Positions 1-64,000 of a stretch of DNA of 64,000 bases are shown here, in pieces. The notes beneath the pieces are model-generated. The model saw only the letters and a list, made by a program, of their open reading frames with translations. It ran no database searches and had not been told where the DNA came from. A program made the position numbers and the translations under genes. The stretch is taken from sequence record NC_004629.1. One strand, given 5' to 3'. Each line of letters begins with the position of its first letter. Within the stretch, counting starts at the first letter, position 1.

Positions 1-1
1 T

Positions 2-628
2 CGCCTGATCTTCGATGATGCTATTCAACCTTATTCAAAAGTTGATGAGAAGGTGATTGCTGATTTTGCAAAGATGCAACGTGAGATCCCCTCTCTTGAT
101 GGTAATGAAGGAGTCAGCAATGAAGTAGAAGAAGAAGCTTCTGAAACTGTAAACCCAGTTGCCCAAATTCCTGTCCAGAAAAAGGATAGTGTAGTTAAAG
201 TGGGTAATACTGCTAAAGAACAAACTACTTCTACACGTGTACCAGTAGGCACAACTGTGAATGTTAATCCATCCATGAGTCAAGCTGTAGCAATGACTCA
301 GGCACCTCAACGTCCCGCACAACAAGTTCAAACTAGCAATAAAGCATCTATCCAAGATCTTCTAAATGCTGGGCAGAAAAACCAATTTGCTCAACCAGGA
401 ATGATGCAACAACCTGTTATGATGAACAATAACTTTGCAATGCCTGGGATGATGCAGCCGCAGCAACCAATGATGGCTAATATGCATCCGCAAATGATGC
501 AACTCATGGGCAATCAAATGCCGATGGGTGGTGGATTTGCGCAAGCACTAAACCCCGCTCTAGCTGGTAATGGTAACACCGCGATGATGAATCTAGGTGG
601 AAACCAAATGATGGGGCGTCTACTGTAA
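2..628 (+). CDS. 3' part of probable nuclear import factor PicA/Imp1 (phiKZ gp69); Q/M/N/G-rich low-complexity C-terminus; partial
   Basis: Frame is open from position 2 (RLIFDDAIQPYSK...) to TAA at 626-628. Identity is by synteny, two genes upstream of gp71. Confidence 0.55.
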   Translation, partial: RLIFDDAIQPYSKVDEKVIADFAKMQREIPSLDGNEGVSNEVEEEASETVNPVAQIPVQKKDSVVKVGNTAKEQTTSTRVPVGTTVNVNPSMSQAVAMTQAPQRPAQQVQTSNKASIQDLLNAGQKNQFAQPGMMQQPVMMNNNFAMPGMMQPQQPMMANMHPQMMQLMGNQMPMGGGFAQALNPALAGNGNTAMMNLGGNQMMGRLL

Positions 629-639
629 TACGGCATAAA

Positions 640-663
640 CCAGGGGGCCTAAGGGTCCCCTGG
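640..663. terminator. GC-rich hairpin between convergent genes
   Basis: CCAGGGGGCC-TAAG-GGTCCCCTGG, preceded by GCATAA. Confidence 0.75.
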
Positions 664-669
664 CTTGCT

Positions 670-1029
670 TTAAAACTTTTTAGTTTGATATAGGCTAACG
701 AGGTGCTGAATCATGTCGTTATTCGGTATGATTAAATAGCTGGTGTAATCATTAGCTGAAGGATCCCTTAGAACTTTACCAAAATCATAAGGGCTAACTA
801 AACCATTAACACGCATTTGAATCCACCACATATCGGGATTGACACGGCGTTCTGCCATGTATCCATAAAAGTTTCCTTCGAACTGGTAATACAATTCAGG
901 TGGAATCTGAATACGTGTGGATCTGACATTACGTAAGATATTCAAATGAGTCTCAATAATTAATCTGAACCCTGGTTCATAATAAACAGATTCACCTGAA
1001 TCTGGCTGATTAGCTAACAGTGTGAATGC
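670..1029 (-). CDS. Conserved hypothetical protein (gp70 by synteny); possible baseplate gp53/LysM-like fold
   Basis: ORF track 670..1044; ATG at 1029 is the likelier start. Motif PDMWWIQMRVNGLVSPYDF. Confidence 0.7.
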   Translation of the reverse strand, partial: AFTLLANQPDSGESVYYEPGFRLIIETHLNILRNVRSTRIQIPPELYYQFEGNFYGYMAERRVNPDMWWIQMRVNGLVSPYDFGKVLRDPSANDYTSYLIIPNNDMIQHLVSLYQTKKF

Positions 1030-1051
1030 CATAATAAATTCCAATAAATTT

Positions 1052-1070
1052 TATTTAAGATCTATATCAT
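1052..1070 (+). promoter_or_regulatory. Candidate early promoter variant upstream of the nvRNAP operon
   Basis: TTTAAGATCTATATCAT matches TTTAAGATCTATATTAC at 58648-58664 except for the last 3 nt; the phiKZ early consensus is TATATTAC. Confidence 0.5.
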
Positions 1071-1100
1071 AGTTTTACAATTACCCAAAAGGAGGTAGTG

Positions 1101-1271
1101 ATGAATTATGGTAATAACCATAGACACACTCAAGAAACTGTAATAGACCAACAAAAAGATTATAGATATCCACAATTTACTGAGCACAATGTGCAGATAG
1201 ATCCATATGATCGTTTCTACATTGGTGGCGTCCGTGGTATGATGTTTTTAGATGAAGTAAAAAAGAGGTGA
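1101..1271 (+). CDS. Small hypothetical protein, 56 aa (MNYGNNHRHTQ...DEVKKR)
   Basis: Strong RBS AAAGGAGG, ATG 1101, TGA 1269-1271, 3 nt before the gp71 start. Below the ORF-track cut-off. Confidence 0.75.
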   Translation: MNYGNNHRHTQETVIDQQKDYRYPQFTEHNVQIDPYDRFYIGGVRGMMFLDEVKKR

Positions 1272-1274
1272 AGT

Positions 1275-2453
1275 ATGTCTCAACTAGGTAGACGTGAAAT
1301 TGATCTAACTTTACTAGGTCATACTGGTTTAGATCCTTGGTATGGCACTACCTCATCTGCACGGGGTGCTATGTTTGTAACACACATTGGACAAGCACCA
1401 GAAGTAAATGGAAATGAATCGCGTTATTTCCTAACGGGTGCTGAATTAGAGTATGCCAAGTATACACATGATGTTCGTTTTCCTGAGGATTGTCGTGTAC
1501 TACATGTTCTTAGAAAATATCCAACGGGTATTGGTAAAGACAGTATTAGATCTAACCCGGTAACAACTATTATCTACGAAAACTATTTTGACAAATATAA
1601 AACTATTGGTGTCCTACATGTTCCCGAATACATGAGCCATCACCAAGACTTTGGTTATGAACTTGTAAAGAACCGAGAAGTGTGGGAAACCATTGCTCCA
1701 AATGAAATGTTCTCTAAAGACACAGTAATTGCACAGTCTGGTGCAGTTAAGAAAGATGGTACTTTAGGGATGGGTGTTAATGCTAATGTTGTATTCCTAT
1801 CTGCCGCAGGTACTATTGAAGATGGATTCGTAGCTAATAAGAATTTCCTTAAAAGGATGATGCCAACTAGTTATAGCACGGCTGTAGCTAATGCTGGTAG
1901 GAAAGCTTTCTTCTTAAACATGTATGGCGATGATAAGATCTATAAACCATTTCCAGACATTGGCGATGTTATCCGACCAGATGGTGTAATCTTCGCCATC
2001 CGTGACCATGATGATGATCTAGCTCCTGCCGAGATGACTCCTAGGGCACTTCGTACACTAGATAGGACTTTCGACAGAGCTGTTATTGGCACGCCTGGTG
2101 CAAAGGTTATTGATATTGATATCTGGCGTGATGAGCGTGTAAATCCATCACCTACTCCAACAGGAATGGATGCGCAATTAGTTAAATATCATACTCATCT
2201 TAGCAGTTATTATCGAGAACTATTAAAGATCTATCGTGGTCTATTAGCGCGTCGTAAAGATGATCTACATATCACTGAGGAATTTGAACGTCTTATTGTA
2301 ACCGCACAAATGTTCCTACCTCAACCTGATAATGTCCGTAAACTATCTCGATTCTATCGGCTAGACCCACTAGATGAATGGCGAGTCGAAGTAACTTACA
2401 AAGCTCAGAAGATGCCAGCTGGTGCTTTCAAGATGACTGATTTTCATGGTGGT
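1275..2453 (+). CDS. gp71: Non-virion RNA polymerase beta subunit C-terminal part, exon 1 (gp71)
   Basis: Beta motifs (SSARGAM, EDGFV, ...KMTDFHGG). Joins exon 2 in frame to give HGG|KGVI (the RHGNKG motif) and a 700-aa product. Confidence 0.93.
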
Positions 2454-3671
2454 AATTAATATCCATCCATCTCTTGGGAGATGCGATGAATGAAGAGTTT
2501 AAAGTAATACCAGGTTATGAAGGATATGCGGTAACCAAATGCGGTGTGATTAAGTCTATAGAAAGAGATTTGATTTTATCCACATTTATGTTAGATGGTT
2601 ATCGTGCAGTCAGTACCTTTCGTGGATCACTGACTAAAACGTTACCTGTCCATCGAGCGATTGCATTAGCTTGGATAAATAATGATTCACCTGATACGTT
2701 GACAGTGGTTAACCATAAAGATGGAGATCCACTTAATAACGATCTTGAGAATCTTGAATGGACAGATTATTCGGGTAACAACTACCATGCGGTTAACAAT
2801 GGATTAAGACGTGATCCAATTGCTTGCTATACACGGTGCTTCTTCACCAAACAAGTAATGGCATTTAATTCAATTGCACAAGCATGTGTACATATGGGTC
2901 TTCCAAAAGACACACCATTTGCAATGTTGAAGCCTAAGATGTTCGGTAAGTTGATAGCTGGTAAGTTCGAATTTAAATATGCTAATGAAACGGATCCTTG
3001 GTTTTATGAGCATCGAACCGAACTAGTAAAACCATCACGTTATATGGTGACAGTTATCAACCCAGATGGCTATGCCGAGGAAATCTATTCCAACGCAGCT
3101 TTCTTGAAAGCTTACCAACTTTACGATAGTCCCTATGGGAGATCGATTCCTGGTCTTGCAAAGTACGCAACTGAAAAATACCCAGCTTATGAATTTGTGG
3201 TGAGAGACTCGTATACAGAGGAGCGGTATCGAGTACACAGATCAACAGCTGGTAGTCAGCGACAATTTGTTCAAGCACTCAAGAATAAAGAGTGCATTGG
3301 GTTTAACTCGCTAACTAGTTGCGCAAAACACTTCAATGTAGACCGTTCAGTTATTAAGCATCGGATAAAATCCGGTGAAAATCTGGATGGATGGATATTT
3401 TCAAATTGCCTGCTTGATCTCGAAAGAGTCAAGTAAATCCTCTCTAATTGCTGGGACATCTCAATGAGACAATCAGCAGCGAAGCTTTCCAGAAATGGAT
3501 TGAACGTTCAACGACTATCCGGTTACGCGGAGTACACTCAAGCGAGTGGAAATGGGAGGGACCTGACCACCTAGGGTGAAGGTTAAGATATAGTCTGGTC
3601 TGCATGGTGACATGCAGCTGCCTGCAATACGAGAGGCGGGGTAAGCGTAGCGAACTTACCTGAACATAACG
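2454..3671 (+). mobile_element. Group I intron (IA-type core) with homing endonuclease ORF
   Basis: 5' exon ends in T, intron ends in G (AACG|AAG). P AATTGCTGGGA 3446-3456, Q AATCAGCAGC 3471-3480, R GTTCAACGACTATCC 3506-3520, S AAGATATAGTCT 3585-3596. P2 has a GAAA tetraloop at about 3413-3433. Confidence 0.95.
2486..3436 (+). CDS. gp72: Intron-encoded HNH homing endonuclease, NUMOD4-HNH-NUMOD1/IENR1 type (gp72)
   Basis: IPGYEGYAVTKCG; VHRAIALAW...VNHKDGDPLNNDLENLEW; C-terminal FNS..cA.hf repeats. ATG 2486 follows GGGAG. Confidence 0.92.
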   Translation: MNEEFKVIPGYEGYAVTKCGVIKSIERDLILSTFMLDGYRAVSTFRGSLTKTLPVHRAIALAWINNDSPDTLTVVNHKDGDPLNNDLENLEWTDYSGNNYHAVNNGLRRDPIACYTRCFFTKQVMAFNSIAQACVHMGLPKDTPFAMLKPKMFGKLIAGKFEFKYANETDPWFYEHRTELVKPSRYMVTVINPDGYAEEIYSNAAFLKAYQLYDSPYGRSIPGLAKYATEKYPAYEFVVRDSYTEERYRVHRSTAGSQRQFVQALKNKECIGFNSLTSCAKHFNVDRSVIKHRIKSGENLDGWIFSNCLLDLERVK

Positions 3672-4595
3672 AAGGGCGTCATCTGTAAGGTAATGGAAGA
3701 TGAAGATATGCCTATTGACGAAAATGGTAATAGGGCAGATCTAATTATCTTTGGTGGTTCAACCATGCGTCGTTCAAATTATGGTCGAATTTATGAACAT
3801 GGTTTTGGCGCAGCTGCACGGGATCTAGCTCAACGCCTACGCGTTGAAGCTGGATTAGATCGACATGCCAAACCAACCCAGCAACAACTAAATAGTGTAA
3901 TGGGCAACACACAATGGGTTGATTATGCATTTAAAGAACTATTAGGTTTCTATGAGATCATTGCTCCAACAATGCATAGTAAAATGATGGAACACCCAAA
4001 TCCAGCAGAACATGTTAAAACAGTACTAATGGATGGGTTCCCATATATCTACGCACCAGTTGATGATCCAGTGGATCTAATGGCAGCAGTCAACAAATTA
4101 ATTAATAGCGATAAGTATCGACCACACTATGGGAAGGTATCTTATCGAGATCAAGCTGGTAAGTGGGTAACAACTAAAGATAATGTCTTAATGGGTCCAC
4201 TTTACATGATGCTACTAGAAAAGATTGGTGAAGACTGGTCAGCAGCAGCATCTGTAAAAACACAACCATTTGGTCTACCTTCTAAGTTAAACAATGCTGA
4301 TAGGGCTAGCACTCCTGGTCGAGAAACAGCTATCCGGTCATTCGGTGAATCTGAAACTCGGTCATATAACTGTACAGTTGGTCCAGGTCCGACTGCTGAA
4401 ATCTTAGACCAAACTAATAACCCATTGGCGCATGCTGCGGTTATCGAGTCTTGGCTAACAGCAGAAAAACCTTCATCTGTACCAGTTGCAGTTGATCGTG
4501 AAAAGATTCCATTTGGTGGATCTCGCCCAGTAGCTATGTTTGATCACCTGCTTGAATGTAGTGGTATTGCATTAGAATATGCCCCTGATCATTGA
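3672..4595 (+). CDS. gp73: Non-virion RNA polymerase beta subunit C-terminal part, exon 2 (gp73)
   Basis: KGVICKVMEDEDMPIDENGNRADLII, GPLYMMLLEKI and IRSFGESE correspond to beta conserved regions H/I. Confidence 0.93.
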   Translation, partial: KGVICKVMEDEDMPIDENGNRADLIIFGGSTMRRSNYGRIYEHGFGAAARDLAQRLRVEAGLDRHAKPTQQQLNSVMGNTQWVDYAFKELLGFYEIIAPTMHSKMMEHPNPAEHVKTVLMDGFPYIYAPVDDPVDLMAAVNKLINSDKYRPHYGKVSYRDQAGKWVTTKDNVLMGPLYMMLLEKIGEDWSAAASVKTQPFGLPSKLNNADRASTPGRETAIRSFGESETRSYNCTVGPGPTAEILDQTNNPLAHAAVIESWLTAEKPSSVPVAVDREKIPFGGSRPVAMFDHLLECSGIALEYAPDH

Positions 4596-4625
4596 TCAGG
4601 GGTTTAATAATACAAGAGGTAAATA

Positions 4626-6659
4626 ATGAATCTTAATCGTTATAAAGCGCGTGATCTTCTAAATCTAAGTTATGATGATTTATGGTCACTCCCTTCAGAA
4701 TGGCATCTAATCGAATTTGATGATGGTAAAACGGTTGTGTCAGTTGACCGTATTACCAAATTATCCGTTCTGTGTTGGTATCCTCTTAAACATTATAAAG
4801 ATTGCCCAATTCCATCTGATCACCATATCGATTTCAATCGCATCTTAACTGATAACCCTAAAGATTATCTAAATGTTGAAGGTGGCCGAGTAACATCTAA
4901 AGCCATGGTCAAGCATTTAAATAAGGCTATTTGGAACATCTATGATTGGTCAGGTGAAACAGTAGATCCTGAAGTACTATCTAAACTGGCTATTGAAGGT
5001 AAGAACTGGCTGTATAATCAGACCACTGTAAAACTGTCTGAATATCTAGCGACCTTGTCAATGTTTGATATTGCTGAAGTATATAATCATCCCAAGGTAC
5101 GTGAGGCTAACCATAATATCGAACCAACTACTTATGGTATCGAAAAAATTAGTTATGGTAAAGTCAAAGAAGTATTTAATGATCCTACCCAATTCATTGG
5201 TAATAGCATCATTGAAGGTCTTCGTTCTGGTACTCAGAAAACTGAACAGCTTCTACAGGCATTTGCTTGGCGGGGCTTTCCAACTGATATTAACTCAGAC
5301 ATCTTTAAATATCCAGTAACGACTGGCTATATTGATGGTATTTGGAATCTGTATGAGAATATGATTGAATCTCGTTCAGGTACTAAAGCACTACTATATA
5401 ACAAAGAACTACTGCGAGTAACTGAATACTTTAACCGGAAATCTCAACTTATTGCACAATATGTCCAAAGGCTACATCCTGGTGATTGTAAGACTACAAT
5501 CTTAGCTGAGTATCCTGTAACTAAGTTAACTTTAAAAGCATTCAAAGGAAAATATTATCAAAAAGAAGATGGTAAACTAGACTGGATCCGTGGAAATGAA
5601 ACACACCTAATTGGAACTAAACAGAAATTCAGGTCTGTATTTGGATGTAATCATCCAGATAGTCAGGGTATCTGTATGACTTGTTATGGCCGACTAGGTA
5701 TCAATATTCCAAAAGGAACTAATATCGGTCAGGTTGCTGCCGTATCGATGGGTGACAAAATTACTTCAGCAGTATTGTCTACTAAACACACCGATGCGTC
5801 TTCTGCTGTAGAACAATATAAACTTGGCAAAATTGAAAGTAATTATTTAAGAACAGGTGAAATCCCAGAGACATTATATCTAAAGAAAGAACTTACTCAG
5901 AAGGATTATCGTTTAGTAATCGCACGGTCAGAGGCAGAAAACCTTGCTGACATTTTAATGATTGATGACCTTACTGCATATCCAGCTACTTCAGCTACTG
6001 AACTAACCAGCCTGGCCCTAGTCTATGATGATGAGGTGAATGGTGAGTGTGGCGATGTTCTGACAGTATCACTGTATAACCGTAGGGCTAGTCTATCTAT
6101 TGAAATGCTAAAGCATATTAAGATGGTCCGTTGGGAACTAGATCAGCGAGACAATATCGTCATTAGTCTTCGTGGTTTTGATTTTAACCTACCATTCTTG
6201 ACGCTACCAAATAAGCACGTAAACATGTATGAAGTAATGAAACGATTCCAAAGTTTCTTACATTCCGGTAGTGACTCAGCCGAGGCAGGTAAACTAAGCA
6301 CTGAGAAAGTTGGATATACATCTAAAACGTATCTTAAAAACTACAAGTCACCAATTGAAGCACTACCTGTATTTGCAACAATGGCTAATGAAAAGATTAG
6401 CCTTAATATTTCCCATTGTGAGATCTTGATATACGCTATGATGATCCGTTCAGCTCAATATCGAGACTATCGCTTACCTAAACCCGGTATTAATGGCCAA
6501 TTTGAAAAATATAATAGGCTAATGCAATGTCGTAGTTTAGGTGGTGCGATGGCTTTCGAAAAGCAGCATGAGCCACTAAATAACCCAGGCAGTTTCCTTA
6601 ACAAGATGAGGAATGACCATCCATATGACTTACTAGTTAAAGGTGGTAAACTGCGATAG
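4626..6659 (+). CDS. gp74: Non-virion RNA polymerase beta' subunit, C-terminal part (gp74)
   Basis: 677 aa; SRSGTKAL, Zn-site CNHPDSQGICMTCYG, NIGQVAAVSMGDKITSAVLSTKH. Confidence 0.92.
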   Translation: MNLNRYKARDLLNLSYDDLWSLPSEWHLIEFDDGKTVVSVDRITKLSVLCWYPLKHYKDCPIPSDHHIDFNRILTDNPKDYLNVEGGRVTSKAMVKHLNKAIWNIYDWSGETVDPEVLSKLAIEGKNWLYNQTTVKLSEYLATLSMFDIAEVYNHPKVREANHNIEPTTYGIEKISYGKVKEVFNDPTQFIGNSIIEGLRSGTQKTEQLLQAFAWRGFPTDINSDIFKYPVTTGYIDGIWNLYENMIESRSGTKALLYNKELLRVTEYFNRKSQLIAQYVQRLHPGDCKTTILAEYPVTKLTLKAFKGKYYQKEDGKLDWIRGNETHLIGTKQKFRSVFGCNHPDSQGICMTCYGRLGINIPKGTNIGQVAAVSMGDKITSAVLSTKHTDASSAVEQYKLGKIESNYLRTGEIPETLYLKKELTQKDYRLVIARSEAENLADILMIDDLTAYPATSATELTSLALVYDDEVNGECGDVLTVSLYNRRASLSIEMLKHIKMVRWELDQRDNIVISLRGFDFNLPFLTLPNKHVNMYEVMKRFQSFLHSGSDSAEAGKLSTEKVGYTSKTYLKNYKSPIEALPVFATMANEKISLNISHCEILIYAMMIRSAQYRDYRLPKPGINGQFEKYNRLMQCRSLGGAMAFEKQHEPLNNPGSFLNKMRNDHPYDLLVKGGKLR

Positions 6660-6679
6660 ACGTGGAGGACGTGAGGTTT

Positions 6680-6696
6680 GGGGAGCACTGCTCCCC
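6680..6696 (+). terminator. Hairpin between gp74 and the helicase gene
   Basis: GGGGAGC-ACT-GCTCCCC. Confidence 0.6.
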
Positions 6697-6717
6697 TTAC
6701 CGATCGTTGATTTTTTT

Positions 6718-8256
6718 ATGAAACCGATTCTTACAGCAGAACGATACACCCATGGTGTTCGTTTATCCGGTTACGATCGGGAAACATACTTAAAGATGAC
6801 TGGATATCTTAATAAACTGGTTTTAAAAGAACCTAAGAAGATACCTGGTCAACGCACCATAATGGAAATAAAGAAAAAATATTATGGTGAAACAGAAGAT
6901 GGTAAATCTGTATTCATCCATCGTGAATGTCTTCAAGAACTTATTAATTATCTGGCCGATAAGAATATACCATCTACTAGAATTGAAATTGTAGATATTC
7001 CTGTACCAACAGCTGTTAAAGTAGACTATACTTTATTTGAACATTATGTTCTAAGGGATTATCAGGAAACCATCCGCGAAGATATTCTAAGACCACATTT
7101 ACATTCAGCACGTGTTGATTTACAGACTGGTAAAGGTAAAACATTAACTAGTTTAGCTTCAGTTGCAGTAATGAAAGAACGTGGTGTTGTTATGATTCCA
7201 CCTAAATATTTCGGTATTTGGGAGAAAGCATTAAAAGAAACATTTGTTGGTTATGAAGATCAGCTAGGTATAAAATATTTAAAAGTATCTGGATCTGCTG
7301 AGTTACAGAATCTAATTAATCGCGGACTAGAGAATGATTTAGAGGGAGTTGAAATTATTCTCATTAGTTCTACAACATACCGTGCATATATCGATACTTT
7401 TGAACGATTAGGTGAAAAAATCGATGTAGTTGGATTTAATGTACCACCACCTAGATTCCATGAGGTTATTGGAGCAGGTTGGCAGATCAATGATGAGATT
7501 CAAGAAGATCCAGGATTAGTATTTCGTACTGATCTATATACCAATGTCAATAAACAAATCTATTTATCAGCTACTCCATACACTGGTAATCAGTTTGTTA
7601 CTAAAATGATTGATGTCATGCTACCTGCTACTACAAAGTGTAGGTTACCTGCATATGACTCATACATCAATGTTATTGGCTTGTTATATAGTGAACCAAC
7701 TATTAAACCTAAGGACTATTTAACTCCATTTAAAAATACATATAACCACGCTCGTTATGAAACAGTAATGATGAAGAACCCTAGGCGACTAGACTTCTAT
7801 CTAAAGATGGTTAAACGTATTGTAGATGGCGTTTATATAAAGGATCGTATTGAAGGTCAGAAATGTTTGCTATTATGCGCGACTGTAAACTTTATCGATG
7901 TACTGACAGATTATCTTAAGAAACAATATCCAGATCTTCAGATTAATAGACATGTTTCGGGTAGTCCGTATGATAGATTAATGACTAATGATATCACTGT
8001 ATCAACTATTAAATCATCTGGTACTGGTGTTGATATTAGGAATTTAAGGGAAGTTATTCTATTACAAGCAACTGACTCTAAAAAGGACAGTATCCAAATT
8101 CTTGGACGACTAAGACCATTGAAGAACTGGCCTGATGTAATACCAAGGTTAACATTCATGGTTTGTAATAACATACCTCATCATTGCAGATACGCTAGAA
8201 ATAAAGAAAATCATTTCATGGGTAAAACTAAAAGTATGCGCATGATGCGTTTATAG
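6718..8256 (+). CDS. Superfamily 2 DNA/RNA helicase (gp75)
   Basis: LRDYQ, LQTGKGKT (Walker A), NDEIQE, LSATP, TIKSSGTGVDI, QILGRLR. ATG 6718 is preferred over the GTG at 6643. Confidence 0.88.
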   Translation: MKPILTAERYTHGVRLSGYDRETYLKMTGYLNKLVLKEPKKIPGQRTIMEIKKKYYGETEDGKSVFIHRECLQELINYLADKNIPSTRIEIVDIPVPTAVKVDYTLFEHYVLRDYQETIREDILRPHLHSARVDLQTGKGKTLTSLASVAVMKERGVVMIPPKYFGIWEKALKETFVGYEDQLGIKYLKVSGSAELQNLINRGLENDLEGVEIILISSTTYRAYIDTFERLGEKIDVVGFNVPPPRFHEVIGAGWQINDEIQEDPGLVFRTDLYTNVNKQIYLSATPYTGNQFVTKMIDVMLPATTKCRLPAYDSYINVIGLLYSEPTIKPKDYLTPFKNTYNHARYETVMMKNPRRLDFYLKMVKRIVDGVYIKDRIEGQKCLLLCATVNFIDVLTDYLKKQYPDLQINRHVSGSPYDRLMTNDITVSTIKSSGTGVDIRNLREVILLQATDSKKDSIQILGRLRPLKNWPDVIPRLTFMVCNNIPHHCRYARNKENHFMGKTKSMRMMRL

Positions 8257-8262
8257 TAAATG

Positions 8263-8310
8263 GCATAAATGATCCCTCCCTTAGTTGGGAGGGATTATGC
8301 TTTTTTTTTA
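8263..8310 (+). terminator. Intrinsic terminator with GCATAA/TTATGC flanks
   Basis: ATCCCTCCC-TTAGTT-GGGAGGGAT followed by a long T-tract. Confidence 0.85.
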
Positions 8311-8328
8311 TTTTTTGTATTTAAAGCA

Positions 8329-8354
8329 TTTTAAACAGTATATTACAAATGTGA
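8329..8354 (+). promoter_or_regulatory. Early (virion RNAP) promoter
   Basis: TTTTAAACAGTATATTACAAATGTGA; TATATTAC at 8339-8346. Confidence 0.8.
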
Positions 8355-8375
8355 TAAAACTATAGGGTATTTACA

Positions 8376-8441
8376 ATGAAGAAAAAATTGATTATGATTA
8401 CAATTGTAGTTATAGCTTATAAACTATGGGAGTGGAAATAA
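8376..8441 (+). CDS. 21-aa single-TM microprotein (MKKKLIMITIVVIAYKLWEWK)
   Basis: First ATG after the early promoter, with TAGG-type RBS; its stop overlaps the next ATG (TAATG). Confidence 0.6.
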   Translation: MKKKLIMITIVVIAYKLWEWK

Positions 8442-8698
8442 TGTATACAGTTGATCAGATCTTTGGTGCAACATGGCTTCTAGTCAGTACTTTGATCTTA
8501 GTTGATATTCTTCTAACATGCATGCTGATATTTATTATTAAAACATATCTTGAGTTTAAAGATATCTTTAATAAAAGTGCATGCCAGTACGCTATGCTTT
8601 TTCTCTCCGTAAGCATTGTATTAGTTACCATATGGGTAAGTACTATTGTTAGTTGCTGGACTAACTATTCACTGACATGTACAACTTATCTATTTTGA
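8441..8698 (+). CDS. Small two-TM membrane protein, 85 aa
   Basis: ORF track 8426..8698; TAATG-coupled ATG at 8441; two hydrophobic segments. Confidence 0.7.
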   Translation: MYTVDQIFGATWLLVSTLILVDILLTCMLIFIIKTYLEFKDIFNKSACQYAMLFLSVSIVLVTIWVSTIVSCWTNYSLTCTTYLF

Positions 8699-8710
8699 TG
8701 AGGTGTCTAT

Positions 8711-8902
8711 ATGGCTCGGGTATTGTTATTTTTAGTACCACTATTAATTGCATTTAGTGGATTAATAACTTCAATTATATTTCTTGCTGCTGCTAAAACA
8801 ATCAAACAAAAAGCAATGATTGTAAGTGGCTTGATTTGCAGTATGTTTACCCTTATGTTAGGGTTGTGGTTATTTAATATGATAATCATGCATATTAAAT
8901 AG
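8711..8902 (+). CDS. Small two-TM membrane protein, 63 aa
   Basis: GAGG RBS; two hydrophobic helices joined by the basic linker KTIKQK. Confidence 0.75.
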   Translation: MARVLLFLVPLLIAFSGLITSIIFLAAAKTIKQKAMIVSGLICSMFTLMLGLWLFNMIIMHIK

Positions 8903-8957
8903 ACATGCTATGTAAGAACAATTGATCATTGTTCTCTAATAATAAGAGCATCCCACT

Positions 8958-9152
8958 ATGGTCTTTTTGTGTCAACTTATAGTAATAGCCCTTGTGGCTA
9001 GTATGGGATATAAAAGTTATCAGATTTATCTTTATGTCAAGTTTGACTTAGATAAAGATAGTATTAAATCCCGGTATGTTCGCCAAAAGACACTGCTTGT
9101 TGTTTTATATGGCTTCTTTGCTTTATTTCCATTAGGATATCTGATGGTTTAA
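8958..9152 (+). CDS. Small two-TM membrane protein, 64 aa
   Basis: Hydrophobic N- and C-terminal segments; followed by a terminator. Confidence 0.65.
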   Translation: MVFLCQLIVIALVASMGYKSYQIYLYVKFDLDKDSIKSRYVRQKTLLVVLYGFFALFPLGYLMV

Positions 9153-9155
9153 TAA

Positions 9156-9190
9156 ATATTACCCCGCCTTTTATTGGTGGGGTAATATGC
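9156..9190 (+). terminator. Hairpin followed by TATG
   Basis: ATATTACCCCGCC / GGTGGGGTAATAT inverted repeat. Confidence 0.7.
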
Positions 9191-9247
9191 CATCTTTATA
9201 TCAAAAGACTTTTGAATATCATATCCCATCCTGACAAGGAGTAGACC

Positions 9248-9391
9248 ATGCAAGTACGAATTGAGGTAATCAATAGTGAGGGTAATCTGGATATCGAAGA
9301 ACGGGTTGATATCCACCCAATAAAAGGGTTAACGGCCTGGATGGTCGTTCTAGCTATCAAAGGTCTTGTAGCTAGCTTTGCACGTAAGTAA
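9248..9391 (+). CDS. Small hypothetical protein, 47 aa, with hydrophobic C-terminal helix (MQVRIEVINSEG...ASFARK)
   Basis: AAGGAG RBS, ATG 9248, TAA 9389-9391; flanked by two hairpins. Confidence 0.7.
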   Translation: MQVRIEVINSEGNLDIEERVDIHPIKGLTAWMVVLAIKGLVASFARK

Positions 9392-9402
9392 GACGACATA
9401 AA

Positions 9403-9441
9403 CCCCTCTCCATGTGGAGAGGGGCCTGTCTTTATTTTTTT
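9403..9441. terminator. Bidirectional terminator
   Basis: CCCCTCTCCA-TG-TGGAGAGGGG with a T-tract, between convergent genes. Confidence 0.8.
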
Positions 9442-9939
9442 TTATTTAGTTAACGGCTTGTTTAATTCATTTAACTGGTTATTGTTATTAACAGCCTCAT
9501 TATGAGTAATATTCCTACATAATTCAATTATGTATTCTACCTCAGAATAAGCTAATTCAAAGAATTCAGTTAATGACATATTAGATAAGCTACCTACTTT
9601 ATACTTGAAGAAATCTCTAGTCAGTCTCCTTCTCAACCCACCTTCGATAAAATCCTCTTTAGGATTTACTTTATTTAACCACATGGGTCCGTTTTCTGGT
9701 GAACCGATATCGTAATCAAGTAGATATGCTTCTCTTGTTAAACGTGCTGCTGTAGACGGTCTTACTGCCCCTACTGTCGATAATAGTCTATCTAAGTGTG
9801 TATCATCTTCAGTTAACTTATCATAACCAAAGTTTGGATGTAGGATGTGGCCACTATCTTCCGTGAAAGTGGCCTCAAGACGACTATATCTCAGATCATT
9901 AACTACACCATCCGGTTTGACTTCGAGGCCGCCAAAGTA
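9442..9939 (-). CDS. 165-codon frame downstream of gp77; T-domain / T4 gp51-like tail-assembly chaperone part, probably expressed by -1 frameshift
   Basis: Open from 9957 to 9442, with the first ATG only at 9684. C-terminal MSLTEFFELAYSEVEYIIELC resembles chaperone T domains (inference). Confidence 0.6.
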   Translation of the reverse strand, partial: YFGGLEVKPDGVVNDLRYSRLEATFTEDSGHILHPNFGYDKLTEDDTHLDRLLSTVGAVRPSTAARLTREAYLLDYDIGSPENGPMWLNKVNPKEDFIEGGLRRRLTRDFFKYKVGSLSNMSLTEFFELAYSEVEYIIELCRNITHNEAVNNNNQLNELNKPLTK

Positions 9940-11504
9940 AAAAAAGTTGACAGCATGTCAATAGGGATTAAGTGTGGGAAACGTTCTTTAAATTTAGTAG
10001 CAGCAGGTGACTCACATACTGGACAATTCCAACTTGTAATTGCAATCATTCCAATTAGTTGTGAATCAATGAAGTTACTCACCGCATTAATAAAGCGGTC
10101 ATTATATTCCGGTGTGGATAGAATATTAGTTAAGAACTTTTCAATAGTTTCACGATTAGTGGTTGCAGTACGAATATTGTCTTCAGAACTTTCACCATCG
10201 TCATCTTCACGTACTTTAATTTCTTTAACAAAATGTGAGAACTGACGGGCAATAGAGATCTTTTGTAAACGTGCAATATACTGAGAACGTTGTGGTCCAT
10301 CAACCGGCTCATTAAAACTACCTTGAGTCATATCGATAATTGAGTTAATCCAACTATCACCAGACTCTCGGCGATCAGCAATTGTGCACATCTCAAGAAC
10401 AACACCAACGTCACCAAACATTTCAGTTACTTGAGTTTCAATACGGAATCCTTCTTTATAAGTCTTAAGATCAGATTCAGTGCATGCATTAAACTTACGT
10501 GCAATATATTTCTTTTGTTCTTCTGAGAATGCCAGTAGATCATATTGAACAAGCGTTGACATATTAAGTTTCGCTGTTTCAATATGGTTACATGTATTGG
10601 CATCTGCAATACATGGATAACTATAATTAAATCCATCTGGGTACATAGTCGCTGCTAGTGCATGATGTAAGAACGGCTCATCAGCTACTGAGATAACATG
10701 CTCTAGATCAGTTGGGGTGTTGAACTTATAGTTGGATTGAATAACACATGCAAGTGCTAAACTACTAACCATGTTAAGTAACACAGCTGCCATGTTTGAG
10801 AACAGCATACCTTTTGATTCAGCGCCTAGCCGGATCTTTAATTGTGCTAGACGTGCTTGTAGGGCAGCTACTTCAGTACCAGTAGGTGCACGTAGTTTTA
10901 CCCAAATACCTGAATGAGGTAGGAAAGTATCATATGGCGTACCGATGTTAGCTTTACGTGTTAGGAAAACTAGAGTTTCATCATCGGTCATTTTACGACC
11001 ACTGGTATTAAATACAGGTCGTCCAGGTCGAATGATCTTTTCACCATAAGGAATTTCACTAGACCATTCAGAGCCTTCTCGGGCAGTTGCACCAATTGGC
11101 GAATCTTCAACAATAGAGTGAGCTAAGCCCTCCAGAATAGCAGCTGTCCACTTTACACCATCACTAGTGTCATCTACTTTATTATCAGCAAATGCTTTAA
11201 ATAGTTCTTTATTGTGATCCAGGAAATTATAAACAGTCTGGGGATTCTCACGTAGTAAAGTAAGAATGCTAGCACTATCTTTAATAGCCGGTTCAGAAGC
11301 ATCCCGGATATTTCCAGTTTTAGCATTACGTGGAATACGTAGTTTAATTTCTTTTTGATCAGGAACGAAAGGTGGAGTTTCCACCTCGTCATTATTTTCA
11401 ATACTAGAGTCAGGATCGTGTTGCGCATTGATCTCATCAATTTGATCTAGTAAATTCTCTTCTGGAGTATCATCGTACTCATTATCGAAGTCAGCAGTAG
11501 CCAT
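9903..11504 (-). CDS. gp77; possible tail/baseplate-hub assembly chaperone (T4 gp26 / lambda G-like)
   Basis: 533 aa, acidic N-terminus, CPVC near the C-terminus; function inferred. Confidence 0.7.
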   Translation of the reverse strand: MATADFDNEYDDTPEENLLDQIDEINAQHDPDSSIENNDEVETPPFVPDQKEIKLRIPRNAKTGNIRDASEPAIKDSASILTLLRENPQTVYNFLDHNKELFKAFADNKVDDTSDGVKWTAAILEGLAHSIVEDSPIGATAREGSEWSSEIPYGEKIIRPGRPVFNTSGRKMTDDETLVFLTRKANIGTPYDTFLPHSGIWVKLRAPTGTEVAALQARLAQLKIRLGAESKGMLFSNMAAVLLNMVSSLALACVIQSNYKFNTPTDLEHVISVADEPFLHHALAATMYPDGFNYSYPCIADANTCNHIETAKLNMSTLVQYDLLAFSEEQKKYIARKFNACTESDLKTYKEGFRIETQVTEMFGDVGVVLEMCTIADRRESGDSWINSIIDMTQGSFNEPVDGPQRSQYIARLQKISIARQFSHFVKEIKVREDDDGESSEDNIRTATTNRETIEKFLTNILSTPEYNDRFINAVSNFIDSQLIGMIAITSWNCPVCESPAATKFKERFPHLIPIDMLSTFFTLAASKSNRMV

Positions 11505-11515
11505 TTAAAACTCCA

Positions 11516-12010
11516 TTATTGTTGAATTAGTTTTTCGTCCCAACCAGCTTCTCGAAGAGTGCCGATCATCGCTAGGATTACACCATCAATACCGCGTTCA
11601 ATAGCACCTTCAATACCAGTGTATTTAGTAACAAGTTCACTGATGAGTTTTAGTTCATCTTCATTATTTGCTGGACCAACCTTACCTTGATGTTGTACAT
11701 ATAGGACACTGATAATTTTAGTTAGTCGATTAAGGTCAGCAATAACTGTTTGTAAGTTCTTTTGGAATCCAGTAGGATCAGATAACGTCGGAATGATTTC
11801 ATTGATCTTATTAATAACTGGATTAATGAATACTTCAGTTTGTAGAATACGTTTACCTACGGAACCTGCTAGTACATTGACAACATCCCAACCATCGCGG
11901 TTAAGAATATGATCAGCTGCGGCAGCTGATGCTCCAACTGCACGTTCAAATAGACGTAGCGTCTTTTCCTGTTCTTTAGTTAGAGTTGGTTCTTTAGCTT
12001 TATTTGACAT
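11516..12010 (-). CDS. Hypothetical protein (gp78 by synteny)
   Basis: 164-aa ORF, GGAG RBS. Confidence 0.8.
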   Translation of the reverse strand: MSNKAKEPTLTKEQEKTLRLFERAVGASAAAADHILNRDGWDVVNVLAGSVGKRILQTEVFINPVINKINEIIPTLSDPTGFQKNLQTVIADLNRLTKIISVLYVQHQGKVGPANNEDELKLISELVTKYTGIEGAIERGIDGVILAMIGTLREAGWDEKLIQQ

Positions 12011-12180
12011 CTTGTTATACTCCGATAGAGGCTTAATTTAATATTTGCCAATATAAATTGACAAATGAAAAAATGATTAGTTCAACATATATTTAACACA
12101 TTTGGTAATTTTACACTATATTAAAGAATAACTATCTGTCCAACCCTATGTTAATAATTCCGTATAAAAAGGATATCGTC

Positions 12181-13038
12181 ATGAAAGATTTCATTGATAG
12201 TTATCTTACGCCTCTTATACATGAAGAGCGTAAAGAAGTTATCCTAGACTGCGTAGCATCTTTTGAAAAGATTAATTATGTTGCAGCTCTAGATGAACTA
12301 AATACAGTATGTCAGATTCAATCAGGTATCTCAGATAATGCAATGCTTCTTTCTCGCATTGATGATATCATTCGCATTGCACAAGATGAAATTCTAAATG
12401 AGCATCTTATTAAAATTAGTGATGAAGCAACTCAGGCTGAGCGGCAAGCTGTTGTTAATACACTCCTTAGTTTAGAAGATTACATTATTCCAGATGAAGT
12501 GAATGATATTCTGTTAGCTGAATATTCACCCGAAGAGACATTAGCGCATCTGGTAGAACTTATTGATACAAGTGTAGATTTCTTAAATATCATTGACTTA
12601 ATTGAAAGTGTATCGCCAACACTTATTAGTAATATTACATCATTTATTCAGTCAGTACTTACTACCCGTGGTCAAGCATATGGGAATGTAAGTAATATCG
12701 AACGGATTAATTTAATTAATCGCCTTATTCGTATTCATACGCGCGCATCATTTAAGTTAGCTATGGAACTAGTTAATGCAGGATTACGTGTTGGTAAAAG
12801 GAATATTGATGACCTATTACAAATTTCATTTGGCCCATTAGATGCTATGACGCCTATTGAAGTTGCTAAAGAAATTGTCGGATTGGTATTAATTTCAAAT
12901 ACTGAACAGAATGAAATTAGTAGAACGGTAATGGGTATTATAGATGATTTCACATCTAACAATATTGAACGATCTATTATGGAAAATGAAGCTAAAAAGA
13001 TTTTAAATAGCATAGGTGATACTAATGAAATTACGTGA
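12181..13038 (+). CDS. Conserved hypothetical protein (gp79 by synteny)
   Basis: ORF track 12148..13038; AAGGA RBS before ATG 12181. Confidence 0.8.
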   Translation: MKDFIDSYLTPLIHEERKEVILDCVASFEKINYVAALDELNTVCQIQSGISDNAMLLSRIDDIIRIAQDEILNEHLIKISDEATQAERQAVVNTLLSLEDYIIPDEVNDILLAEYSPEETLAHLVELIDTSVDFLNIIDLIESVSPTLISNITSFIQSVLTTRGQAYGNVSNIERINLINRLIRIHTRASFKLAMELVNAGLRVGKRNIDDLLQISFGPLDAMTPIEVAKEIVGLVLISNTEQNEISRTVMGIIDDFTSNNIERSIMENEAKKILNSIGDTNEIT

Positions 13039-14374
13039 TTATTTTCTAATGGGTATCAATGCTGGATTAGATAAGAAACGAGCATGGGTTAACGTTTTAT
13101 TTAATATCGTTTATAACCCAAATGATGGTGGTGAATATCTATACAAGCCATATTTCAAAGATGGTAAAATGTTCTTCTATAAAGAAGGCGATTCTAATGA
13201 TGAAGTTGTTTATATCGACGATTATATTGAAGGTAAACAACCATTAGCATTTCGAGATGAATTCATTTTACAACCTGGTGAAATTGAAAACTATAAAGGA
13301 CCAGGTGCATTAAGAACAACTTATGGTAACGTTTTTGTTAACCATTTAGTATTATGTTTACCTTTCGGTGATCTGTTCCCATTCCAATCTGGTTATTTCG
13401 ATATTGGTAAAGTTGAGAAAGAAATTCTTAACCGCATGATCGATGATCCAATTGATGATGATAATCCACCGCGTGCAACTGATGGTAAGTTATATGTATG
13501 GCAATATCGGATGTTTGCAGATCATTGTTTAGCATTGCCAGCATATGCTAGTACCTTGGTAACATCCATTACTGAGAAATCAATGACCTCTGCACCAGAC
13601 AGAGATAAGTTACGCAAAGAACTAGAAGAGAAATATAAAGATCGGTTAGATGATCCGGCTGTTATTGCAGAGATGGGTAATGCATTAATCAAGCTAGATG
13701 AGGACTATCTAAAAGACGATCCTTCTTATGAGTTCTATGACACTAAACATAGTAAATTATTTGGTGGCGTGCGTAAGAAAGTATTTGGTATGTTTGGTGG
13801 GGAAGCGCCATTCCAAGATGGTACGTCAGTTGAATATATCGGTAAATCATTGGAAGAAGGCATTGACACTGACCATATGCCAGTAATGAATAACTCATTA
13901 CGTTATGGCTCATATAACCGTGGTGCACAAACAGCCCTTGGCGGTGAGTCAACTAAAACGATTTATCGAATGGTTGGTACAGTCAGGATTATTATGGAAG
14001 ACTGCAACACATGGATAGGTATTCCAACCAATGTTCATCAATTTAATAAGAAAGATTTCATTGGCTTGTCTTATGTTAAGAATGGGAAATCTATCCTTAT
14101 TGAAGAAACTAATATTGATGAACTAGTTGGCACTGAGATTGAACTACGTGGTCCAATGACATGTAAGGCCGGTGGTGATCCAGCTAATGGTGTAATAGGT
14201 AGAGGTAAGAACGTATGCGCTGTCTGTATGGGTAAACAAATGTCAGAGAACCCTAATGGCATACCGGCAGCGGCAGCAGGTGTTGGTGGTCGATTCCTAT
14301 CCATCTTCATGTCTAAAATGCACAGTGCTGTTCTTAAGACTGTTAAATGGTCTTATCGCGATCGCATCAGTTAA
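13025..14374 (+). CDS. gp80: Virion RNA polymerase beta' subunit, middle part (gp80)
   Basis: KKVFGMFGG, SLEEGI, GSYNRGAQTALGGE, EDCNT, RGPMTC...VCAVCMG, FMSKMH are beta' homology blocks. Confidence 0.9.
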   Translation: MKLRDYFLMGINAGLDKKRAWVNVLFNIVYNPNDGGEYLYKPYFKDGKMFFYKEGDSNDEVVYIDDYIEGKQPLAFRDEFILQPGEIENYKGPGALRTTYGNVFVNHLVLCLPFGDLFPFQSGYFDIGKVEKEILNRMIDDPIDDDNPPRATDGKLYVWQYRMFADHCLALPAYASTLVTSITEKSMTSAPDRDKLRKELEEKYKDRLDDPAVIAEMGNALIKLDEDYLKDDPSYEFYDTKHSKLFGGVRKKVFGMFGGEAPFQDGTSVEYIGKSLEEGIDTDHMPVMNNSLRYGSYNRGAQTALGGESTKTIYRMVGTVRIIMEDCNTWIGIPTNVHQFNKKDFIGLSYVKNGKSILIEETNIDELVGTEIELRGPMTCKAGGDPANGVIGRGKNVCAVCMGKQMSENPNGIPAAAAGVGGRFLSIFMSKMHSAVLKTVKWSYRDRIS

Positions 14375-14375
14375 A

Positions 14376-14410
14376 ATAGATGGAGAAGTTACTCAGCTTC
14401 TCCATTATTT
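14376..14410 (+). terminator. Hairpin after gp80
   Basis: ATGGAGAAG / CTTCTCCAT with TATTT tail. Confidence 0.55.
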
Positions 14411-14436
14411 AGATTATAACCCGAAAGGAACTAGTA

Positions 14437-15858
14437 ATGTCTAAAAAGAATCAACGATTTGGAAAGTTTCCTCAACTCAATCGTTTACCTGAAAAACCCA
14501 TTGTCAAAGACGAAGTTTTATCAGAAGCAACTGAAGATAAGCCAACTTCTGAAATTGGTCGAGGATTAACAAATATTGAATTAGTATCTCCTGAGGAAGT
14601 ATATGCTACAGCAGATGATATTAATTCTTCAGTTAATACAGATAACGATACCTCAGAATTAGCTGAAGTTAATGTAAATGCACTGCGTACTGACTTCGAT
14701 ATTCCTGAAACATGGACAGATGAAAATGTCATTGAATGGTTTACCAATGATGGCATTGCTAAAGGTAAAACTGAACTCGGTAGCTTTGTATTTGACCCAA
14801 CCCGTAAATATCGTCCTTATGATGAATGGTCAGATGATGAACTAATCGATGCTGCTAACCATCGTCTAACTGGTGTAGTTAATGATATTGCCGATATTGC
14901 TGATGATATTTTAACTAAACGGGCTAAAGAGAATGAGACTACTGAGGAAGTAATTGTACCGGTAGTTAATGAAGATACTCTGAAACAAGATATTCGCAAT
15001 ACTGAAGACAGTATCAAGCTTGAAGAATTAGTCAAGCAACTGCGTATTCACACTAGTGATATTCCACTAGATTGGTCTACCCAAGAAGTGGTTGATTTTG
15101 TTAAACAAGGTATTACTCCACCAAAAACACTACGTGGTAGTTGGGTTAATAGTGTTATTCGTGATAATGCTCCACCTACCGATTGGACGACAGCAGAGCT
15201 TGAAGACTGGGCTGAAGGACTTATTAAAAATAGTAATTTGATAAAAGATTTTAAAATTGCTATTGAGTTACGCGATCGTTTATTCTTACCTACCACTAGT
15301 CAAGATATTGAAACTATTGTTGAACAATGGAAAGTATTCTCTGGTAAAGATGATATTAAACCAACCGGGGAAGTTAAAATCTTGAATAGTGAATCAACAT
15401 CTAATGAACCTGTACTTCGTAAAGGTATGACCAAAATGAACCAAGTATTTATCGAATCTCGTCTAGAGCAGTTTGCCACTGGTGCTAAACCTGGTGACTA
15501 TATCACTATCGAACGTGGTGGAGATGCACAAAAGAAACTAGATGATGTATTCAACTACGTAATGACAATCGAAGATATTGAAGGCTTTAAATCAGGCATG
15601 GATATTATCTTTGATTTCGTTAAGAAAAATCGTAATACCCTATTTAGTGAATCTAACGCACTTCGCTTTGTTGCTACTCTACCTACTCAGAATAACCGTC
15701 AAGAAGCACACATTAATCTTCTTACTCTATTCTGCCTATTTACTAGTGATGTATCAGATGCGCTTTATCAAGTAGATATCAACTATCTTGCACGTTTCAT
15801 CCCTGAAGGTAAACGGCAACTCGTTCTACACTTCTTCCGGCAGAAAGCTGGTATGTAA
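14437..15858 (+). CDS. Hypothetical protein with internal ~62-aa duplication (gp81 by synteny)
   Basis: 473-aa ORF with two DIP..W....V...G...T..GS.V...R...P...W...EL.D units. Confidence 0.8.
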   Translation: MSKKNQRFGKFPQLNRLPEKPIVKDEVLSEATEDKPTSEIGRGLTNIELVSPEEVYATADDINSSVNTDNDTSELAEVNVNALRTDFDIPETWTDENVIEWFTNDGIAKGKTELGSFVFDPTRKYRPYDEWSDDELIDAANHRLTGVVNDIADIADDILTKRAKENETTEEVIVPVVNEDTLKQDIRNTEDSIKLEELVKQLRIHTSDIPLDWSTQEVVDFVKQGITPPKTLRGSWVNSVIRDNAPPTDWTTAELEDWAEGLIKNSNLIKDFKIAIELRDRLFLPTTSQDIETIVEQWKVFSGKDDIKPTGEVKILNSESTSNEPVLRKGMTKMNQVFIESRLEQFATGAKPGDYITIERGGDAQKKLDDVFNYVMTIEDIEGFKSGMDIIFDFVKKNRNTLFSESNALRFVATLPTQNNRQEAHINLLTLFCLFTSDVSDALYQVDINYLARFIPEGKRQLVLHFFRQKAGM

Positions 15859-15890
15859 ACATATTGCCTCCCCTAGGGGAGGCTTTATGC
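15859..15890 (+). terminator. ACATA-hairpin-TTTATG element
   Basis: GCCTCCCC-TA-GGGGAGGC. Confidence 0.8.
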
Positions 15891-15959
15891 TGATTATTAC
15901 TTTTACTAGGTACTAATATAGTACGTAGATAAATATCAATATGTGCTGAGGTTATAGCA

Positions 15960-17876
15960 ATGTCTAATGAACAACAGGTTACAAATAAGAAAAAGATTAA
16001 GGGCATTGAAGCCAAACATATTACTTATTGTACTGATCAATTTGGTAAGTTTACAGATGCGCATTTCGTTAAAGAACGAATTCATTTTGAAGATGGTACA
16101 ACTGCAAATAATTTAAGGATGTGGGAAAACTACCAGCGTCCTTTTTGGATTACCGCAAAAGGAATGCGTAACCATAAAGAAAAGAAAGATTACGAATATG
16201 AGCGTAACTTAGTTAAATACATGTCAACTCAAATTGACATGAAACGTAAGATTAGTAAAATCCTAGGTGACTATTCGGCTAGATCTCTTCGTCAACTAGC
16301 GCGTAGTCCTTACCTATATGGCAGTGATGTTAGTTCAACCTGTTATCTGAAGCATGATTATCAAGAACGTTATCCTGGTCTAATCTCTCTAAACACTGTT
16401 GCTGGCGGTGACATCGAAACCAACGTTTATGAAGCTGAGAACGATGGCCAGATTATCTGTATGTCAGTTACACATAAGAACAAAGCTTTCCTAGCCTATT
16501 TAAAACGATGGGTTAGTGATATTGAAGATCCAGTGAAAGAGACATTAGAACAAGCACAAAAAGAAGAGGTACTATCACATCTAATTAAAGAACGTGGTCT
16601 AGATATTGAAGTAATGGTTGTTGAAACACCAGTAGATATTATTATTGAATGTTTTAAACGACTACATACCTGGAAACCAGATTTCTTCGCATTCTGGAAT
16701 ATTAGCTTCGACATTGGCAGAATCTTAAAAACATTAGAACACTATGGCGTTAATCCAGCTGATATTTTTTCTGATCCATCGGTACCTAAGAATTATAGGT
16801 ATTTCCATTTTAAGATTGATGAGCCTATGACCACCACTGCATCTGGGGTCACTAAATCTAAAGGACCAGAGGATCAATGGCATTGGATTACAGCACCCGC
16901 TAGTTTTCAATGCATCGATTCTATGTCAACTTATCGAGTAACTCGATTAGCTAAAGGACGTGATCCTAACTATCGGTTAGAGTCTATTCTTAGAAAAGAA
17001 CTAAACATCGATAAATCTACGACCATTAAAAATGATAAGGACTTAGAAGATTTTATTGAAGGTTTTAATAAACAATTGGTAGACCGCCCTGGTGGTGTTA
17101 TTACTAAATATATTAAAAATATAGGCAGTAATGAATGGATCAGGGTAGATGATTTTATATTAAATGATAACTTTACGTATGGTGATTCCATTAGATACAT
17201 GATGGAGTTTGGTAAATTAACATTTGAGGAAACGATGCATCTTGGAGGTATCGATTGGCACCGTGAGATGCAAACTAAGCATAAAATCAAATATGGTCTT
17301 TATAACATCATCGACTCCATTCGACTAGAACAACTTGATGAACAAGTAAATGATCTTGGTCGTTCTATAAGTCTATTCTCTAAAGCATCCGATTATAAGA
17401 ACTTTAGCTCTAACCCAAAACGACTATGTGATGACATGCATTTCTGGTATCTAAATAGACCAGATCCATGTGTTATTGGTTCGAGTTCTGATCAGATGGT
17501 ACATGAGTTAGATCAGTATGTTATTGGTCATAATGACTGGATTGTTACATTGCCATCTTACATGGCAGGTCCAAATGGATTGCAGTGTGTTAAAGATTTA
17601 CCAAATTATAAAACCTTAATCTTCTGTCATATCGCCGACCTTGACATCGTGTCGACATATCCTAACGTTAGTCAGATTCTAAATATTGCACGTGAAACAT
17701 GTGTGATGGAATTCTCAATGATGGAAGGAATTAGTGAACACCATCGCCGTGAAGTTGGTGTAAACTTAACAGGCGGTAGGGTTAACGCTATTGAAATCAC
17801 ACAGAAGATCATGGGCGCTCCTAAAATGGACACCCTACTAGAGAAGTTTATTAATACCCATAAGAACCCAAAGTAA
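15960..17876 (+). CDS. gp82: Split family B DNA polymerase: 3'-5' exonuclease plus motif A half (gp82)
   Basis: ExoI GDIET, ExoII FWNISFDI, ExoIII YNIID, PolB motif A DLDIVSTYP. Motifs B and C are absent, as known for the split phiKZ polymerase. Confidence 0.9.
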   Translation: MSNEQQVTNKKKIKGIEAKHITYCTDQFGKFTDAHFVKERIHFEDGTTANNLRMWENYQRPFWITAKGMRNHKEKKDYEYERNLVKYMSTQIDMKRKISKILGDYSARSLRQLARSPYLYGSDVSSTCYLKHDYQERYPGLISLNTVAGGDIETNVYEAENDGQIICMSVTHKNKAFLAYLKRWVSDIEDPVKETLEQAQKEEVLSHLIKERGLDIEVMVVETPVDIIIECFKRLHTWKPDFFAFWNISFDIGRILKTLEHYGVNPADIFSDPSVPKNYRYFHFKIDEPMTTTASGVTKSKGPEDQWHWITAPASFQCIDSMSTYRVTRLAKGRDPNYRLESILRKELNIDKSTTIKNDKDLEDFIEGFNKQLVDRPGGVITKYIKNIGSNEWIRVDDFILNDNFTYGDSIRYMMEFGKLTFEETMHLGGIDWHREMQTKHKIKYGLYNIIDSIRLEQLDEQVNDLGRSISLFSKASDYKNFSSNPKRLCDDMHFWYLNRPDPCVIGSSSDQMVHELDQYVIGHNDWIVTLPSYMAGPNGLQCVKDLPNYKTLIFCHIADLDIVSTYPNVSQILNIARETCVMEFSMMEGISEHHRREVGVNLTGGRVNAIEITQKIMGAPKMDTLLEKFINTHKNPK

Positions 17877-18244
17877 TATATCAGTGGAAGCGCCGAGGAG
17901 GATATGAATGCTCATCTGTTGGTGACAAAAGATTCTCGGCTCTTTACGCAAGGCTTCCTGATGGTAGAACAATTGAGGAAGCTTGGCAGTTAGATTGTAA
18001 AGGATATCGCAAATACTCCAACCACTGGAAAGCTGGTAAAGGAAAACCACCACTAGACGGATATAATCCTAAATATGATGATTATAAAAATCTGTGGAAA
18101 GTATGGGCTGTATCTAATAAACATCTAATGGATGAATTACGTCAGAATGCAAAAGAACATGATAACTATCTTTCTGATGTTTTTGCTTCTACTGATATTT
18201 CACAGGCACGTGCTTTAGCAGAACTACTCAATGAAGGATATTAA
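17876..18244 (+). CDS. Conserved phage protein, putative NADAR-like fold, 122 aa, with ATA in place of an ATG start
   Basis: Frame IYQWKRRGGYECSSVGDKRFSALYARLPDGRTIEEAWQLDCKGY...SQARALAELLNEGY*; no ATG/GTG/TTG before the conserved part. Confidence 0.65.
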   Translation: MYQWKRRGGYECSSVGDKRFSALYARLPDGRTIEEAWQLDCKGYRKYSNHWKAGKGKPPLDGYNPKYDDYKNLWKVWAVSNKHLMDELRQNAKEHDNYLSDVFASTDISQARALAELLNEGY

Positions 18245-18311
18245 AAATGGAAGGTATTCCTAATTAAATATTATCAATTGATCATTACTGCTAATATAAA
18301 CTTCGACACAT

Positions 18312-18345
18312 CATAAAACCCTCCCATTACGGGAGGGTTTATTTC
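18312..18345. terminator. Bidirectional terminator
   Basis: AAACCCTCCC-ATTAC-GGGAGGGTTT between convergent genes. Confidence 0.8.
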
Positions 18346-18346
18346 G

Positions 18347-19861
18347 TTAACTAATTTGGTATTTTAAATTCTGATTACCGTTTAGAACATAAATCTTACC
18401 ATCGTTATTAAACGTATTGGCAAAACCTGCATCCACTAAACCAGTTTCTAAATTACCTAAATTTATCCATCGTGCTAATCGTGGTTCATAATACTTAATT
18501 GGTGCATTATTTTGATTTTCACCAGCGATTACATAAAGTTCACCAGATGGGCGTATATTAATAGCTGCACCAAGAGGTATACCTGTAGTTATTGGTTTAG
18601 ACCAATTATTGTTGGTTTGATTGTACGATATGATTCCAGTATTAACACCGGCACCAACCATACCACCAATAACACATACGCTATTATTATAAACACTCAC
18701 TGAATAATCTTGGGTATATACCCCAGTATCATTAAATGCTGCACCACTGGTATATGTATCTGTAGTTGGATTGTACATTAATGTAAATCCACGATTATTT
18801 GTTGCAGTTGTATCAGCTGCACCTAATATGTAGATTAACCCATTAAGACTAGTTCCACGTGCATACCGACAAGCTATCGTACCTGGTGATTTTATTTCCC
18901 ATGTATTAGTTGCAGGATCATAACACTGCATACCTTTAGTGAGTACACCATCTGTGGCACTTTCACCACCATAGAAATATACTTTACCATTAAATGCAAC
19001 AGCCGAGCATTGTTTAACTGCTATAGGTGTACCAGTTGGTTGTAATGTTGTTAACTTACCCGTGGCTAAATTCAATGTACGTAGAGCAGTATTAGCATTA
19101 TTCTTACCACCGTAATAATAGACTAAGTTACCTATTTGGGCACCTGCTGCCATTTCGTTATCAGTTTCAAAATCAGTAAGTTTAATAACATTATCTTTAA
19201 CGAATGGATATGTACCACTAGCATAAACCACTGGACGCCAACCTTGGGTTGCAGCACCCGTTTCACTACTTGACGAGCTAGTTATATCAATCGCATAGTA
19301 GCCACGATAGAGCTGGTCATTAACTGGATCACTACCTGGGTCTCTTCCCCAGTTAGTAGTACCATCAGTGCTAATACCACCAGCGACCGCTTGGTTAATA
19401 CCTAAGTCATTATCTGTAAATTTATAAGGCCAGTTAGCACCATTTAAATTAGATACGTGAACATTATAAAGTAACCTTTGCCATTCTGATGTGGCACCAG
19501 CCATTGTTAATAAACCAAATTTATAAATGTTCCCCATAAATCTAACTTCATAGTCACCATTACGGAGTCCGGCATTATTAAGCCGTGATTTTTGTATTGA
19601 TTTACGAGCTGGTTTCTTTGGTATGTAACAAGTAACATTTTTATTAGAGAACTTTAACCATGGTTGTCCATCATTGATTACTGTTCCAAATGTCATATTA
19701 ACTAATTTAGCTGCATCATCATAACCAAATAATTCTGAAGATGTTGTTTCACCATACAAACCTAATTCCCTTGTCCCAGCTATCAGTGTTTTAGGACCTG
19801 GATAAGGATCGGAATATATAGGCGTATTTGTTAGTCCAGAAGACAACAATAACTCAAACAT
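18347..19861 (-). CDS. Kelch-repeat (beta-propeller) virion protein with phiKZ paralogue-family N-terminal domain (gp83)
   Basis: Repeated YYYGG / YFYGG / YILG / VIGG / YVIAG...Y.P....W kelch blades. Confidence 0.85.
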   Translation of the reverse strand: MFELLLSSGLTNTPIYSDPYPGPKTLIAGTRELGLYGETTSSELFGYDDAAKLVNMTFGTVINDGQPWLKFSNKNVTCYIPKKPARKSIQKSRLNNAGLRNGDYEVRFMGNIYKFGLLTMAGATSEWQRLLYNVHVSNLNGANWPYKFTDNDLGINQAVAGGISTDGTTNWGRDPGSDPVNDQLYRGYYAIDITSSSSSETGAATQGWRPVVYASGTYPFVKDNVIKLTDFETDNEMAAGAQIGNLVYYYGGKNNANTALRTLNLATGKLTTLQPTGTPIAVKQCSAVAFNGKVYFYGGESATDGVLTKGMQCYDPATNTWEIKSPGTIACRYARGTSLNGLIYILGAADTTATNNRGFTLMYNPTTDTYTSGAAFNDTGVYTQDYSVSVYNNSVCVIGGMVGAGVNTGIISYNQTNNNWSKPITTGIPLGAAINIRPSGELYVIAGENQNNAPIKYYEPRLARWINLGNLETGLVDAGFANTFNNDGKIYVLNGNQNLKYQIS

Positions 19862-19962
19862 TTTGTGTGCGCCTCTTTTATAATACGTAGTGCATAAGAT
19901 TGAATTCTATACAACGCAGCCTTATCTTTATGATTATAAATTAATACTGGTAGAGATATAAA

Positions 19963-21204
19963 ATGCTACATACGATAGAAATCTCTAATGAAGTGTTAGA
20001 TGTGAATGTTAAGCGTGACTTAGGTCCATTGATCGAAGAACATCTAACCAAGATTCGTGATAAATTAGATAATCAACAGAGAATAGATATTAATGATTTT
20101 AGGTCACTGAGTGATGATGTTTCTAAGATCCTCAATATGAATATAGAGTTTACACACCTGGATGATCAGGGTATAATGGGTGGTGCATACACATCCTTTA
20201 CAGTTGGACATACTGGTAGTAAATTTGACAATATTAATCGAGTTACTTTAGCAACTGAGCAAGGTGTCAATACATTCATTAATATTGATTTAACAAATTT
20301 AAAAGTTACGGGTGAGGCTGTTTCAACTTTTAAATACAAGGTCGGTTTATCTATTGGTTTATTATCGGCTATTAACCGTGTTAGTATAGCAGAAGCTACT
20401 GCCATTACATTACATGAAATTGGGCATTGTTGGGAAACACTGGCTACAATGGGTGACTACGTCTATCTTAACTATGCACTTACTGAAGGTATACTTATCT
20501 TACAGGGTAGGAAAGCTAATAAGTATAAGATTCAATTATTGGATGAAACATGGTTAAAGAAAAACGTTGATCCAGCCGATTATGAGAAGTTTGCTAATGA
20601 TAGGACTGAAGGAAATATTCGTAAAGTCATTCTATCATCATTTAAGAAAGCGCAACGTCCGCATTTAACTGGTGATGTTCAATCACGTAAACGCGATGAA
20701 CAATTAGCTGATTTATTCGCCACTCGATTAGGTTATGGAAGGCCACTGGCAACGGCATTAACTAAATCAGGTCGGTATTATAATGACCGTGAATATAAAT
20801 CTGTTTCTAGCCATATTACTGCTGAGGTATTCAAAGGTCTATTTATGATCATTGGTTTACCTGTTACGCTAGGTATCATTGCCGGTAATTTAAAAGTTGG
20901 ATATGATCCAATTAGTTCACGTTATGACAAACAACGACAACGTTTAATGAAAATTAAACAAGATCTAGTAGCACAACTTAAATGGGTAAAGGACTCATCA
21001 CTAAAACCAGGAATTGATGATGACATTAAAGTAATTGATTCATTGATAAATGATTTAGCTAATGAGTGGACCATTTTTGATAAAATTTTAGATTTCCTTA
21101 GTCCCCAGCGTCGTAAAGATAAACGGGCTACTGAATTAGAAGATACTTTAGAAAGTCTATTAAATAATGACTTATTTGTAAGAGCCTACCGCTTAACTAA
21201 ATAG
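19963..21204 (+). CDS. Virion protein with zincin HExxH motif (gp84)
   Basis: ITLHEIGHCWE ... DEQLADLFATRLGYGRPLATALTK. Confidence 0.75.
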   Translation: MLHTIEISNEVLDVNVKRDLGPLIEEHLTKIRDKLDNQQRIDINDFRSLSDDVSKILNMNIEFTHLDDQGIMGGAYTSFTVGHTGSKFDNINRVTLATEQGVNTFINIDLTNLKVTGEAVSTFKYKVGLSIGLLSAINRVSIAEATAITLHEIGHCWETLATMGDYVYLNYALTEGILILQGRKANKYKIQLLDETWLKKNVDPADYEKFANDRTEGNIRKVILSSFKKAQRPHLTGDVQSRKRDEQLADLFATRLGYGRPLATALTKSGRYYNDREYKSVSSHITAEVFKGLFMIIGLPVTLGIIAGNLKVGYDPISSRYDKQRQRLMKIKQDLVAQLKWVKDSSLKPGIDDDIKVIDSLINDLANEWTIFDKILDFLSPQRRKDKRATELEDTLESLLNNDLFVRAYRLTK

Positions 21205-21215
21205 AGAGAAAAATC

Positions 21216-21665
21216 ATGCAACAATTAGGTTTTGAACTTTCCCGTATTCTAAAGCAACTGCCTAACTTAGGTGGTTCTGATCGTAAAACCCGCGCAATGC
21301 TCCTAGCTAATGCGGTGGCATTACAGATTCCATTTGAGATTTTACTTGATTTCAATGAACAACAGGATAAAGCTGTTGCTAAATTTAAGAAAATCTTAAG
21401 TAAAGTTAATGAGAATATTGCAGTTGATACTAAACTAGCCGTAACATATTTTAACAATATTCTTCGCATTCGCCAAAGTCTTATCAACGGTATTACTGAT
21501 CCATGTCTTGTCAAAGCTGTACTGACATCTGATACCGCTAATGATTATCTAACTGTCGATGATATCAATATTGTCTCTGCCGTTGTTAATGGCCCAGATT
21601 ATAACCGTATCCAAGCAGACATGGGTAATGCATTAAATCAATTAATCGGTAGTATTGATGAGTGA
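21216..21665 (+). CDS. Minor head protein (gp85)
   Basis: 149-aa ORF; position in the structural operon. Confidence 0.7.
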   Translation: MQQLGFELSRILKQLPNLGGSDRKTRAMLLANAVALQIPFEILLDFNEQQDKAVAKFKKILSKVNENIAVDTKLAVTYFNNILRIRQSLINGITDPCLVKAVLTSDTANDYLTVDDINIVSAVVNGPDYNRIQADMGNALNQLIGSIDE

Positions 21666-22944
21666 GGTTAAACCCATGTCTCATGTTAAAGAAGTAGATG
21701 TCGAAGAGGAAAAACTTTTCTTTGATGAGAACCAACCAGAGATGGTTGAAGGCGAAGAAGAGACTGTTTCAAGTGCCTCGGCTCCTGAAATTTTAGCTAA
21801 GATGTGTGTAGCTGTCGAAGCGATTCATCAGCTATCTGATATTTATGCAATCACTAAACTTGAAGGCGTATCAAAACCAGATGTTGATGGTATTCGAGCA
21901 TTAGTTAAGCGCATGAGCACTGAAGGGTTTGAAGCTCCTAAGAAAGCAGTAGCTTCACTTGAGCAATATGCTTCTATGTTTACACCAACCCGTAGTACTC
22001 TTAATGTGACTATTTCTCAAGAGGCAGTGATGGCTACCATCATTAATACTCTTAAGACTTGGTTTGAGAAACTAATGGAACTATTTGCTAAGCTGATGCG
22101 TTGGATTAGTGATTTTAAGAAGCGCGATGTTGTTGTAGCAACTCGTTATGGAAAGATTGTCCGGGCAGTTGATCAAGCACGTACTCTCTTTCAAGAGTTA
22201 CTAGTTAAAAATCGATTAGGTAATCGAAAGGATGCGCTACTAGAAAAGTTTGATGCAATTGCACAATCAATCATTGATGATCCTAAAATCCTAGCTAGTC
22301 GTGTATATGCTGCTGCATTTGGTAGTGTATACTACCAGAAAGAAATCATTAATATTAATAATGAAGCACGTACTGAACTAGGTACAATGGAAAAGCTAGT
22401 TGGCACTATCATTGAATATGTTAATTACAATGGTGATGATTATCGTGCACTTATGCCTATCGCTAATATCCGTGAGATTGGTAAACTAGCTACCCGGTGC
22501 AATGAACTATCTACAGTGTATCCTGATCGTTCAAGCATTCCAGATTTCCCTGATAAGAATTTCTGGAAAAACTCACATCTGTTAAAAGATCGTTTTGTCG
22601 CACCACTTGATGATTTGTTAAAAGCATATCGCAATAGCAGTGATACTCTACGTAAGTTAAAGCAACTATCACGTAATTATAGTCAAGAAACTATTGATGC
22701 TATTGGTGAGTCTGTTCAATTAATCAACACTTCCCTTGAAGGTATGCGTCGTATTACTGATACGATGTTTGAATATTCTCAAGCACAATATCTAGCAGCT
22801 AGTTGCGTACTTAACTATTATGGTAAGTGTGCACAAGTAGTTAGTGAAGATTATAAGATCCATGGCTTCAATGATGCTATTCGCGAATGGCAGCGTCGAT
22901 TTGATAAAGTCATCGATGACTTTAAACGTGGTTATGCAATGTAA
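21655..22944 (+). CDS. Head protein with acidic propeptide (gp86)
   Basis: Acidic N-terminus with STE/SLE/SQE motifs of the S/A/G-X-E type cut by the prohead protease. Confidence 0.75.
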   Translation: MMSEVKPMSHVKEVDVEEEKLFFDENQPEMVEGEEETVSSASAPEILAKMCVAVEAIHQLSDIYAITKLEGVSKPDVDGIRALVKRMSTEGFEAPKKAVASLEQYASMFTPTRSTLNVTISQEAVMATIINTLKTWFEKLMELFAKLMRWISDFKKRDVVVATRYGKIVRAVDQARTLFQELLVKNRLGNRKDALLEKFDAIAQSIIDDPKILASRVYAAAFGSVYYQKEIININNEARTELGTMEKLVGTIIEYVNYNGDDYRALMPIANIREIGKLATRCNELSTVYPDRSSIPDFPDKNFWKNSHLLKDRFVAPLDDLLKAYRNSSDTLRKLKQLSRNYSQETIDAIGESVQLINTSLEGMRRITDTMFEYSQAQYLAASCVLNYYGKCAQVVSEDYKIHGFNDAIREWQRRFDKVIDDFKRGYAM

Positions 22945-22950
22945 AATACA

Positions 22951-22982
22951 ACATAATGCCCTCCCCTAGGGGAGGGCTTATG
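22951..22982. terminator. ACATAA-hairpin-TTATG bidirectional element
   Basis: GCCCTCCCC-TA-GGGGAGGGC between convergent genes; nearly identical to 15866-15883. Confidence 0.85.
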
Positions 22983-22985
22983 ACC

Positions 22986-26957
<3,972 letters not shown>

Positions 26958-26993
26958 TTATAACTCTCTGCAAACCCATATAGGAAGAGAAAA

Positions 26994-28157
26994 ATGCCAT
27001 TACCTGTAATCGCCGGAGCAGTAAGTTCTGCTCTGATGACTGTTGCTGCTGATCAAGGTGTACGTGGTCTAATGCAGACTGTCCTACAAGCCACTAAAAA
27101 TGGTGTAGAGATTTCTTCTCTAACCGATCTAGCACGTCCAACTCGTGTTGAACCATTGGTCATCGTAGACCAAACCTTAGTTGATCAACCTTACATGAAA
27201 GACGTTATGAAATTTGTTTCATCGTCTTTTACTGGTTATTATCTACAAGCTGTTAATATGCTTCTAGGTGTGGATAAGATTGATACTTTAAAAGTATTCG
27301 ATACTATTAATCCTAACCGTACAGGTGTAACTCGCACTAGTGTATTCTCTGCCGAAGAGTATTCTGATGGTCTTCCTTCATTAGAGTCTTTTGAGAAGCC
27401 TGTGCATTTACCAAATATCGTCGCTGAACACTCACATGAGCGTTGGGTAGCTTCAATGGAAGCGAATGACGAAAGTACAAGTGCACAAAGTATTTCTAGT
27501 GGTGATACACAAAAGATTTATGAAGTTGAAAACCTTGCCGTTGGTAAGCTGGTTAACGTTGATGTTAAATCAGGAAAGCAGAAAGCTAAAATTCCTGTTA
27601 TGATCCGTTTAATTCCAGCCGCTGTTAGTCCTCAGATTATTGCGCACATCTTTAGTGCTGGTGGACGAGATACTTGGCTACATCGCCTATTTCTAGTAAA
27701 AACTGGTCAAATTAAATTCTGGCGTGACTTCGTTCTAGGTCAAGATATGATCGATGAACATTATCGCATTCTAATGAATGATAAATCAGGTGTTTATAAA
27801 CAAATCACCGATCGCCGCCGTAACAACTGGAAACAATCAGTTCGCAGTGGTACGGTTTCATTAGCAGATGCATCAAATATCGCGATTGTATCAACTTCAA
27901 CTCTTAAAGCTGCTTCTAATTCTCTTTATGGTCGTATTGATGATTTCGCCACTCGGCAAAAGATCTTTGACAATAGCTATCTAATGATGCTTGTTGTTAT
28001 TGATGACCGTTATGAGCGAGTAACTATTTATCATCGTGGGGTTGATCTATCTACATCTCACCGACTTGATGAAATTAAAATGGCTGAAAAGAATAAAGGT
28101 CCGGATATCACTGAGATCTTTAAAATGATGAATAAAACCATGTCTACCAATATTTAA
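26994..28157 (+). CDS. Head / inner-body protein (gp89)
   Basis: 387 aa, SLE/SME motifs, synteny. Confidence 0.75.
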   Translation: MPLPVIAGAVSSALMTVAADQGVRGLMQTVLQATKNGVEISSLTDLARPTRVEPLVIVDQTLVDQPYMKDVMKFVSSSFTGYYLQAVNMLLGVDKIDTLKVFDTINPNRTGVTRTSVFSAEEYSDGLPSLESFEKPVHLPNIVAEHSHERWVASMEANDESTSAQSISSGDTQKIYEVENLAVGKLVNVDVKSGKQKAKIPVMIRLIPAAVSPQIIAHIFSAGGRDTWLHRLFLVKTGQIKFWRDFVLGQDMIDEHYRILMNDKSGVYKQITDRRRNNWKQSVRSGTVSLADASNIAIVSTSTLKAASNSLYGRIDDFATRQKIFDNSYLMMLVVIDDRYERVTIYHRGVDLSTSHRLDEIKMAEKNKGPDITEIFKMMNKTMSTNI

Positions 28158-28164
28158 GGACTGA

Positions 28165-29097
28165 GTGATGAGAATTATTGATTATGTACGTGAACTCGCA
28201 CCAGTTACTGAACGTCGTGAACTATTAAATCAAATCCGTTCATTACGTGAAGAATATGATGCAACTCTCGCACCAATTATTGACGATGTAGGTGAAGTAT
28301 TTGGTAATATGCAACTTAAATCAGATTTAGGTATGCGGTTATCTACTGAACTACGGCGAGCGATTAGTTTTAATACTGAACCGATTAAACTAGTACTGGA
28401 TACTCTTTCAAATATTCGTGGTAGCTTTGATATGATCGAAAGCGAAATCCGGCGTTTATTTGCTATTCAGTTTACTAACTCTAATCTAACCTTTGACCGT
28501 GCAAACATGTTACGTTTTGTTGATGGTCTTAGTTTCTATATTCGTTATGGCCGTAAACTACTACTAAATCTAATTGCACAAGAAGCAATGAAATTAGGTA
28601 AGGCTACAGAATTAAAATCATCTCGTGCTGAGAAAGAATGGCTATACACTAATATGGCGCAATTCATTACTCTGTATCCAGCAATGAGTCTTAAGACTAA
28701 TGAACTGAAACAACGCTTAAGTCGTGCATCTAGTGCTGAAGTCAATGAAGGTACTTATGATGTAGCTGTGAGTGCTCTCTCTATAGCTCAACGTGATCCA
28801 CTTAACATGGATGGCTTCTCACCTCGTCAGAACCCGTTCGTGCTATTTGGCAAGTTCTTAGCTGAGTATCAGGTTGAACGTTTTAAAGAAGCTGAGCAAG
28901 AATTCCTTGCACTTCAACTACGTTTACAAGAAATGCGGGAAATGCAAAGTAATGGTAAAGTGGATGCACGCCTACAGAAGCTTATTAAAGAGTATGAAAT
29001 TCGTATCTCTGATTATAACTATCGCCTAGGTATGATCCAAGATCGCGCATCTGAGTTCTTTGCTAACCATCGTGATCTACTATCTCTTGGTCACTAA
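28165..29097 (+). CDS. Head / inner-body protein (gp90)
   Basis: 310 aa, helical, synteny. Confidence 0.75.
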   Translation: MMRIIDYVRELAPVTERRELLNQIRSLREEYDATLAPIIDDVGEVFGNMQLKSDLGMRLSTELRRAISFNTEPIKLVLDTLSNIRGSFDMIESEIRRLFAIQFTNSNLTFDRANMLRFVDGLSFYIRYGRKLLLNLIAQEAMKLGKATELKSSRAEKEWLYTNMAQFITLYPAMSLKTNELKQRLSRASSAEVNEGTYDVAVSALSIAQRDPLNMDGFSPRQNPFVLFGKFLAEYQVERFKEAEQEFLALQLRLQEMREMQSNGKVDARLQKLIKEYEIRISDYNYRLGMIQDRASEFFANHRDLLSLGH

Positions 29098-29642
29098 TGG
29101 AGGGCATTGATATGCCAGCAACTAATGCTGTACGCCCATTTGGTCGTAATTACTCAGGTGGTCAACAACAGGCCATTTCACGGTTCACTGCTCGTCCCGG
29201 TGATCCTCAAGTTGAAGAACTATATCTTATCTTTACCAACTTTCCTGCACAAACTGCATATTGGGAATTCCATAAGAAAGTTCTAGCTTGTGCTATTCGT
29301 CTTTTTAGCGGAAACTATAATTGGTTTATTCTACAGGACAATAATAGTAATATTGATAGTTATAATTATCAATTCCTATTAGATACTGTTCGATACATTG
29401 CTACGGGTCATCGACGTATTTCAATTACCCAATGGCCAATGTTACTAGCTACTGAACCAGATGCTGGTGCACAACTCATTGAACCGCGCGCTGAAATTGC
29501 TACTCTCTTTAATGAGTTAAAATTAGATCTAGATACTGTTTCAATGATCCAGAATTGGGTTAAACACAAAAACGGTATGAATGATCTAATGTATACCCTA
29601 CATCTACTATTTGGATCTGTAGAAGTAATAGATAAGGACTGA
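29097..29642 (+). CDS. Minor head protein (gp91)
   Basis: 181 aa, TAATG-coupled to gp90. Confidence 0.7.
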   Translation: MEGIDMPATNAVRPFGRNYSGGQQQAISRFTARPGDPQVEELYLIFTNFPAQTAYWEFHKKVLACAIRLFSGNYNWFILQDNNSNIDSYNYQFLLDTVRYIATGHRRISITQWPMLLATEPDAGAQLIEPRAEIATLFNELKLDLDTVSMIQNWVKHKNGMNDLMYTLHLLFGSVEVIDKD

Positions 29643-29651
29643 GGACTATCT

Positions 29652-30974
29652 ATGACTAATAATTCATTTAGTCATTCGGTCTTACTTGAATCAATCGACG
29701 GGGACAGCCCCGTCGATATGATCGCTACATGCGATGGATATCTAAAAGAATTATTGCCATCAATTGAAGATATTCAAAGTAGATTAGAATGCACTGAAAA
29801 AGACATTTTAGTTAAAACCTATACCGATGGCTTATTTCAAAAATATGCAGATAACCAAGATGTTGTTAGTGAACACATTCTAAAAACTGAGAATGTGTCA
29901 TTAGAAGACCTATCTAAGACAGCACGAAATACCTGGGATGAAATGAAAAAATCCCAAGCAAAGCATCGAGATGAGTTAAAAGAGTATGCACGTGTTATTA
30001 CACAAGGTAATCAACGTACTCTTGAACGAATAAACATGCTTTTAGAAAGAGCTGAAAATATTAAGCATGAGCCATTTAAGCAAGAATTAAAATTTAAAAA
30101 TACTAAACGATTTAGTATTGATGGTAAATTCGAACCGACTACAGTTGATCCGATACTCATGCAAGTTAACAACTTGATAGCTTTCTATGATAAATCCCTA
30201 CTCTTGTATATCCAATCTGTAGCGGATATCCTTAGGAAATTATCATTTGATGAAAAATGGACTGATAGAGCTGCACAAGACTTTAGTAAGTTTAATGTTA
30301 AGAACTGGATGAAGGGTGCAGTACCTATTAAGAAAGATGATAGATTTAGAGTAAGTTCTACAGTTTATCGTAGTATGCCAGTTCAAGGTAATAAGACTTT
30401 ATTTGGCGCAGGGCCAACTGAAACACAGACTGAAGAGATCAGGGATTGGGATTTTTTAGTAAATACTGTCCGTGATTTTGCCTTTAAGTTTTATACTATT
30501 CCTACTATGAAGGATGCACTTGAAGGTAACAATACCTTTAAGGTTAATGATACGAGTTCAATTGGAAGACGGTTAGTATTATTAAGCGAAATGGCTAAAC
30601 GTATAGATGCTAGAAAAGATTATGCAACTAAACTAGATTTTGAATTTGGTAGGTTAATGCAGTTAGCCGAGACTAATCGTCAACAAGCTGGTAGGATTCG
30701 GGCACAACAATCTAATATGCGAAATCGTCAAGCAAAAGTTCAAGATCCTGATGCACCTGATGGCATCCCTGCTATCTCAAATATCATTAATTCAATTACA
30801 TTAATGATCAATAATGTAAGTCGCGTTGTAACAGATTTTAGTAATGCTCTTGCTGGTTTAGTCAGAGTAATGGGTCGACTAGTATTCGTGACCGAGTTAG
30901 AATTAAAAGCTTACCAGCGTCCAATTCAAAGACCTACGCAAGAACAAGTAAATAATCCCTCCCAGGTAAGGTAA
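29652..30974 (+). CDS. Head protein (gp92)
   Basis: 440 aa, SLE motif after an acidic N-terminus. Confidence 0.7.
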   Translation: MTNNSFSHSVLLESIDGDSPVDMIATCDGYLKELLPSIEDIQSRLECTEKDILVKTYTDGLFQKYADNQDVVSEHILKTENVSLEDLSKTARNTWDEMKKSQAKHRDELKEYARVITQGNQRTLERINMLLERAENIKHEPFKQELKFKNTKRFSIDGKFEPTTVDPILMQVNNLIAFYDKSLLLYIQSVADILRKLSFDEKWTDRAAQDFSKFNVKNWMKGAVPIKKDDRFRVSSTVYRSMPVQGNKTLFGAGPTETQTEEIRDWDFLVNTVRDFAFKFYTIPTMKDALEGNNTFKVNDTSSIGRRLVLLSEMAKRIDARKDYATKLDFEFGRLMQLAETNRQQAGRIRAQQSNMRNRQAKVQDPDAPDGIPAISNIINSITLMINNVSRVVTDFSNALAGLVRVMGRLVFVTELELKAYQRPIQRPTQEQVNNPSQVR

Positions 30975-30979
30975 TTAAC

Positions 30980-32287
30980 ATGTCTCTACTTAAAATGCTA
31001 GACAAACTATCACTTGAATCAATTGAAGATCAAGGCACTACGATTCATGGTGATGTTGAATTAGTCGTTGAAAATAAAACTTCTGCTGATGTATCATCCG
31101 TTTTAGCAGAAGTAGATCAGATTGAAAATAATCCCGTAGAAGAAGTTCTTGATGCAGATGATGCTATTCAACCAACTGCATTAGATACTGAAGTAACTAT
31201 TGTTCAAGCTGAAGATGAATTAGGGCTAATTGAAGATGCTAAAGAAGCACTTGAAAAGTTCCAAGGTCTTTTACTTCAAGCTGGTGAAGATGGTATCTCT
31301 CGACAAGCAGCTGCCTTCATGCATGTTGGCATGGAATCAATCGATCGTATCCTAGGTATTGAAAAATCTGGACTCACTGCCGCGCTTGAGAATTACGATG
31401 CTTCTCCACGCAGCGCTATTCAGAAAGCAGCTGTTATCTCTCTTGAGGATCTCAAAGAGAAACTAAAAGAAGCAGGTAAGAAAGCTTTAGAGATTATCAA
31501 GAAAATTGTTGCAATGATAAAGCAGAAGATTAAAGATTTTAATCCTAAGCTGATTGCACTCGATATGCGTATTACTAAAACTATTGATGCTATTAAATCA
31601 CTCAAAGCCGGTGATCTAAAGAAAGAAGAGATTAAGTTCACTCCTTCTGAGTATATGGTATCTAGTAGTGGCTTTATTGCAAATAATCCGAAGACTATTG
31701 CAGACTTCATGACTGTATTCTCAACTCAGTATGTATCTGCTCTTAGGAAATATGGCGAACTTGGAGTACGTTATCTCAAAGGTGACAAGTCTATTGATAT
31801 TGATCAAGTCACCAGTGATTTACAAGCTAAGATGGCTGAAGATATTAATAAAGCCGTTGAGAAAGCTCCTGGTAATGTTAAGTTAGAAGTTACTTCTTCT
31901 AAGTCAGGTGTGAATAAGTGGGAAGTTGTTGAGGGTGATGGGGAAACGGATCTACATGAAGTTGAAGTTGATGTCCGTGCACCGAGTAAAATCTTAGCAC
32001 ATCTTAATATTCTTAAAGGTCTTGTTATTAAACTACAGGACTTTAATAAGATTGATTACAAGATTGCTGAGAATCTTGAAAAGGCCCTAGCTGATTGGAA
32101 TCCTGACGAAGCAGGCATGTCAAAAGAAACAGCGCGTGATGCACTGAATATTGGTGGTATTGATAATAGTGCACTAGTTAACTATATTGCTAAATGCATC
32201 GCTGCGCAGTATACATTTATTGTTAAACATGAATTAGCTGCGTACGGCAAAGAAACTTCTAAAGCACCTGAGAATGATGAGAAGTAA
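30980..32287 (+). CDS. Inner-body paralogue-family protein (gp93)
   Basis: GISRQAAAFMHVGMES...ALENY...ISLEDLKE block shared with gp94 and gp95. Confidence 0.8.
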   Translation: MSLLKMLDKLSLESIEDQGTTIHGDVELVVENKTSADVSSVLAEVDQIENNPVEEVLDADDAIQPTALDTEVTIVQAEDELGLIEDAKEALEKFQGLLLQAGEDGISRQAAAFMHVGMESIDRILGIEKSGLTAALENYDASPRSAIQKAAVISLEDLKEKLKEAGKKALEIIKKIVAMIKQKIKDFNPKLIALDMRITKTIDAIKSLKAGDLKKEEIKFTPSEYMVSSSGFIANNPKTIADFMTVFSTQYVSALRKYGELGVRYLKGDKSIDIDQVTSDLQAKMAEDINKAVEKAPGNVKLEVTSSKSGVNKWEVVEGDGETDLHEVEVDVRAPSKILAHLNILKGLVIKLQDFNKIDYKIAENLEKALADWNPDEAGMSKETARDALNIGGIDNSALVNYIAKCIAAQYTFIVKHELAAYGKETSKAPENDEK

Positions 32288-32290
32288 CAA

Positions 32291-32324
32291 ACATAATGAG
32301 GAACCCTTCGGGGTTCCTCTTATG
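32291..32324 (+). terminator. ACATAA-hairpin-TTATG element
   Basis: GAGGAACCC-TTCG-GGGTTCCTC. Confidence 0.85.
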
Positions 32325-32356
32325 CTATGTAATTAAGTATTCTTGAGGAATTGTAA

Positions 32357-33874
32357 ATGAACTTAAATAAGTTACTTGATAGTTTAGAAGGTTATGGTGT
32401 TGTCGAAGTAAAAGAAAAAGTCGCGAAAGCCAAACTAAAGCACGCTGCTACAGACGACAAGCAAATATCTAAAGAACCAGAAGAAGCTGCCAAATTAATT
32501 GATGAATTACCAAATGATGTAAAAGCAACTAATAATGGGTTAGATGTTGAAGAAGCACATAAACCTAATATCCATTGGAAATCAGATCGTGGTTTAGTTA
32601 CTGAAGTTGATTCATTTGGTAAAACATACGTCGCATCAGAAGAATATCCAGCATCACCCCATGATACCCGAGAAAGTCCTGATAATAGACCTACACCAGT
32701 GGATGGTAAAGATTTAGATAGTGATGATGATCATTTAAATATCTTTGCGTATGATACACCTCCATCTCAAAACATGACATATCAGCTAAATCAATTACTG
32801 CATGCGCGTACTAGTTTAGAATGTTTTATAGATTTATTAAATACCGCTGGTGATAGAGGTATTACTAAACAATCAGCTGCTTTTATGCACGTTACATTAG
32901 AATCAATTGATAAGCTTATCGGCTTTGAAAAGATTAGTATTGAAGATTTTAATGCAACCCCTAGCAGCGCTATGCGTTTTGTAAATATTTCTCAAGAAGA
33001 AATAAAAGAACGTATTGAAAGTATAGGTAAAAAGATACTTGCTTTAATAGTCCATGTTATTGAACAAGCTAAAGTAGCGGCACAGCGTGTACTAACTGGA
33101 ATCAAATCAGTTGAAGATAAAACTGATGAGTTAATTGAAAAAGCGAAAAGTTTAATCAATAAGCCAACTGTATCAAATGAAAGGGTAACACCTGATTTTG
33201 ATATGTCAATTAAAATTGACAATCCTAAAATGTTATTCATTGGTGATGAATTTGTTTTAGACGATTTAACTAATGAAACAAAAGTTAGTCAATTTCTAGC
33301 TAAAGAATGGCCAAATATAGCTAGATCAAACATTGATAAAGTAGTTAAATTAATTAAAGACTACGACTTAGAAGATAATGAACTAGATAAGTTTAAAGAG
33401 GCTTTTGAATTTATTGGTGAAGCTAATCAGTTAGATAAAGTAAAAGATACTTCTCTACCTGGTAATAGTAAACTTATATTCCAGAAAGATAAATATGCTC
33501 CACGACTTGGTGAAGATAAACATGGTGATGGTCCAGATACAATCACGATCGAGCCAAGGCCGCCTGTTGAAGTGCGTAAAACATTAGAAGTTAATAAAGA
33601 AGCTATTCGTCGTTTAGGTGATCTATTTAAAGCTGAAAAAGATGTCCTTGAACAACTGAAGAAGGTTGCACAGGGCATTGAGGACATGGAGCTACGTAGG
33701 TCTAAAGCTATTTGGAAAGGTGCTCGTGATGATGCAAATGAGATTATATCTTTAGTTAATGGCTTTATTACCGATATGTCACCAGAATACGCAACACTAA
33801 TTAGTTACCTATTACATATTGCAAAGCAACGAAATGCTGTTTGTAATATGGAATTAGAAAGATATGGCCAATAA
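32357..33874 (+). CDS. Inner-body paralogue-family protein (gp94)
   Basis: GITKQSAAFMHVTLES...ISQEEIKE block. Confidence 0.8.
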   Translation: MNLNKLLDSLEGYGVVEVKEKVAKAKLKHAATDDKQISKEPEEAAKLIDELPNDVKATNNGLDVEEAHKPNIHWKSDRGLVTEVDSFGKTYVASEEYPASPHDTRESPDNRPTPVDGKDLDSDDDHLNIFAYDTPPSQNMTYQLNQLLHARTSLECFIDLLNTAGDRGITKQSAAFMHVTLESIDKLIGFEKISIEDFNATPSSAMRFVNISQEEIKERIESIGKKILALIVHVIEQAKVAAQRVLTGIKSVEDKTDELIEKAKSLINKPTVSNERVTPDFDMSIKIDNPKMLFIGDEFVLDDLTNETKVSQFLAKEWPNIARSNIDKVVKLIKDYDLEDNELDKFKEAFEFIGEANQLDKVKDTSLPGNSKLIFQKDKYAPRLGEDKHGDGPDTITIEPRPPVEVRKTLEVNKEAIRRLGDLFKAEKDVLEQLKKVAQGIEDMELRRSKAIWKGARDDANEIISLVNGFITDMSPEYATLISYLLHIAKQRNAVCNMELERYGQ

Positions 33875-33961
33875 ATATATCTAAGTGTTCATTTTTATCT
33901 AAGTACCTAATTCTATGGTTTATTGTTAAACGCGCGCAAAGAAATTCCTTGAGGAAATAAC

Positions 33962-35605
33962 ATGACATTTAAACTCAATGAGTATCTAGATAGTCTAGAA
34001 GACTATACTGAGGTACCTATTCCTGAAACAGCAGTTGATAAAGTAGCAGCCATGACTAGTGGCGATTGTATTTCTGAAGACGCTGTACCTGAAAATACTA
34101 TTCAAGATGTGACTGACAATAATGTTGGTGTAACACCAACTGCACCAGTGGATGCAGATACCACTATTGTTAATACTCCTAATAATGGCGTTATTGTTGA
34201 GACTCCAGCTGCTACTCTAGTTGAACAACCAGCTGTACCAGTTACCGTAGTTGAAACAGATGTAGTAACAGAAGTACCCCCTATTCCTGAACAACCTAAT
34301 ATTGCTGTTGAAACAGTTATTCCAGCAGGTGCCGAAGGAGAGGAACCACAAGGTGGTGAAACAGTAACTCAGCAAATCGCTGATCAGGCTGCCAAAGATA
34401 GTTCTATTCCACTAGCGCATAATGGCGTGGTGCCACAGATCGCTGTTGCAGTGGATATGGATAAACCTACTGATTTCATGGACATTGGTAATGCACAAGT
34501 AGTTACTACAGCAGTGCAAGATATTAATCAAGGTCTAAATACCGCATATGCCCTAGAGTCGATTAAAGCTCTTGTTCGACAAGCTGGTATTAATGGTATC
34601 AGTCAAAGTACAGCTGCATTTATTCATTCTGCACTCTTACCACATCGTCATGTACTTGGTGATAATACTTTAACTAGCTCATTAGAAAACTATACGACTG
34701 GTGGTAAAAGTCATTTATATCCAGTTAAGATTTCAACTGAGGATATTAAAGAGTTAAGTCGTAAGGCGCTTGCTTATATCAAGAAAGCTATTGCTAAACT
34801 ACGTGAAATTATTAGCCACGTATGGGATAGTCTTAAGAATAGTGTACCGCGTGTGAGCGTAAAAGTTGATGAACTCATTTTAGCTATCCAAAATGCTAAG
34901 TTTGAAAATATACCCAGTGAATTAACGGTTCCTGTTAAAAATGGTGGACCCGTATTTGCTAATGGTAAATTCATTCAGCCTTCAGCTAACGTTGGATATG
35001 GCCCTATCGTTAAATGGATGGCATCTGTATATGCAAAAGACTATGCCACCTACCTAACGAATATTGGTACTGTGCTTAAAGCTTGGGATCCAGAGCGTAA
35101 TGATGCTAGTGAACTAGTTGAGAAGATGGACAAACTTCAAGATGGACCTCTCAAACACTACGCTAGTACATCTAACACTTTACCGGGTAATAAGCTTGTA
35201 ACTACGACTGCTACTCAAGTATATCTAACTAATGATGAGACAGCCGCAGAACCTGGCACTGAAGTGACTTTAAAGAACTTTGATAAGAGTCAAGCTAAGA
35301 AAGAAGCAGTAGCTCTACGTAATCTGGTTGATGATGCAGCTGATGTTATCACTGGCGGACGGAACATTGTTAAAGCCATTAAGCAACTTGAAGATGATGT
35401 TGATCAACTTTCACGGAAACTAGAGAGTGATAAAATCGACGATGTTTCTAAAGAACAGATCGAAGAAGTATCACGTAAGGTAGCATCTATTATTACAGAT
35501 AGTGCACCTAAACATGACTCCATTATTCGTGAAGCAATGCGTTACGCAAATACTGCAACTGGACTTTATAATAGTGTAATTAACACTAAATTCCAAGCAG
35601 AATAA
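33962..35605 (+). CDS. Inner-body paralogue-family protein (gp95)
   Basis: Acidic P/T/V-rich propeptide; GISQSTAAFIHS...SLENY...ISTEDIKE. Confidence 0.8.
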   Translation: MTFKLNEYLDSLEDYTEVPIPETAVDKVAAMTSGDCISEDAVPENTIQDVTDNNVGVTPTAPVDADTTIVNTPNNGVIVETPAATLVEQPAVPVTVVETDVVTEVPPIPEQPNIAVETVIPAGAEGEEPQGGETVTQQIADQAAKDSSIPLAHNGVVPQIAVAVDMDKPTDFMDIGNAQVVTTAVQDINQGLNTAYALESIKALVRQAGINGISQSTAAFIHSALLPHRHVLGDNTLTSSLENYTTGGKSHLYPVKISTEDIKELSRKALAYIKKAIAKLREIISHVWDSLKNSVPRVSVKVDELILAIQNAKFENIPSELTVPVKNGGPVFANGKFIQPSANVGYGPIVKWMASVYAKDYATYLTNIGTVLKAWDPERNDASELVEKMDKLQDGPLKHYASTSNTLPGNKLVTTTATQVYLTNDETAAEPGTEVTLKNFDKSQAKKEAVALRNLVDDAADVITGGRNIVKAIKQLEDDVDQLSRKLESDKIDDVSKEQIEEVSRKVASIITDSAPKHDSIIREAMRYANTATGLYNSVINTKFQAE

Positions 35606-35617
35606 TGATAAGTGACG

Positions 35618-35653
35618 ACATATCGACGGGGCTCGGAAGAGTCCCGTCTTATG
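35618..35653 (+). terminator. ACATA-hairpin-TTATG element
   Basis: GACGGGGCTC-GGAA-GAGTCCCGTC. Confidence 0.8.
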
Positions 35654-35666
35654 TTAGGAGTTAGCA

Positions 35667-36782
35667 ATGGAATTAATTGATATTTATAAAGATACCCCAG
35701 ATGAAATGATTATTGATCTTGATGAACCTAAAAGACTTGCAGATTTATTATCAGGCGATGAAGCATTAGCTAGGCGAGTGATGGATCTATTAGGCGGTAT
35801 GGAAGATTATAATCAGATCCAAGGGGTTATCAAAGAATTAGAGGATGTTGTATCTACTGAAGATATTAGTGATACTATTAAACATGTTATTGATCGAGTT
35901 ATAAAACTATTTGTTACCACTATTGAGAAACTGATGGATAGTGGAGTAGTGCTAGCAGCTACTGCTGAATATGTTGCAATTCGAGCAGAAAACTTACGAG
36001 TTAACAGTCGTGCTAGAACTCGTAAAAATAAGAATCCTACATTCCTAATTACAACTCGTATTCAGAACTTAAGTGTTAGATATAAACCTATTACCAATAG
36101 TGCTAATTTGTTATCTCACTTACGCGTATTGGAGACAGTAGTTGATGGGTATATTAATGGATTAGACAATGTGATTCTAAGGCCAGCTAATATCATACCT
36201 TCGTATATGAATCCAAATGCTAGTCCAGATGCTTTAGCAGAACTACTATTAAATAGTGCCCCAACTAAAATAACCACACCATCTGTTTATCGCGATCAAG
36301 GTAATCGATTTGTATCATTGCATTTGCTAGGTAATCATCAAATTGTAATTAACTATAATCCCGATAAGAATGCAAGTGCTTATGATCAGTGTAGGGATAT
36401 TTCTTCACGGTTAGTTCCATCTGAAGAAACCCCTAGACCACTACCAGTCGAAATAGAATTTGAACATTTCAACCATCAAGTTACTGAAAGTATTATTGAT
36501 CGAGTTGTTAAGGTAGTTGATAAGATCAATCGTGCAAATGCTGCATCAATGCGTACTCGTCGAAATGAACGGTTAAGGACTCTTAAAGGTGCATTAATCA
36601 GGTTTAGAGATGAACTAACACGTGCTCGTAATGAAGGGCGACCTGATAGAGAAATACAAGAACTTGTTTCATTGGTAGAAACATATGTTGATTGGTTGGC
36701 TATTCCTTATCACGACCTATTTAAATTAACATGTCGTAATTTGACTGCCATACTCAATGTATGCGATGAAAATCTAAAGTAA
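35667..36782 (+). CDS. Head protein (gp96)
   Basis: 371 aa; GME/STE motifs near the N-terminus. Confidence 0.7.
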   Translation: MELIDIYKDTPDEMIIDLDEPKRLADLLSGDEALARRVMDLLGGMEDYNQIQGVIKELEDVVSTEDISDTIKHVIDRVIKLFVTTIEKLMDSGVVLAATAEYVAIRAENLRVNSRARTRKNKNPTFLITTRIQNLSVRYKPITNSANLLSHLRVLETVVDGYINGLDNVILRPANIIPSYMNPNASPDALAELLLNSAPTKITTPSVYRDQGNRFVSLHLLGNHQIVINYNPDKNASAYDQCRDISSRLVPSEETPRPLPVEIEFEHFNHQVTESIIDRVVKVVDKINRANAASMRTRRNERLRTLKGALIRFRDELTRARNEGRPDREIQELVSLVETYVDWLAIPYHDLFKLTCRNLTAILNVCDENLK

Positions 36783-36881
36783 GATTCCAGCGCAATATTT
36801 TGAATGTTAACGTTCGTCGCTTGGAGTTATGACTAAGACGAATAGCATAACTCATAAACTCTGTACAGAAGGTATATTAAC

Positions 36882-39332
36882 ATGATGGTAAATATTCACA
36901 AATATGTAGCCAGCCTTGAGAACCAAGATGGTACGGCTGTGGAACAGGATGTATCCAAAGTCGAGACATCTGTTAAAGATGATCATGAACTAGTTCAAGA
37001 TTTAAAGAAAGATAATGATGCATCTGCAACTATTGAGAATGAAACTGTTAAAACAGATACTGATATTATCTCTGCTGAAGAACATGAAGAAACAGCACAT
37101 GCTGCTGATAAGTCAGCAGTAATTGTTGAAGAAGTTGTACCAGAAGAAACTGTTGTTGAGGAAAGTATTCCTGAACCGCTAGCTACCACTAGTGTCGAAG
37201 AAGGCGAAGAAGCAGTTAAAGTTGCTGAAGCTGAAATCGCTGAAGAAATCGGTACAATTTCTGAAGGCGGTAAAGAGGTTTTAGATTCAACCACTGAAAT
37301 TATTGAAGCTGCACAAGATGCGGCTGATGATACTGAACTAGTGCCTGTTGCAGAAGCACCTGGTGAAACAGCAGTGGAATTAACCCCCACTGAAGAAACC
37401 CCACTTGGTGACGAAACTCCGCCACCTGCACCACTATCTGAAGAACTCCCAGCTGGTGATGAACCCGTGTCATCTACCATGGATACACTACCAGATGAAG
37501 TGTTAGATGCTGGTGAAGTTGTAAGTGAAGCAGTTCCTGGTATCGATGATGATGTGACACCGGAAGAAGCCGGTGCTGAACAGACAACTGCTGATGAAAG
37601 TTCCAATGAATCACCTGATGTAGAGATTACTGAAACTGAAGAAGTCGATATTACTGAACCAGCTGTAGCTGATGCTGAAACAGAAGTTGTTGAAACCGTG
37701 GAAGACACGCCGGATACAACTGATAGTGAAGTAGCTGAAGTAGTAGAGACGGAATCTGAAAGTATCCCTGCTGAAGCTGAACCGGATGAAATCGTAGCAG
37801 TTGATGAAGAAGTAGCTGTAACTGATCCAATTGTAGAAGAAGCCGCCGAAACAGCAGAAGTAGCTGAAGAAGGCTTAAGCGAATTGGAAGAAGTTCGGGA
37901 TGAAGCTGAAGAAGAATTAACTAATGATGACAGTGATTCTACTGATGTATTAATTAATGAAGCTGAAACTGAAGAAACAGTTGCTGAAACTGAAACAGCA
38001 TCTACTATTGCTGAACCAACAATTGAAGAAGGTGCAGTTGAAGATGATAGTGAAACAATTGTCGCTGAAGCTGATGATGATGTTTCAGAAGATGACATCG
38101 AAGAAAAGTTAGCTGAAGGTGAAATTGATATTCCAGATGTCGATGTAGAAGTAACTGAAGATGATGTTGAAGAAGCAGATGAAGCTGCTGATGAGGCAGT
38201 TGCTGAAGCTGATGATCTTGAAGATGAAGTTGAGGACAGTAAGAAGACCATTGGTCAATTACTTGAAGAGCAGGCATCAAATGAATCAATGCTTGAGATT
38301 CTGCATTATGGACTAGAGCATAAACAGTATAGCCCTCAGTTCATCGTTCATGCTAATAGCTGCTTAGAACGTCTACACAATGCCTTTGATGTCTATTCAC
38401 CTGGTATTCCAGCAATGGAAGATTATGGTTATGGTAATCTAGAAGATTACTATAAGGCGATGGTTACTTCACTAGAATCATTTAATAGCACTATTGGTAA
38501 GTTTGTTCGAAATATTATCGACAATATTGCTGAAGGTGCAAATGCATCCATCCATGTTAAAGCTAACCAAAAAGAACTCGCCGCAGCTAATACTAAAGCT
38601 GACCAACTTCTAGTTAAGCTTAAAGACACTGATAATTTTGAAAATAAAGAAATCAAAATTAATGGTATTCTAAAAGGTGATGATAATCTAGTACGCGGTG
38701 TTGCTGGAGAAGTTCGTCGTATTAGCGATATTATTAACAAATGCTTCAAAATCGATGGTGAATACATCGAACGTTTAGTTGGTCACCTATCAACTGCTAT
38801 TGAAGCTGATAGTGAAGAAGCTATTGATAAGGCTCTAGAAGAAGCAACTAAATTAGAAGTACCTGTTAAGAAATATCCTGAGAGTTCATTTATCAGTGGA
38901 AAACTAGAAGGTAGTTTTACCTTCGAGAAGTCTGGCCGTGATGTAACTGGTCGCACTAGTAAAGATATTGAACGATTAGCTGCTATTGCACTTCCAACTG
39001 GTGAATGGGGTGCTACCGGTACTGCTACTGCTAAAGTTAGCCGTAAGGACGTTACTGAACTAATGAAACTTTCTAAAGTTCTAATTGGTCTTGGTAATGC
39101 CTCTCTAAAAGTTAGCGGTAACCGCGGTGTACGTCGTCTTGACCAAGCTAACCGTGATATCTCTAAAGTGGCTAGCATGGATAGTAAAGCCGGTAAAAAG
39201 AAAGTCCGGCAACTAGCTAGTGCAGTATGGGAAGTTGTTGGCCAATCGGCTGAAAACCACACCGTTCTAGTTGATTACATTGTAGCTCTTACCAATGCAA
39301 TTAACACTGCTGTGAATCGTGCCATTAAGTAA
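36882..39332 (+). CDS. Inner-body protein with very long acidic propeptide (gp97)
   Basis: 816 aa; about 460 aa of E/D/A/V/T-rich sequence, then AME/SLE sites and a helical domain. Confidence 0.8.
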   Translation: MMVNIHKYVASLENQDGTAVEQDVSKVETSVKDDHELVQDLKKDNDASATIENETVKTDTDIISAEEHEETAHAADKSAVIVEEVVPEETVVEESIPEPLATTSVEEGEEAVKVAEAEIAEEIGTISEGGKEVLDSTTEIIEAAQDAADDTELVPVAEAPGETAVELTPTEETPLGDETPPPAPLSEELPAGDEPVSSTMDTLPDEVLDAGEVVSEAVPGIDDDVTPEEAGAEQTTADESSNESPDVEITETEEVDITEPAVADAETEVVETVEDTPDTTDSEVAEVVETESESIPAEAEPDEIVAVDEEVAVTDPIVEEAAETAEVAEEGLSELEEVRDEAEEELTNDDSDSTDVLINEAETEETVAETETASTIAEPTIEEGAVEDDSETIVAEADDDVSEDDIEEKLAEGEIDIPDVDVEVTEDDVEEADEAADEAVAEADDLEDEVEDSKKTIGQLLEEQASNESMLEILHYGLEHKQYSPQFIVHANSCLERLHNAFDVYSPGIPAMEDYGYGNLEDYYKAMVTSLESFNSTIGKFVRNIIDNIAEGANASIHVKANQKELAAANTKADQLLVKLKDTDNFENKEIKINGILKGDDNLVRGVAGEVRRISDIINKCFKIDGEYIERLVGHLSTAIEADSEEAIDKALEEATKLEVPVKKYPESSFISGKLEGSFTFEKSGRDVTGRTSKDIERLAAIALPTGEWGATGTATAKVSRKDVTELMKLSKVLIGLGNASLKVSGNRGVRRLDQANRDISKVASMDSKAGKKKVRQLASAVWEVVGQSAENHTVLVDYIVALTNAINTAVNRAIK

Positions 39333-39335
39333 CAA

Positions 39336-39369
39336 ACATAACGGGGAGCCTTCATGGCTCCCTTTTATG
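39336..39369 (+). terminator. ACATAA-hairpin-TTTTATG element
   Basis: GGGAGCC-TTCAT-GGCTCCC. Confidence 0.8.
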
Positions 39370-39397
39370 CTGTTAGACCATGATCTTATGATCTTAA

Positions 39398-42453
<3,056 letters not shown>

Positions 42454-42457
42454 TACC

Positions 42458-44436
<1,979 letters not shown>

Positions 44437-44447
44437 TTAGGTGTATT

Positions 44448-44870
44448 ATGGAACAACTATTTATACGAGTTGATGTGAGGTGGTCACAACAATTCTTTTC
44501 TGAATTAAAACAATACTTTAATTATACCGCAAAAGATGAAGATGATCTTAACTACTTGATCATTCTTTATATTAAAGAACGACATAATTTCTTTTGGACA
44601 TGTGTTCCAGATAGATACAATGATGTAATGTGTAGTTTCTATAAATCAATTTGTGGTTATCCAATAAATCCTAATATCATTGCAAATAGATTTGATCAAC
44701 TCTATCGTGAGATTATGAATAGCTTATTACAAATAAAAGGTATTATCAAAGATATAGTTGCTGTTAAAACAAAAGAAGGGGATATCGAGGGATTCATTAT
44801 ACATTCTGAATCACTACCTAGGTCCTATCCAAGACCTACTAATTGGAAAGGTGTATTTGAAAGATCTTAA
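44448..44870 (+). CDS. Hypothetical protein
   Basis: ORF track 44424..44870; ATG 44448 lies after the terminator. Confidence 0.65.
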   Translation: MEQLFIRVDVRWSQQFFSELKQYFNYTAKDEDDLNYLIILYIKERHNFFWTCVPDRYNDVMCSFYKSICGYPINPNIIANRFDQLYREIMNSLLQIKGIIKDIVAVKTKEGDIEGFIIHSESLPRSYPRPTNWKGVFERS

Positions 44871-44890
44871 ACAGTATATTACACATATGA
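44867..44890 (+). promoter_or_regulatory. Early promoter
   Basis: TTAAACAGTATATTACACATATGA; TATATTAC at 44875-44882. Confidence 0.8.
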
Positions 44891-44909
44891 ACTAATGTGG
44901 AGTATATAC

Positions 44910-45035
44910 ATGGAAAACATCCCTTTAAATAAACCTAAACAACCGGTAGTACCTGAAACATGGATAAAACTTCATCATGTGGTCGTGTTATTCATTCTCT
45001 CACTAATAGGAACTTTAATCTTCAATGGTATTTAG
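44910..45035 (+). CDS. 41-aa C-terminal-TM microprotein (MENIPLNKPKQ...LFILSLIGTLIFNGI)
   Basis: GGAG RBS; first ATG after the early promoter. Confidence 0.65.
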   Translation: MENIPLNKPKQPVVPETWIKLHHVVVLFILSLIGTLIFNGI

Positions 45036-45043
45036 GAGGACAT

Positions 45044-45436
45044 ATGTCATTTATAATTGCTATATGTCTAGCAGTAATGGTAATAGGTATTTTTACTATT
45101 GGATCTAAAGTTAGAGCTTTATGGTATCTTATAAATGGTAAAACTTTAAATGAGCATAAGAAATGGCGCGCAGACTTCAATGAAGTAATTCAATGGCTTC
45201 ATGAAGGTGCTTTCTTTACTAAATCAGGTTTATTTAAAGATCAAGCTATCTCGATTAGATTGTGTGAGCTATCGCGCAGTAAGAAATTATTCCCAATGCT
45301 ACGGCGTTCTAAGTTCGAAGTTATAACTGCTAAGGTATTTAGGGAAATAACTGGTGAGCCTTCAGAGTATAATTATTACTTGAAATTTAATAAGGCTTAT
45401 ATTGGCTTCTACAACGCTAATCCAGAAATCCAATAA
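45044..45436 (+). CDS. N-terminally membrane-anchored protein, 130 aa
   Basis: AGGAGG RBS before ATG 45044; MSFIIAICLAVMVIGIFTIG. Confidence 0.75.
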   Translation: MSFIIAICLAVMVIGIFTIGSKVRALWYLINGKTLNEHKKWRADFNEVIQWLHEGAFFTKSGLFKDQAISIRLCELSRSKKLFPMLRRSKFEVITAKVFREITGEPSEYNYYLKFNKAYIGFYNANPEIQ

Positions 45437-45516
45437 GCCTGGAAATGCACCCAATCTAATGAGAAGGTCTATGTTTTGATCTTCTCATTAGTACTCTTGT
45501 AGAAGGAGCCATTATC

Positions 45517-46005
45517 ATGGCTGAATTTATTATAGGTAAAGATATATTCAATGTACCTGGTGATCTTTATCTAATCACTGTTAATGTTGTTGGCGTCATG
45601 GGCGCTGGTTTAGCCAAATCGTTTAAAGAAAAGTATCCTGAACTTTTTGAAAGATACAAACACGATTGCAAAAAGAGAATTATTACTATTGGTAATCCGG
45701 TTATTTACAAAGCATCCGATGGTAAACGTTTCATGATGTTTCCTACTAAGGATAACTGGCGGAACCCATCTCAAATTAGTTTCATTGAACGTGGTCTAGA
45801 GTGGATGATGGAGAACGTATCGGATTCTGCGGAAAATGAAGAAGACTGTATTCATCCAGATTGGAAAATTATCATACCACCTCTAGGGTGTGCTAATGGT
45901 GGATTAGATTTCTCTGATGTTAGAACTATCATTGAAGATTGGTCTAATCACATGCCTAACCAGATTGTGGTTGTTTATCCACCGTGGATAGATTCATCGG
46001 TTTAA
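45517..46005 (+). CDS. DarG-type macrodomain ADP-ribosylhydrolase (gp104)
   Basis: TVNVVGVMGAGLAKSFK, FPTKDNWR, PPLGCANGGLDF, VVYPP are DarG macrodomain signatures. Confidence 0.88.
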   Translation: MAEFIIGKDIFNVPGDLYLITVNVVGVMGAGLAKSFKEKYPELFERYKHDCKKRIITIGNPVIYKASDGKRFMMFPTKDNWRNPSQISFIERGLEWMMENVSDSAENEEDCIHPDWKIIIPPLGCANGGLDFSDVRTIIEDWSNHMPNQIVVVYPPWIDSSV

Positions 46006-46036
46006 CATTGGCCTTCCCTCAGGGGAAGGCTTTATG
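46005..46036 (+). terminator. Hairpin followed by TTTATG
   Basis: GCCTTCCC-TCAG-GGGAAGGC. Confidence 0.8.
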
Positions 46037-46052
46037 TCGTATATTCAAACCA

Positions 46053-46078
46053 TTTTAAACAGTATATTACATTTGTGA
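46053..46078 (+). promoter_or_regulatory. Early promoter driving the accessory island
   Basis: TTTTAAACAGTATATTACATTTGTGA; TATATTAC at 46063-46070. Confidence 0.8.
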
Positions 46079-46128
46079 CAATACTGTAAACATTATCATA
46101 CAACTTAATGTAAATAGGTGGAAATAAA

Positions 46129-46575
46129 ATGGCAAAGACTAAAAAGCAGAAAGTGCAAGAGGCGATTACTCGTAAATTGATCAAGTTCTATAGTGATACA
46201 TTTCCGGAGTTGATGAAAGCTATTGAAAACTGTGATAGCAGTGGCGAAGAGCATAACCTCCACAATGTATTTGATAATTATAAGAAAACCATTAAAATGG
46301 CAGAAGAAGCCAAGGTTGACCTTAGTCTTTATGGAGTAAATTTAATTGACAAGGATACATACACGAGTCTTTTGTGGTTTATCGAAGGTTGCTATGTATG
46401 GGACATGATTAAAAAACTTAACAAAGCAAAATATGACAATGTTCCTGAACTGGCCAGAATTACACAATGGGATGAACTGGATGACGCAAAGAAACTTCAA
46501 TTCAATAAAAGTCGAGATTACATCATCAAACGACTGAAAGAAGTAACGACTTGTGAACATTTCAGAAACTATTAA
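46129..46575 (+). CDS. Hypothetical early protein
   Basis: 148-aa ORF with AATAGG RBS. Confidence 0.75.
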   Translation: MAKTKKQKVQEAITRKLIKFYSDTFPELMKAIENCDSSGEEHNLHNVFDNYKKTIKMAEEAKVDLSLYGVNLIDKDTYTSLLWFIEGCYVWDMIKKLNKAKYDNVPELARITQWDELDDAKKLQFNKSRDYIIKRLKEVTTCEHFRNY

Positions 46576-46609
46576 ATAGTTTTAATATTAGTAAATAGGA
46601 ATATTTATT

Positions 46610-46948
46610 ATGAAATTCAATACGATTGCAAAAGGTGTATCTTTTCTTCTGGCCACTGCATCACTGGCTGGAACTGGGTATGTTATCTACAAGAAGGCTA
46701 AAGAGACTAAAGCCAACTTTGACAAACTCATGGGTTTCAGGGATCAGTTTAAAAGTATTTCAAAAGAGTATGGTGAATCAGATGAGTTCATGATGTTCGT
46801 CAATGCTGCAATGACTGAGACAATGGATAGTGCTGTTGCTGAGAGCAATATTGAAAAACATCGACTGGATGTAATTCGTAATAAGCTGTCGATCATTTAT
46901 GGCGATGACTATACGAATCAAGTATTCGATACAGTTCGTAAGATGTAA
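46610..46948 (+). CDS. N-terminal-TM early protein
   Basis: GVSFLLATASLAGTGYVIYKK followed by a helical domain. Confidence 0.75.
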   Translation: MKFNTIAKGVSFLLATASLAGTGYVIYKKAKETKANFDKLMGFRDQFKSISKEYGESDEFMMFVNAAMTETMDSAVAESNIEKHRLDVIRNKLSIIYGDDYTNQVFDTVRKM

Positions 46949-46957
46949 AAATGGATA

Positions 46958-46974
46958 GGGCCTCACTGAGGCCC
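46958..46974 (+). terminator. Perfect inverted repeat / weak terminator
   Basis: GGGCCTCA-C-TGAGGCCC with no T-tract. Confidence 0.5.
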
Positions 46975-47056
46975 CATTCAAATATAATTACGATAATAAA
47001 ATTATATTTGAATGAGTTTGTTAAACCTTCAATTAATCGTAAAAAGGAAAATACAA

Positions 47057-47218
47057 ATGAATATTGATAAAGTTAAACTTCAAAAACTTATCGCGGATGT
47101 GCCCGAGGCACCTAAACATAAGAAGATTAAAAACGTCATCACCAAATATGCGGAGATAGCACTAGGAGTATATGTTGGTATTATAATAGCTAAACGTGTT
47201 CTAAATATCAAGTTTTAA
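47057..47218 (+). CDS. 53-aa C-terminal-TM protein
   Basis: AAAGGA RBS before ATG 47057; IALGVYVGIIIAKR. Confidence 0.65.
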   Translation: MNIDKVKLQKLIADVPEAPKHKKIKNVITKYAEIALGVYVGIIIAKRVLNIKF

Positions 47219-47263
47219 TATAATCAAAATAAATCTACATTCATTAACTAATAGGATATTATC

Positions 47264-47581
47264 ATGCTTTCCATTATCGGTAATGTTGTAAAAACTGGTC
47301 TCATGCTGGCTGGTACCATCTATGTGTTCGAAGTCAGTGTGACTGTTTATAATGAGATTAAATTAGAAAAGAATATCCGTGAAAAAGTAAAGGACTATTC
47401 CGATTATATCAAATCTAATTCAGATAATACCACCGTGGAAGTAATGACGGACTTTATTGAAGTAGAGCTTATATACGTTATTAATGATGGATTGGATATG
47501 TTTAACACCATCAGTGATAAACATCGAATTAAATCAAAAATCCGTAACTGGATTAAGGATGCAATTAACAATGAACTCTAA
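47264..47581 (+). CDS. N-terminal-TM early protein
   Basis: 105 aa with AATAGG RBS. Confidence 0.75.
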   Translation: MLSIIGNVVKTGLMLAGTIYVFEVSVTVYNEIKLEKNIREKVKDYSDYIKSNSDNTTVEVMTDFIEVELIYVINDGLDMFNTISDKHRIKSKIRNWIKDAINNEL

Positions 47582-48012
47582 GCTATCTCTTACATTAGGG
47601 ATGGTAATGTGGAGCCGTACTCGGTAAGCTTGCTTGGGATTCTAGAGAAAAACTCTATGAATTCTATTATGGACGAATTATTATCCATAAACTGAAAGCT
47701 TATCAAAAGACCATGGATGTCGATAAACTACCGTTCCATCCAGCAACAGCAATGGCCCATTATCTTAAGGCTAGCATTAATGCATCCAAGGAGACACTTG
47801 TGTCACTGGATCTTCTTGAGAGCATTAATGAAGTAGGGCTTAAATATATTGAATCAGTGCGATGCCGTTATGATACTGCATGGCAAATGAGTCTGCACAG
47901 GAGGCTTGTCAAACGGCAGAAAGAGATTGAAGAAGAGAATCGTCGTATCGAAGAAGAAGAACGACGTAATCGGAAACAACTTGATCTGTTCGATGATGTG
48001 TCAGATGTGTAA
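47571..48012 (+). pseudogene. N-terminal-TM protein gene broken by a 1-nt insertion at 47606-47607 (or a sequencing error)
   Basis: Removing one A fuses MNSKLSLTLGMV to CGAVLGKLAWDSREKLY... and the 47713..48012 ORF, giving 146 aa. Confidence 0.65.
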
Positions 48013-48020
48013 CTGATAAT

Positions 48021-48047
48021 GGGAGTCTTCGGACTCCCTTTTATTTT
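48021..48047 (+). terminator. Intrinsic terminator
   Basis: GGGAGTC-TTCG-GACTCCC-TTTT. Confidence 0.85.
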
Positions 48048-48099
48048 CTACATCGTATTATTTTTTAATCACTTCAATAAACGTAAATAGGTATACAAA

Positions 48100-48456
48100 A
48101 TGAATATTGATAAAGTATCACTCTGTCTTGGTATTTTTGTTGGTTCAGTTACAATGTGTGCAGTTGGTAAAATCTATCATAAAACTGTTATTGATGTAAA
48201 AATCAATAAGTTGCGTAATGCTGCTTCAGTGTCTAATGAAATTCTTACAATGCTTTCTAAGCGTGCCTCTGTTATTCGCGCTGAGGTTATGCCAACCGCA
48301 GAAGACTTTATCGATTGTGAAGGTAAAGTACACAACAAACTCACTGAAGAGTTACAGGACATCGTCGCTGGTTTTAAAGTAGCGCCTGAACACGGGGCTA
48401 GTGTTAATACACGTATTAATGATTGGTTCCTACAAACGTTCCCAACTGTTTACTAA
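48100..48456 (+). CDS. N-terminal-TM early protein
   Basis: VSLCLGIFVGSVTMCAVGK; AATAGG RBS. Confidence 0.75.
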   Translation: MNIDKVSLCLGIFVGSVTMCAVGKIYHKTVIDVKINKLRNAASVSNEILTMLSKRASVIRAEVMPTAEDFIDCEGKVHNKLTEELQDIVAGFKVAPEHGASVNTRINDWFLQTFPTVY

Positions 48457-48466
48457 TAGGTGATAT

Positions 48467-48889
48467 ATGTCAAAAGTAGTATTTCCTAATGGTCTACTAA
48501 TAGCGCTCATGCAAAACTTCGATCACACTCTCGAATGTTTTGATCATGATGTTAGTGTTTTTAAAAAGGCACTCAGTGACCTAGATAATAAAATTAAAGG
48601 TGGTATTAAGTCACTTGATAATGATTACCCTAATGCTAAAATTGCATTAGAACGCATTCTTGAAGAACTTTTTAAAAGAGGATTACATATCCCTGGGCCT
48701 TCTGGAAAAGCATTTGTCATTGAAAAAGTTCACATTGTAGATAGCACAGGTGTGGCTAAGGCATACCGTGTCAGTTACAATGATGAAAAAGCTATGCCTG
48801 AATATGTATCAGCCGATAATGTATGGGGTGCACTAATTTCATATCAAAAACGTAGTCGTAGTGCAAATCCATTCAAACCAACTGCGTGA
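48467..48889 (+). CDS. Hypothetical early protein
   Basis: 140 aa with AATAGG RBS. Confidence 0.75.
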   Translation: MSKVVFPNGLLIALMQNFDHTLECFDHDVSVFKKALSDLDNKIKGGIKSLDNDYPNAKIALERILEELFKRGLHIPGPSGKAFVIEKVHIVDSTGVAKAYRVSYNDEKAMPEYVSADNVWGALISYQKRSRSANPFKPTA

Positions 48890-48960
48890 AAAGGATCTGA
48901 TGGTTAAAGCCATAATCCATTATCGTATTACATAATACCTGCAAAAGAAGGAATAAGTCA

Positions 48961-49212
48961 ATGAGCGAATCTAAAGAAGTTATCAACATGGTGGAATGTT
49001 TTATCAGTGAATCTTACATGGAGCCAGGTGTTGACCACAATCGTCGGATTTTGATGCGTGAATACGGGATCAACCCTAACAGCGGTATACCACTTCGGGG
49101 GAACTGGGTTCTGCGTAACATGCTCACTGGGGAATTTATCGACAATGATAAATACCTCAACGATATTGTTGAACGTAATTCCATCCAATTCGAACGCAAT
49201 ACCTTCGTCTAG
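48961..49212 (+). CDS. Hypothetical protein, paralogue of 50206..50481
   Basis: REYGINP....P.RG.WV.R...TG.FID. Confidence 0.75.
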   Translation: MSESKEVINMVECFISESYMEPGVDHNRRILMREYGINPNSGIPLRGNWVLRNMLTGEFIDNDKYLNDIVERNSIQFERNTFV

Positions 49213-49247
49213 CTATAATTAATCCAAATCTGAAAATAGGTCAAACC

Positions 49248-49631
49248 ATGAACGAACACATTCAAAAGAAAATCAACCAGGGTACTGGCAGACTGGCTAT
49301 GTGCAACTTCGACAAAATGAACTATGTTCAGGGTCGTGAGTACTATGCCATCTCAGATAGTGGTTTACTTGAACAAATCGTTGCTCTATGCGCAGTTCAG
49401 TGGCCTCAGGAAATGGCCAACTACCTGCATGATGAAAGCGCTCTGTTCTGGGCTCTTTTCGACCGTGGTATCGTAGCTGATGGTAAACCTCGCGCCGACC
49501 GTAAAGACTTCATCTACGAACGCCTTGGTTTCATCCACAAGAAGAAGTTCAAAAAATACGGCTTGTCTATTCTACAGCGTGCGCGCACCCGCTCGATGGC
49601 TAGTTTTGAGAAAGCTCAAGAGACTTGCTGA
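49248..49631 (+). CDS. Hypothetical early protein
   Basis: 127 aa with AATAGG RBS. Confidence 0.75.
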   Translation: MNEHIQKKINQGTGRLAMCNFDKMNYVQGREYYAISDSGLLEQIVALCAVQWPQEMANYLHDESALFWALFDRGIVADGKPRADRKDFIYERLGFIHKKKFKKYGLSILQRARTRSMASFEKAQETC

Positions 49632-49666
49632 GCTATGCTGCAACACCAATACGAGGATCGTTAATT

Positions 49667-50164
49667 ATGAACCGCATGATTCCTGCAAATGAGCGTGACA
49701 GTGAACTCAGTCTCTATGGCTATTTGACCTCTGTTGTAACTGGTGGGGTTGCTTGGGATTATAACCCTATCGTTCTGCTGGAGAAGATGTGTAATCGTGA
49801 TGATGAGGCCATCTGCATGGGTGAACCCAATTACGATCAATTACGTTTGATCGGTGCAAGGGGTATGTTCGAACAGATCTCTGAAAACATCCTGTCTCGC
49901 AATGAACAAATCATGGATGGTGTTCGTGATTTCTTCAAAGATGGTCTCCAGTTGAAAACCAATGTAGATGACATGTTGGTGAGACTGAATTATCAAACTG
50001 TGCATAACGGGACTGATATGGGTGAGGTGATCATGGTAAACTTGTTCAAAAAAATTGATGGTGATTATGTGGTTGCTCATAAGTGCACATATGACCCTCA
50101 AGATTGGAAACATGCGTTATATTACTTCACCAATGCCTCCATGATCAGTCAAAAACAAAAATAA
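49667..50164 (+). CDS. Hypothetical protein
   Basis: ORF track 49625..50164; GAGGA RBS before ATG 49667. Confidence 0.7.
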   Translation: MNRMIPANERDSELSLYGYLTSVVTGGVAWDYNPIVLLEKMCNRDDEAICMGEPNYDQLRLIGARGMFEQISENILSRNEQIMDGVRDFFKDGLQLKTNVDDMLVRLNYQTVHNGTDMGEVIMVNLFKKIDGDYVVAHKCTYDPQDWKHALYYFTNASMISQKQK

Positions 50165-50205
50165 ATATCATGCATATCCCTTCAGGTAATTTTAGAGAGG
50201 TTATT

Positions 50206-50481
50206 ATGAGCAATAAAGATGTATCAATGATCCCAGTTTATGAAAATCACTTTGTCACTACTGGTGCTACTCCACGACATGAAGCAATTGTGGTATGTCG
50301 TGAATATGGTATTAATCCATTAGATGATGCACCATTTCGGGGTTCATGGGTGATGCGCTACCGAGAGACTGGAAAATTCATTGATTGTTCCAGGGATATT
50401 GATGATTTAGCTAAGAAATATAATCTGACCATTCATAAACCAACCATTGAATTATACACCAGCACGTATATTGGTCAATAG
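50206..50481 (+). CDS. Hypothetical protein, paralogue of 48961..49212
   Basis: GAGG RBS before ATG 50206; shared REYGINP motif. Confidence 0.75.
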   Translation: MSNKDVSMIPVYENHFVTTGATPRHEAIVVCREYGINPLDDAPFRGSWVMRYRETGKFIDCSRDIDDLAKKYNLTIHKPTIELYTSTYIGQ

Positions 50482-50485
50482 AAAA

Positions 50486-50510
50486 AAACCACCCTATATA
50501 AGGGTGGTTT
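50486..50510 (+). terminator. Hairpin
   Basis: AAACCACCCT / AGGGTGGTTT. Confidence 0.7.
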
Positions 50511-50526
50511 ATAAAAGAGGTGAAAT

Positions 50527-50790
50527 ATGCATAAACTTAATCCTGGTTGTTATCCATTAACTATAAATCCTAATGGTAAGTTTCTGAATAAAGACGATTT
50601 ACGGAATCTTCCCAATGGGATTTATGTAACTTCTCCGTTACATGGTCCTAGGGTATATAGCCATGATCGACGCGTTATGGTTGATGGTGATTATTGTTAT
50701 CTAATCACTGCACCGAACATAAAATTCAAGGTAAGTGATTTCTTTAAATATAATGTAGTTTATTATCCGAGCATTTACCTCAAGAGGTAA
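50527..50790 (+). CDS. Hypothetical protein, paralogue of 51146..51373
   Basis: NLPNGIYVTSPLHGP...DRR. Confidence 0.75.
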   Translation: MHKLNPGCYPLTINPNGKFLNKDDLRNLPNGIYVTSPLHGPRVYSHDRRVMVDGDYCYLITAPNIKFKVSDFFKYNVVYYPSIYLKR

Positions 50791-50797
50791 TAAATAA

Positions 50798-51082
50798 ATG
50801 GCAAACGAATGCACTCCCGGTGTCTGGGATACACTAGTTGACTCGACAAAAGAAACTGAAAACCTACGTATCCGTTCCCAACTCATGCGGGCTCTCACCC
50901 GTACTATAAAGGGCTGGGATCTTCCGCAAAAAGACGCTGCTGCTCGCCTACATGTTACGCAACCGAGATTGAATGATCTTCTCAAAGGCAAGATTGACAA
51001 GTTCTCTCTGGACGCCCTGGTAAACCTACTGGACGCGGCTGATCTGACTCTTGAGATATCAGTGATCCCACGTGCAGTATAA
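50798..51082 (+). CDS. XRE/HigA-like helix-turn-helix protein (orphan antitoxin-type regulator)
   Basis: VWDTL...ENLRIRSQLM...QKDAAARLHVTQPRLNDLLKGKIDKFSLDALVNLL. Confidence 0.85.
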   Translation: MANECTPGVWDTLVDSTKETENLRIRSQLMRALTRTIKGWDLPQKDAAARLHVTQPRLNDLLKGKIDKFSLDALVNLLDAADLTLEISVIPRAV

Positions 51083-51145
51083 ACCATGGGGACGCAGCTT
51101 GATACGGCCACCGGGTGGTTTCATGACAGCAAGGAAATAAAGAAA

Positions 51146-51373
51146 ATGACAACTGATAAAAAGTTTAGCATTAAAGAACTCGGATGGGAAAAAGCCACTA
51201 ATCTACCCGATGGTGAATACTACACTATTCCTAAACATGGACCACAAAACTGGCGGTATGATCGCAAGATTATCAAAACCAAGAACAGTGTAAAACTGGT
51301 AAATGAACCAGATTATAGCTGGTCAGCCCCATTCTTTTTCGAGGCAAATAACTTGTTAATCGAAGAACCATGA
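51146..51373 (+). CDS. Hypothetical protein, paralogue of 50527..50790
   Basis: AAGGA RBS before ATG 51146; NLPDGEYYTIPKHGP...DRK. Confidence 0.75.
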   Translation: MTTDKKFSIKELGWEKATNLPDGEYYTIPKHGPQNWRYDRKIIKTKNSVKLVNEPDYSWSAPFFFEANNLLIEEP

Positions 51374-51531
51374 CTATGAAACGATCACCAGGTTATTTTA
51401 AAAGAGTAGTAAAAGAACTAACTGAGCGAGAGAATATTATACATCAGAAAGTTCTTAAATACATCAATGATAATCCGAATATTTCTTATAAAGAAGCACG
51501 TCAGATAGTAACTAAGGAGATTATAAAGTGA
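51370..51531 (+). CDS. 53-aa basic hypothetical protein
   Basis: ATGA overlap with the upstream stop and GTGA overlap with the downstream start. Confidence 0.6.
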   Translation: MTMKRSPGYFKRVVKELTERENIIHQKVLKYINDNPNISYKEARQIVTKEIIK

Positions 51532-51740
51532 CTATTTCAATTCCTGCATCAGTTCGTGGTGAGTTTGGAATTTATTACAAAAATAATAAGAATCTTCGAC
51601 TGGGTCAGGCATGGCATAATTACATGCGTCTTGAAAATATCCAAAATGAAATGGATAAAGAATGGGCTGATAAACTCTGGAATGCTTCTGATAAAGAAGC
51701 AGCTGATATGGTTGATGAAGCCACTAATTGGACTATGTAA
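51528..51740 (+). CDS. Small phage protein with LRLGQAW motif
   Basis: 70 aa, AAGGAG RBS. Confidence 0.7.
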   Translation: MTISIPASVRGEFGIYYKNNKNLRLGQAWHNYMRLENIQNEMDKEWADKLWNASDKEAADMVDEATNWTM

Positions 51741-51779
51741 CTAAACAATATTTACTATAGTAAATAAGGAGAAATACAA

Positions 51780-51923
51780 ATGACTAATGAAGAAATTATC
51801 GTAGATGAAAGTAAATGGGCCGATGACAGCGAGATGGTTGGCTGTAAACCAGTTGATCTGTTTATTGATTTTTACTGGGTAGAGCCCACTCATCATACTC
51901 AAGAAGGAAAAGAGGATAATTAA
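51780..51923 (+). CDS. 47-aa acidic hypothetical protein
   Basis: AAGGAG RBS, ATG 51780, TAA 51921-51923. Confidence 0.6.
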   Translation: MTNEEIIVDESKWADDSEMVGCKPVDLFIDFYWVEPTHHTQEGKEDN

Positions 51924-51924
51924 C

Positions 51925-52200
51925 ATGGGTGAATATACACAGAATGGTATTCGTCATTTTCGTCCGGATGATACCGAAGATACCTTTTATATCTTGGGTG
52001 ATTGTTATGTAGCCAATACTATCGCCGATATTATCGAGATGGCAACTAAGAAATGGGGTGATGGTATTACTCTTGATATGATTAATATCAGTACTGAATA
52101 TATTCATACAAGTTGTCTAGGGTATGATGAGTACGACCCCAGCGATTACAGTAATTATTTATGCATCTCTCGTGTTAGGGAAACATCGCTGGTTAAATAA
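51925..52200 (+). CDS. Hypothetical phage protein
   Basis: 91 aa; EYIHTSCLGYDEYDPSDY motif. Confidence 0.75.
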   Translation: MGEYTQNGIRHFRPDDTEDTFYILGDCYVANTIADIIEMATKKWGDGITLDMINISTEYIHTSCLGYDEYDPSDYSNYLCISRVRETSLVK

Positions 52201-52207
52201 ATTAACG

Positions 52208-52242
52208 ACATAATCCCTCTCCTTCGGGAGAGGGCATTTATT
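52208..52242 (+). terminator. Terminator ending the accessory island
   Basis: ACATAA-CCCTCTCC-TTCG-GGAGAGGG. Confidence 0.8.
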
Positions 52243-52269
52243 CAGTTAAACTTTTAAGAATAAAAGAAT

Positions 52270-52301
52270 TAGCCCTACTGTTACAGCAGTAGGGCTATAT
52301 G
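52270..52301 (+). promoter_or_regulatory. 11-bp inverted repeat directly followed by TATG (candidate late promoter)
   Basis: TAGCCCTACTG-TTACAG-CAGTAGGGCTA-TATG. Confidence 0.5.
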
Positions 52302-52365
52302 CCGTTGAGTAAAAAATACTCAACATTTTCGCCCAAGTGGGCTTGGATTAACAAGAGGAACAATC

Positions 52366-52671
52366 ATGTTAATTCCAGTTACCGCTAACAATGTTAGCCC
52401 TGACCTGCACAGAATGCAGGAAGTAGGTTTCTTTTTCAAGAGACCCGATGGATCAACCCATAGCATGTCGGTTGCGAAAACGCAAGCCGATAATGTTATC
52501 CAATGTCGAGATCGTAGAGGTAACTTCATTGGTTATTGGGCTGGCCCTACAATAGGATACGTCAACAACGCAGGTTTAGCCGTATCCATCAACCCCTTCG
52601 ACAATTTCATAGTAACATACACTGACATGGATCAGAAGAAGTTCTATGTAACCGAAAGGAGAAGCCTATGA
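52366..52671 (+). CDS. Hypothetical beta-rich protein, stand-alone unit
   Basis: 101 aa, GAGGA RBS, hairpins on both sides. Confidence 0.7.
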   Translation: MLIPVTANNVSPDLHRMQEVGFFFKRPDGSTHSMSVAKTQADNVIQCRDRRGNFIGYWAGPTIGYVNNAGLAVSINPFDNFIVTYTDMDQKKFYVTERRSL

Positions 52672-52679
52672 TAAACAAC

Positions 52680-52720
52680 CCCTCTCCTAAAGGAGAGGGA
52701 CTTATCTGAATTCTTTTTTT
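52680..52720 (+). terminator. Intrinsic terminator
   Basis: CCCTCTCC-TAAA-GGAGAGGG with a downstream T-tract. Confidence 0.7.
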
Positions 52721-52724
52721 GTTT

Positions 52725-53280
52725 AAGTGAGAGCCGCCCGCTAAAGCGGCTCCCAAGTGGAGTTAAGTCTCCCGCTAAAGAGAAACTCCAGAATACATGG
52801 GGTAGCGACTCCTCATGTAGATATCCTAATTAATCTCTTTAGCTAGTAATCAATACCCGTTATCACTCGTTGATAATTGATTTGTTTATTAACTAATTTG
52901 ACTTAATCAGAATGATCAATACATATTGTTAATAATCTAGTATATTATTACCAGTATCATTGAGTAATACTGGTAATCAAATATTACTCATGAATCTTAC
53001 CTAATGTGGAACTGAGGAATCGGATCGCCCCGTAGGGGCTTTTATTTCATAATAAACTATACCGAAGGTATATCCTTATTCTAATAATAAACAATATTAG
53101 CATTATTCTAATAGCGTTAGCTAATACATACTGTCTCCCTAAAAGGAGACACAGTATAGATTATATTTTTTTTAATTAAAAATAATAAGTCTAGAGATAG
53201 ACTTTCTTTATGCCTTTAATACCTTCTAATTTGCTCTATAATCGATTTTATTCGTTATTCACTAGCATATTAGCCATACG
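52725..53280. ncRNA. Non-coding hairpin array; candidate structured RNA or DNA cis-element
   Basis: No credible ORF; at least 8 inverted repeats (see findings). Confidence 0.4.
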
Positions 53281-53311
53281 ACATAAAAGCCCTCCTATGA
53301 GGGCTTAAATG
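53281..53311 (-). terminator. Terminator for the minus-strand genes
   Basis: AAGCCCTC-CTAT-GAGGGCTT. Confidence 0.7.
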
Positions 53312-53313
53312 CT

Positions 53314-53550
53314 TTATTTTTCATTAGTCGGATATAGGAGTACAATAGACTCTGCGCATACTTTAATAACTTGGATATTTTCACTGTCATTATTTTTTGA
53401 TTGTTTATTTTTAACGCAGTATTCAAATTGTTGGGATTTGAGTTTATATACGTTATTGTTCTCTTCTCCCAGTATTCCTCCAAATACCAATCCTAGGATA
53501 AATATTAATAAACCACCAATAAAGATAATATAAACATTACCATAGTACAT
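53314..53550 (-). CDS. Small N-terminal-TM protein
   Basis: VYIIFIGGLLIFILGLVFGGILG. Confidence 0.7.
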   Translation of the reverse strand: MYYGNVYIIFIGGLLIFILGLVFGGILGEENNNVYKLKSQQFEYCVKNKQSKNNDSENIQVIKVCAESIVLLYPTNEK

Positions 53551-53551
53551 A

Positions 53552-53920
53552 TTACATTAACTCCTTTACATCATCTGGAATAGATTCACACCGATCTAAA
53601 TCCCAGTAGATGTGTGTATAGTGATCTTGGTTTACGATACTGATAAAATCCCCATTAGGATCGGGTAATGGTTTACGGATAATATCAACGTAAATAGTGT
53701 AATATAAATAAAGATCACTGATGAGTTCATCAATGTTTAAATTATTACCCTCTGCATATTTCCCATATTTAAAATAATGGGCTTCTTCTGCTACAGCATA
53801 ACGGATTTTATCGTAATTTTGTGATGCGGCATATACACGTGCAAATAGAGGGCGATTAAACTTTCTACATTCACTAATATTTTTTCTTAAAGTATTTACT
53901 AAATTATCAATTGCACTCAT
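53552..53920 (-). CDS. Hypothetical protein
   Basis: 122 aa with AATAGG RBS on the minus strand. Confidence 0.7.
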   Translation of the reverse strand: MSAIDNLVNTLRKNISECRKFNRPLFARVYAASQNYDKIRYAVAEEAHYFKYGKYAEGNNLNIDELISDLYLYYTIYVDIIRKPLPDPNGDFISIVNQDHYTHIYWDLDRCESIPDDVKELM

Positions 53921-53945
53921 TTAGATTACCTATTAAAATTATAGT

Positions 53946-53971
53946 GCTCTCCCCGAAGGGAGAGCTTTATG
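53946..53971 (-). terminator. Hairpin downstream of dnaB
   Basis: Minus strand CATAAA-GCTCTCCC-TTCG-GGGAGAGC. Confidence 0.8.
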
Positions 53972-53974
53972 TTG

Positions 53975-55522
53975 TTAATATCCCCAGTCATCTCCACCAG
54001 TGGCTTGCATATTGCTAAGACTTGGTACAAAGTCCATGTAATTGTTTTCTTCTTTATCGATATCCCATCTAATACCACCAATACGGTCTGGATCAAACGG
54101 CATAACAAAATAGTGATGCTTACTATCACTTACAACGTTACGGTGTTTACCACGTTGTACGGTTAGATAATACTTACCACTTACTTTAACAATGTGGAAG
54201 AAGAATTCCAGATCAGGTTCTTGTCCAAGTCGGCGACAACCGTCATAGTAACCTTTGTTAGCAACTTGTTTAACAAAGTCTTCTGGTGGGATATTATCCC
54301 TGATTAGTTCTAATGCCTGAGAACTTAACTGATGCGGACTAAAGAATGTGATACCACGTGGTGCAGTATAGTTACGCATTCGCCTAAATAGGAGACGAAC
54401 GTCATCACCTGCTACACTGGTCACTAATCCAGTTTTAGGCAACATGTTTAGATAATCTACGCAGAGATATTGTAGTTCATAACCACGTGCTTGATATGTA
54501 TCTAGGTAGTTAACTAAACCAGCAATCGTAAATTCAGTTGGGTCAAAACGATACATTACTGGTTCAAAACCATTTTCACGGAGACGAGCTGATACATATT
54601 CAGCTGCTTCAGCTTTACTAATAGAACTACGATCTACCTTGATACCTGTTTCATTTTCGTAAATATACTCATAAATGAAAATAAGGTTATCCGGAATCTC
54701 ATTCTCAAGAGTAATAAACATTACTAATGGTTTCTTATTGATATCACGCATGTATGGTTTATTAAATAGACACACATGGCAAAATAGACTCATAGAAACG
54801 CCAGATTTATATTGATGTTGTAGGCCACCACCGATAATAAATTCACCACGTTTTAATGCACCCAGATCACCAAGCATCCTGTTAAAACCTTTCCATCCAG
54901 TACGGAAAGCACCATTTGGGGAAAGAATAGTTTTAGCTTCCTCAAAGAAGCCTTCAATAGAATCTAAATTACCAAAATCAAGTGCACCCATTTCAGCTGG
55001 GTGTTTCTCTTCAGCACGCGCGCGAATATATGGGTCAGCTCTGGTTGCCATTTCATTAATGATTGCCGGAATATCAGCAGAGCCTCTATTGAAAAGAATT
55101 TTTGATGAACATTCTTTTACAATAGCTTTTACCTTCTCATCAGCTAAGTAGCTATTTAGATCACGACGATATGAAGTTACACGCATGGCTAATGCCATGC
55201 CATTTGGAAATTCTTCTTCTACTGCATTTTTAACAGCATCGTATAGATAACTTTCTTCACGACAACATACTTGTAGTGATTGTAATACCTGTTGGGTAGC
55301 TGGGAAATATGCTTTCTGTTTCTTATTTAGATCCACTAGTAGATTACGAAGATCTAAAAATGTTTGTCGACCATGATCTACATCTAATGTACCACCCTTA
55401 TCATTTAGAGTATCAAGAATCTCAGTAACCAATTCATTGGATGGTTCCACTGGAGAATCTTCTCGATTTTCTAAACATAATAGAGTGATACATGAAACGA
55501 GTAATTGTTTTGGACTTGACAT
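53975..55522 (-). CDS. dnaB: DnaB-like replicative helicase (gp118)
   Basis: FRTGWKGFNRMLG, variant Walker A GGLQHQYKS, FITLEN, CVDYLNML, HQLS, QRGKHR. Confidence 0.9.
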   Translation of the reverse strand: MSSPKQLLVSCITLLCLENREDSPVEPSNELVTEILDTLNDKGGTLDVDHGRQTFLDLRNLLVDLNKKQKAYFPATQQVLQSLQVCCREESYLYDAVKNAVEEEFPNGMALAMRVTSYRRDLNSYLADEKVKAIVKECSSKILFNRGSADIPAIINEMATRADPYIRARAEEKHPAEMGALDFGNLDSIEGFFEEAKTILSPNGAFRTGWKGFNRMLGDLGALKRGEFIIGGGLQHQYKSGVSMSLFCHVCLFNKPYMRDINKKPLVMFITLENEIPDNLIFIYEYIYENETGIKVDRSSISKAEAAEYVSARLRENGFEPVMYRFDPTEFTIAGLVNYLDTYQARGYELQYLCVDYLNMLPKTGLVTSVAGDDVRLLFRRMRNYTAPRGITFFSPHQLSSQALELIRDNIPPEDFVKQVANKGYYDGCRRLGQEPDLEFFFHIVKVSGKYYLTVQRGKHRNVVSDSKHHYFVMPFDPDRIGGIRWDIDKEENNYMDFVPSLSNMQATGGDDWGY

Positions 55523-55661
55523 TTTTATAGATTTCCAATTGTGAAATTAAGAGATGTACAGTGTATCATTTAGATAGCTAGTAATTTTAGTGAATGTATT
55601 TGCTATATTGCTATGTAGACAGTTCCCAAAAGCCTAAAGTTACAATATAGGTACTTTCACA

Positions 55662-56195
55662 ATGACCCAAGTTCTGGTTATGCCAAAAGCTGTTTTTGAA
55701 TCATATAAAACAGCAGGTGTACAATTTAACAAATTGTTAGACACCAACTATATAGTTTCCGAAACCTCCGTAAATGATCTTGCGGAGATACATCAGGCTT
55801 TAACTGCTTTCCCCTTTCTATTACCAGAAAAACTAGATATTAAGTTAGCAGTAAGCCCGATAATCAAAGTTGCTGAGTTAGGTGAAATAGACGGTCCTGA
55901 ACAATTTAAGATGAAGGATTTACACAATCGTTTAGAGAGCCGCCTAGCGACTAATGAACTTAGGGATGCAGGTAACCGTAATTTAGTGTACGATTATTAC
56001 CTATATCCTGTAGATGAGAATCTGTGGGTTGCGGTGCAGCAGAGTGCGCACATTGCAAGTAGCGATCCTAGACGTGTCTCAATTCAACTTAACCATACTT
56101 TCTTTGATAGTATGATAAATGAAATGTTGAACACCCGCCCACGTGAATCCGTGGCGTCAACACAAATTTTTACCTATTATTTGGAGAGCTGCTAG
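55662..56195 (+). CDS. Minor capsid protein (gp119)
   Basis: 177 aa immediately upstream of the major capsid gene; TATG at about 55612. Confidence 0.7.
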   Translation: MTQVLVMPKAVFESYKTAGVQFNKLLDTNYIVSETSVNDLAEIHQALTAFPFLLPEKLDIKLAVSPIIKVAELGEIDGPEQFKMKDLHNRLESRLATNELRDAGNRNLVYDYYLYPVDENLWVAVQQSAHIASSDPRRVSIQLNHTFFDSMINEMLNTRPRESVASTQIFTYYLESC

Positions 56196-56267
56196 GTTGA
56201 TTCCGGAAAAGATGCTTAGTAGACCCAAATTTTTAAACCAAAAACTCATCCTACGTAGGAATAAAAA

Positions 56268-58511
56268 ATGAGCGTACATGCCCTAAGAGAACTGTTTAAA
56301 CACAAAGGCGAAAAGAATTACGAAGTCTTCTCAATGGAAGATTTCATTGGCCGCCTAGAAAGTGAAATTGGTCTAAATGACAGCGTTGTTAGTCAAGGTC
56401 GTTCCCTTATTAGCAGCATTTCACATGAAAACTTCGGTACCGTGCAAGCTACCGACATTCAAGATGCCGCTGCAATTTATAACAAAATGCAAATGCTCGT
56501 TAACGACTATGGTTTCGAACGAGTAAGTTCCAGTGATCCTCAAGTACGTGCTCGTGAAGAACGTGTCCGTGAGAACCAAATCACTGCTGCTACCATGGCT
56601 GCTATCGCCTGTGCTGATGAAACTAAATATATCCGTGCACTACGTGGTATTACCAAAGCTAAAGCTTCTAATGAAGATCATGTTAAGGTTGTACAGCATC
56701 AGTTCAATGGCCCTGCTGGTGGCATTCAAGTATTCGAAAATGGTGTTGGCCTAGAGAACTATAACGAGAAGTCACAGCGTGATTTCCGTGTTGTAACTAT
56801 TGGTTATAACCTAGCTGCTAGCCGTCAGGATGAATTCGCTGAGCGTATCTATCCGACCACCGTTATCAACCCGATTGAAGGTGGTGTTGTTCAGGTTCTT
56901 CCTTACATCGCTGTAATGAAAGACGTTTACCACGAAGTATCCGGCGTTAAGATGGATAACGAAGAAGTGAACATGGTAGAAGCCTATCGTGATCCTTCCA
57001 TCCTCGACGACGAAAGCATTGCACTAATTCCTGCCCTAGATCCGGCTGGTTCCAATGCTGACTTCTTCGTAGACCCGGCTCTTGTTCCTCCGTACACCAT
57101 CAAGAACGAGCAGAATCTAACTATCACTACTGCTCCGCTAAAAGCGAACGTACGTCTTGATCTAATGGGTAACTCCAATGCTAACCTACTCATTCAGCGT
57201 GGCATGCTTGAAGTTTCTGACACCATTGATCCGGCTGGTCGTCTAAAGAACCTATTCGTTCTACTCGGCGGTAAAGTTGTTAAGTTCAAGGTTGACCGTC
57301 TACCTCGCGCTGTGTTCCAGCCCGATCTAGTTGGTGATACCCGGAACGCAGTTATCCGTTTCGATAGCGATGACCTTGTTGTTAGTGGCGATACCACTTT
57401 CATCGACGGTTCAGCTGATGGCGTTATTAACGACCTTAAGACTGCTAAACTAAGCCTACGTCTAAGCGTTGGTTTTGGTGGTACTATCAGCCTATCCAAA
57501 GGCGATTCTAAGTTTGGTGCTACCGACACTTACGTCGATAAAGTTCTAAACGAAGATGGCCAGGTAATGGATAATGCTGACCCGGCTGTTAAAGCTATTC
57601 TAGATCAGCTAACTGACCTAGCTGTTATCGGTTTCGAACTAGATACTCGCTTCACCAACACTAACCGTCGTCAGCGTGGTCACCTACTACAGACCCGTGC
57701 ACTACAGTTCCGTCATCCGATCCCGATGCACGCTCCTGTAACTCTACCGATGGACACCATGACCGATGAAGGTCCGGGTGAGGTTGTTAAAGCTCTAACT
57801 GTTAACACCAACATCCGTAACAGCAACAACGCTGTTAAGCGCATGCTTAACTACCTTGCTCAACTACGTGAAGTTGTACACAATGGTTACAACCGTCCGA
57901 AGTTTGGTATCATCGAAGGTGCACTATCCGCTGTAATGCGTCCGACCTATCGTTACAAAGAACTAGATCTTGAGAAAGTCATCGACACCATCAAGTCTAA
58001 AGATCGTTGGGACGACGTTTGCGCTGCGATCCTAAACTGTGTTAAAGCTGAGCTATTCCCGGCTCACCGTGATTCCAACATTGAAGCTGCCTTCCGTGTT
58101 ATCTCCGGTAACCAGGATGAAACTCCGATGTATCTCTTCTGCTCCGACAAAGAGATTGCTAACTATCTAATGACTAAAGGTGACGACCGTACTCTAGGTG
58201 CTTATCTCAAGTACGATATCGTTTCCACCAACAACCAGCTATTTGATGGTAAGCTAGTTGTAATTCCGACCCGCGCAGTACAACAAGAAAACGACATCCT
58301 CTCCTGGGGCCAGTTCTTCTACGTATCTACTGTTATCGCTGACCTACCGATCACTCGTGGTGGTCACCAGGTTACTCGCGAAATCGCGGCCATTCCGTTC
58401 AACCTACACGTCAACAACATTCCGTTCGCGCTAGAGTTCAAGATCACTGGCTTCCAGAAAGTCATGGGCGAAACTCAGTTCAACGGTAAGCTTGCTGATC
58501 TTAAGCCGTGA
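56268..58511 (+). CDS. gp120: Major capsid protein (gp120)
   Basis: 747 aa; recognised sequence with GLE|NY maturation site; strong codon bias. Confidence 0.95.
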   Translation: MSVHALRELFKHKGEKNYEVFSMEDFIGRLESEIGLNDSVVSQGRSLISSISHENFGTVQATDIQDAAAIYNKMQMLVNDYGFERVSSSDPQVRAREERVRENQITAATMAAIACADETKYIRALRGITKAKASNEDHVKVVQHQFNGPAGGIQVFENGVGLENYNEKSQRDFRVVTIGYNLAASRQDEFAERIYPTTVINPIEGGVVQVLPYIAVMKDVYHEVSGVKMDNEEVNMVEAYRDPSILDDESIALIPALDPAGSNADFFVDPALVPPYTIKNEQNLTITTAPLKANVRLDLMGNSNANLLIQRGMLEVSDTIDPAGRLKNLFVLLGGKVVKFKVDRLPRAVFQPDLVGDTRNAVIRFDSDDLVVSGDTTFIDGSADGVINDLKTAKLSLRLSVGFGGTISLSKGDSKFGATDTYVDKVLNEDGQVMDNADPAVKAILDQLTDLAVIGFELDTRFTNTNRRQRGHLLQTRALQFRHPIPMHAPVTLPMDTMTDEGPGEVVKALTVNTNIRNSNNAVKRMLNYLAQLREVVHNGYNRPKFGIIEGALSAVMRPTYRYKELDLEKVIDTIKSKDRWDDVCAAILNCVKAELFPAHRDSNIEAAFRVISGNQDETPMYLFCSDKEIANYLMTKGDDRTLGAYLKYDIVSTNNQLFDGKLVVIPTRAVQQENDILSWGQFFYVSTVIADLPITRGGHQVTREIAAIPFNLHVNNIPFALEFKITGFQKVMGETQFNGKLADLKP

Positions 58512-58592
58512 GCTGGAAAGGGTTACCGTTATCTAGAAAATGGGACTATCCGTTATTTGGAAGACGGTAATGCCCGGAAGTTAGAAGAGTAA
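58512..58592 (+). other. Candidate stop-codon read-through extension of the major capsid protein (26 codons)
   Basis: In frame after TGA: AGKGY RYLENGTI RYLEDGNA RKLEE*; lies upstream of the terminator. Confidence 0.6.
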
Positions 58593-58595
58593 CAG

Positions 58596-58627
58596 ACATA
58601 GGCCCTCCCTTCGGGGAGGGCTTTATG
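58596..58627 (+). terminator. ACATA-hairpin-TTTATG element ending the capsid transcript
   Basis: GCCCTCCC-TTCG-GGGAGGGC. Confidence 0.85.
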
Positions 58628-58647
58628 TTGTATTACATTAAAAAAAG

Positions 58648-58670
58648 TTTAAGATCTATATTACAGTAAT
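58648..58670 (+). promoter_or_regulatory. Early promoter upstream of the gp121-gp124 operon
   Basis: TTTAAGATCTATATTACAG; TATATTAC at 58657-58664. Confidence 0.8.
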
Positions 58671-58707
58671 GATCATGATCTTCTAATTTAAAAATAGGTT
58701 AATCCAA

Positions 58708-59160
58708 ATGAACGTTCAATTATTTCCAGAAGTCATCGAAAGATGGCAAGATGCCCTAAGGGTATCTCTTATAGAAAAAAATACCATGGTAGATAATAAG
58801 ATGTCTACCGTAGATGATGATAAATACATTAATACTTTCTTTGAAGAATTCCATCCTGTTCAGGATGCCTTTATGCCCAAAGGGCTAGAGGACTTTATTA
58901 CTGATTATGCCAAGAAAAACATTGAGGAGATCCTTCAAGAAAAACAGTTTAAGCGGGCCACCGAAAAGTTATATTGTTCGAGTGACCCGCATAAATGGCA
59001 GAAATCAAGTAATAAGGAAAAGAGTGAATCCTTTAAGGGAAGGTCCGTACATCAAACTAAAAAGAGGCTCCCCAACATTGTAGATTTGGAGGCCGTTGTG
59101 ATTAAGGTAGATTTCAATGGTAACACTAAAAATTGCGGGGCTTACTCAAGTATCAGTTAA
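58708..59160 (+). CDS. Hypothetical protein (gp121 by synteny)
   Basis: 150 aa with AATAGG RBS. Confidence 0.7.
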   Translation: MNVQLFPEVIERWQDALRVSLIEKNTMVDNKMSTVDDDKYINTFFEEFHPVQDAFMPKGLEDFITDYAKKNIEEILQEKQFKRATEKLYCSSDPHKWQKSSNKEKSESFKGRSVHQTKKRLPNIVDLEAVVIKVDFNGNTKNCGAYSSIS

Positions 59161-60199
59161 GCCTACTATCGATCACCCGTATGATAAGAAATCGGGAACT
59201 GCATACACTAAGGGTGATCCATACGCTAATTGGAATCTCCCTGTCTCACGTTTTGTTGAGTATCGGAATGAATCATTTCATCGTATTACTGTAGTCGATT
59301 CATCTGGTCACGCTATCAATATTGGGACATCCCGTAAGTATGTAATGTCTAATAGACTAGTAGTTAAGGTCATTTACCGATGGAGTGGTGATGATAGTTT
59401 TAACTATGAAGTTATGGCTAAATCTATTCCAGGTTTTACACCTGAGGAAATGTTAGAATATATTCAGTCATTTAGTCGACAGACATTCGATCAGTTTAAT
59501 AACCAGCTATCTGAGATTACTATTTGGTATTCAATTGACTTATCAAAACTAGTAGATCAGTATCATGGCGGTTGGATTCAGAGTTTAGGTATCCAAGTAT
59601 TTAAAACTGAGTATAGTCAGTATTTTGAATTTTATCCAAATAGAAATATTAGTCCTCCTGGTTACAGCGGACTTAGTCCAGAAGAAGAAGCACTTTCTAA
59701 TCAAGTATGGAATGAAACATATTCTTTAACGTATAATACTGACATCAATAAACCAGATAAATTGTTTTATGTAATGGCTGGCAGAATTATGGCCATTGAG
59801 TCAATCTATAATCCATCATTAGATCCTGGTCTTATTGTTAATATCCGTGGTAAGCATGGGTGTATCAGTCATAATGGCGAAAAGAGATATGTAATACCTC
59901 CTGAACAGTTCCATGAAAATGGTTTCTTTAGAACACATGAAGAAGCTGCTGCAATGGTTGGAATTAAAGATAAGAAAGTTATTGAACGTCTTAAGACTGC
60001 GCTCTTAACAGCAGCTGATATTAAGGAAAGGGAAGCCCAGGAAAAAGCAGCTGGTACGTTTGATAAAGAATTCAAACCAAAAGATGTTGTATTGATTCAT
60101 GGTCTAAAATGGGGTGATCTAAACTCCATTGCCTCTGATCTAGTATCATCCATTAAAATTGTAGGTTCACTGATGGATTTAATTTTGCCAAAAGTTTAG
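59117..60199 (+). CDS. Conserved hypothetical protein (gp122 by synteny)
   Basis: 360-aa ORF. Confidence 0.75.
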   Translation: MVTLKIAGLTQVSVKPTIDHPYDKKSGTAYTKGDPYANWNLPVSRFVEYRNESFHRITVVDSSGHAINIGTSRKYVMSNRLVVKVIYRWSGDDSFNYEVMAKSIPGFTPEEMLEYIQSFSRQTFDQFNNQLSEITIWYSIDLSKLVDQYHGGWIQSLGIQVFKTEYSQYFEFYPNRNISPPGYSGLSPEEEALSNQVWNETYSLTYNTDINKPDKLFYVMAGRIMAIESIYNPSLDPGLIVNIRGKHGCISHNGEKRYVIPPEQFHENGFFRTHEEAAAMVGIKDKKVIERLKTALLTAADIKEREAQEKAAGTFDKEFKPKDVVLIHGLKWGDLNSIASDLVSSIKIVGSLMDLILPKV

Positions 60200-60208
60200 G
60201 AGTTTATA

Positions 60209-61840
60209 ATGCCGGATCCATTTCTAATTGAAAAGATTCGTGAAAATACGCCTTGCATGAATCCAACACTAGCAAATGGTATCACAGTCGAACACACCAT
60301 GACTCGTGATCCAAATACTGGTGTTAATATGACCAGGCGTTATATTGATTCTTTATTTGATATCAGTTCAGTTCTATTTCCCGATGGCTTCAAATATGAA
60401 GGCAATCGTGCATGTACACCGCTTAAGCATTTTGAAGAGATTACTCGGGAATATAATGCTAAGCGTATTGCCAATATTGCTCCAACTGATATGTACATGA
60501 TTGACCTAATGTTTAGTTATAAAGGGGAAATGCTTTATCCTCGTCCAATGTTGTTACCAGCTTTTAAGAGAGGCAATATGGTAACTATCAATGGTGCGAA
60601 ATATATCGGTTCACCAGTATTAACTGATGTTGGGTTCTCTGTACTTAATGATAGCATCTTCATCCCGTTTCGTCGTACTAAGCTAACCTTTAAACAAACT
60701 GACCACCATTACATGTGCAATGGTCAGCGTAAAATCATGTATGTGATCTGGTCACAGATTCACAATGAAATGGCTAAGCGTACTAAACGAGATCTGGATA
60801 ATCGACCACATATTGAGTCATGTTTAGCTCATTATTTCTTCTGTCAGTTTGGAGTAACTCAAACTTTCAAACAATGGGCTAATGTAGATGTTAAGTGTGG
60901 ACTGCTGTCTGATTTTCCTGAAGAAGAATATCCACGTGAAAAGTGGAATATTTATTCCAGTGCAACATTAAAAGGCAAACATCCCACCGGTGAAATGGTT
61001 CTTGTTATACCTCGTCATCAAGAATCTATTTTTGCCACACGACTTATCGCTGGTTTCTGGTATGTGGTCGATGCATTTCCAATGCGGTTTACTCGACCTG
61101 AATATGTAGATAGTACCAACTTATGGCGTGTTATCCTAGGTCACATGGTGTTTGGTGATTTTGAGCACCAAGGTAAAGTAGAGGAAAACATTGATTCACA
61201 CCTACACAGTTTCTGTAATTCACTAGACGAAATGACTATTGAAGAACTTAAAACAGTTGGTGTCAATGTAAGTACTATTTGGGAACTTCTTTACGAGATC
61301 ATGACTAGTTTGGCTCATCATCTTTATGCTACTGATATTGATGAAACTAGTATGTATGGTAAAAGGTTAACAGTACTGCATTACTTGATGTCAGAGTTTA
61401 ACTATGCTGTAAGTATGTTTGGTTATATGTTCCAGTCTAGGCGTGATCGTGAATGGACTGTACAAGAGCTAAACGAAGGTTTAAAACGTTCTTTTAAACT
61501 ACAGACAGCTATTAAACGATTAACAGTGGACCATGGTGAACTCGATACAATGAGTAATCCAAACTCCAGTATGTTGATTAAAGGGACATCTATCCTAGTT
61601 ACACAGGATCGCGCTAAAACAGCTAAGGCTCATAATAAGTCTCTAATCAATGACTCATCTAGGATTATTCACGCATCTATTGCTGAGGTAGGTCAATATA
61701 AAAACCAACCTAAGAACAACCCGGATGGTCGAGGTAGGCTTAATATGTATACCAAAGTGGGTCCAACTGGACTAGTTGAACGTCGTGAAGAAGTGCGTGA
61801 AATAATTGACAACGCTCAATTAATGTTCCGTGCAAAATAA
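60209..61840 (+). CDS. gp123: Non-virion RNA polymerase beta subunit, N-terminal part (gp123)
   Basis: 543 aa; LPAFKRGNMVTINGAKY; C-terminal IHASIAEVG...PDGRG..LN beta homology. Confidence 0.9.
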   Translation: MPDPFLIEKIRENTPCMNPTLANGITVEHTMTRDPNTGVNMTRRYIDSLFDISSVLFPDGFKYEGNRACTPLKHFEEITREYNAKRIANIAPTDMYMIDLMFSYKGEMLYPRPMLLPAFKRGNMVTINGAKYIGSPVLTDVGFSVLNDSIFIPFRRTKLTFKQTDHHYMCNGQRKIMYVIWSQIHNEMAKRTKRDLDNRPHIESCLAHYFFCQFGVTQTFKQWANVDVKCGLLSDFPEEEYPREKWNIYSSATLKGKHPTGEMVLVIPRHQESIFATRLIAGFWYVVDAFPMRFTRPEYVDSTNLWRVILGHMVFGDFEHQGKVEENIDSHLHSFCNSLDEMTIEELKTVGVNVSTIWELLYEIMTSLAHHLYATDIDETSMYGKRLTVLHYLMSEFNYAVSMFGYMFQSRRDREWTVQELNEGLKRSFKLQTAIKRLTVDHGELDTMSNPNSSMLIKGTSILVTQDRAKTAKAHNKSLINDSSRIIHASIAEVGQYKNQPKNNPDGRGRLNMYTKVGPTGLVERREEVREIIDNAQLMFRAK

Positions 61841-61875
61841 ATTAAATCTTTAACTACTTAATAGGTATTATTCAC

Positions 61876-64000
61876 ATGAACTATGCACAGTACAATCTAC
61901 CTGTCGATTTTGAGAGTGTAGATACCAGTACTTTCGATCCTAACCTACCTAATGGGAATTATCTGTTTAGCCTACCGCTACAGTTATCACCACATCAACA
62001 ACATCCTCAACTACAACCATATTTCAATGGTGTAATTGGGCTGTTCCGGCTGAATGCTCAAAATGCTGCTACTACCACCCAGCTTCATGCATTTGCGTAT
62101 AATCTGCTATCTAGTAATGGTTTTCAGAATAACTATTATCAGCAGTGGGCTCAGAAAGTTATTGACTTTCTAGAGTTTCTATTTATTCATCGTCAAATGG
62201 TGAATAACCCACAGCAGGCAATGCAGCAAGCTGCATCTCTAGTATGGTCTGGTTTTGTTGGTAAATGTGCTCAAACCTTCCCGCAGCTACAAAGTCTAGT
62301 TCAACATCTAATGCCGAATATCCAACAGGCACTTGGTGTAATCGGGCAGATTGAATCAGATATCCAAAAGATGCGTATGGGTGGTAACACCATGATGCAG
62401 GGTGGATATCAACAACCTGGTGTACAGCCTGGAAGTTTCCCTGGAATGGGTGCAGCAATGGGTCGTCCTGGCATGAGTTCACAACTACCTCCAATTAACG
62501 CAGGTATCCAACAGACCTATGGTCAACCGGCTACCATGGCTAATCCGCAGCTGAACATTCCAGGGGCATATACACCAACAACTAATCATGACACTGGTCC
62601 ATCAATTGCAAATGCTGCATATGACGTACCTGGTTCTTCTCCTTTCCTGGAAAACAAACCAGTCATGCAACCTAAAGACTCTTGGGGTGCCACTGTTGAA
62701 GTATCTCCAAATAGTAGTTATGATACAATCCCTGGTGGAGGTGATGTAATGATTCTACCTGAACTACAACAAAATGCAAATACTGTAACTAATGATAATA
62801 CGGATCTACCCATCCCTCAAGATGTGAAAGAACTCGTATTCGATCCGAACTATTATGTACCCAATGGATTTGTAATTAATAAAGATCGTCCGATGGATGT
62901 TATCTATAATCCAGGTGGCATTGAAATCCGACCTGCTCATCTAGTTGCAGATAAACCTGATTGGGTACGTACTGCTAGTTCAGCTAATCCATACAGCATC
63001 CTAATGGATCCGGCAGTATATTGTCGCTTCCTTGCTAAATGGCCTGATAACACTGTACATGAAGTATATCGTAAGTGGGAGAATCACATGGAAATGGATT
63101 ATCTAAAGCATGAGCTTCAAGATGATCTCCGTCGTCAAGCACATCGTGGTGGTGGTGCGCGTACTGCAACCAGTTATAAGCTATCTACCATTATGGGTGA
63201 TGCCAAACCGGTTAAAGAAGTAGCCGAAGAGTTTTCACCAAATGATGCTGGGTTAACTGATAATCGTGAACATGATCCAGTTATCCTAGAAGGTTATATT
63301 GCTTGTGCAAATAATCTTGAAGCAGAAGCTGGTGCACTCAATGCAGTTCGTGAAGCACTTGAGCTAAGTGAAGATGATGTAGTTCCGGCACATGAGTATC
63401 GTGCAGCGTCGTCCCATCCATTTGATGCTTCAACTGAAGTTATGTATGAGATCGAGGATATTCGAAAAGAACCCGATCCGCATCTAATTGCAAAGCGCCT
63501 TAAGCAACTAATGCTAGATGGTAAGCTGACTCAACGCTACTATCGGTTCCTAGTTGAAAGGCTAACCAGTGCAGTTAATGAGTTCCTGGCTGATTCAATG
63601 AGTCAGAAGGTAACCATTGATGACTTCTGTGAAGATATCGGTGATCTTATCGCATATCTTATCGGTAAGAAAGGTAAGTCAGTAGCTGATAAATTTACCG
63701 CTAGTATTCCGTTTATTGTTGGACGGAGTATGTGTGTTAATATTGATCCAGAAGAAGGTAATTCTATTCTAGATCTATCAGTGCGTTTCCAAACTGGCTG
63801 GCGCCTTGAGGAACTATCCTGCCTAAATATTTATACCGAGAAAGCAGTACTTATCAGTAAACTTACCGAACCTAAGATTACTCAAGTAATCATGGGGATG
63901 GCAAAGCGCCTAAATAGCTCTAAAGATTCAGATGATGCACGTACACACAAAATGTACATTATCACTGCTGATGGATCTTATCTACAAGTTATTCGTGGCG
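61876..64000 (+). CDS. Large conserved protein with Q/G/P/M-rich disordered linker (gp124 by synteny); partial
   Basis: AATAGG RBS and ATG 61876; frame appears open to the window end (missed by the ORF track because it has no stop). Confidence 0.85.
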   Translation, partial: MNYAQYNLPVDFESVDTSTFDPNLPNGNYLFSLPLQLSPHQQHPQLQPYFNGVIGLFRLNAQNAATTTQLHAFAYNLLSSNGFQNNYYQQWAQKVIDFLEFLFIHRQMVNNPQQAMQQAASLVWSGFVGKCAQTFPQLQSLVQHLMPNIQQALGVIGQIESDIQKMRMGGNTMMQGGYQQPGVQPGSFPGMGAAMGRPGMSSQLPPINAGIQQTYGQPATMANPQLNIPGAYTPTTNHDTGPSIANAAYDVPGSSPFLENKPVMQPKDSWGATVEVSPNSSYDTIPGGGDVMILPELQQNANTVTNDNTDLPIPQDVKELVFDPNYYVPNGFVINKDRPMDVIYNPGGIEIRPAHLVADKPDWVRTASSANPYSILMDPAVYCRFLAKWPDNTVHEVYRKWENHMEMDYLKHELQDDLRRQAHRGGGARTATSYKLSTIMGDAKPVKEVAEEFSPNDAGLTDNREHDPVILEGYIACANNLEAEAGALNAVREALELSEDDVVPAHEYRAASSHPFDASTEVMYEIEDIRKEPDPHLIAKRLKQLMLDGKLTQRYYRFLVERLTSAVNEFLADSMSQKVTIDDFCEDIGDLIAYLIGKKGKSVADKFTASIPFIVGRSMCVNIDPEEGNSILDLSVRFQTGWRLEELSCLNIYTEKAVLISKLTEPKITQVIMGMAKRLNSSKDSDDARTHKMYIITADGSYLQVIRG

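Follow-up and report, generated by a model that had tools for sequence, protein, structure and literature searches.

A probable programmed -1 frameshift near the end of gp77 in phage phiKZ, in an arrangement conserved across phage lineages

Introduction

It is well established that programmed -1 frameshifts can give a phage morphogenesis protein a C-terminally extended isoform. Xu et al. are said to have described in 2004 a conserved frameshift in the tail assembly chaperone genes of long-tailed phages. In P2, gpE and gpE+E' are produced by a -1 slip on a run of T's that is followed by G. The E. coli dnaX gene (tau/gamma) uses a -1 slip into an early stop to make a shorter form at about 50%, and this slip is driven by an upstream Shine-Dalgarno-like element together with a downstream hairpin. 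Stimulatory elements, whether a downstream hairpin or pseudoknot or an upstream Shine-Dalgarno-like sequence, are common in -1 frameshifting but not obligatory for it.

A first-pass annotation of phiKZ DNA had proposed such a shift from gp77 into a downstream frame and had likened the products to the G/GT tail chaperone pair of lambda. Both loci would encode two products with a common N-terminal body, the longer one arising from an inefficient -1 slip close to the 3' end of the first ORF, at a ratio on the order of a few per cent; the arrangement has outlasted sequence similarity, and the protein is probably not part of the virion. However, gp77 has 533 aa and lambda gpG about 140 aa, and the lambda genes lie between the tube and tape-measure genes whereas gp77 lies beside a helicase gene, small ORFs, gp78 and head/virion-polymerase genes. 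Also unlike lambda G/GT, gp77 matches no chaperone family and meets tail-chaperone folds only at E values of 2 or more. P2 E/E+E' shares with gp77 a myovirus host genome, a U-run of the U_UUU_UUN type and an isoform with a C-terminal extension, and differs from it in size, gene position and family. With dnaX the likeness is a tandem-slip heptamer within a long ORF and two isoforms with a shared N-terminal body, but the slip in gp77 would lengthen the protein rather than shorten it, its yield looks low and a stimulator was not found. A fourth comparison is with the T4-type baseplate hub assembly proteins, which resemble gp77 in predicted fold; gp77 is twice as long as these proteins (250-285 aa) and does not match them at the sequence level, and we are not aware of any frameshift in their T4 counterparts.

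Results

The window that we analysed is a 64,000-nt stretch of phiKZ (NC_004629.1, record positions 62001-126000), and coordinates below are positions within it. PHIKZ077 occupies 9903-11504 on the minus strand; its zero frame encodes 533 aa and ends at a TAG stop, and a GGAG motif lies 7 nt before its ATG. The gene 5' of it in the same minus-strand unit is PHIKZ078 (11516-12010, minus strand), which encodes 164 aa, carries a GGAG ribosome-binding motif before its ATG and belongs to PHROG 14050, to which no function is assigned. On the same strand a frame in -1 relation to PHIKZ077 is open from stop to stop at 9442-9957 and closes with TAA at 9442-9444. Past the U-run this frame has 165 codons, which specify a conserved domain (PHROG 12109); only the last 80 of them are annotated, as PHIKZ076.4 (9442-9684, minus strand). 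A terminator-like G+C-rich hairpin that can be read on both strands lies at 9403-9424, just past the -1 frame stop, and no terminator-like site was found on the minus strand between the zero-frame and -1 stops. The neighbours of PHIKZ077 are PHIKZ075 (helicase), PHIKZ076-076.4, PHIKZ078 and the head proteins PHIKZ079/080. The same gene module surrounds gp77 homologues in relatives, and a PHIKZ078 homologue precedes the gp77 homologue at every locus examined. As cg18, gp77 is one of about 70 core genes of the nucleus-forming jumbo phages (Chimalliviridae).

Both frames are open across 9903-9957 on the minus strand, and the change of frame must fall in this overlap zone. It contains the slippery sequence that the first-pass annotation had reported, T_TTT_TTT on the minus strand of PHIKZ077 (A7 at 9939-9945), with 11 sense codons between it and the TAG. 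In the mRNA this is U_UUU_UUU, a heptamer of the X_XXY_YYZ form associated with tandem-slip -1 frameshifting, placed in the zero-frame register. We also confirmed the 165 open codons of the -1 frame beyond the run; the first 85 of them include no start codon, the first ATG, GTG or TTG being codon 86. Matches to a T7 run are depleted in the 64-kb stretch (17 versus 32.8 expected from shuffles). By itself the T7 run is little evidence, and the significance of the phiKZ run comes from its conservation.

The first-pass annotation had suggested aligning orthologues for the slippery site and the -1 overlap, and had named an assembly error, recognizable by one continuous ORF in relatives, as an alternative. 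The 121-nt junction is kept in 47 of 47 Phikzvirus records at 98-100% identity and with unchanged length, and a gp77 of 533 aa is annotated in every one of these records. We checked by hand 29 lineages, with gp77 identities from about 20% to 100%, which comprise Pseudomonas, Xanthomonas, Erwinia, Ralstonia, Salmonella, Serratia, Klebsiella, Vibrio, Bacillus and Halocynthia phages as well as metagenome contigs. In 29/29 the downstream ORF is in -1 relation to the gp77 homologue, whose 3' end it overlaps. A sample of 71 IMG/VR loci, 69 of them analysable, showed the downstream domain in the -1 frame at all 69, with HMM E-values of 4e-8 to 7e-63. Judged from sequence, about ninety phage lineages carry the same unannotated arrangement. 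Across lineages the length of the zero-frame tail ranges from 8 to 44 codons, yet the relative frame is always -1, and the zero-frame stop is kept in all lineages.

Homologues of gp77 are present in 226 phage records. Twenty of them examined for length have 485-633 aa, and the fused version is not among them. Proteins with the downstream domain fall into 595 representative clusters at the 50% identity level, and the best 150 of these 595 measure 80-186 aa, one error-ridden contig excepted. A clean natural single-ORF version was found neither among the 20 homologues nor among the best 150 of the 595 domain clusters. A long protein, P0123, was considered as a natural fusion and discarded as uninformative, since the 1.6-kb contig that carries it changes frame at least three times. 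In the relative RVTF4 the downstream frame is interrupted once.

The -1 protein can be aligned from its first residues in all lineages. Conservation of the frame at 9685-9939 had been proposed as a check, and the 85 residues encoded before the first start codon in phiKZ match relatives with E-values of 7e-23 and 1e-16. Of the 7 sites that vary among Phikzvirus records, 6 are synonymous when read in the -1 frame, compared with 1/7 and 0/7 in the other frames. The downstream frame is under purifying selection, and selection at the protein level precedes any start codon.

An in-register TTT TTN is present in all but one of the lineages and analysable IMG/VR loci, the exception being an IMG/VR locus with GTT TTT, and the codon register of the run is constant (NNT TTT TTN or NNN TTT TTY). 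The full U_UUU_UUN heptamer is found in 20/29 lineages and 47/68 IMG/VR loci, and the remainder have A or G before UUU_UUY. Sites of this weaker kind, with runs of 5-6, account for 9/29 lineages and 22/69 analysable IMG/VR loci. At the IMG/VR loci the run is 7-8 long in 39/68 and 5-6 long in 29/68, a length of 8 being reached in 12/68. The two Phe residues at the run are invariant in the protein alignment, and protein constraint could thus explain part of the conservation of the run. The first run codon is TTT in 29/29 lineages, while Phe elsewhere in those genes is encoded by TTC 373 times and by TTT 208 times, which indicates that the U-run is kept against codon bias. The codon before the run ends in T in 20 of the 29 lineages, where 8.9 would be expected (P ~1.5e-5), and two lineages have F-L instead of F-F and nevertheless keep the run. 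Site and arrangement are conserved beyond coding need, and selection acts on the nucleotide sequence of the U-run, at synonymous sites.

Two stems downstream of the run had been put forward as stimulators. The complementary segments (9930-9921 with 9879-9871) and the second hairpin (9849-9874) do exist, but folding and conservation lend no support to a stimulatory role. The long stem is in neither the MFE nor the centroid fold of the phiKZ region, which folds with z = -0.80 (40/200 shuffles equal or better). RNAalifold on 14 junctions returned no consensus pairs, z-scores of the per-lineage folds were unremarkable, and an Rfam search of the junction region gave no matches. A recurrent-looking hairpin in the part coding for S-R-L..D-L, which has 10 bp without a mismatch in two lineages and is missing from phiKZ, was rejected because column shuffles did as well (72/500). 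Searches for a Shine-Dalgarno-like upstream stimulator and for a conserved downstream structure found neither.

Published proteomic data are consistent with a frameshift product. Peptides assigned to PHIKZ076.4 have a log10 iBAQ of 9.08 versus 10.7 for gp77, or about 2% (Gerovac 2024, PMC10914614), and peak in gradient fractions 4-7, like RNA polymerase complexes (PMC10914614). This sedimentation is far heavier than expected of a free 9-kDa protein. The peptide signal corresponds to the annotated 80-aa part and is consistent either with a fusion or with a small protein that is part of a complex. Unlike gp77 and gp78, PHIKZ076.4 has no GGAG motif before its ATG, so an independent start is not apparent. 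The Churi paper lists gp77 as an 'early gene', a status contradicted by the RNA time course of Gerovac 2024 (PMC10914614), in which gp77 RNA is near zero during the first 10 min of infection.

The likening of gp77 to a lambda G/GT-type tail chaperone pair held in part. Size, gene order and family speak against it: gp77 does not lie between tail tube and tape-measure genes, its 533 aa are not the roughly 100-150 aa of a small upstream protein of chaperone family or fold, no match was found to the Pfam and PHROG chaperone families, and both PHROGs of the locus are without assigned function. Tail-chaperone models match the gp77 model with Foldseek E values of 2.0-2.8 and a probability of about 0.1. 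The broader analogy to a morphogenetic chaperone is reasonable in view of fold, timing and absence from virion structures. The AlphaFold model of gp77 (pLDDT 78, pTM 0.81) matches BFVD models of T4-like baseplate hub assembly proteins or chaperones at Foldseek E values of 3e-5 to 4e-3; the probability of these matches is 1.00 and the target TM 0.5-0.59 for targets of 250-285 aa, in a comparison of prediction with prediction. Against the PDB the gp77 model gave an empty Foldseek result, and no member of the gp77 alignment matched the Pfam or PHROG models for baseplate hub assembly, even at E <= 10 or E <= 1, so that gp77 does not belong to the T4-type sequence family.

Searches of Pfam, PHROGs and the PDB by sequence and profile returned nothing or 'unknown function' only. 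Neither gp77 nor the -1 domain matched chains of solved virion structures or other PDB chains by sequence or profile, absence there not being proof of absence from virions, and the text of the phiKZ structural atlas does not mention gp77. PDB matches of the -1 domain model were set aside as meaningless, the model being poor (pLDDT 56). Two depositors have labelled gp77 homologues 'baseplate protein' and 'putative baseplate hub assembly protein'. From the predicted fold we propose tentatively, and with some doubt, that gp77 may be a non-virion middle/late morphogenesis factor whose fold is related to T4-type baseplate hub assembly proteins.

Discussion

The comparative evidence strongly supports a programmed -1 frameshift from gp77 into the downstream frame, and we regard a ribosomal frameshift that yields a predicted longer isoform as the probable explanation of this locus. 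From the layout, PHIKZ078, PHIKZ077 and the downstream frame would lie on one minus-strand transcript that ends at the 9403-9424 hairpin. The major product of the locus is the 533-aa zero-frame protein, which the majority of ribosomes would make by reading PHIKZ077 to its TAG. A minority, on the order of a few per cent, would slip by -1 at U_UUU_UUU with two Phe-tRNAs on the heptamer, both able to re-pair with UUU, and would then read 165 more codons in the -1 frame to give an isoform of about 77 kDa. The long isoform would consist of the first 522 residues of gp77, with the 11-residue tail exchanged for the conserved 165-residue C-terminal domain. The two isoforms may act as a chaperone pair resembling lambda G/GT, in which the common body binds one partner and the extension recruits another. 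We infer a slip that is ribosomal rather than transcriptional, has an efficiency of a few per cent and operates independently of an RNA stimulator.

The same isoform could arise if the phage RNA polymerase stuttered on the A/T run, so that the run had a different length in a minority of the mRNAs. The conserved element is indeed a homopolymer of 7-8 nt at the majority of IMG/VR loci, no RNA stimulator for ribosomal slipping was found, and these genes are transcribed by unusual phage-encoded multisubunit polymerases. Known bacterial transcriptional slippage occurs on homopolymer runs of about 9 or more, however, and here the runs are 5-8 long, with only 5 or 6 in many lineages. Furthermore, the run always lies in the tandem-tRNA register, which a stuttering polymerase would not need. 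We consider transcriptional slippage unlikely. Even less probable, in our judgment, is that gp77 and the downstream frame are two separate genes, the latter being started at the annotated ATG of the 80-aa PHIKZ076.4, at a non-canonical start or by re-initiation near the gp77 stop. All public records are annotated in this way, and some lineages, such as 201phi2-1 gp135 and the L018 contig, do have an ATG or TTG near the upstream stop. Yet the lineages share no common start position, the first NTG of the -1 piece being found as early as codon 9 and as late as codon 137, and in phiKZ, Phabio, mg13, AH06, AgentSmith and others conservation starts at the run, before any start codon. Independent genes would drift in relative frame, whereas the -1 relation holds in every lineage. 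The missing GGAG motif before the annotated ATG and the sedimentation of PHIKZ076.4 peptides as large species also argue against a separate small gene.

Sequencing errors are typical of homopolymer runs, and a wrong base count at the run in the phiKZ sequence of 2002, or a genuine frameshift mutation that truncated the gene, might produce two overlapping frames; the interruption in RVTF4 and one short metagenome contig with several frame changes would fit either. The same arrangement recurs, however, in 47 close relatives that were sequenced independently and in about ninety distant lineages, with the downstream frame under purifying selection and the zero-frame stop kept everywhere, which makes artefact or decay an extremely improbable account.

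Our searches for gp77, PHIKZ077 and frameshifting in phiKZ or jumbo phages did not turn up any description in the searchable literature, in agreement with the first-pass annotation. With the programmed ribosomal frameshift as the preferred reading, gp77 is a deeply conserved, newly recognised case of a known kind of recoding and not a new principle. A further step would be to see the isoform pair as the missing tail or baseplate-hub assembly chaperone of nucleus-forming jumbo phages, or the long isoform as specific to the chimallivirus life cycle, the latter role being considered because cg18 is in the core genome of the family; we hold this step to be rather unlikely. If the hub-chaperone reading were true, T4-type hub assembly proteins and frameshifted G/GT chaperones would represent one ancient solution.

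If the frameshift is real, the annotation of this locus would be wrong in all 226 records with a gp77 homologue. The 26 annotated records that we inspected show the isoform's second part as a small orphan ORF from an internal start chosen by the gene caller. The list of phage recoding events would gain a deeply conserved case without a detectable RNA stimulator. PhiKZ, PhiPA3, 201phi2-1, Goslar-type phages and SPN3US are models for phage nuclei and for jumbo-phage therapy, and the small ORF and gp77 would need to be considered jointly when their proteomic, Tn-seq and knock-down data are interpreted.

Reading frames at the gp77 locus

In the phiKZ record, PHIKZ078 (11516-12010), PHIKZ077 (gp77, 9903-11504) and the 80-aa PHIKZ076.4 (9442-9684, a later addition from RNA-seq) are all annotated on the minus strand, and window positions 9300-11600 are 100% identical to 71300-73600 of phiKZ AF399011, which places the window at phiKZ 62001-126000. 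As the first-pass annotation had described, a seven-T run in the register T_TTT_TTT lies on the minus strand near the 3' end of gp77 and is followed in the gp77 frame by 11 sense codons and TAG. No stop interrupts the -1 frame between 9957 and its TAA at 9442-9444; 165 of its codons lie past the run, and codon 86 of these is the first ATG, GTG or TTG. The GGAG motif present before gp77 and gp78 was not found before the annotated PHIKZ076.4 ATG. Across the window, T7 runs are fewer than expected (17 versus 32.8). A G+C-rich hairpin at 9403-9424 separates two convergent units, small ORFs PHIKZ076.1-076.3 on the plus strand and gp78-gp77 on the minus strand; a scan called it as a terminator on both strands and it is probably bidirectional.

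On the records compared, a sequencing or assembly error at the phiKZ junction is ruled out. The 121-nt junction is present at full length with 98-100% identity in 47 of 47 Phikzvirus records, and gp77 is 533 aa in every Phikzvirus annotation inspected. Among four Phikzvirus genomes the -1 piece has seven variable sites, six of which are synonymous in the -1 frame; the two remaining frames would make one and none of them synonymous.

Conservation of the run and of the -1 frame

Used as a tblastn query, the -1 piece matched 21 records of distant Pseudomonas jumbo phages at 32-41% identity. Most of these matches begin with the first residue or close to it, and run across the end of a gp77 homologue into the small ORF that follows. 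We examined 29 lineages by hand, made up of nine genera or groups of phages around Pseudomonas, six metagenome contigs with gp77 homologues at 24-53% identity, and 14 distant phages (Xoo-sp14, Ea277G, pEa_SNUABM_54, RSF1, SA002, AH06, PCH45, AgentSmith, SPN3US, Eowyn, Kwan, Halocynthia phage JM-2012, Yong XC32 and Yaphecito). In 29 of 29 the gp77 homologue ends inside a downstream ORF read in the -1 frame, and an in-register TTT TTN lies within the overlap. A scan of IMG/VR gave 71 further loci, a few of them duplicates of known phages. The -1 frame encodes the -1 domain in all 69 that were analysable (HMM E 4e-8 to 7e-63), and 68 have the in-register TTT TTN, with GTT TTT in the remaining one. 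Across lineages the zero-frame tail past the run can be as short as 8 or as long as 44 codons, but the relative frame is constant. These comparisons indicate that the arrangement is ancient. In Ea277G, PCH45 and Yaphecito (loci L020, L025 and L032) the tail is 37-44 codons and the frames overlap by ~40 codons (~130 nt); both readings look conserved, which would make this a dual-coding stretch.

From Pseudomonas to Bacillus phages (loci L005-L032) the gene module consists of gp79-like, gp78-like and gp77-like genes and the -1 ORF. The gp79-like and gp78-like neighbours are divergent in most loci but share a strand in a few, such as SPN3US, Kwan and AgentSmith. The Pseudomonas phage isolate RVTF4 (L012) either has a genuine break here or its sequence contains an error: the downstream -1 frame is interrupted once, with the remaining domain annotated in another frame. 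The 96-aa "hypothetical protein, partial [Klebsiella pneumoniae]" (P0021), encoded on a 288-nt contig, has 89% identity with the -1 piece and seems to come from phiKZ-like phage DNA within a Klebsiella assembly.

The codon statistics indicate that the run is selected at the nucleotide level. Elsewhere in the 29 gp77-homologue genes Phe is encoded by TTC 373 times and by TTT 208 times. At the run all 29 lineages have TTT as the first codon, and the second is TTT in 21, TTC in six, TTA in one and TTG in one. A T precedes the codon pair in 20 of 29 versus 8.9 expected (P about 1.5e-5). Such figures are inflated by shared ancestry, although protein divergence between the lineages is 60-80%. Several G+C-rich lineages have TTT here despite almost no use of this codon, and two that read F-L in the zero frame still keep the run.

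Protein alignment likewise indicates that the -1 frame encodes protein. We could align 28 -1 pieces of 149-176 aa end to end, with the common motifs AY..DYGI.DH, HPKE and F.E/LP, and in the Pseudomonas clade similarity starts at the first residues past the run. The frame is conserved ahead of any start: the 85 pre-start residues of phiKZ match relatives with E values of 7e-23 and 1e-16. The first possible start ranges from codon 9 to codon 137 by lineage, and database versions are therefore truncated, to 80-186 aa. Among the best 150 of 595 representative clusters (50% identity) from a profile search of 1.84 billion proteins with the -1 domain, no version fused to gp77 was found, and all are 80-186 aa except P0123, which comes from a 1.6-kb contig whose frame changes at least three times and which we rejected as uninformative. 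The gp77 homologues are 485-633 aa (n=20). As no fused version was found, we conclude that selection maintains a short product together with access to a long one.

Mechanism of access to the -1 frame

The conserved register and the U_UUU_UUN form of the run point to tandem slippage, in which two Phe-tRNAs would move back together into the -1 frame. Slippage by the phage polymerases during transcription would yield the same long protein, but it is improbable given that the run is only 5-6 long in many lineages and that its codon register is strict. The first-pass annotation had pointed to a stem downstream of the run. Its complementary segments are present, but structure prediction does not return the long stem, and shuffled sequences fold about as stably as this region (z = -0.80). 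Folds across lineages, the phiKZ shuffle test and Rfam revealed no conserved stimulator, which fits a low frameshift yield. We also considered a 10-bp hairpin ~56 nt past the run in L005, L016 and other loci of the Pseudomonas clade, within the stretch that encodes S-R-L..D-L. It shows apparent compensatory changes between two lineages, is absent from phiKZ and was rejected as it fails the shuffle control in 14 lineages.

Expression and putative function

RNA of PHIKZ078, 077 and 076.4 amounts to ~2-7 units at 2-10 min, whereas early genes in the same time course range from several hundred to about 7000 (Gerovac et al. 2024, PMC10914614), and thus the gp78-gp77-076.4 unit is not early. This disagrees with the Churi paper, which places the gp77 homologue among early-expressed proteins. 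In gradient proteomics with pooled 10, 20 and 30 min samples quantified by iBAQ, log10 values are 9.08 for PHIKZ076.4 and 10.7 for gp77 (PMC10914614), a ratio of ~2% in this one data set. PHIKZ076.4 peaks in fractions 4-7, as do RNA polymerase complexes, and the 18-kDa gp78 in fractions 2-3 (PMC10914614). Either a minor long isoform or a complex would account for the PHIKZ076.4 signal, which does not by itself establish the junction.

Gp77 corresponds to cg18 of the Chimalliviridae core genome, where it is given as "hypothetical" (Prichard et al. 2023). Gp77, the -1 domain and gp78 belong to PHROGs 4585, 12109 and 14050, respectively, all families of unknown function, and no Pfam match was found for gp77 or the -1 domain. 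PDB chains gave no match by sequence, profile or fold and the phiKZ atlas text does not mention gp77, suggesting that it is not a modelled virion component. Its AlphaFold model is good (pLDDT 78, pTM 0.81) and matched jumbo-phage homologues in BFVD, with weaker matches to proteins named as T4-like baseplate hub assembly protein or chaperone (E 3e-5 to 4e-3); two depositors gave similar baseplate-type names to gp77 homologues. A morphogenetic assembly role is therefore plausible for gp77 as a putative factor, function being a guess for both parts. Adjoining the locus on the opposite strand in Churi (L002 949-1092, corresponding to 9248-9391), a 47-aa PHIKZ076.3 homologue is labelled "baseplate hub protein", which is odd given its size.

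Like lambda G/GT and P2 E/E+E', the gp77 locus is predicted to yield, through a -1 slip, a minor isoform with a C-terminal extension. The gp77 pair is nevertheless a member of neither family, and the lambda G/GT-like label initially attached to it does not hold by gene position, size or family. All public annotations inspected split the locus into two genes, and we found no description of a frameshift here in the open literature. This kind of recoding is already known and the gp77 locus is a new example of it, of interest because it is so deeply conserved and because the phages that carry it are prominent.

Follow-up and report, generated by a model that had tools for sequence, protein, structure and literature searches.

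NADAR domains have an established activity, the removal of ADP-ribose from guanine bases modified by DarT1-type toxins. In bacteriophage T4, the orphan NADAR protein AdfN (gp30.3) serves in counter-defence by neutralising DarTG1 (PMC11257639), and Pseudomonas phage phiKZ encodes the nuclear macrodomain AdfM (gp104), which reverses thymine ADP-ribosylation by DarT2 and whose protection of phage DNA needs nuclear import (PMC13309987). The -1 frameshifts of dnaX (tau/gamma) and of the lambda-type tail chaperone genes G/GT provide two products in a fixed ratio from one mRNA (PMC5009743). The gp82 protein of phiKZ is the DNAP-N subunit of a split B-family DNA polymerase, in which it is paired with gp50 (bioRxiv 10.64898/2026.09.30.755723). 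In the present work, we have analysed a window of 64,000 nucleotides from the sequence record NC_004629.1, the source of which is phiKZ. The nucleotide sequence at the end of gp82, together with its conservation in relatives, makes it likely that a NADAR-like domain, for which phiKZ provides no separate start codon, is made as a C-terminal extension of gp82 by a -1 ribosomal slip. The features of this junction are as follows.

15960..17876, plus strand: gp82 (PHIKZ082), the 0-frame open reading frame, ending in HKNPK followed by TAA
17867..17873, plus strand: C_CCA_AAG, a -1 slippery heptamer (X_XXY_YYZ) in phase with gp82, from the last base of the codon AAC through CCA AAG
17874..17876, plus strand: the gp82 stop codon TAA, directly 3' of the heptamer
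17873..18244, plus strand: the -1 frame as it would be read after a slip, with 123 sense codons (Val, Ile, Tyr-Gln-Trp and onwards) and then TAA at 18242-18244
17876..18241, plus strand: the predicted NADAR-like domain (phrog_9995), 122 amino acids (aa)
18128..18244, plus strand: PHIKZ082.1 (RefSeq), 38 aa, called from an internal ATG and holding only a C-terminal fragment of the domain

The 3' end of gp82 reads AAC CCA AAG TAA, and the bases at 17874-17878 are TAATA, which confirms the physical coupling of a downstream frame to the polymerase stop that the first-pass annotation of this DNA had pointed out. Read from the ATA at 17876, this frame consists of 122 sense codons up to the TAA at 18242-18244. 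It contains no ATG, GTG or TTG upstream of the ATG at 18128, and no Shine-Dalgarno sequence is found upstream of the ATA. The frame is the -1 frame relative to gp82 and it is open only from 17864, so that the open stretch takes in the heptamer.

The 122-codon frame is a real coding sequence under strong purifying selection. It matches phrog_9995 over residues 2-122 (E value 2.5e-55) and has 502 homologues at E values of 1e-3 or below. The dN/dS of the frame is 0.027 between phiKZ and PA7 (9 synonymous changes and 1 non-synonymous change) and 0.03 between phiKZ and PhiPA3, and the first 84 codons, which have no start, are under the same constraint as the rest. The region 17860-17908, including the ATA, shows 100% identity in 46 of the 47 phiKZ-genus records. 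The earlier proposal of a hidden protein-coding frame in this "intergenic" gap is borne out by the phrog_9995 match, the homologues and the dN/dS values. The RefSeq gene call, PHIKZ082.1, covers only the last 38 of the 122 codons; phrog_33573 matches residues 85-122 of the frame, and the 38 aa piece comprises no more than the final helix and strand, the domain as a whole being compact and predicted with high confidence. No report on gp82.1 or PHIKZ082.1 was found in the literature.

The transcription of this unit is delimited by the following features, to which the antisense motif of the first-pass annotation is added.

15866..15883, plus strand: upstream terminator at the end of gp81
18316..18340, plus strand: intrinsic terminator that closes the mRNA of gp82 and the domain frame and is common to the convergent gp83
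17873..17880, minus strand: TATATTAC, suggested earlier as an antisense promoter motif

RNA contigs of the gp82 unit start at about 15925 and stop at 18305 and 18342, with a loose poly-T end at 18313, and they indicate that one mRNA spans both gp82 and the domain frame. No promoter-like plus-strand site that could serve a separate transcript of the domain frame is present upstream of it. Transcriptional slippage or editing at the heptamer or the ATA was considered and rejected, as the RNA-library contigs, which lose rare variants, carry no indel at the heptamer and no variant at the ATA or its surroundings. A run of three A residues is too short for transcriptional slippage to be expected. On the minus strand, the motif TATATTAC does exist at 17873-17880, pointing into gp82; the window contains 8 copies where 6.4 would be expected, and 8 copies were reached in 23 of 100 shuffles, so that it is no more frequent than chance and the proposed antisense promoter was not upheld.

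The domain encoded by the frame is, on the basis of its modelled structure, NADAR-like and closest to the DarT1-associated clade. Its AlphaFold (AF2) model reaches a pLDDT of 96.8. The strands of the model lie at residues 3-5 and 98-100, with a short stretch at 10-11, and its helices at 33-41, 67-80, 82-93 and 110-119, in addition to short ones. In a VIA-align comparison with 48,161 chains, the best match is the DarT1-NADAR of G. lovleyi (8bat; Z 8.9, 112 of the 122 residues, 2.9 A), followed by YbiA (Z 7.0) and a Phytophthora NADAR (Z 6.8), the next match having a Z of 3.5; thus, the only PDB matches above Z 5 are three NADAR structures. The best Foldseek match in the PDB is YbiA, PF22397 is found in the top-ranking cluster of the ESM Atlas (TM 0.73), and the tail of weak matches in BFVD and AFDB consists mostly of NADAR entries. 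At the sequence level, direct searches with the Pfam NADAR models (PF08719, PF22397 and PF08010) gave no match in the phiKZ protein, in 46 of its close homologues or in the PA7 genome translated in six frames. The profile of the family does match EVB95_187 of Rhizobium phage RHph_TM2_3B (hhalign probability 99%, E value 5e-18), and this protein matches PF22397 (NADAR-DarT1) with an E value of 5.7e-10 and 39.4 bits (cut-off 27); hence, the sequence support for the NADAR assignment is transitive. RP13 ORF163 also matches PF22397 (E value 3.6e-4). The NADAR-like fold anticipated from the sequence has therefore found support in the structure matches and in this transitive link. As regards the particular relatives that had been named, YbiA is indeed the top PDB match in Foldseek, whereas hhalign of the family against T4 gp30.3, E. 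coli YbiA and a profile of 43 gp30.3/YbiA sequences gave no significant match. A language-model atlas search with the domain returned no informative neighbours, and the sole result of a family-profile HMM search against PDB sequences, ribosomal protein L3, is spurious.

In NADAR proteins, the catalytic Glu and Lys are located in the first core helix (E88/K95 in E. coli C7 and E36/K43 in T4 AdfN), and the last strand carries an acidic residue or a His (D171, E125 or His). The residues that are invariant in the phiKZ family include Y10, E11, S13, G16, D17, R19, S21, E34, Q38, D40, K42, K55, G56, D101 and Q110, and E34, Q38, K42 and D101 are unchanged across 47 family members. The order of motifs in the family, FS-x-[LF]...DG...E-x3-Q...K...LSD, resembles the NADAR order LSNF...DG...E-x3-Q-x2-K...H/D/E, the spacing from the putative catalytic Glu to the Lys being +8 in the family and +7 in NADAR. 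The hhalign alignment, itself not significant, sets D101 opposite the His of gp30.3. Homologues carry the domain next to, or fused with, DUF4326, SLOG (DUF2493, YpsA) and DUF488-N3a domains, which constitute the known NADAR neighbourhood (PMC9503650). The family is also fused to RNase H and it occurs in giant multi-domain proteins.

The heptamer at the end of gp82, C_CCA_AAG, is described as "highly shift-prone" in E. coli (Atkins 2016 review, PMC5009743). The string CCCAAAG occurs twice in the 64 kb window, once at the gp82 heptamer; the other copy (at 58876) was rejected as a shift site since its phase is not slippery. The site is conserved among related phages. In all 19 of the surveyed lineages whose domain follows a gp82-like polymerase in the -1 frame, an in-phase heptamer is present at the junction (C_CCA_AAG in 12, G_GGA_AAG in 1 and A_AAA_AAG in 6), and in every one of them it is placed within the short stretch that is open in both frames. 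Elsewhere in the polymerases, no in-phase copy of any of these three heptamers is found in 10,467 codons. The G_GGA_AAG lineage shows a coordinated change of CCC to GGG, its polymerase ending in LGK before the stop, and the codon that precedes CCA specifies N, P, S, A, L, D, T, V or E depending on the lineage while its third base is always C. This pattern of substitution shows that the shift site is kept at the nucleotide level beyond the needs of the protein. In 12 of the 13 lineages with C_CCA_AAG or G_GGA_AAG, the 0-frame stop adjoins the heptamer, and from this arrangement the adjacent gp82 stop may act as a "shifty stop" pause. In the lineages with A_AAA_AAG, the polymerase frame extends 10-25 codons beyond the heptamer, and no ATG, GTG or TTG is found in the domain frame before the conserved core. 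Programmed -1 shifts can be stimulated by a hairpin or pseudoknot 5-9 nt past the heptamer, by a Shine-Dalgarno-like sequence before it or by a slow codon next to it. A further feature was considered as a possible stimulator.

17884..17947, plus strand: candidate downstream hairpin, a putative stimulator whose stem begins 10 nt past the heptamer

The 131-nt stretch 17860-17990, which contains this hairpin, folds with -37.3 kcal/mol (z = -2.2), and the consensus fold over 12 lineages reaches -4.6 kcal/mol with one covarying pair; the single-sequence and 12-lineage folds revealed a weak hairpin with almost no covariation and no convincingly conserved 3' stimulatory RNA structure. A literature search for frameshifting in the polymerases of phiKZ or of jumbo phages found no report, and a longer gp82 species is not mentioned in the cryo-EM study of gp82/gp50 (bioRxiv 10.64898/2026.09.30.755723).

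Other arrangements of the same two coding regions are also found in relatives. At three loci, from two lineages, the polymerase and the domain are in the same frame with a single TAG between them. On one phiKZ-like contig, both are part of a single open reading frame, that of the 698 aa protein P0227, with the domain at 561-677, and residues 29-531 match gp82 in two segments (30% and 23% identity, E values 5e-39 and 5e-11); hence, the fused architecture of polymerase and domain exists in nature. A canonical start at or beside codon 1 of the domain is present in PhiPA3 (ATG, with TAATG at the junction) and in 201phi2-1, Viktualia, PS119XW and L018 (GTG), from which it follows that independent initiation exists in the clade and could be ancestral. 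In D6 and Psa21, the heptamer is absent, and the domain, which is placed in the +1 frame, starts from a GTG or TTG of its own.

The course of events that these observations suggest is the following. A fraction of the ribosomes at the last two codons of gp82 (CCA AAG) is inferred to slip back by one base on C_CCA_AAG, with re-pairing as CCC AAA and with the neighbouring TAA probably assisting by causing the ribosome to pause. The slipped ribosomes would read on in the -1 frame (GTA ATA TAT CAG TGG and onwards), giving a gp82-Val-Ile-NADAR product of 761 aa, i.e., gp82(1-638) plus 123 aa, beside the normal gp82 of 638 aa. The tethered domain would remove ADP-ribose from DNA bases, its tether placing it where single-stranded phage DNA lies exposed, and the fusion would carry the domain into the phage nucleus along with the polymerase.

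Two explanations that dispense with the slip have to be weighed against it. Initiation or re-initiation at the near-cognate ATA in TAATA, after termination of gp82, would yield a separate 122 aa protein. The overlap of the stop with the would-be start resembles ordinary TAATG coupling, as present in PhiPA3; stand-alone homologues start with Met at exactly the position of the ATA, and several relatives have GTG or ATG there. However, ATA is a very poor initiator, the upstream Shine-Dalgarno sequence is absent, and the codon aligned to it in relatives is ATG, ATA, ACA, ACT, GAA, GTA, GTT or GTG, a variability which implies that it acts as a linker codon; ACA, ACT, GAA, GTA and GTT cannot plausibly initiate, and the frame is nevertheless intact. 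This explanation also leaves unaccounted for the nucleotide conservation of the heptamer and its replacement by G_GGA_AAG or A_AAA_AAG, as well as the lineages with an in-frame TAG and the natural fusion. The use of ATA as a start, which the first-pass annotation had offered as one option, is in view of these non-start codons and of the in-phase -1 heptamer quite improbable. Its other options were a recent inactivation (ATG to ATA) or a sequencing error, in which case only the 38 aa PHIKZ082.1, or nothing, would be made. The missing canonical start upstream of 18128 and the annotators' call of just the 38 aa piece would fit this, but the RNA contigs and 46 of the 47 phiKZ-genus genomes, which were sequenced independently, agree in the ATA region, and this speaks against both an error and a recent inactivation. 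In addition, 9 synonymous changes against 1 non-synonymous change have accumulated since the split of phiKZ and PA7, the 84 codons without a start are constrained like the annotated 38, and the 38 aa piece would amount to the last helix and strand of a confidently folded domain. With the ATA fixed and dN/dS at about 0.03, a dead gene or an error is excluded for practical purposes.

The -1 slip being the preferred reading for how the domain is made, its function is a separate matter. An anti-DarT1 or anti-DarTG1 role is plausible by analogy with characterised NADARs. In its fullest form, which we put forward as a tentative possibility, recoding in nucleus-forming jumbo phages would join a mini-NADAR to some of the polymerase molecules, and the enzyme would be imported with them into the phage nucleus and clear DarT1-type guanine ADP-ribosylation at the fork; three interchangeable heptamers, UAG readthrough in some lineages and one gene fusion would be different means to this same end. 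A fusion that is made and serves some function other than the reversal of DarT1 guanine ADP-ribosylation is, in our estimation, less likely than not. Its target might be soluble ADP-ribose-derived signals, NAD breakdown products, another base adduct or RNA, or the domain might be a non-catalytic replisome module that binds DNA or ADP-ribose. In favour of such functions, YbiA is reported to work on riboflavin intermediates and NADARs to reverse cytidine ADP-ribosylation too; the fusions of the family to RNase H, SLOG, DUF4326 and DUF488-N3a, its occurrence in giant multi-domain proteins and its Glu-to-Lys spacing, which is unlike that of canonical NADARs, point in the same direction. Against this, it is specifically the DarT1-associated NADARs that come closest to the domain in structure and in Pfam matches, an Asp following the last strand is invariant in the family, in agreement with the DarT1-associated clade (PMC11543638), the tether to the DNA polymerase argues for a DNA substrate, and phiKZ already has a DNA de-ADP-ribosylase directed against DarT2.

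phiKZ is the model nucleus-forming phage, and the structure of its polymerase, a gp82/gp50/Rhc machine, has newly been solved. A real frameshift would give its replisome a fourth activity that has so far gone unrecognised; it would also mean that a conserved enzyme domain is missing from the annotation of phiKZ and that its gene calls in dozens of related genomes are truncated or absent. The phage would then possess a second counter-defence against DNA ADP-ribosylation beside AdfM, entering the nucleus on the polymerase, and the locus would be a clean bacterial-virus case of a -1 shift that appends an accessory enzyme to a DNA polymerase. Should the tentative reading of a nucleus-imported, fork-acting mini-NADAR also be true, it would represent a replisome-integrated counter-defence with its dose set by the efficiency of frameshifting. 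The heptamer swaps, the TAG readthrough and the direct fusion can be regarded as natural "experiments" that point to the same fused product. The domain also belongs to a large unnamed clade of mini-NADARs; its cluster representatives number more than 800, and many occur within giant multi-domain proteins of phages or plasmids.

Among the known systems, the DarT1-associated NADAR antitoxins (DarG1; 8bat, E. coli C7; PF22397) provide the best structural match of the phiKZ domain, and the Glu and Lys that are invariant in the first long helix of the phiKZ family, as well as the invariant Asp at its last strand, may correspond to the residues described for this clade (PMC11543638). These antitoxins are roughly 200 aa in length and free-standing, whereas the phiKZ domain, of about 122 aa and itself missed by the Pfam HMM, is phage-encoded, polymerase-attached and without a DarT partner gene, and its activity is predicted. 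T4 AdfN shares with it the NADAR fold, but belongs to another clade (PF08010) with a His in the last strand, its profile match to the phiKZ family is not significant and, unlike the phiKZ domain, it is the product of a separate early gene of the ordinary kind, which has a start codon to itself. The shifts of dnaX (A_AAA_AAG) and of the lambda-type G/GT genes (G_GGA_AAG) use the same class of heptamer, X_XXY_YYZ ending in A_AAG, and the phiKZ model likewise involves two products from one mRNA; with reference to the described bacterial-type heptamers (PMC5009743), all three are represented among the phiKZ-like lineages. A dnaX-like upstream Shine-Dalgarno-like element or strong 3' hairpin was not detected at the phiKZ site, which, unlike dnaX and G/GT, adjoins the 0-frame stop. 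The proposed shift also differs from both in that a catalytic DNA polymerase subunit would gain an unrelated enzymatic domain. AdfM, from the same phage, follows the same logic, viz. that a DNA de-ADP-ribosylase must sit inside the phage nucleus; it has a macrodomain fold, a separate gene and its own import, whereas the NADAR-like domain would enter with the polymerase. A parallel to the fused architecture is seen in the replicase polyproteins of RNA viruses with NADAR or Macro domains, where a de-ADP-ribosylating domain is covalently joined to the replicative polymerase (PMC9503650); those are viruses of eukaryotic hosts that rely on polyprotein processing, while in phiKZ, a DNA phage, the link would be made by recoding.

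Our analyses have identified a 122-codon frame between the convergent genes gp82 (PHIKZ082, DNAP-N, a polymerase subunit of Pseudomonas phage phiKZ) and gp83; window coordinates plus 62000 give phiKZ coordinates. The first-pass annotation had described this frame as a hidden gene, and its description is confirmed as given. The frame begins with ATA at 17876, comprises 122 sense codons and ends with TAA at 18242-18244, and no ATG, GTG or TTG is present in it upstream of the ATG at 18128. The features of the locus are as follows:

~15925 to terminator 18316-18340, plus strand: transcript covering gp82 and the frame, from RNA-library contigs
15960-17876, plus strand: gp82, with last codons AAC CCA AAG TAA
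from ATG 18128, plus strand: PHIKZ082.1, 38 codons, the sole RefSeq annotation of the frame
18347-19861, minus strand: gp83, a kelch-repeat virion gene convergent to gp82

Sister genomes are annotated like RefSeq, with only the 38 codons from the ATG. The gp83 product, an annotated virion/head structural protein, matches Kelch-repeat beta-propellers (PF24681, E 1.9e-15; Kelch_6, E 4.9e-14), and several relatives likewise have a Kelch gene at this position after the polymerase gene. The G+C-rich hairpin at 18316-18340, between the gp82 unit and gp83, resembles a common bidirectional terminator; plus-strand RNA contigs stop nearby at 18305 and 18342, and one nanopore cDNA contig has a poly-T loose end at 18313. 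A base missing at 16142 inside gp82 in one nanopore-cDNA contig (depth 9 of 133) is most likely a nanopore error.

Sequence conservation indicates that the 122-codon frame is a genuine gene and is translated. Its match to phrog_9995 covers the full length (E 2.5e-55), tblastn detects it in 101 phage records (PhiPA3 gp084, 201phi2-1 gp143, PAU gp29, and N4-like Achromobacter and Delftia phages among them), and large protein collections hold 502 close matches and 845 cluster-representative matches. A sequencing error and a recent inactivation had been among the explanations suggested for the ATA, and both are excluded by purifying selection, by the identity of the ATA region among related records and by matching RNA contigs. 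Between phiKZ and PA7 the frame shows 9 synonymous and 1 non-synonymous changes (dN/dS 0.027), between phiKZ and PhiPA3 dN is 0.07 with dS saturated, and constraint on the start-less first 84 codons is as strong as on the annotated 38. Across the 49 nt around the ATA, 46 of 47 phiKZ-genus records show no difference, and RNA-library contigs carry the gp82 and frame transcript unchanged, with no indel.

The alternative that ATA is an unusual start codon is less well supported than -1 frameshifting from gp82. The sequence C_CCA_AAG at 17867-17873 is a textbook -1 slippery heptamer in gp82 phase, abutting the gp82 stop, and the -1 frame relative to gp82 is exactly the 122-codon frame, open from 17864. 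Frameshifting here would produce gp82(1-638)-Val-Ile-Tyr-Gln-Trp..., a protein of 761 aa, and the adjoining stop, which may supply a ribosome pause, abuts the heptamer in 12 of the 13 lineages with C_CCA_AAG or G_GGA_AAG. CCCAAAG is rarer than expected in the 64-kb window (2 found vs 4.9 expected); its other occurrence, at 58876-58882, is read CCC AAA G in its gene, out of slippery phase. No convincing conserved 3' stimulator was found by a single-sequence fold of phiKZ (17860-17990, z -2.2) or by a consensus fold over 12 lineages (-4.6 kcal/mol, one covarying pair).

Every fetchable relative (GenBank phages, metagenomic jumbo-phage contigs and IMG/VR) was surveyed, and the domain encoded by the frame lies in the -1 frame behind a gp82-like polymerase in 19 lineages. 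C_CCA_AAG occurs in 12 of these, where the codon before CCA specifies Asn, Pro, Ser, Ala, Leu, Asp, Thr, Val or Glu by lineage and always ends in C. One lineage has G_GGA_AAG and its polymerase ends Leu-Gly-Lys, so that a coordinated CCC to GGG change kept the slippery pattern. The remaining 6 have A_AAA_AAG, with a polymerase frame extending 10-25 codons past the heptamer and no start codon in the domain frame before the conserved core. Elsewhere in the polymerase genes of these loci, over 10,467 further codons, none of the three heptamers stands in phase. The codon at the phiKZ ATA position is ATG, ATA, ACA, ACT, GAA, GTA, GTT or GTG in the -1 lineages, behavior which in this comparison is that of a linker residue and not of an initiator. 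A few of them (viz. PhiPA3, 201phi2-1, Viktualia, PS119XW and L018) additionally have ATG or GTG at the junction, and D6 and Psa21 alone place the domain in the +1 frame, where a GTG or TTG of its own serves as start. In three IMG/VR jumbo-phage loci, which represent two lineages, one frame spans polymerase and domain and is split by a single TAG:

near 2595-2597 in L084 and L086: TAG junction
near 2580-2582 in L101: TAG junction

No start codon for the domain is present in these three loci and TAG is not used elsewhere in them as a sense codon, pointing to UAG readthrough, or to a suppressor tRNA of the phage, as another route to the same fusion. A true fusion (P0227; gp82 homologue at residues 29-531, domain at 561-677) is encoded on one phiKZ-like contig beside a PhiKZ_MCP gene, and phages that form no nucleus carry the domain as a stand-alone gene. 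In view of these junction arrangements, the simplest reading is that selection acts on a fused polymerase-domain product, which in phiKZ would be made by -1 frameshifting.

Several further features of these loci were observed. Within 17896-17910 the domain's Arg-Gly-Gly codons form a strong Shine-Dalgarno-like GAGGAGG, and two ATGs outside the reading frame come after it, at 17904 and 17908; a 29-aa ORF from the first is annotated in one sister genome (L003 2105-2194). These features are probably incidental to the coding sequence. The GGAGGA of PhiPA3 and of PS119XW pairs with a downstream TCCTCC (Ser-Ser codons). The minus-strand motif TATATTAC at 17873-17880, noted earlier as pointing antisense into gp82, has no more than chance frequency (8 found in the window vs 6.4 expected). 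The polymerase gene is interrupted in PhiPA3 (L004 623-1200; annotation ending 577 nt early), HPP-Temi (L009 1-890; an HNH endonuclease gene within it) and metagenomic L084 (1827-2250; many stops in frame), probably by introns or homing-endonuclease insertions.

The proposed NADAR-like character of the domain is borne out by structure and sequence. An AlphaFold2 model built on 47 homologues (pLDDT 96.8) was compared exhaustively by VIA-align with 48,161 PDB representatives, and the only three matches above Z 5 are NADARs: the G. lovleyi DarT1-associated NADAR 8bat (Z 8.9, 112 residues, 2.9 A), E. coli YbiA (Z 7.0) and a Phytophthora NADAR with ADP-ribose (Z 6.8); the next match has Z 3.5. YbiA is also the top, weak, Foldseek match in the PDB, many NADAR entries appear among the weak Foldseek matches at the end of the AFDB and BFVD lists, and a fifth of the members of the closest ESM Atlas cluster (viral, TM 0.73) carry PF22397 NADAR-DarT1. 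Pfam NADAR models do not match the phiKZ protein or its close relatives, and no significant similarity emerges when the family profile is compared with the gp30.3/YbiA clade. Profile searches identify EVB95_187 of Rhizobium phage RHph_TM2_3B as a sequence bridge to NADAR-DarT1: the family profile matches it at 99% probability (E 5e-18), and it passes PF22397 ("DarT1-associated NADAR antitoxin") with E 5.7e-10 and 39.4 bits (cut-off 27). Ralstonia phage RP13 ORF163 matches PF22397 at E 3.6e-4.

Invariant residues of the family include E34, Q38, K42, K55 and D101. The NADAR catalytic set comprises Glu and Lys seven residues apart in the first helix and a last-strand residue that is Asp in the DarT1-associated clade, Glu in YbiA and His in phage gp30.3 (PMC11543638, PMC11125620); the phiKZ family would fit this set with an Asp and a Glu-Lys spacing of +8. 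Fusion partners of the domain are DUF4326 (P0140), DUF488-N3a (P0122), RNase H (P0153) and SLOG (DUF2493), and it is embedded in multi-domain proteins of 2,000-6,100 aa (P0136, P0157, P0159, P0173, P0194, P0230 and others), likely polyvalent phage or conjugative-element effectors. SP15_003, the homologue in Bacillus phage SP-15 (L107 1-853), and a DUF1273/YpsA (SLOG) gene annotated 'GTP-binding domain' overlap at the end of the latter; the two may form a conserved gene pair for NAD/ADP-ribose processing at the end of the genome. Viral NADARs have been described with the same partners (PMC9503650, PMC7824862), and this context agrees with the NADAR identity. Together, these results place the domain in a compact NADAR-superfamily clade that had no name before and is closest to the DarT1-associated branch.

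NADARs hydrolyze the guanine-ADP-ribose that DarT1 makes on single-stranded DNA (PMC11543638), and T4 counters DarTG1 with the orphan NADAR AdfN (PMC11257639). Since gp82 is the N-terminal subunit of a split replicative polymerase (bioRxiv 10.64898/2026.09.30.755723) and the phiKZ macrodomain AdfM counters DarTG2 only if imported into the phage nucleus (PMC13309987), a polymerase-tethered NADAR would reach the nucleus and the fork, where DarT-type lesions block synthesis. The anti-DarTG1 role proposed earlier would be plausible; alternatively, the domain may have a different substrate, e.g. a soluble ADPr derivative, another base or RNA.

About 8.4 million papers and preprints were searched, and none was found to mention gp82.1, a phiKZ NADAR or frameshifting within a phiKZ-like polymerase gene; the October 2026 gp82/gp50/Rhc structure paper is likewise silent on all three. 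Frameshifting, NADAR counter-defence and the polymerase-linked de-ADP-ribosylases of RNA viruses are known singly; what is new is their combination, a putative recoding-generated polymerase-NADAR fusion in nucleus-forming phages, kept via interchangeable heptamers, readthrough and gene fusion.

Follow-up and report, generated by a model that had tools for sequence, protein, structure and literature searches.

A probable composite regulatory spacer beside the helicase operon of Pseudomonas phage phiKZ: a published leader RNA, terminator-like hairpins and a conserved hairpin module

In phage T4, oriF (uvsY) and oriG (34) are R-loop origins that combine a middle-mode promoter with a downstream unwinding element. 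The transcript stays hybridised in the AT-rich unwinding element and primes DNA synthesis. At short inverted repeats, inversion of the hairpin loop is known both from chloroplast non-coding DNA and from template-switch mutation at quasi-palindromes.

Transcription of phiKZ is independent of the host transcription apparatus. Its middle promoters carry a TACT motif about 22 nt upstream of the start. The terminator motif of the phage, derived from 61 terminator regions, is a GC-rich hairpin followed by TTAT, and bidirectional termination regions are found between convergent genes (Putzeys et al. 2024, Microlife, PMC10914365). One phiKZ leader has already been mapped by two groups. Gradient sequencing detected an RNA of ~180 nt, 5'UTR_p40, which corresponds to the initial portion of the p40 5' UTR and sediments in light fractions; a Northern blot gave a ~180-nt band together with longer species (Gerovac et al. 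2021, mBio, PMC8545117). Its promoter P060, a middle promoter first mapped by Wicke et al. 2021, is listed as starting transcription at 114,922 (minus). From this start, the transcription unit TU089 runs 197 nt without a gene to the 3' end T053 at 114,725 (minus), while TU088 extends for 715 nt through p40 and p39 to T051 at 114,207 (minus) (PMC10914365). Here, we compare the whole hairpin-rich gap around this leader with these systems.

The gap and its hairpin array

The window, the whole stretch of 64,000 nt that was analysed, is 100% identical to Pseudomonas phage phiKZ (AF399011 / NC_004629). Window coordinates are phiKZ coordinates minus 62000, and the hairpin-rich stretch at 52725-53280 corresponds to phiKZ 114,725-115,280. 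It lies in an annotated gap of 685 bp (52629-53313), the largest of the intergenic spaces annotated in the window; the runner-up measures 472 bp. The phiKZ records place these genes around it:

52320-52529, minus strand: PHIKZ117.1 (p39)
52533-52628, minus strand: PHIKZ117.2 (p40, locus tag PHIKZ_p40), left neighbour of the gap
53314-53550, minus strand: PHIKZ117.3, right neighbour of the gap

PHIKZ117.4 and then the DnaB-like helicase gene PHIKZ118 follow beyond PHIKZ117.3. A transposon study of phiKZ, whose counts are at gene level only, recorded insertions in 117.1, 117.2, 117.3 and 117.4; the helicase gene had none.

The initial annotation had described the gap as a transcription convergence point. 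This is contradicted by its two neighbours, PHIKZ117.2 and PHIKZ117.3, which are both on the minus strand. Instead, the published converging 3' ends lie at 52207 (minus, T051) and 52239 (plus, T052), which are 114,207 and 114,239 in phiKZ numbering, and no plus-strand read coming from the left passes 114,302, or 52302 in the window (Putzeys et al. 2024, PMC10914365). The misreading arose because a plus-strand ORF of 101 aa at 52366-52671 was evidently taken for the left neighbour. The gap is very probably a composite regulatory spacer that separates two minus-strand transcription units of phiKZ. Largely, it has been charted already: the published leader RNA and its promoter are followed by a silent, AT-rich spacer with terminator-like hairpins.

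The stems reported in the initial annotation all proved to be present, at or within a few bases of the positions given there. Inspection of the sequence locates them as follows:

52731-52752: stem
52759-52789: stem
52794-52819: stem
52860-52876: stem, TTATCA/TGATAA
52947-52977: stem of 11 bp
53027-53039: stem, GCCCC-GTA-GGGGC
53058-53072: stem, TATACC-GAA-GGTATA
53129-53158: stem

This array is far above chance and statistically strong. Nine non-overlapping perfect stems of at least 6 bp are found in 52725-53280, whereas the mean over 300 dinucleotide shuffles is 2.18 +/- 1.36, with fewer than nine in every one of them. Across the 64 kb, the maximum for stems falls in the 350 nt starting at 52851 (n=8; mean 1.55, sd 1.28). 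The annotated gap makes up 1.07% of the sequence and holds 7 of the 38 signals of the type 'hairpin then TTAT' in the window. A terminator scan of 51500-54500 returned 11 sites, against 1.4 expected.

The gap had also been called ORF-free, and its minus strand, which is the transcribed one, indeed contains no ORF of at least 20 aa. Scans for tRNA and tmRNA found none in the gap, and Rfam 15 at the gathering threshold assigned no family to it. A permissive Rfam scan of 52550-53350 gave a best E of 0.28, far short of the threshold. Sites in a sigma-70 promoter scan are rarer than in shuffles. Elsewhere in the window, a group I intron at 3391-3617 is the only Rfam match.

Leader RNA and promoter P060

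Combining the published map with our sequence analysis and fold prediction, we assign the following features to the left part of the gap and the adjoining transcript:

52725-52922, minus strand: non-coding leader RNA TU089 ('5'UTR_p40'), 197 nt, with the published start P060 and 3' end T053
52207-52724, minus strand: remainder of TU088 (715 nt in all), which carries p40 and p39 and ends at T051
52923-52975, minus strand: promoter P060 of the p40/p39 unit, middle type, from the published listing and the sequence
52820-52917, minus strand: predicted stem-loop SL1, with TTATCA/TGATAA (52860-52876) at its apex
52794-52819, minus strand: predicted stem-loop SL2
52758-52790, minus strand: predicted stem-loop SL3
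52728-52755, minus strand: predicted stem-loop SL4
52677-52702, both strands: GC-rich phiKZ-type terminator hairpin in the leader, from the terminator and hairpin/TTAT scans

A structured ncRNA had been among the functions first proposed for the array. This stands for the left third (52725-52922, minus strand), where the RNA was already published, and fails for the remainder, which is without coverage in three of four RNA runs. The public runs X1, X9, X10 and X13 (X13 is a Nanopore run) were compared with 52150-53650. RNA contigs cover 52199-52917 in run X9 and 52229-52906 in run X10, and the contig ends of three runs fall at 52906-52918, near the P060 start. Nanopore word depth in X13 is 30,660-39,643 over 52762-52914, 13,131 over 52711-52761 and 3,393-7,903 over 52303-52659, so that the short RNA is 5-10x deeper than the downstream genes. 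For the left third, RNA-seq and Northern blotting, which had been suggested as checks, agree: the public runs and the published blot both point to an abundant short RNA. The Northern probe JVO-18831 is identical to the plus-strand letters 52856-52884, which places the 5'UTR_p40 RNA on the minus strand. The published work established where the short RNA starts, both 3' ends, its strand and size, and that it is in excess; the present analysis supports these findings.

T053 precedes the p40 start codon by 97 nt, and the short form is below 250 nt. No minus-strand ORF of at least 20 aa exists within 52725-52922, and the discoverers of the RNA likewise concluded that it has no ORF with a ribosome-binding site (PMC8545117). 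TU089 thus has the traits of a 5'UTR-derived short ncRNA of phiKZ, the premature-termination class of Putzeys 2024, namely a start in common with a longer mRNA, an early 3' end, excess over that mRNA and no ORF.

The predicted fold of the RNA, read from 52922 to 52725, has a free energy of -65.1 kcal/mol compared with -42.1 +/- 4.0 for shuffles (z -5.7). The opposite (plus) strand folds more weakly (-56.4 kcal/mol, z -4.7), since several G-U pairs of the minus strand are mismatches on the plus strand. The RNA probably folds into the four stem-loops listed above, and four of the stems first noticed in the DNA coincide with them. SL3 and SL4 have a motif in common, CCCGCTAAAG / CUUUAGCGGG, which is absent elsewhere in the phiKZ genome. 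A genome-wide element was considered for this motif and rejected; it is unique to the locus, as a local duplication. Among 13 phiKZ-like genomes, the short RNA contains 7 variable sites, of which four are unpaired, one changes G-U to G-C and two break outer pairs of SL3; with so few, covariation can neither support nor refute the leader fold.

The 3' end at 52725 comes directly after SL4 (12 bp) and lacks the U-run that intrinsic termination usually shows. Without a U-run, termination at this point and 3' trimming back to a stable stem are indistinguishable. Between this end and the p40 start codon lies the hairpin at 52677-52702, which has TTAT-containing tails on both strands and resembles terminators elsewhere in the phiKZ genome. 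An attenuator-type leader is the best reading of these features, and the stable leader product may also act in trans.

How the leader is understood depends in part on whether p40 and p39 are genes. One alternative is that the whole 715-nt minus-strand transcript is non-coding, that p39 and p40 are not genes and that the transcript is antisense to the plus-strand ORF at 52366-52671, the original PHIKZ117. In that case, the '5' leader' would form the 5' domain of a longer RNA with a regulatory or antisense role. All 13 relatives have an intact plus-strand ORF, but p39 is interrupted by premature stops in 3 of them. Codon usage is -0.13 bits per codon for p39 and -0.12 for p40, compared with +0.19 to +0.59 for neighbouring small genes. 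Neither p39 nor p40 has a Shine-Dalgarno sequence at its start or a PHROG family; the plus-strand ORF carries AAGAGGAA 5 nt upstream of its ATG. In addition, the interior at 52330-52670 folds better than shuffles, with z -3.5 and -3.9, and a control coding stretch gives z -1.0. However, codon usage of the plus-strand ORF is near zero as well (+0.05 bits per codon), and no relatives beyond phiKZ-like phages were found for it among 1.8 billion representative proteins. Searches of 5.8 billion clustered proteins, PHROGs and the ESM Atlas similarly returned only phiKZ-like copies or noise. The mapped plus-strand transcripts end at 52239, with the longest read reaching 52302, and the perfect-hairpin density in 52330-52670 is about the window average. 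Substitution patterns cannot separate the two frames because their third codon positions coincide. We regard an entirely non-coding antisense transcript as unlikely, though it deserves consideration, and the coding status of p39 and p40 as doubtful. The weak coding signs matter when a function is assigned to the leader RNA, for which the attenuator-type reading is preferred.

The promoter itself fits the description of the middle motif: TACT, at 52939-52942, is centred ~19-22 nt ahead of the start site, and the G of TATG (52922-52925) is the first base of the transcript. The early-promoter core TGTATATTAC, taken from the consensus, has no site in the gap. A plus-strand TATATTATTAC at 52941 was examined as an early promoter and rejected as a loose resemblance only.

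Immediately upstream, from -25 to -55 relative to the start site, the perfect 11-bp inverted repeat at 52947-52977 encloses a 9-nt spacer and may serve as an operator. Its arms are invariant in 13 genomes. The spacer reads CATTGAGTA in 8 of them, including phiKZ, and is the exact reverse complement, TACTCAATG, in the other 5. An apparent substitution cluster at 52958-52966 is due to this flip. A similar change is seen in the hairpin at 52677-52702, whose loop is TAAA, its reverse complement TTTA, or TTCA in the 13 phiKZ-like genomes, with the stem kept. Loops that flip between strains are a signature of hairpin formation during DNA synthesis, and they show that these inverted repeats form hairpins in vivo. 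Across strains, spacer orientation does not track the adjacent polymorphism at 52978, suggesting that the flip has recurred or that recombination took place. We found no report of loop inversion in phiKZ in the literature examined. Apparent second places in the genomes of relatives were rejected, as they consisted of the palindrome matching itself and of generic terminators.

Spacer hairpins and the conserved module

Upstream of P060, depth is zero from 52966 to ~53270 in runs X9, X10 and X13. Run X1 has a single contig across the whole gap (52625-53309), which indicates that some read-through RNA or DNA carry-over exists; the Logan contigs are without strand and have flat depths only, so that for the X1 signal in the spacer the strand, and RNA as opposed to DNA carry-over, are inseparable. 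The published tables of starts and ends list nothing between 114,923 and 115,942 (PMC10914365). The DNA at 52919-53281 folds better than shuffles about equally on both strands (z -3.4 and -3.3), which fits palindromes acting at the DNA level or two-way terminators and not a strand-specific RNA. The features of this part are:

53008-53095, no strand assigned: conserved hairpin module of ~88 bp, from blastn and a covariance model
53027-53039: hp1 of the module, then TTTTATTT
53041-53056: hp2 of the module
53058-53072: hp3 of the module, then TCCTTATTCTAAT
53103-53113: second TTATTCTAATA copy
53129-53158: hairpin; its core, 53132-53151, was returned by the U-run terminator scan on the minus strand
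53164-53184: AT-only palindrome, from repeat scans
53187-53204: hairpin with a TTAT tail on both strands
53280-53311, minus strand: intrinsic terminator of the helicase operon (PHIKZ118, 117.4, 117.3), hairpin 53289-53304 then TTTTATGTC

The terminator of the helicase operon can be placed by transcript ends. Run X1 has adapter-joined contig ends at 53280 and 52207, which occupy the same position within 'TTATGTC'. As 52207 is the published T051, the end at 53280 is taken as the 3' end of the helicase-operon RNA. This terminator is kept in SL2, OMKO1 and ANB1 despite deletion of the adjoining 117.3.

The terminator-like hairpins differ in composition. The stems at 52680-52699 (both strands) and 53287-53306 (minus strand) contain 5-6 GC pairs and are each accompanied by TTAT. 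Those at 53058-53072 and 53187-53204 have a TTAT tail on both strands and just 2 GC pairs. On the plus strand, the U-run terminator scan returned the hairpin at 53027-53039. Its 5-bp stem falls below the 6 bp that the TTAT scan needs, and its TTAT tail was identified by inspecting the sequence. The hairpins from 53129 to 53204 have no coverage in runs X9, X10 and X13. Neither for the conserved module nor for the remaining spacer hairpins do the published tables list a transcript end (PMC10914365), and ends there may be undetectable because the spacer is near silent. By their sequence pattern, these hairpins are putative terminators.

The module stands out by its distribution. In blastn, all 47 phiKZ-like records match the gap over its full length at 96.5-100% identity. 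Eight Pawinskivirus-like records match only 58 nt (53035-53092) at ~90% identity, and the module is the sole part of the gap found by blastn in Pawinskivirus. The match is syntenic, lying between a plus-strand operon and minus-strand 117.4-like and helicase genes. Five differences separate the two groups in this core: two are in the loop of hp2, and two exchange T-A for A-T at the outer pair of hp3. The module retains each of its 15 scored pairs in either group, in two cases by changes on both sides. A covariance model of the module gave a further strong match in PhiPA3 (114,965-115,050, E 5.5e-9). The matching site lies downstream of the helicase operon, in an ORF-free space of 808 bp that separates gp128 (plus) from gp129 (minus). 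There, hp1 and hp2 are kept, an unrelated 7-bp hairpin takes the place of hp3, and the TCCTTATTC repeat is kept. Phage PS119XW has a 417-bp ORF-free space with the module at the same position. A pattern scan of IMG/VR for the module returned only a PA7-like contig. Psa21, whose helicase is 59.5% identical, has just 55 bp at the equivalent position, which shows that not every member of the family has a long spacer.

In the plus-strand direction, TTTTATTT comes after hp1; in the minus-strand direction, GTTTATTAT comes after hp3 or the hairpin that replaces it. Both tails fit the phiKZ pattern of a hairpin and then TTAT. Judged from this pattern, the module may be a face-to-face bidirectional terminator that marks an ancestral convergence point. 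Its conservation, ~90% over 58 nt in phages whose helicases share 63% of residues, seems to go beyond what a terminator needs. Across the 13 genomes, the short RNA has 3.6 substitutions per 100 nt, the conserved module 2.9 and the stretch at 53097-53281 3.2, compared with 4.2-10.3 in flanking genes. The gap is constrained at least as much as its coding neighbours.

A probable working of the gap can be drawn from these elements. The helicase operon (PHIKZ118, 117.4, 117.3) probably stops at its hairpin-TTAT intrinsic terminator with a 3' end at 53280. Over the following ~300 bp of AT-rich spacer, hairpin-TTAT signals on two strands and the module would block polymerases arriving from either side and so insulate the two transcription units. 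P060, with the perfect 11-bp palindrome ahead of it, then initiates at 52922. The first 197 nt would form four stem-loops, and most transcripts end at 52725 after the last of these, giving an abundant, stable non-coding RNA. A minority pass the second terminator hairpin and continue through the small ORFs p40 and p39 to 52207.

Origin and packaging readings, and comparison with known systems

A replication origin had also been proposed for the array; it could, for example, be of the R-loop type and sit beside the replicative helicase gene. The middle-type promoter yields an abundant non-coding RNA, and the helicase operon adjoins. GC content is 25-35% across 52775-53300 (window ~37%), but this is weak evidence because promoters and intergenic DNA of phiKZ are typically low in GC as well. 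ORF-free, module-bearing spaces occupy the same position in PS119XW (417 bp) and PhiPA3 (808 bp), and the whole gap is kept in 47 of 47 phiKZ-like records, some of which have lost the neighbouring 117.3. However, iteron-like arrays are absent, with repeats reaching two copies at most (direct repeats of 11-17 nt); the window contains ATAATAAACWATA 3 times, compared with 1.07 expected by chance. The turn in cumulative GC skew, at ~52-53 kb, coincides exactly with the change of coding strand, and similar dips occur at other minus-strand blocks; the switch of coding strand can explain the turn. The 55 bp of Psa21 also speak against an origin here. The RNA is released and stable, and it is found in light fractions and not bound to DNA (PMC8545117). 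We found no report of a phiKZ origin in the literature searched. An origin in this region is therefore a reasonable candidate without positive support, and a very improbable one. The same holds for its most specific form, in which P060, the ncRNA and the AT-rich spacer with its three-genus module make up an R-loop origin of the phiKZ group and the transcription features are its priming apparatus; this, too, we consider highly unlikely.

Packaging and nucleus-anchor functions had been named as well, which would require a phage protein to bind the module or the 11-bp palindrome. The palindrome arms are perfect and invariant, the module is symmetric and conserved across genera, and the gene of a helix-turn-helix protein, PHIKZ114, lies 1.6 kb away. 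Neither element is repeated elsewhere in the genome, the phiKZ genome has been described as circularly permuted, its ends being arbitrary, and nothing ties the module or the palindrome to any protein. A packaging site or genome anchor is extremely unlikely on this evidence, and the composite regulatory spacer is the preferred reading of the gap.

Overall, the finding is ordinary, as the main element was known and the other stems are, for the most part, terminator-like. What is new is modest: the syntenic hairpin module of ~88 bp common to Phikzvirus, Pawinskivirus and PhiPA3, the hairpin-loop inversions between strains, and the broken p39 in 3 of 13 relatives together with the weak coding signs of p39 and p40. 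The module, downstream of the helicase operon, is conserved far above its surroundings. All three points may be useful for work on nucleus-forming jumbo phages.

Compared with the RNA described by Gerovac 2021 (PMC8545117) and Putzeys 2024 (Microlife, PMC10914365), the leader is the same molecule, with the same start, 3' end, size and probe position. The papers on 5'UTR_p40 describe two stems, whereas the minimum-energy fold predicted here has four, and the 360 bp upstream of promoter P060 lie outside their coverage. Among the hairpins, those at 52677-52702 and 53282-53311 fit the phiKZ-type terminator, with a GC-rich stem and TTAT within a few bases, while those at 53027-53039 and 53058-53072 fit it more loosely. 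Unlike the bidirectional terminators of phiKZ, the module is no longer between converging genes in this phage, because the p40/p39 unit with its own promoter intervenes on the left.

Like oriF and oriG of T4, the gap has a middle-class promoter, a non-coding transcript and AT-rich DNA beside replication genes. The phiKZ RNA, however, is free and stable, and the analogy is functional only. The closest likeness at the DNA level is to the hairpin-loop inversions of short inverted repeats. As in those, the spacer of the phiKZ palindrome is reverse-complemented between perfect arms that stay unchanged.

Possible exchange and gene turnover beside the conserved module

The gap downstream of the helicase operon holds a conserved module, a three-hairpin block of about 88 bp at 53008-53095. 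To its left, the stretch 52300-52343, which contains the 3' end of PHIKZ117.1 and a hairpin at 52304-52324, aligns with PS119XW (L003:3050-3090). Over the approximately 650 bp between this stretch and the conserved module, there is no alignment to PS119XW. Because both ends align and the intervening DNA does not, the comparison suggests that a cassette has been exchanged between two conserved anchors. On the other side, a deletion of approximately 196 bp at 53334-53546 removes PHIKZ117.3 in SL2, OMKO1, and ANB1, although the terminator adjoining this gene is retained in all three. HPP-Temi has a virion structural protein gene inserted directly to the right of the conserved module, whose flanks seem to be hot spots of gene gain and loss.

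The annotation of 52320-52671 is in conflict. The phiKZ records place PHIKZ117.1 and PHIKZ117.2 on the minus strand, whereas most relatives' records carry an overlapping 101-aa ORF on the plus strand. Three of 13 relatives have a PHIKZ117.1 (p39) reading frame interrupted by premature stops. Codon usage like that of phiKZ is absent from all three frames, and the GC content is 44-47%, compared with about 37% for the window.

Loop inversions at inverted repeats

Hairpin loops at two sites, 52947-52977 and 52688-52691, flip from strain to strain. At 52947-52977, an 11-bp palindrome encloses a 9-nt spacer that reads CATTGAGTA in eight of 13 phiKZ-like genomes and its reverse complement, TACTCAATG, in the other five. 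The loop of the terminator hairpin (52688-52691) occurs as TAAA, TTTA, or TTCA. The stems of both hairpins are invariant in these genomes. The distribution of loop orientation among strains does not track the neighbouring polymorphism at 52978.

Other features and the spaces in relatives

Two further features lie elsewhere in the window.

3391-3617, plus strand, group I intron at PHIKZ072/072.1 (Rfam RF00028, 87.6 bits)
629-1100, 472 bp between PHIKZ070 and PHIKZ070.1, ranking second in size among the window's annotated intergenic spaces

No spliced reads were found for the predicted phiKZ introns under the conditions used by Putzeys et al. (PMC10914365).

ORF-free, hairpin-rich spaces downstream of the helicase operon in relatives
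PhiPA3, L043:989-1796 (PhiPA3 114,453-115,260), 808 bp
PS119XW, L003:3379-3795, 417 bp

The helicase gene of PhiPA3 is split by an intervening segment with an endonuclease gene. Both long spaces contain the conserved module, together with canonical hairpin+TTAT terminators on both strands.
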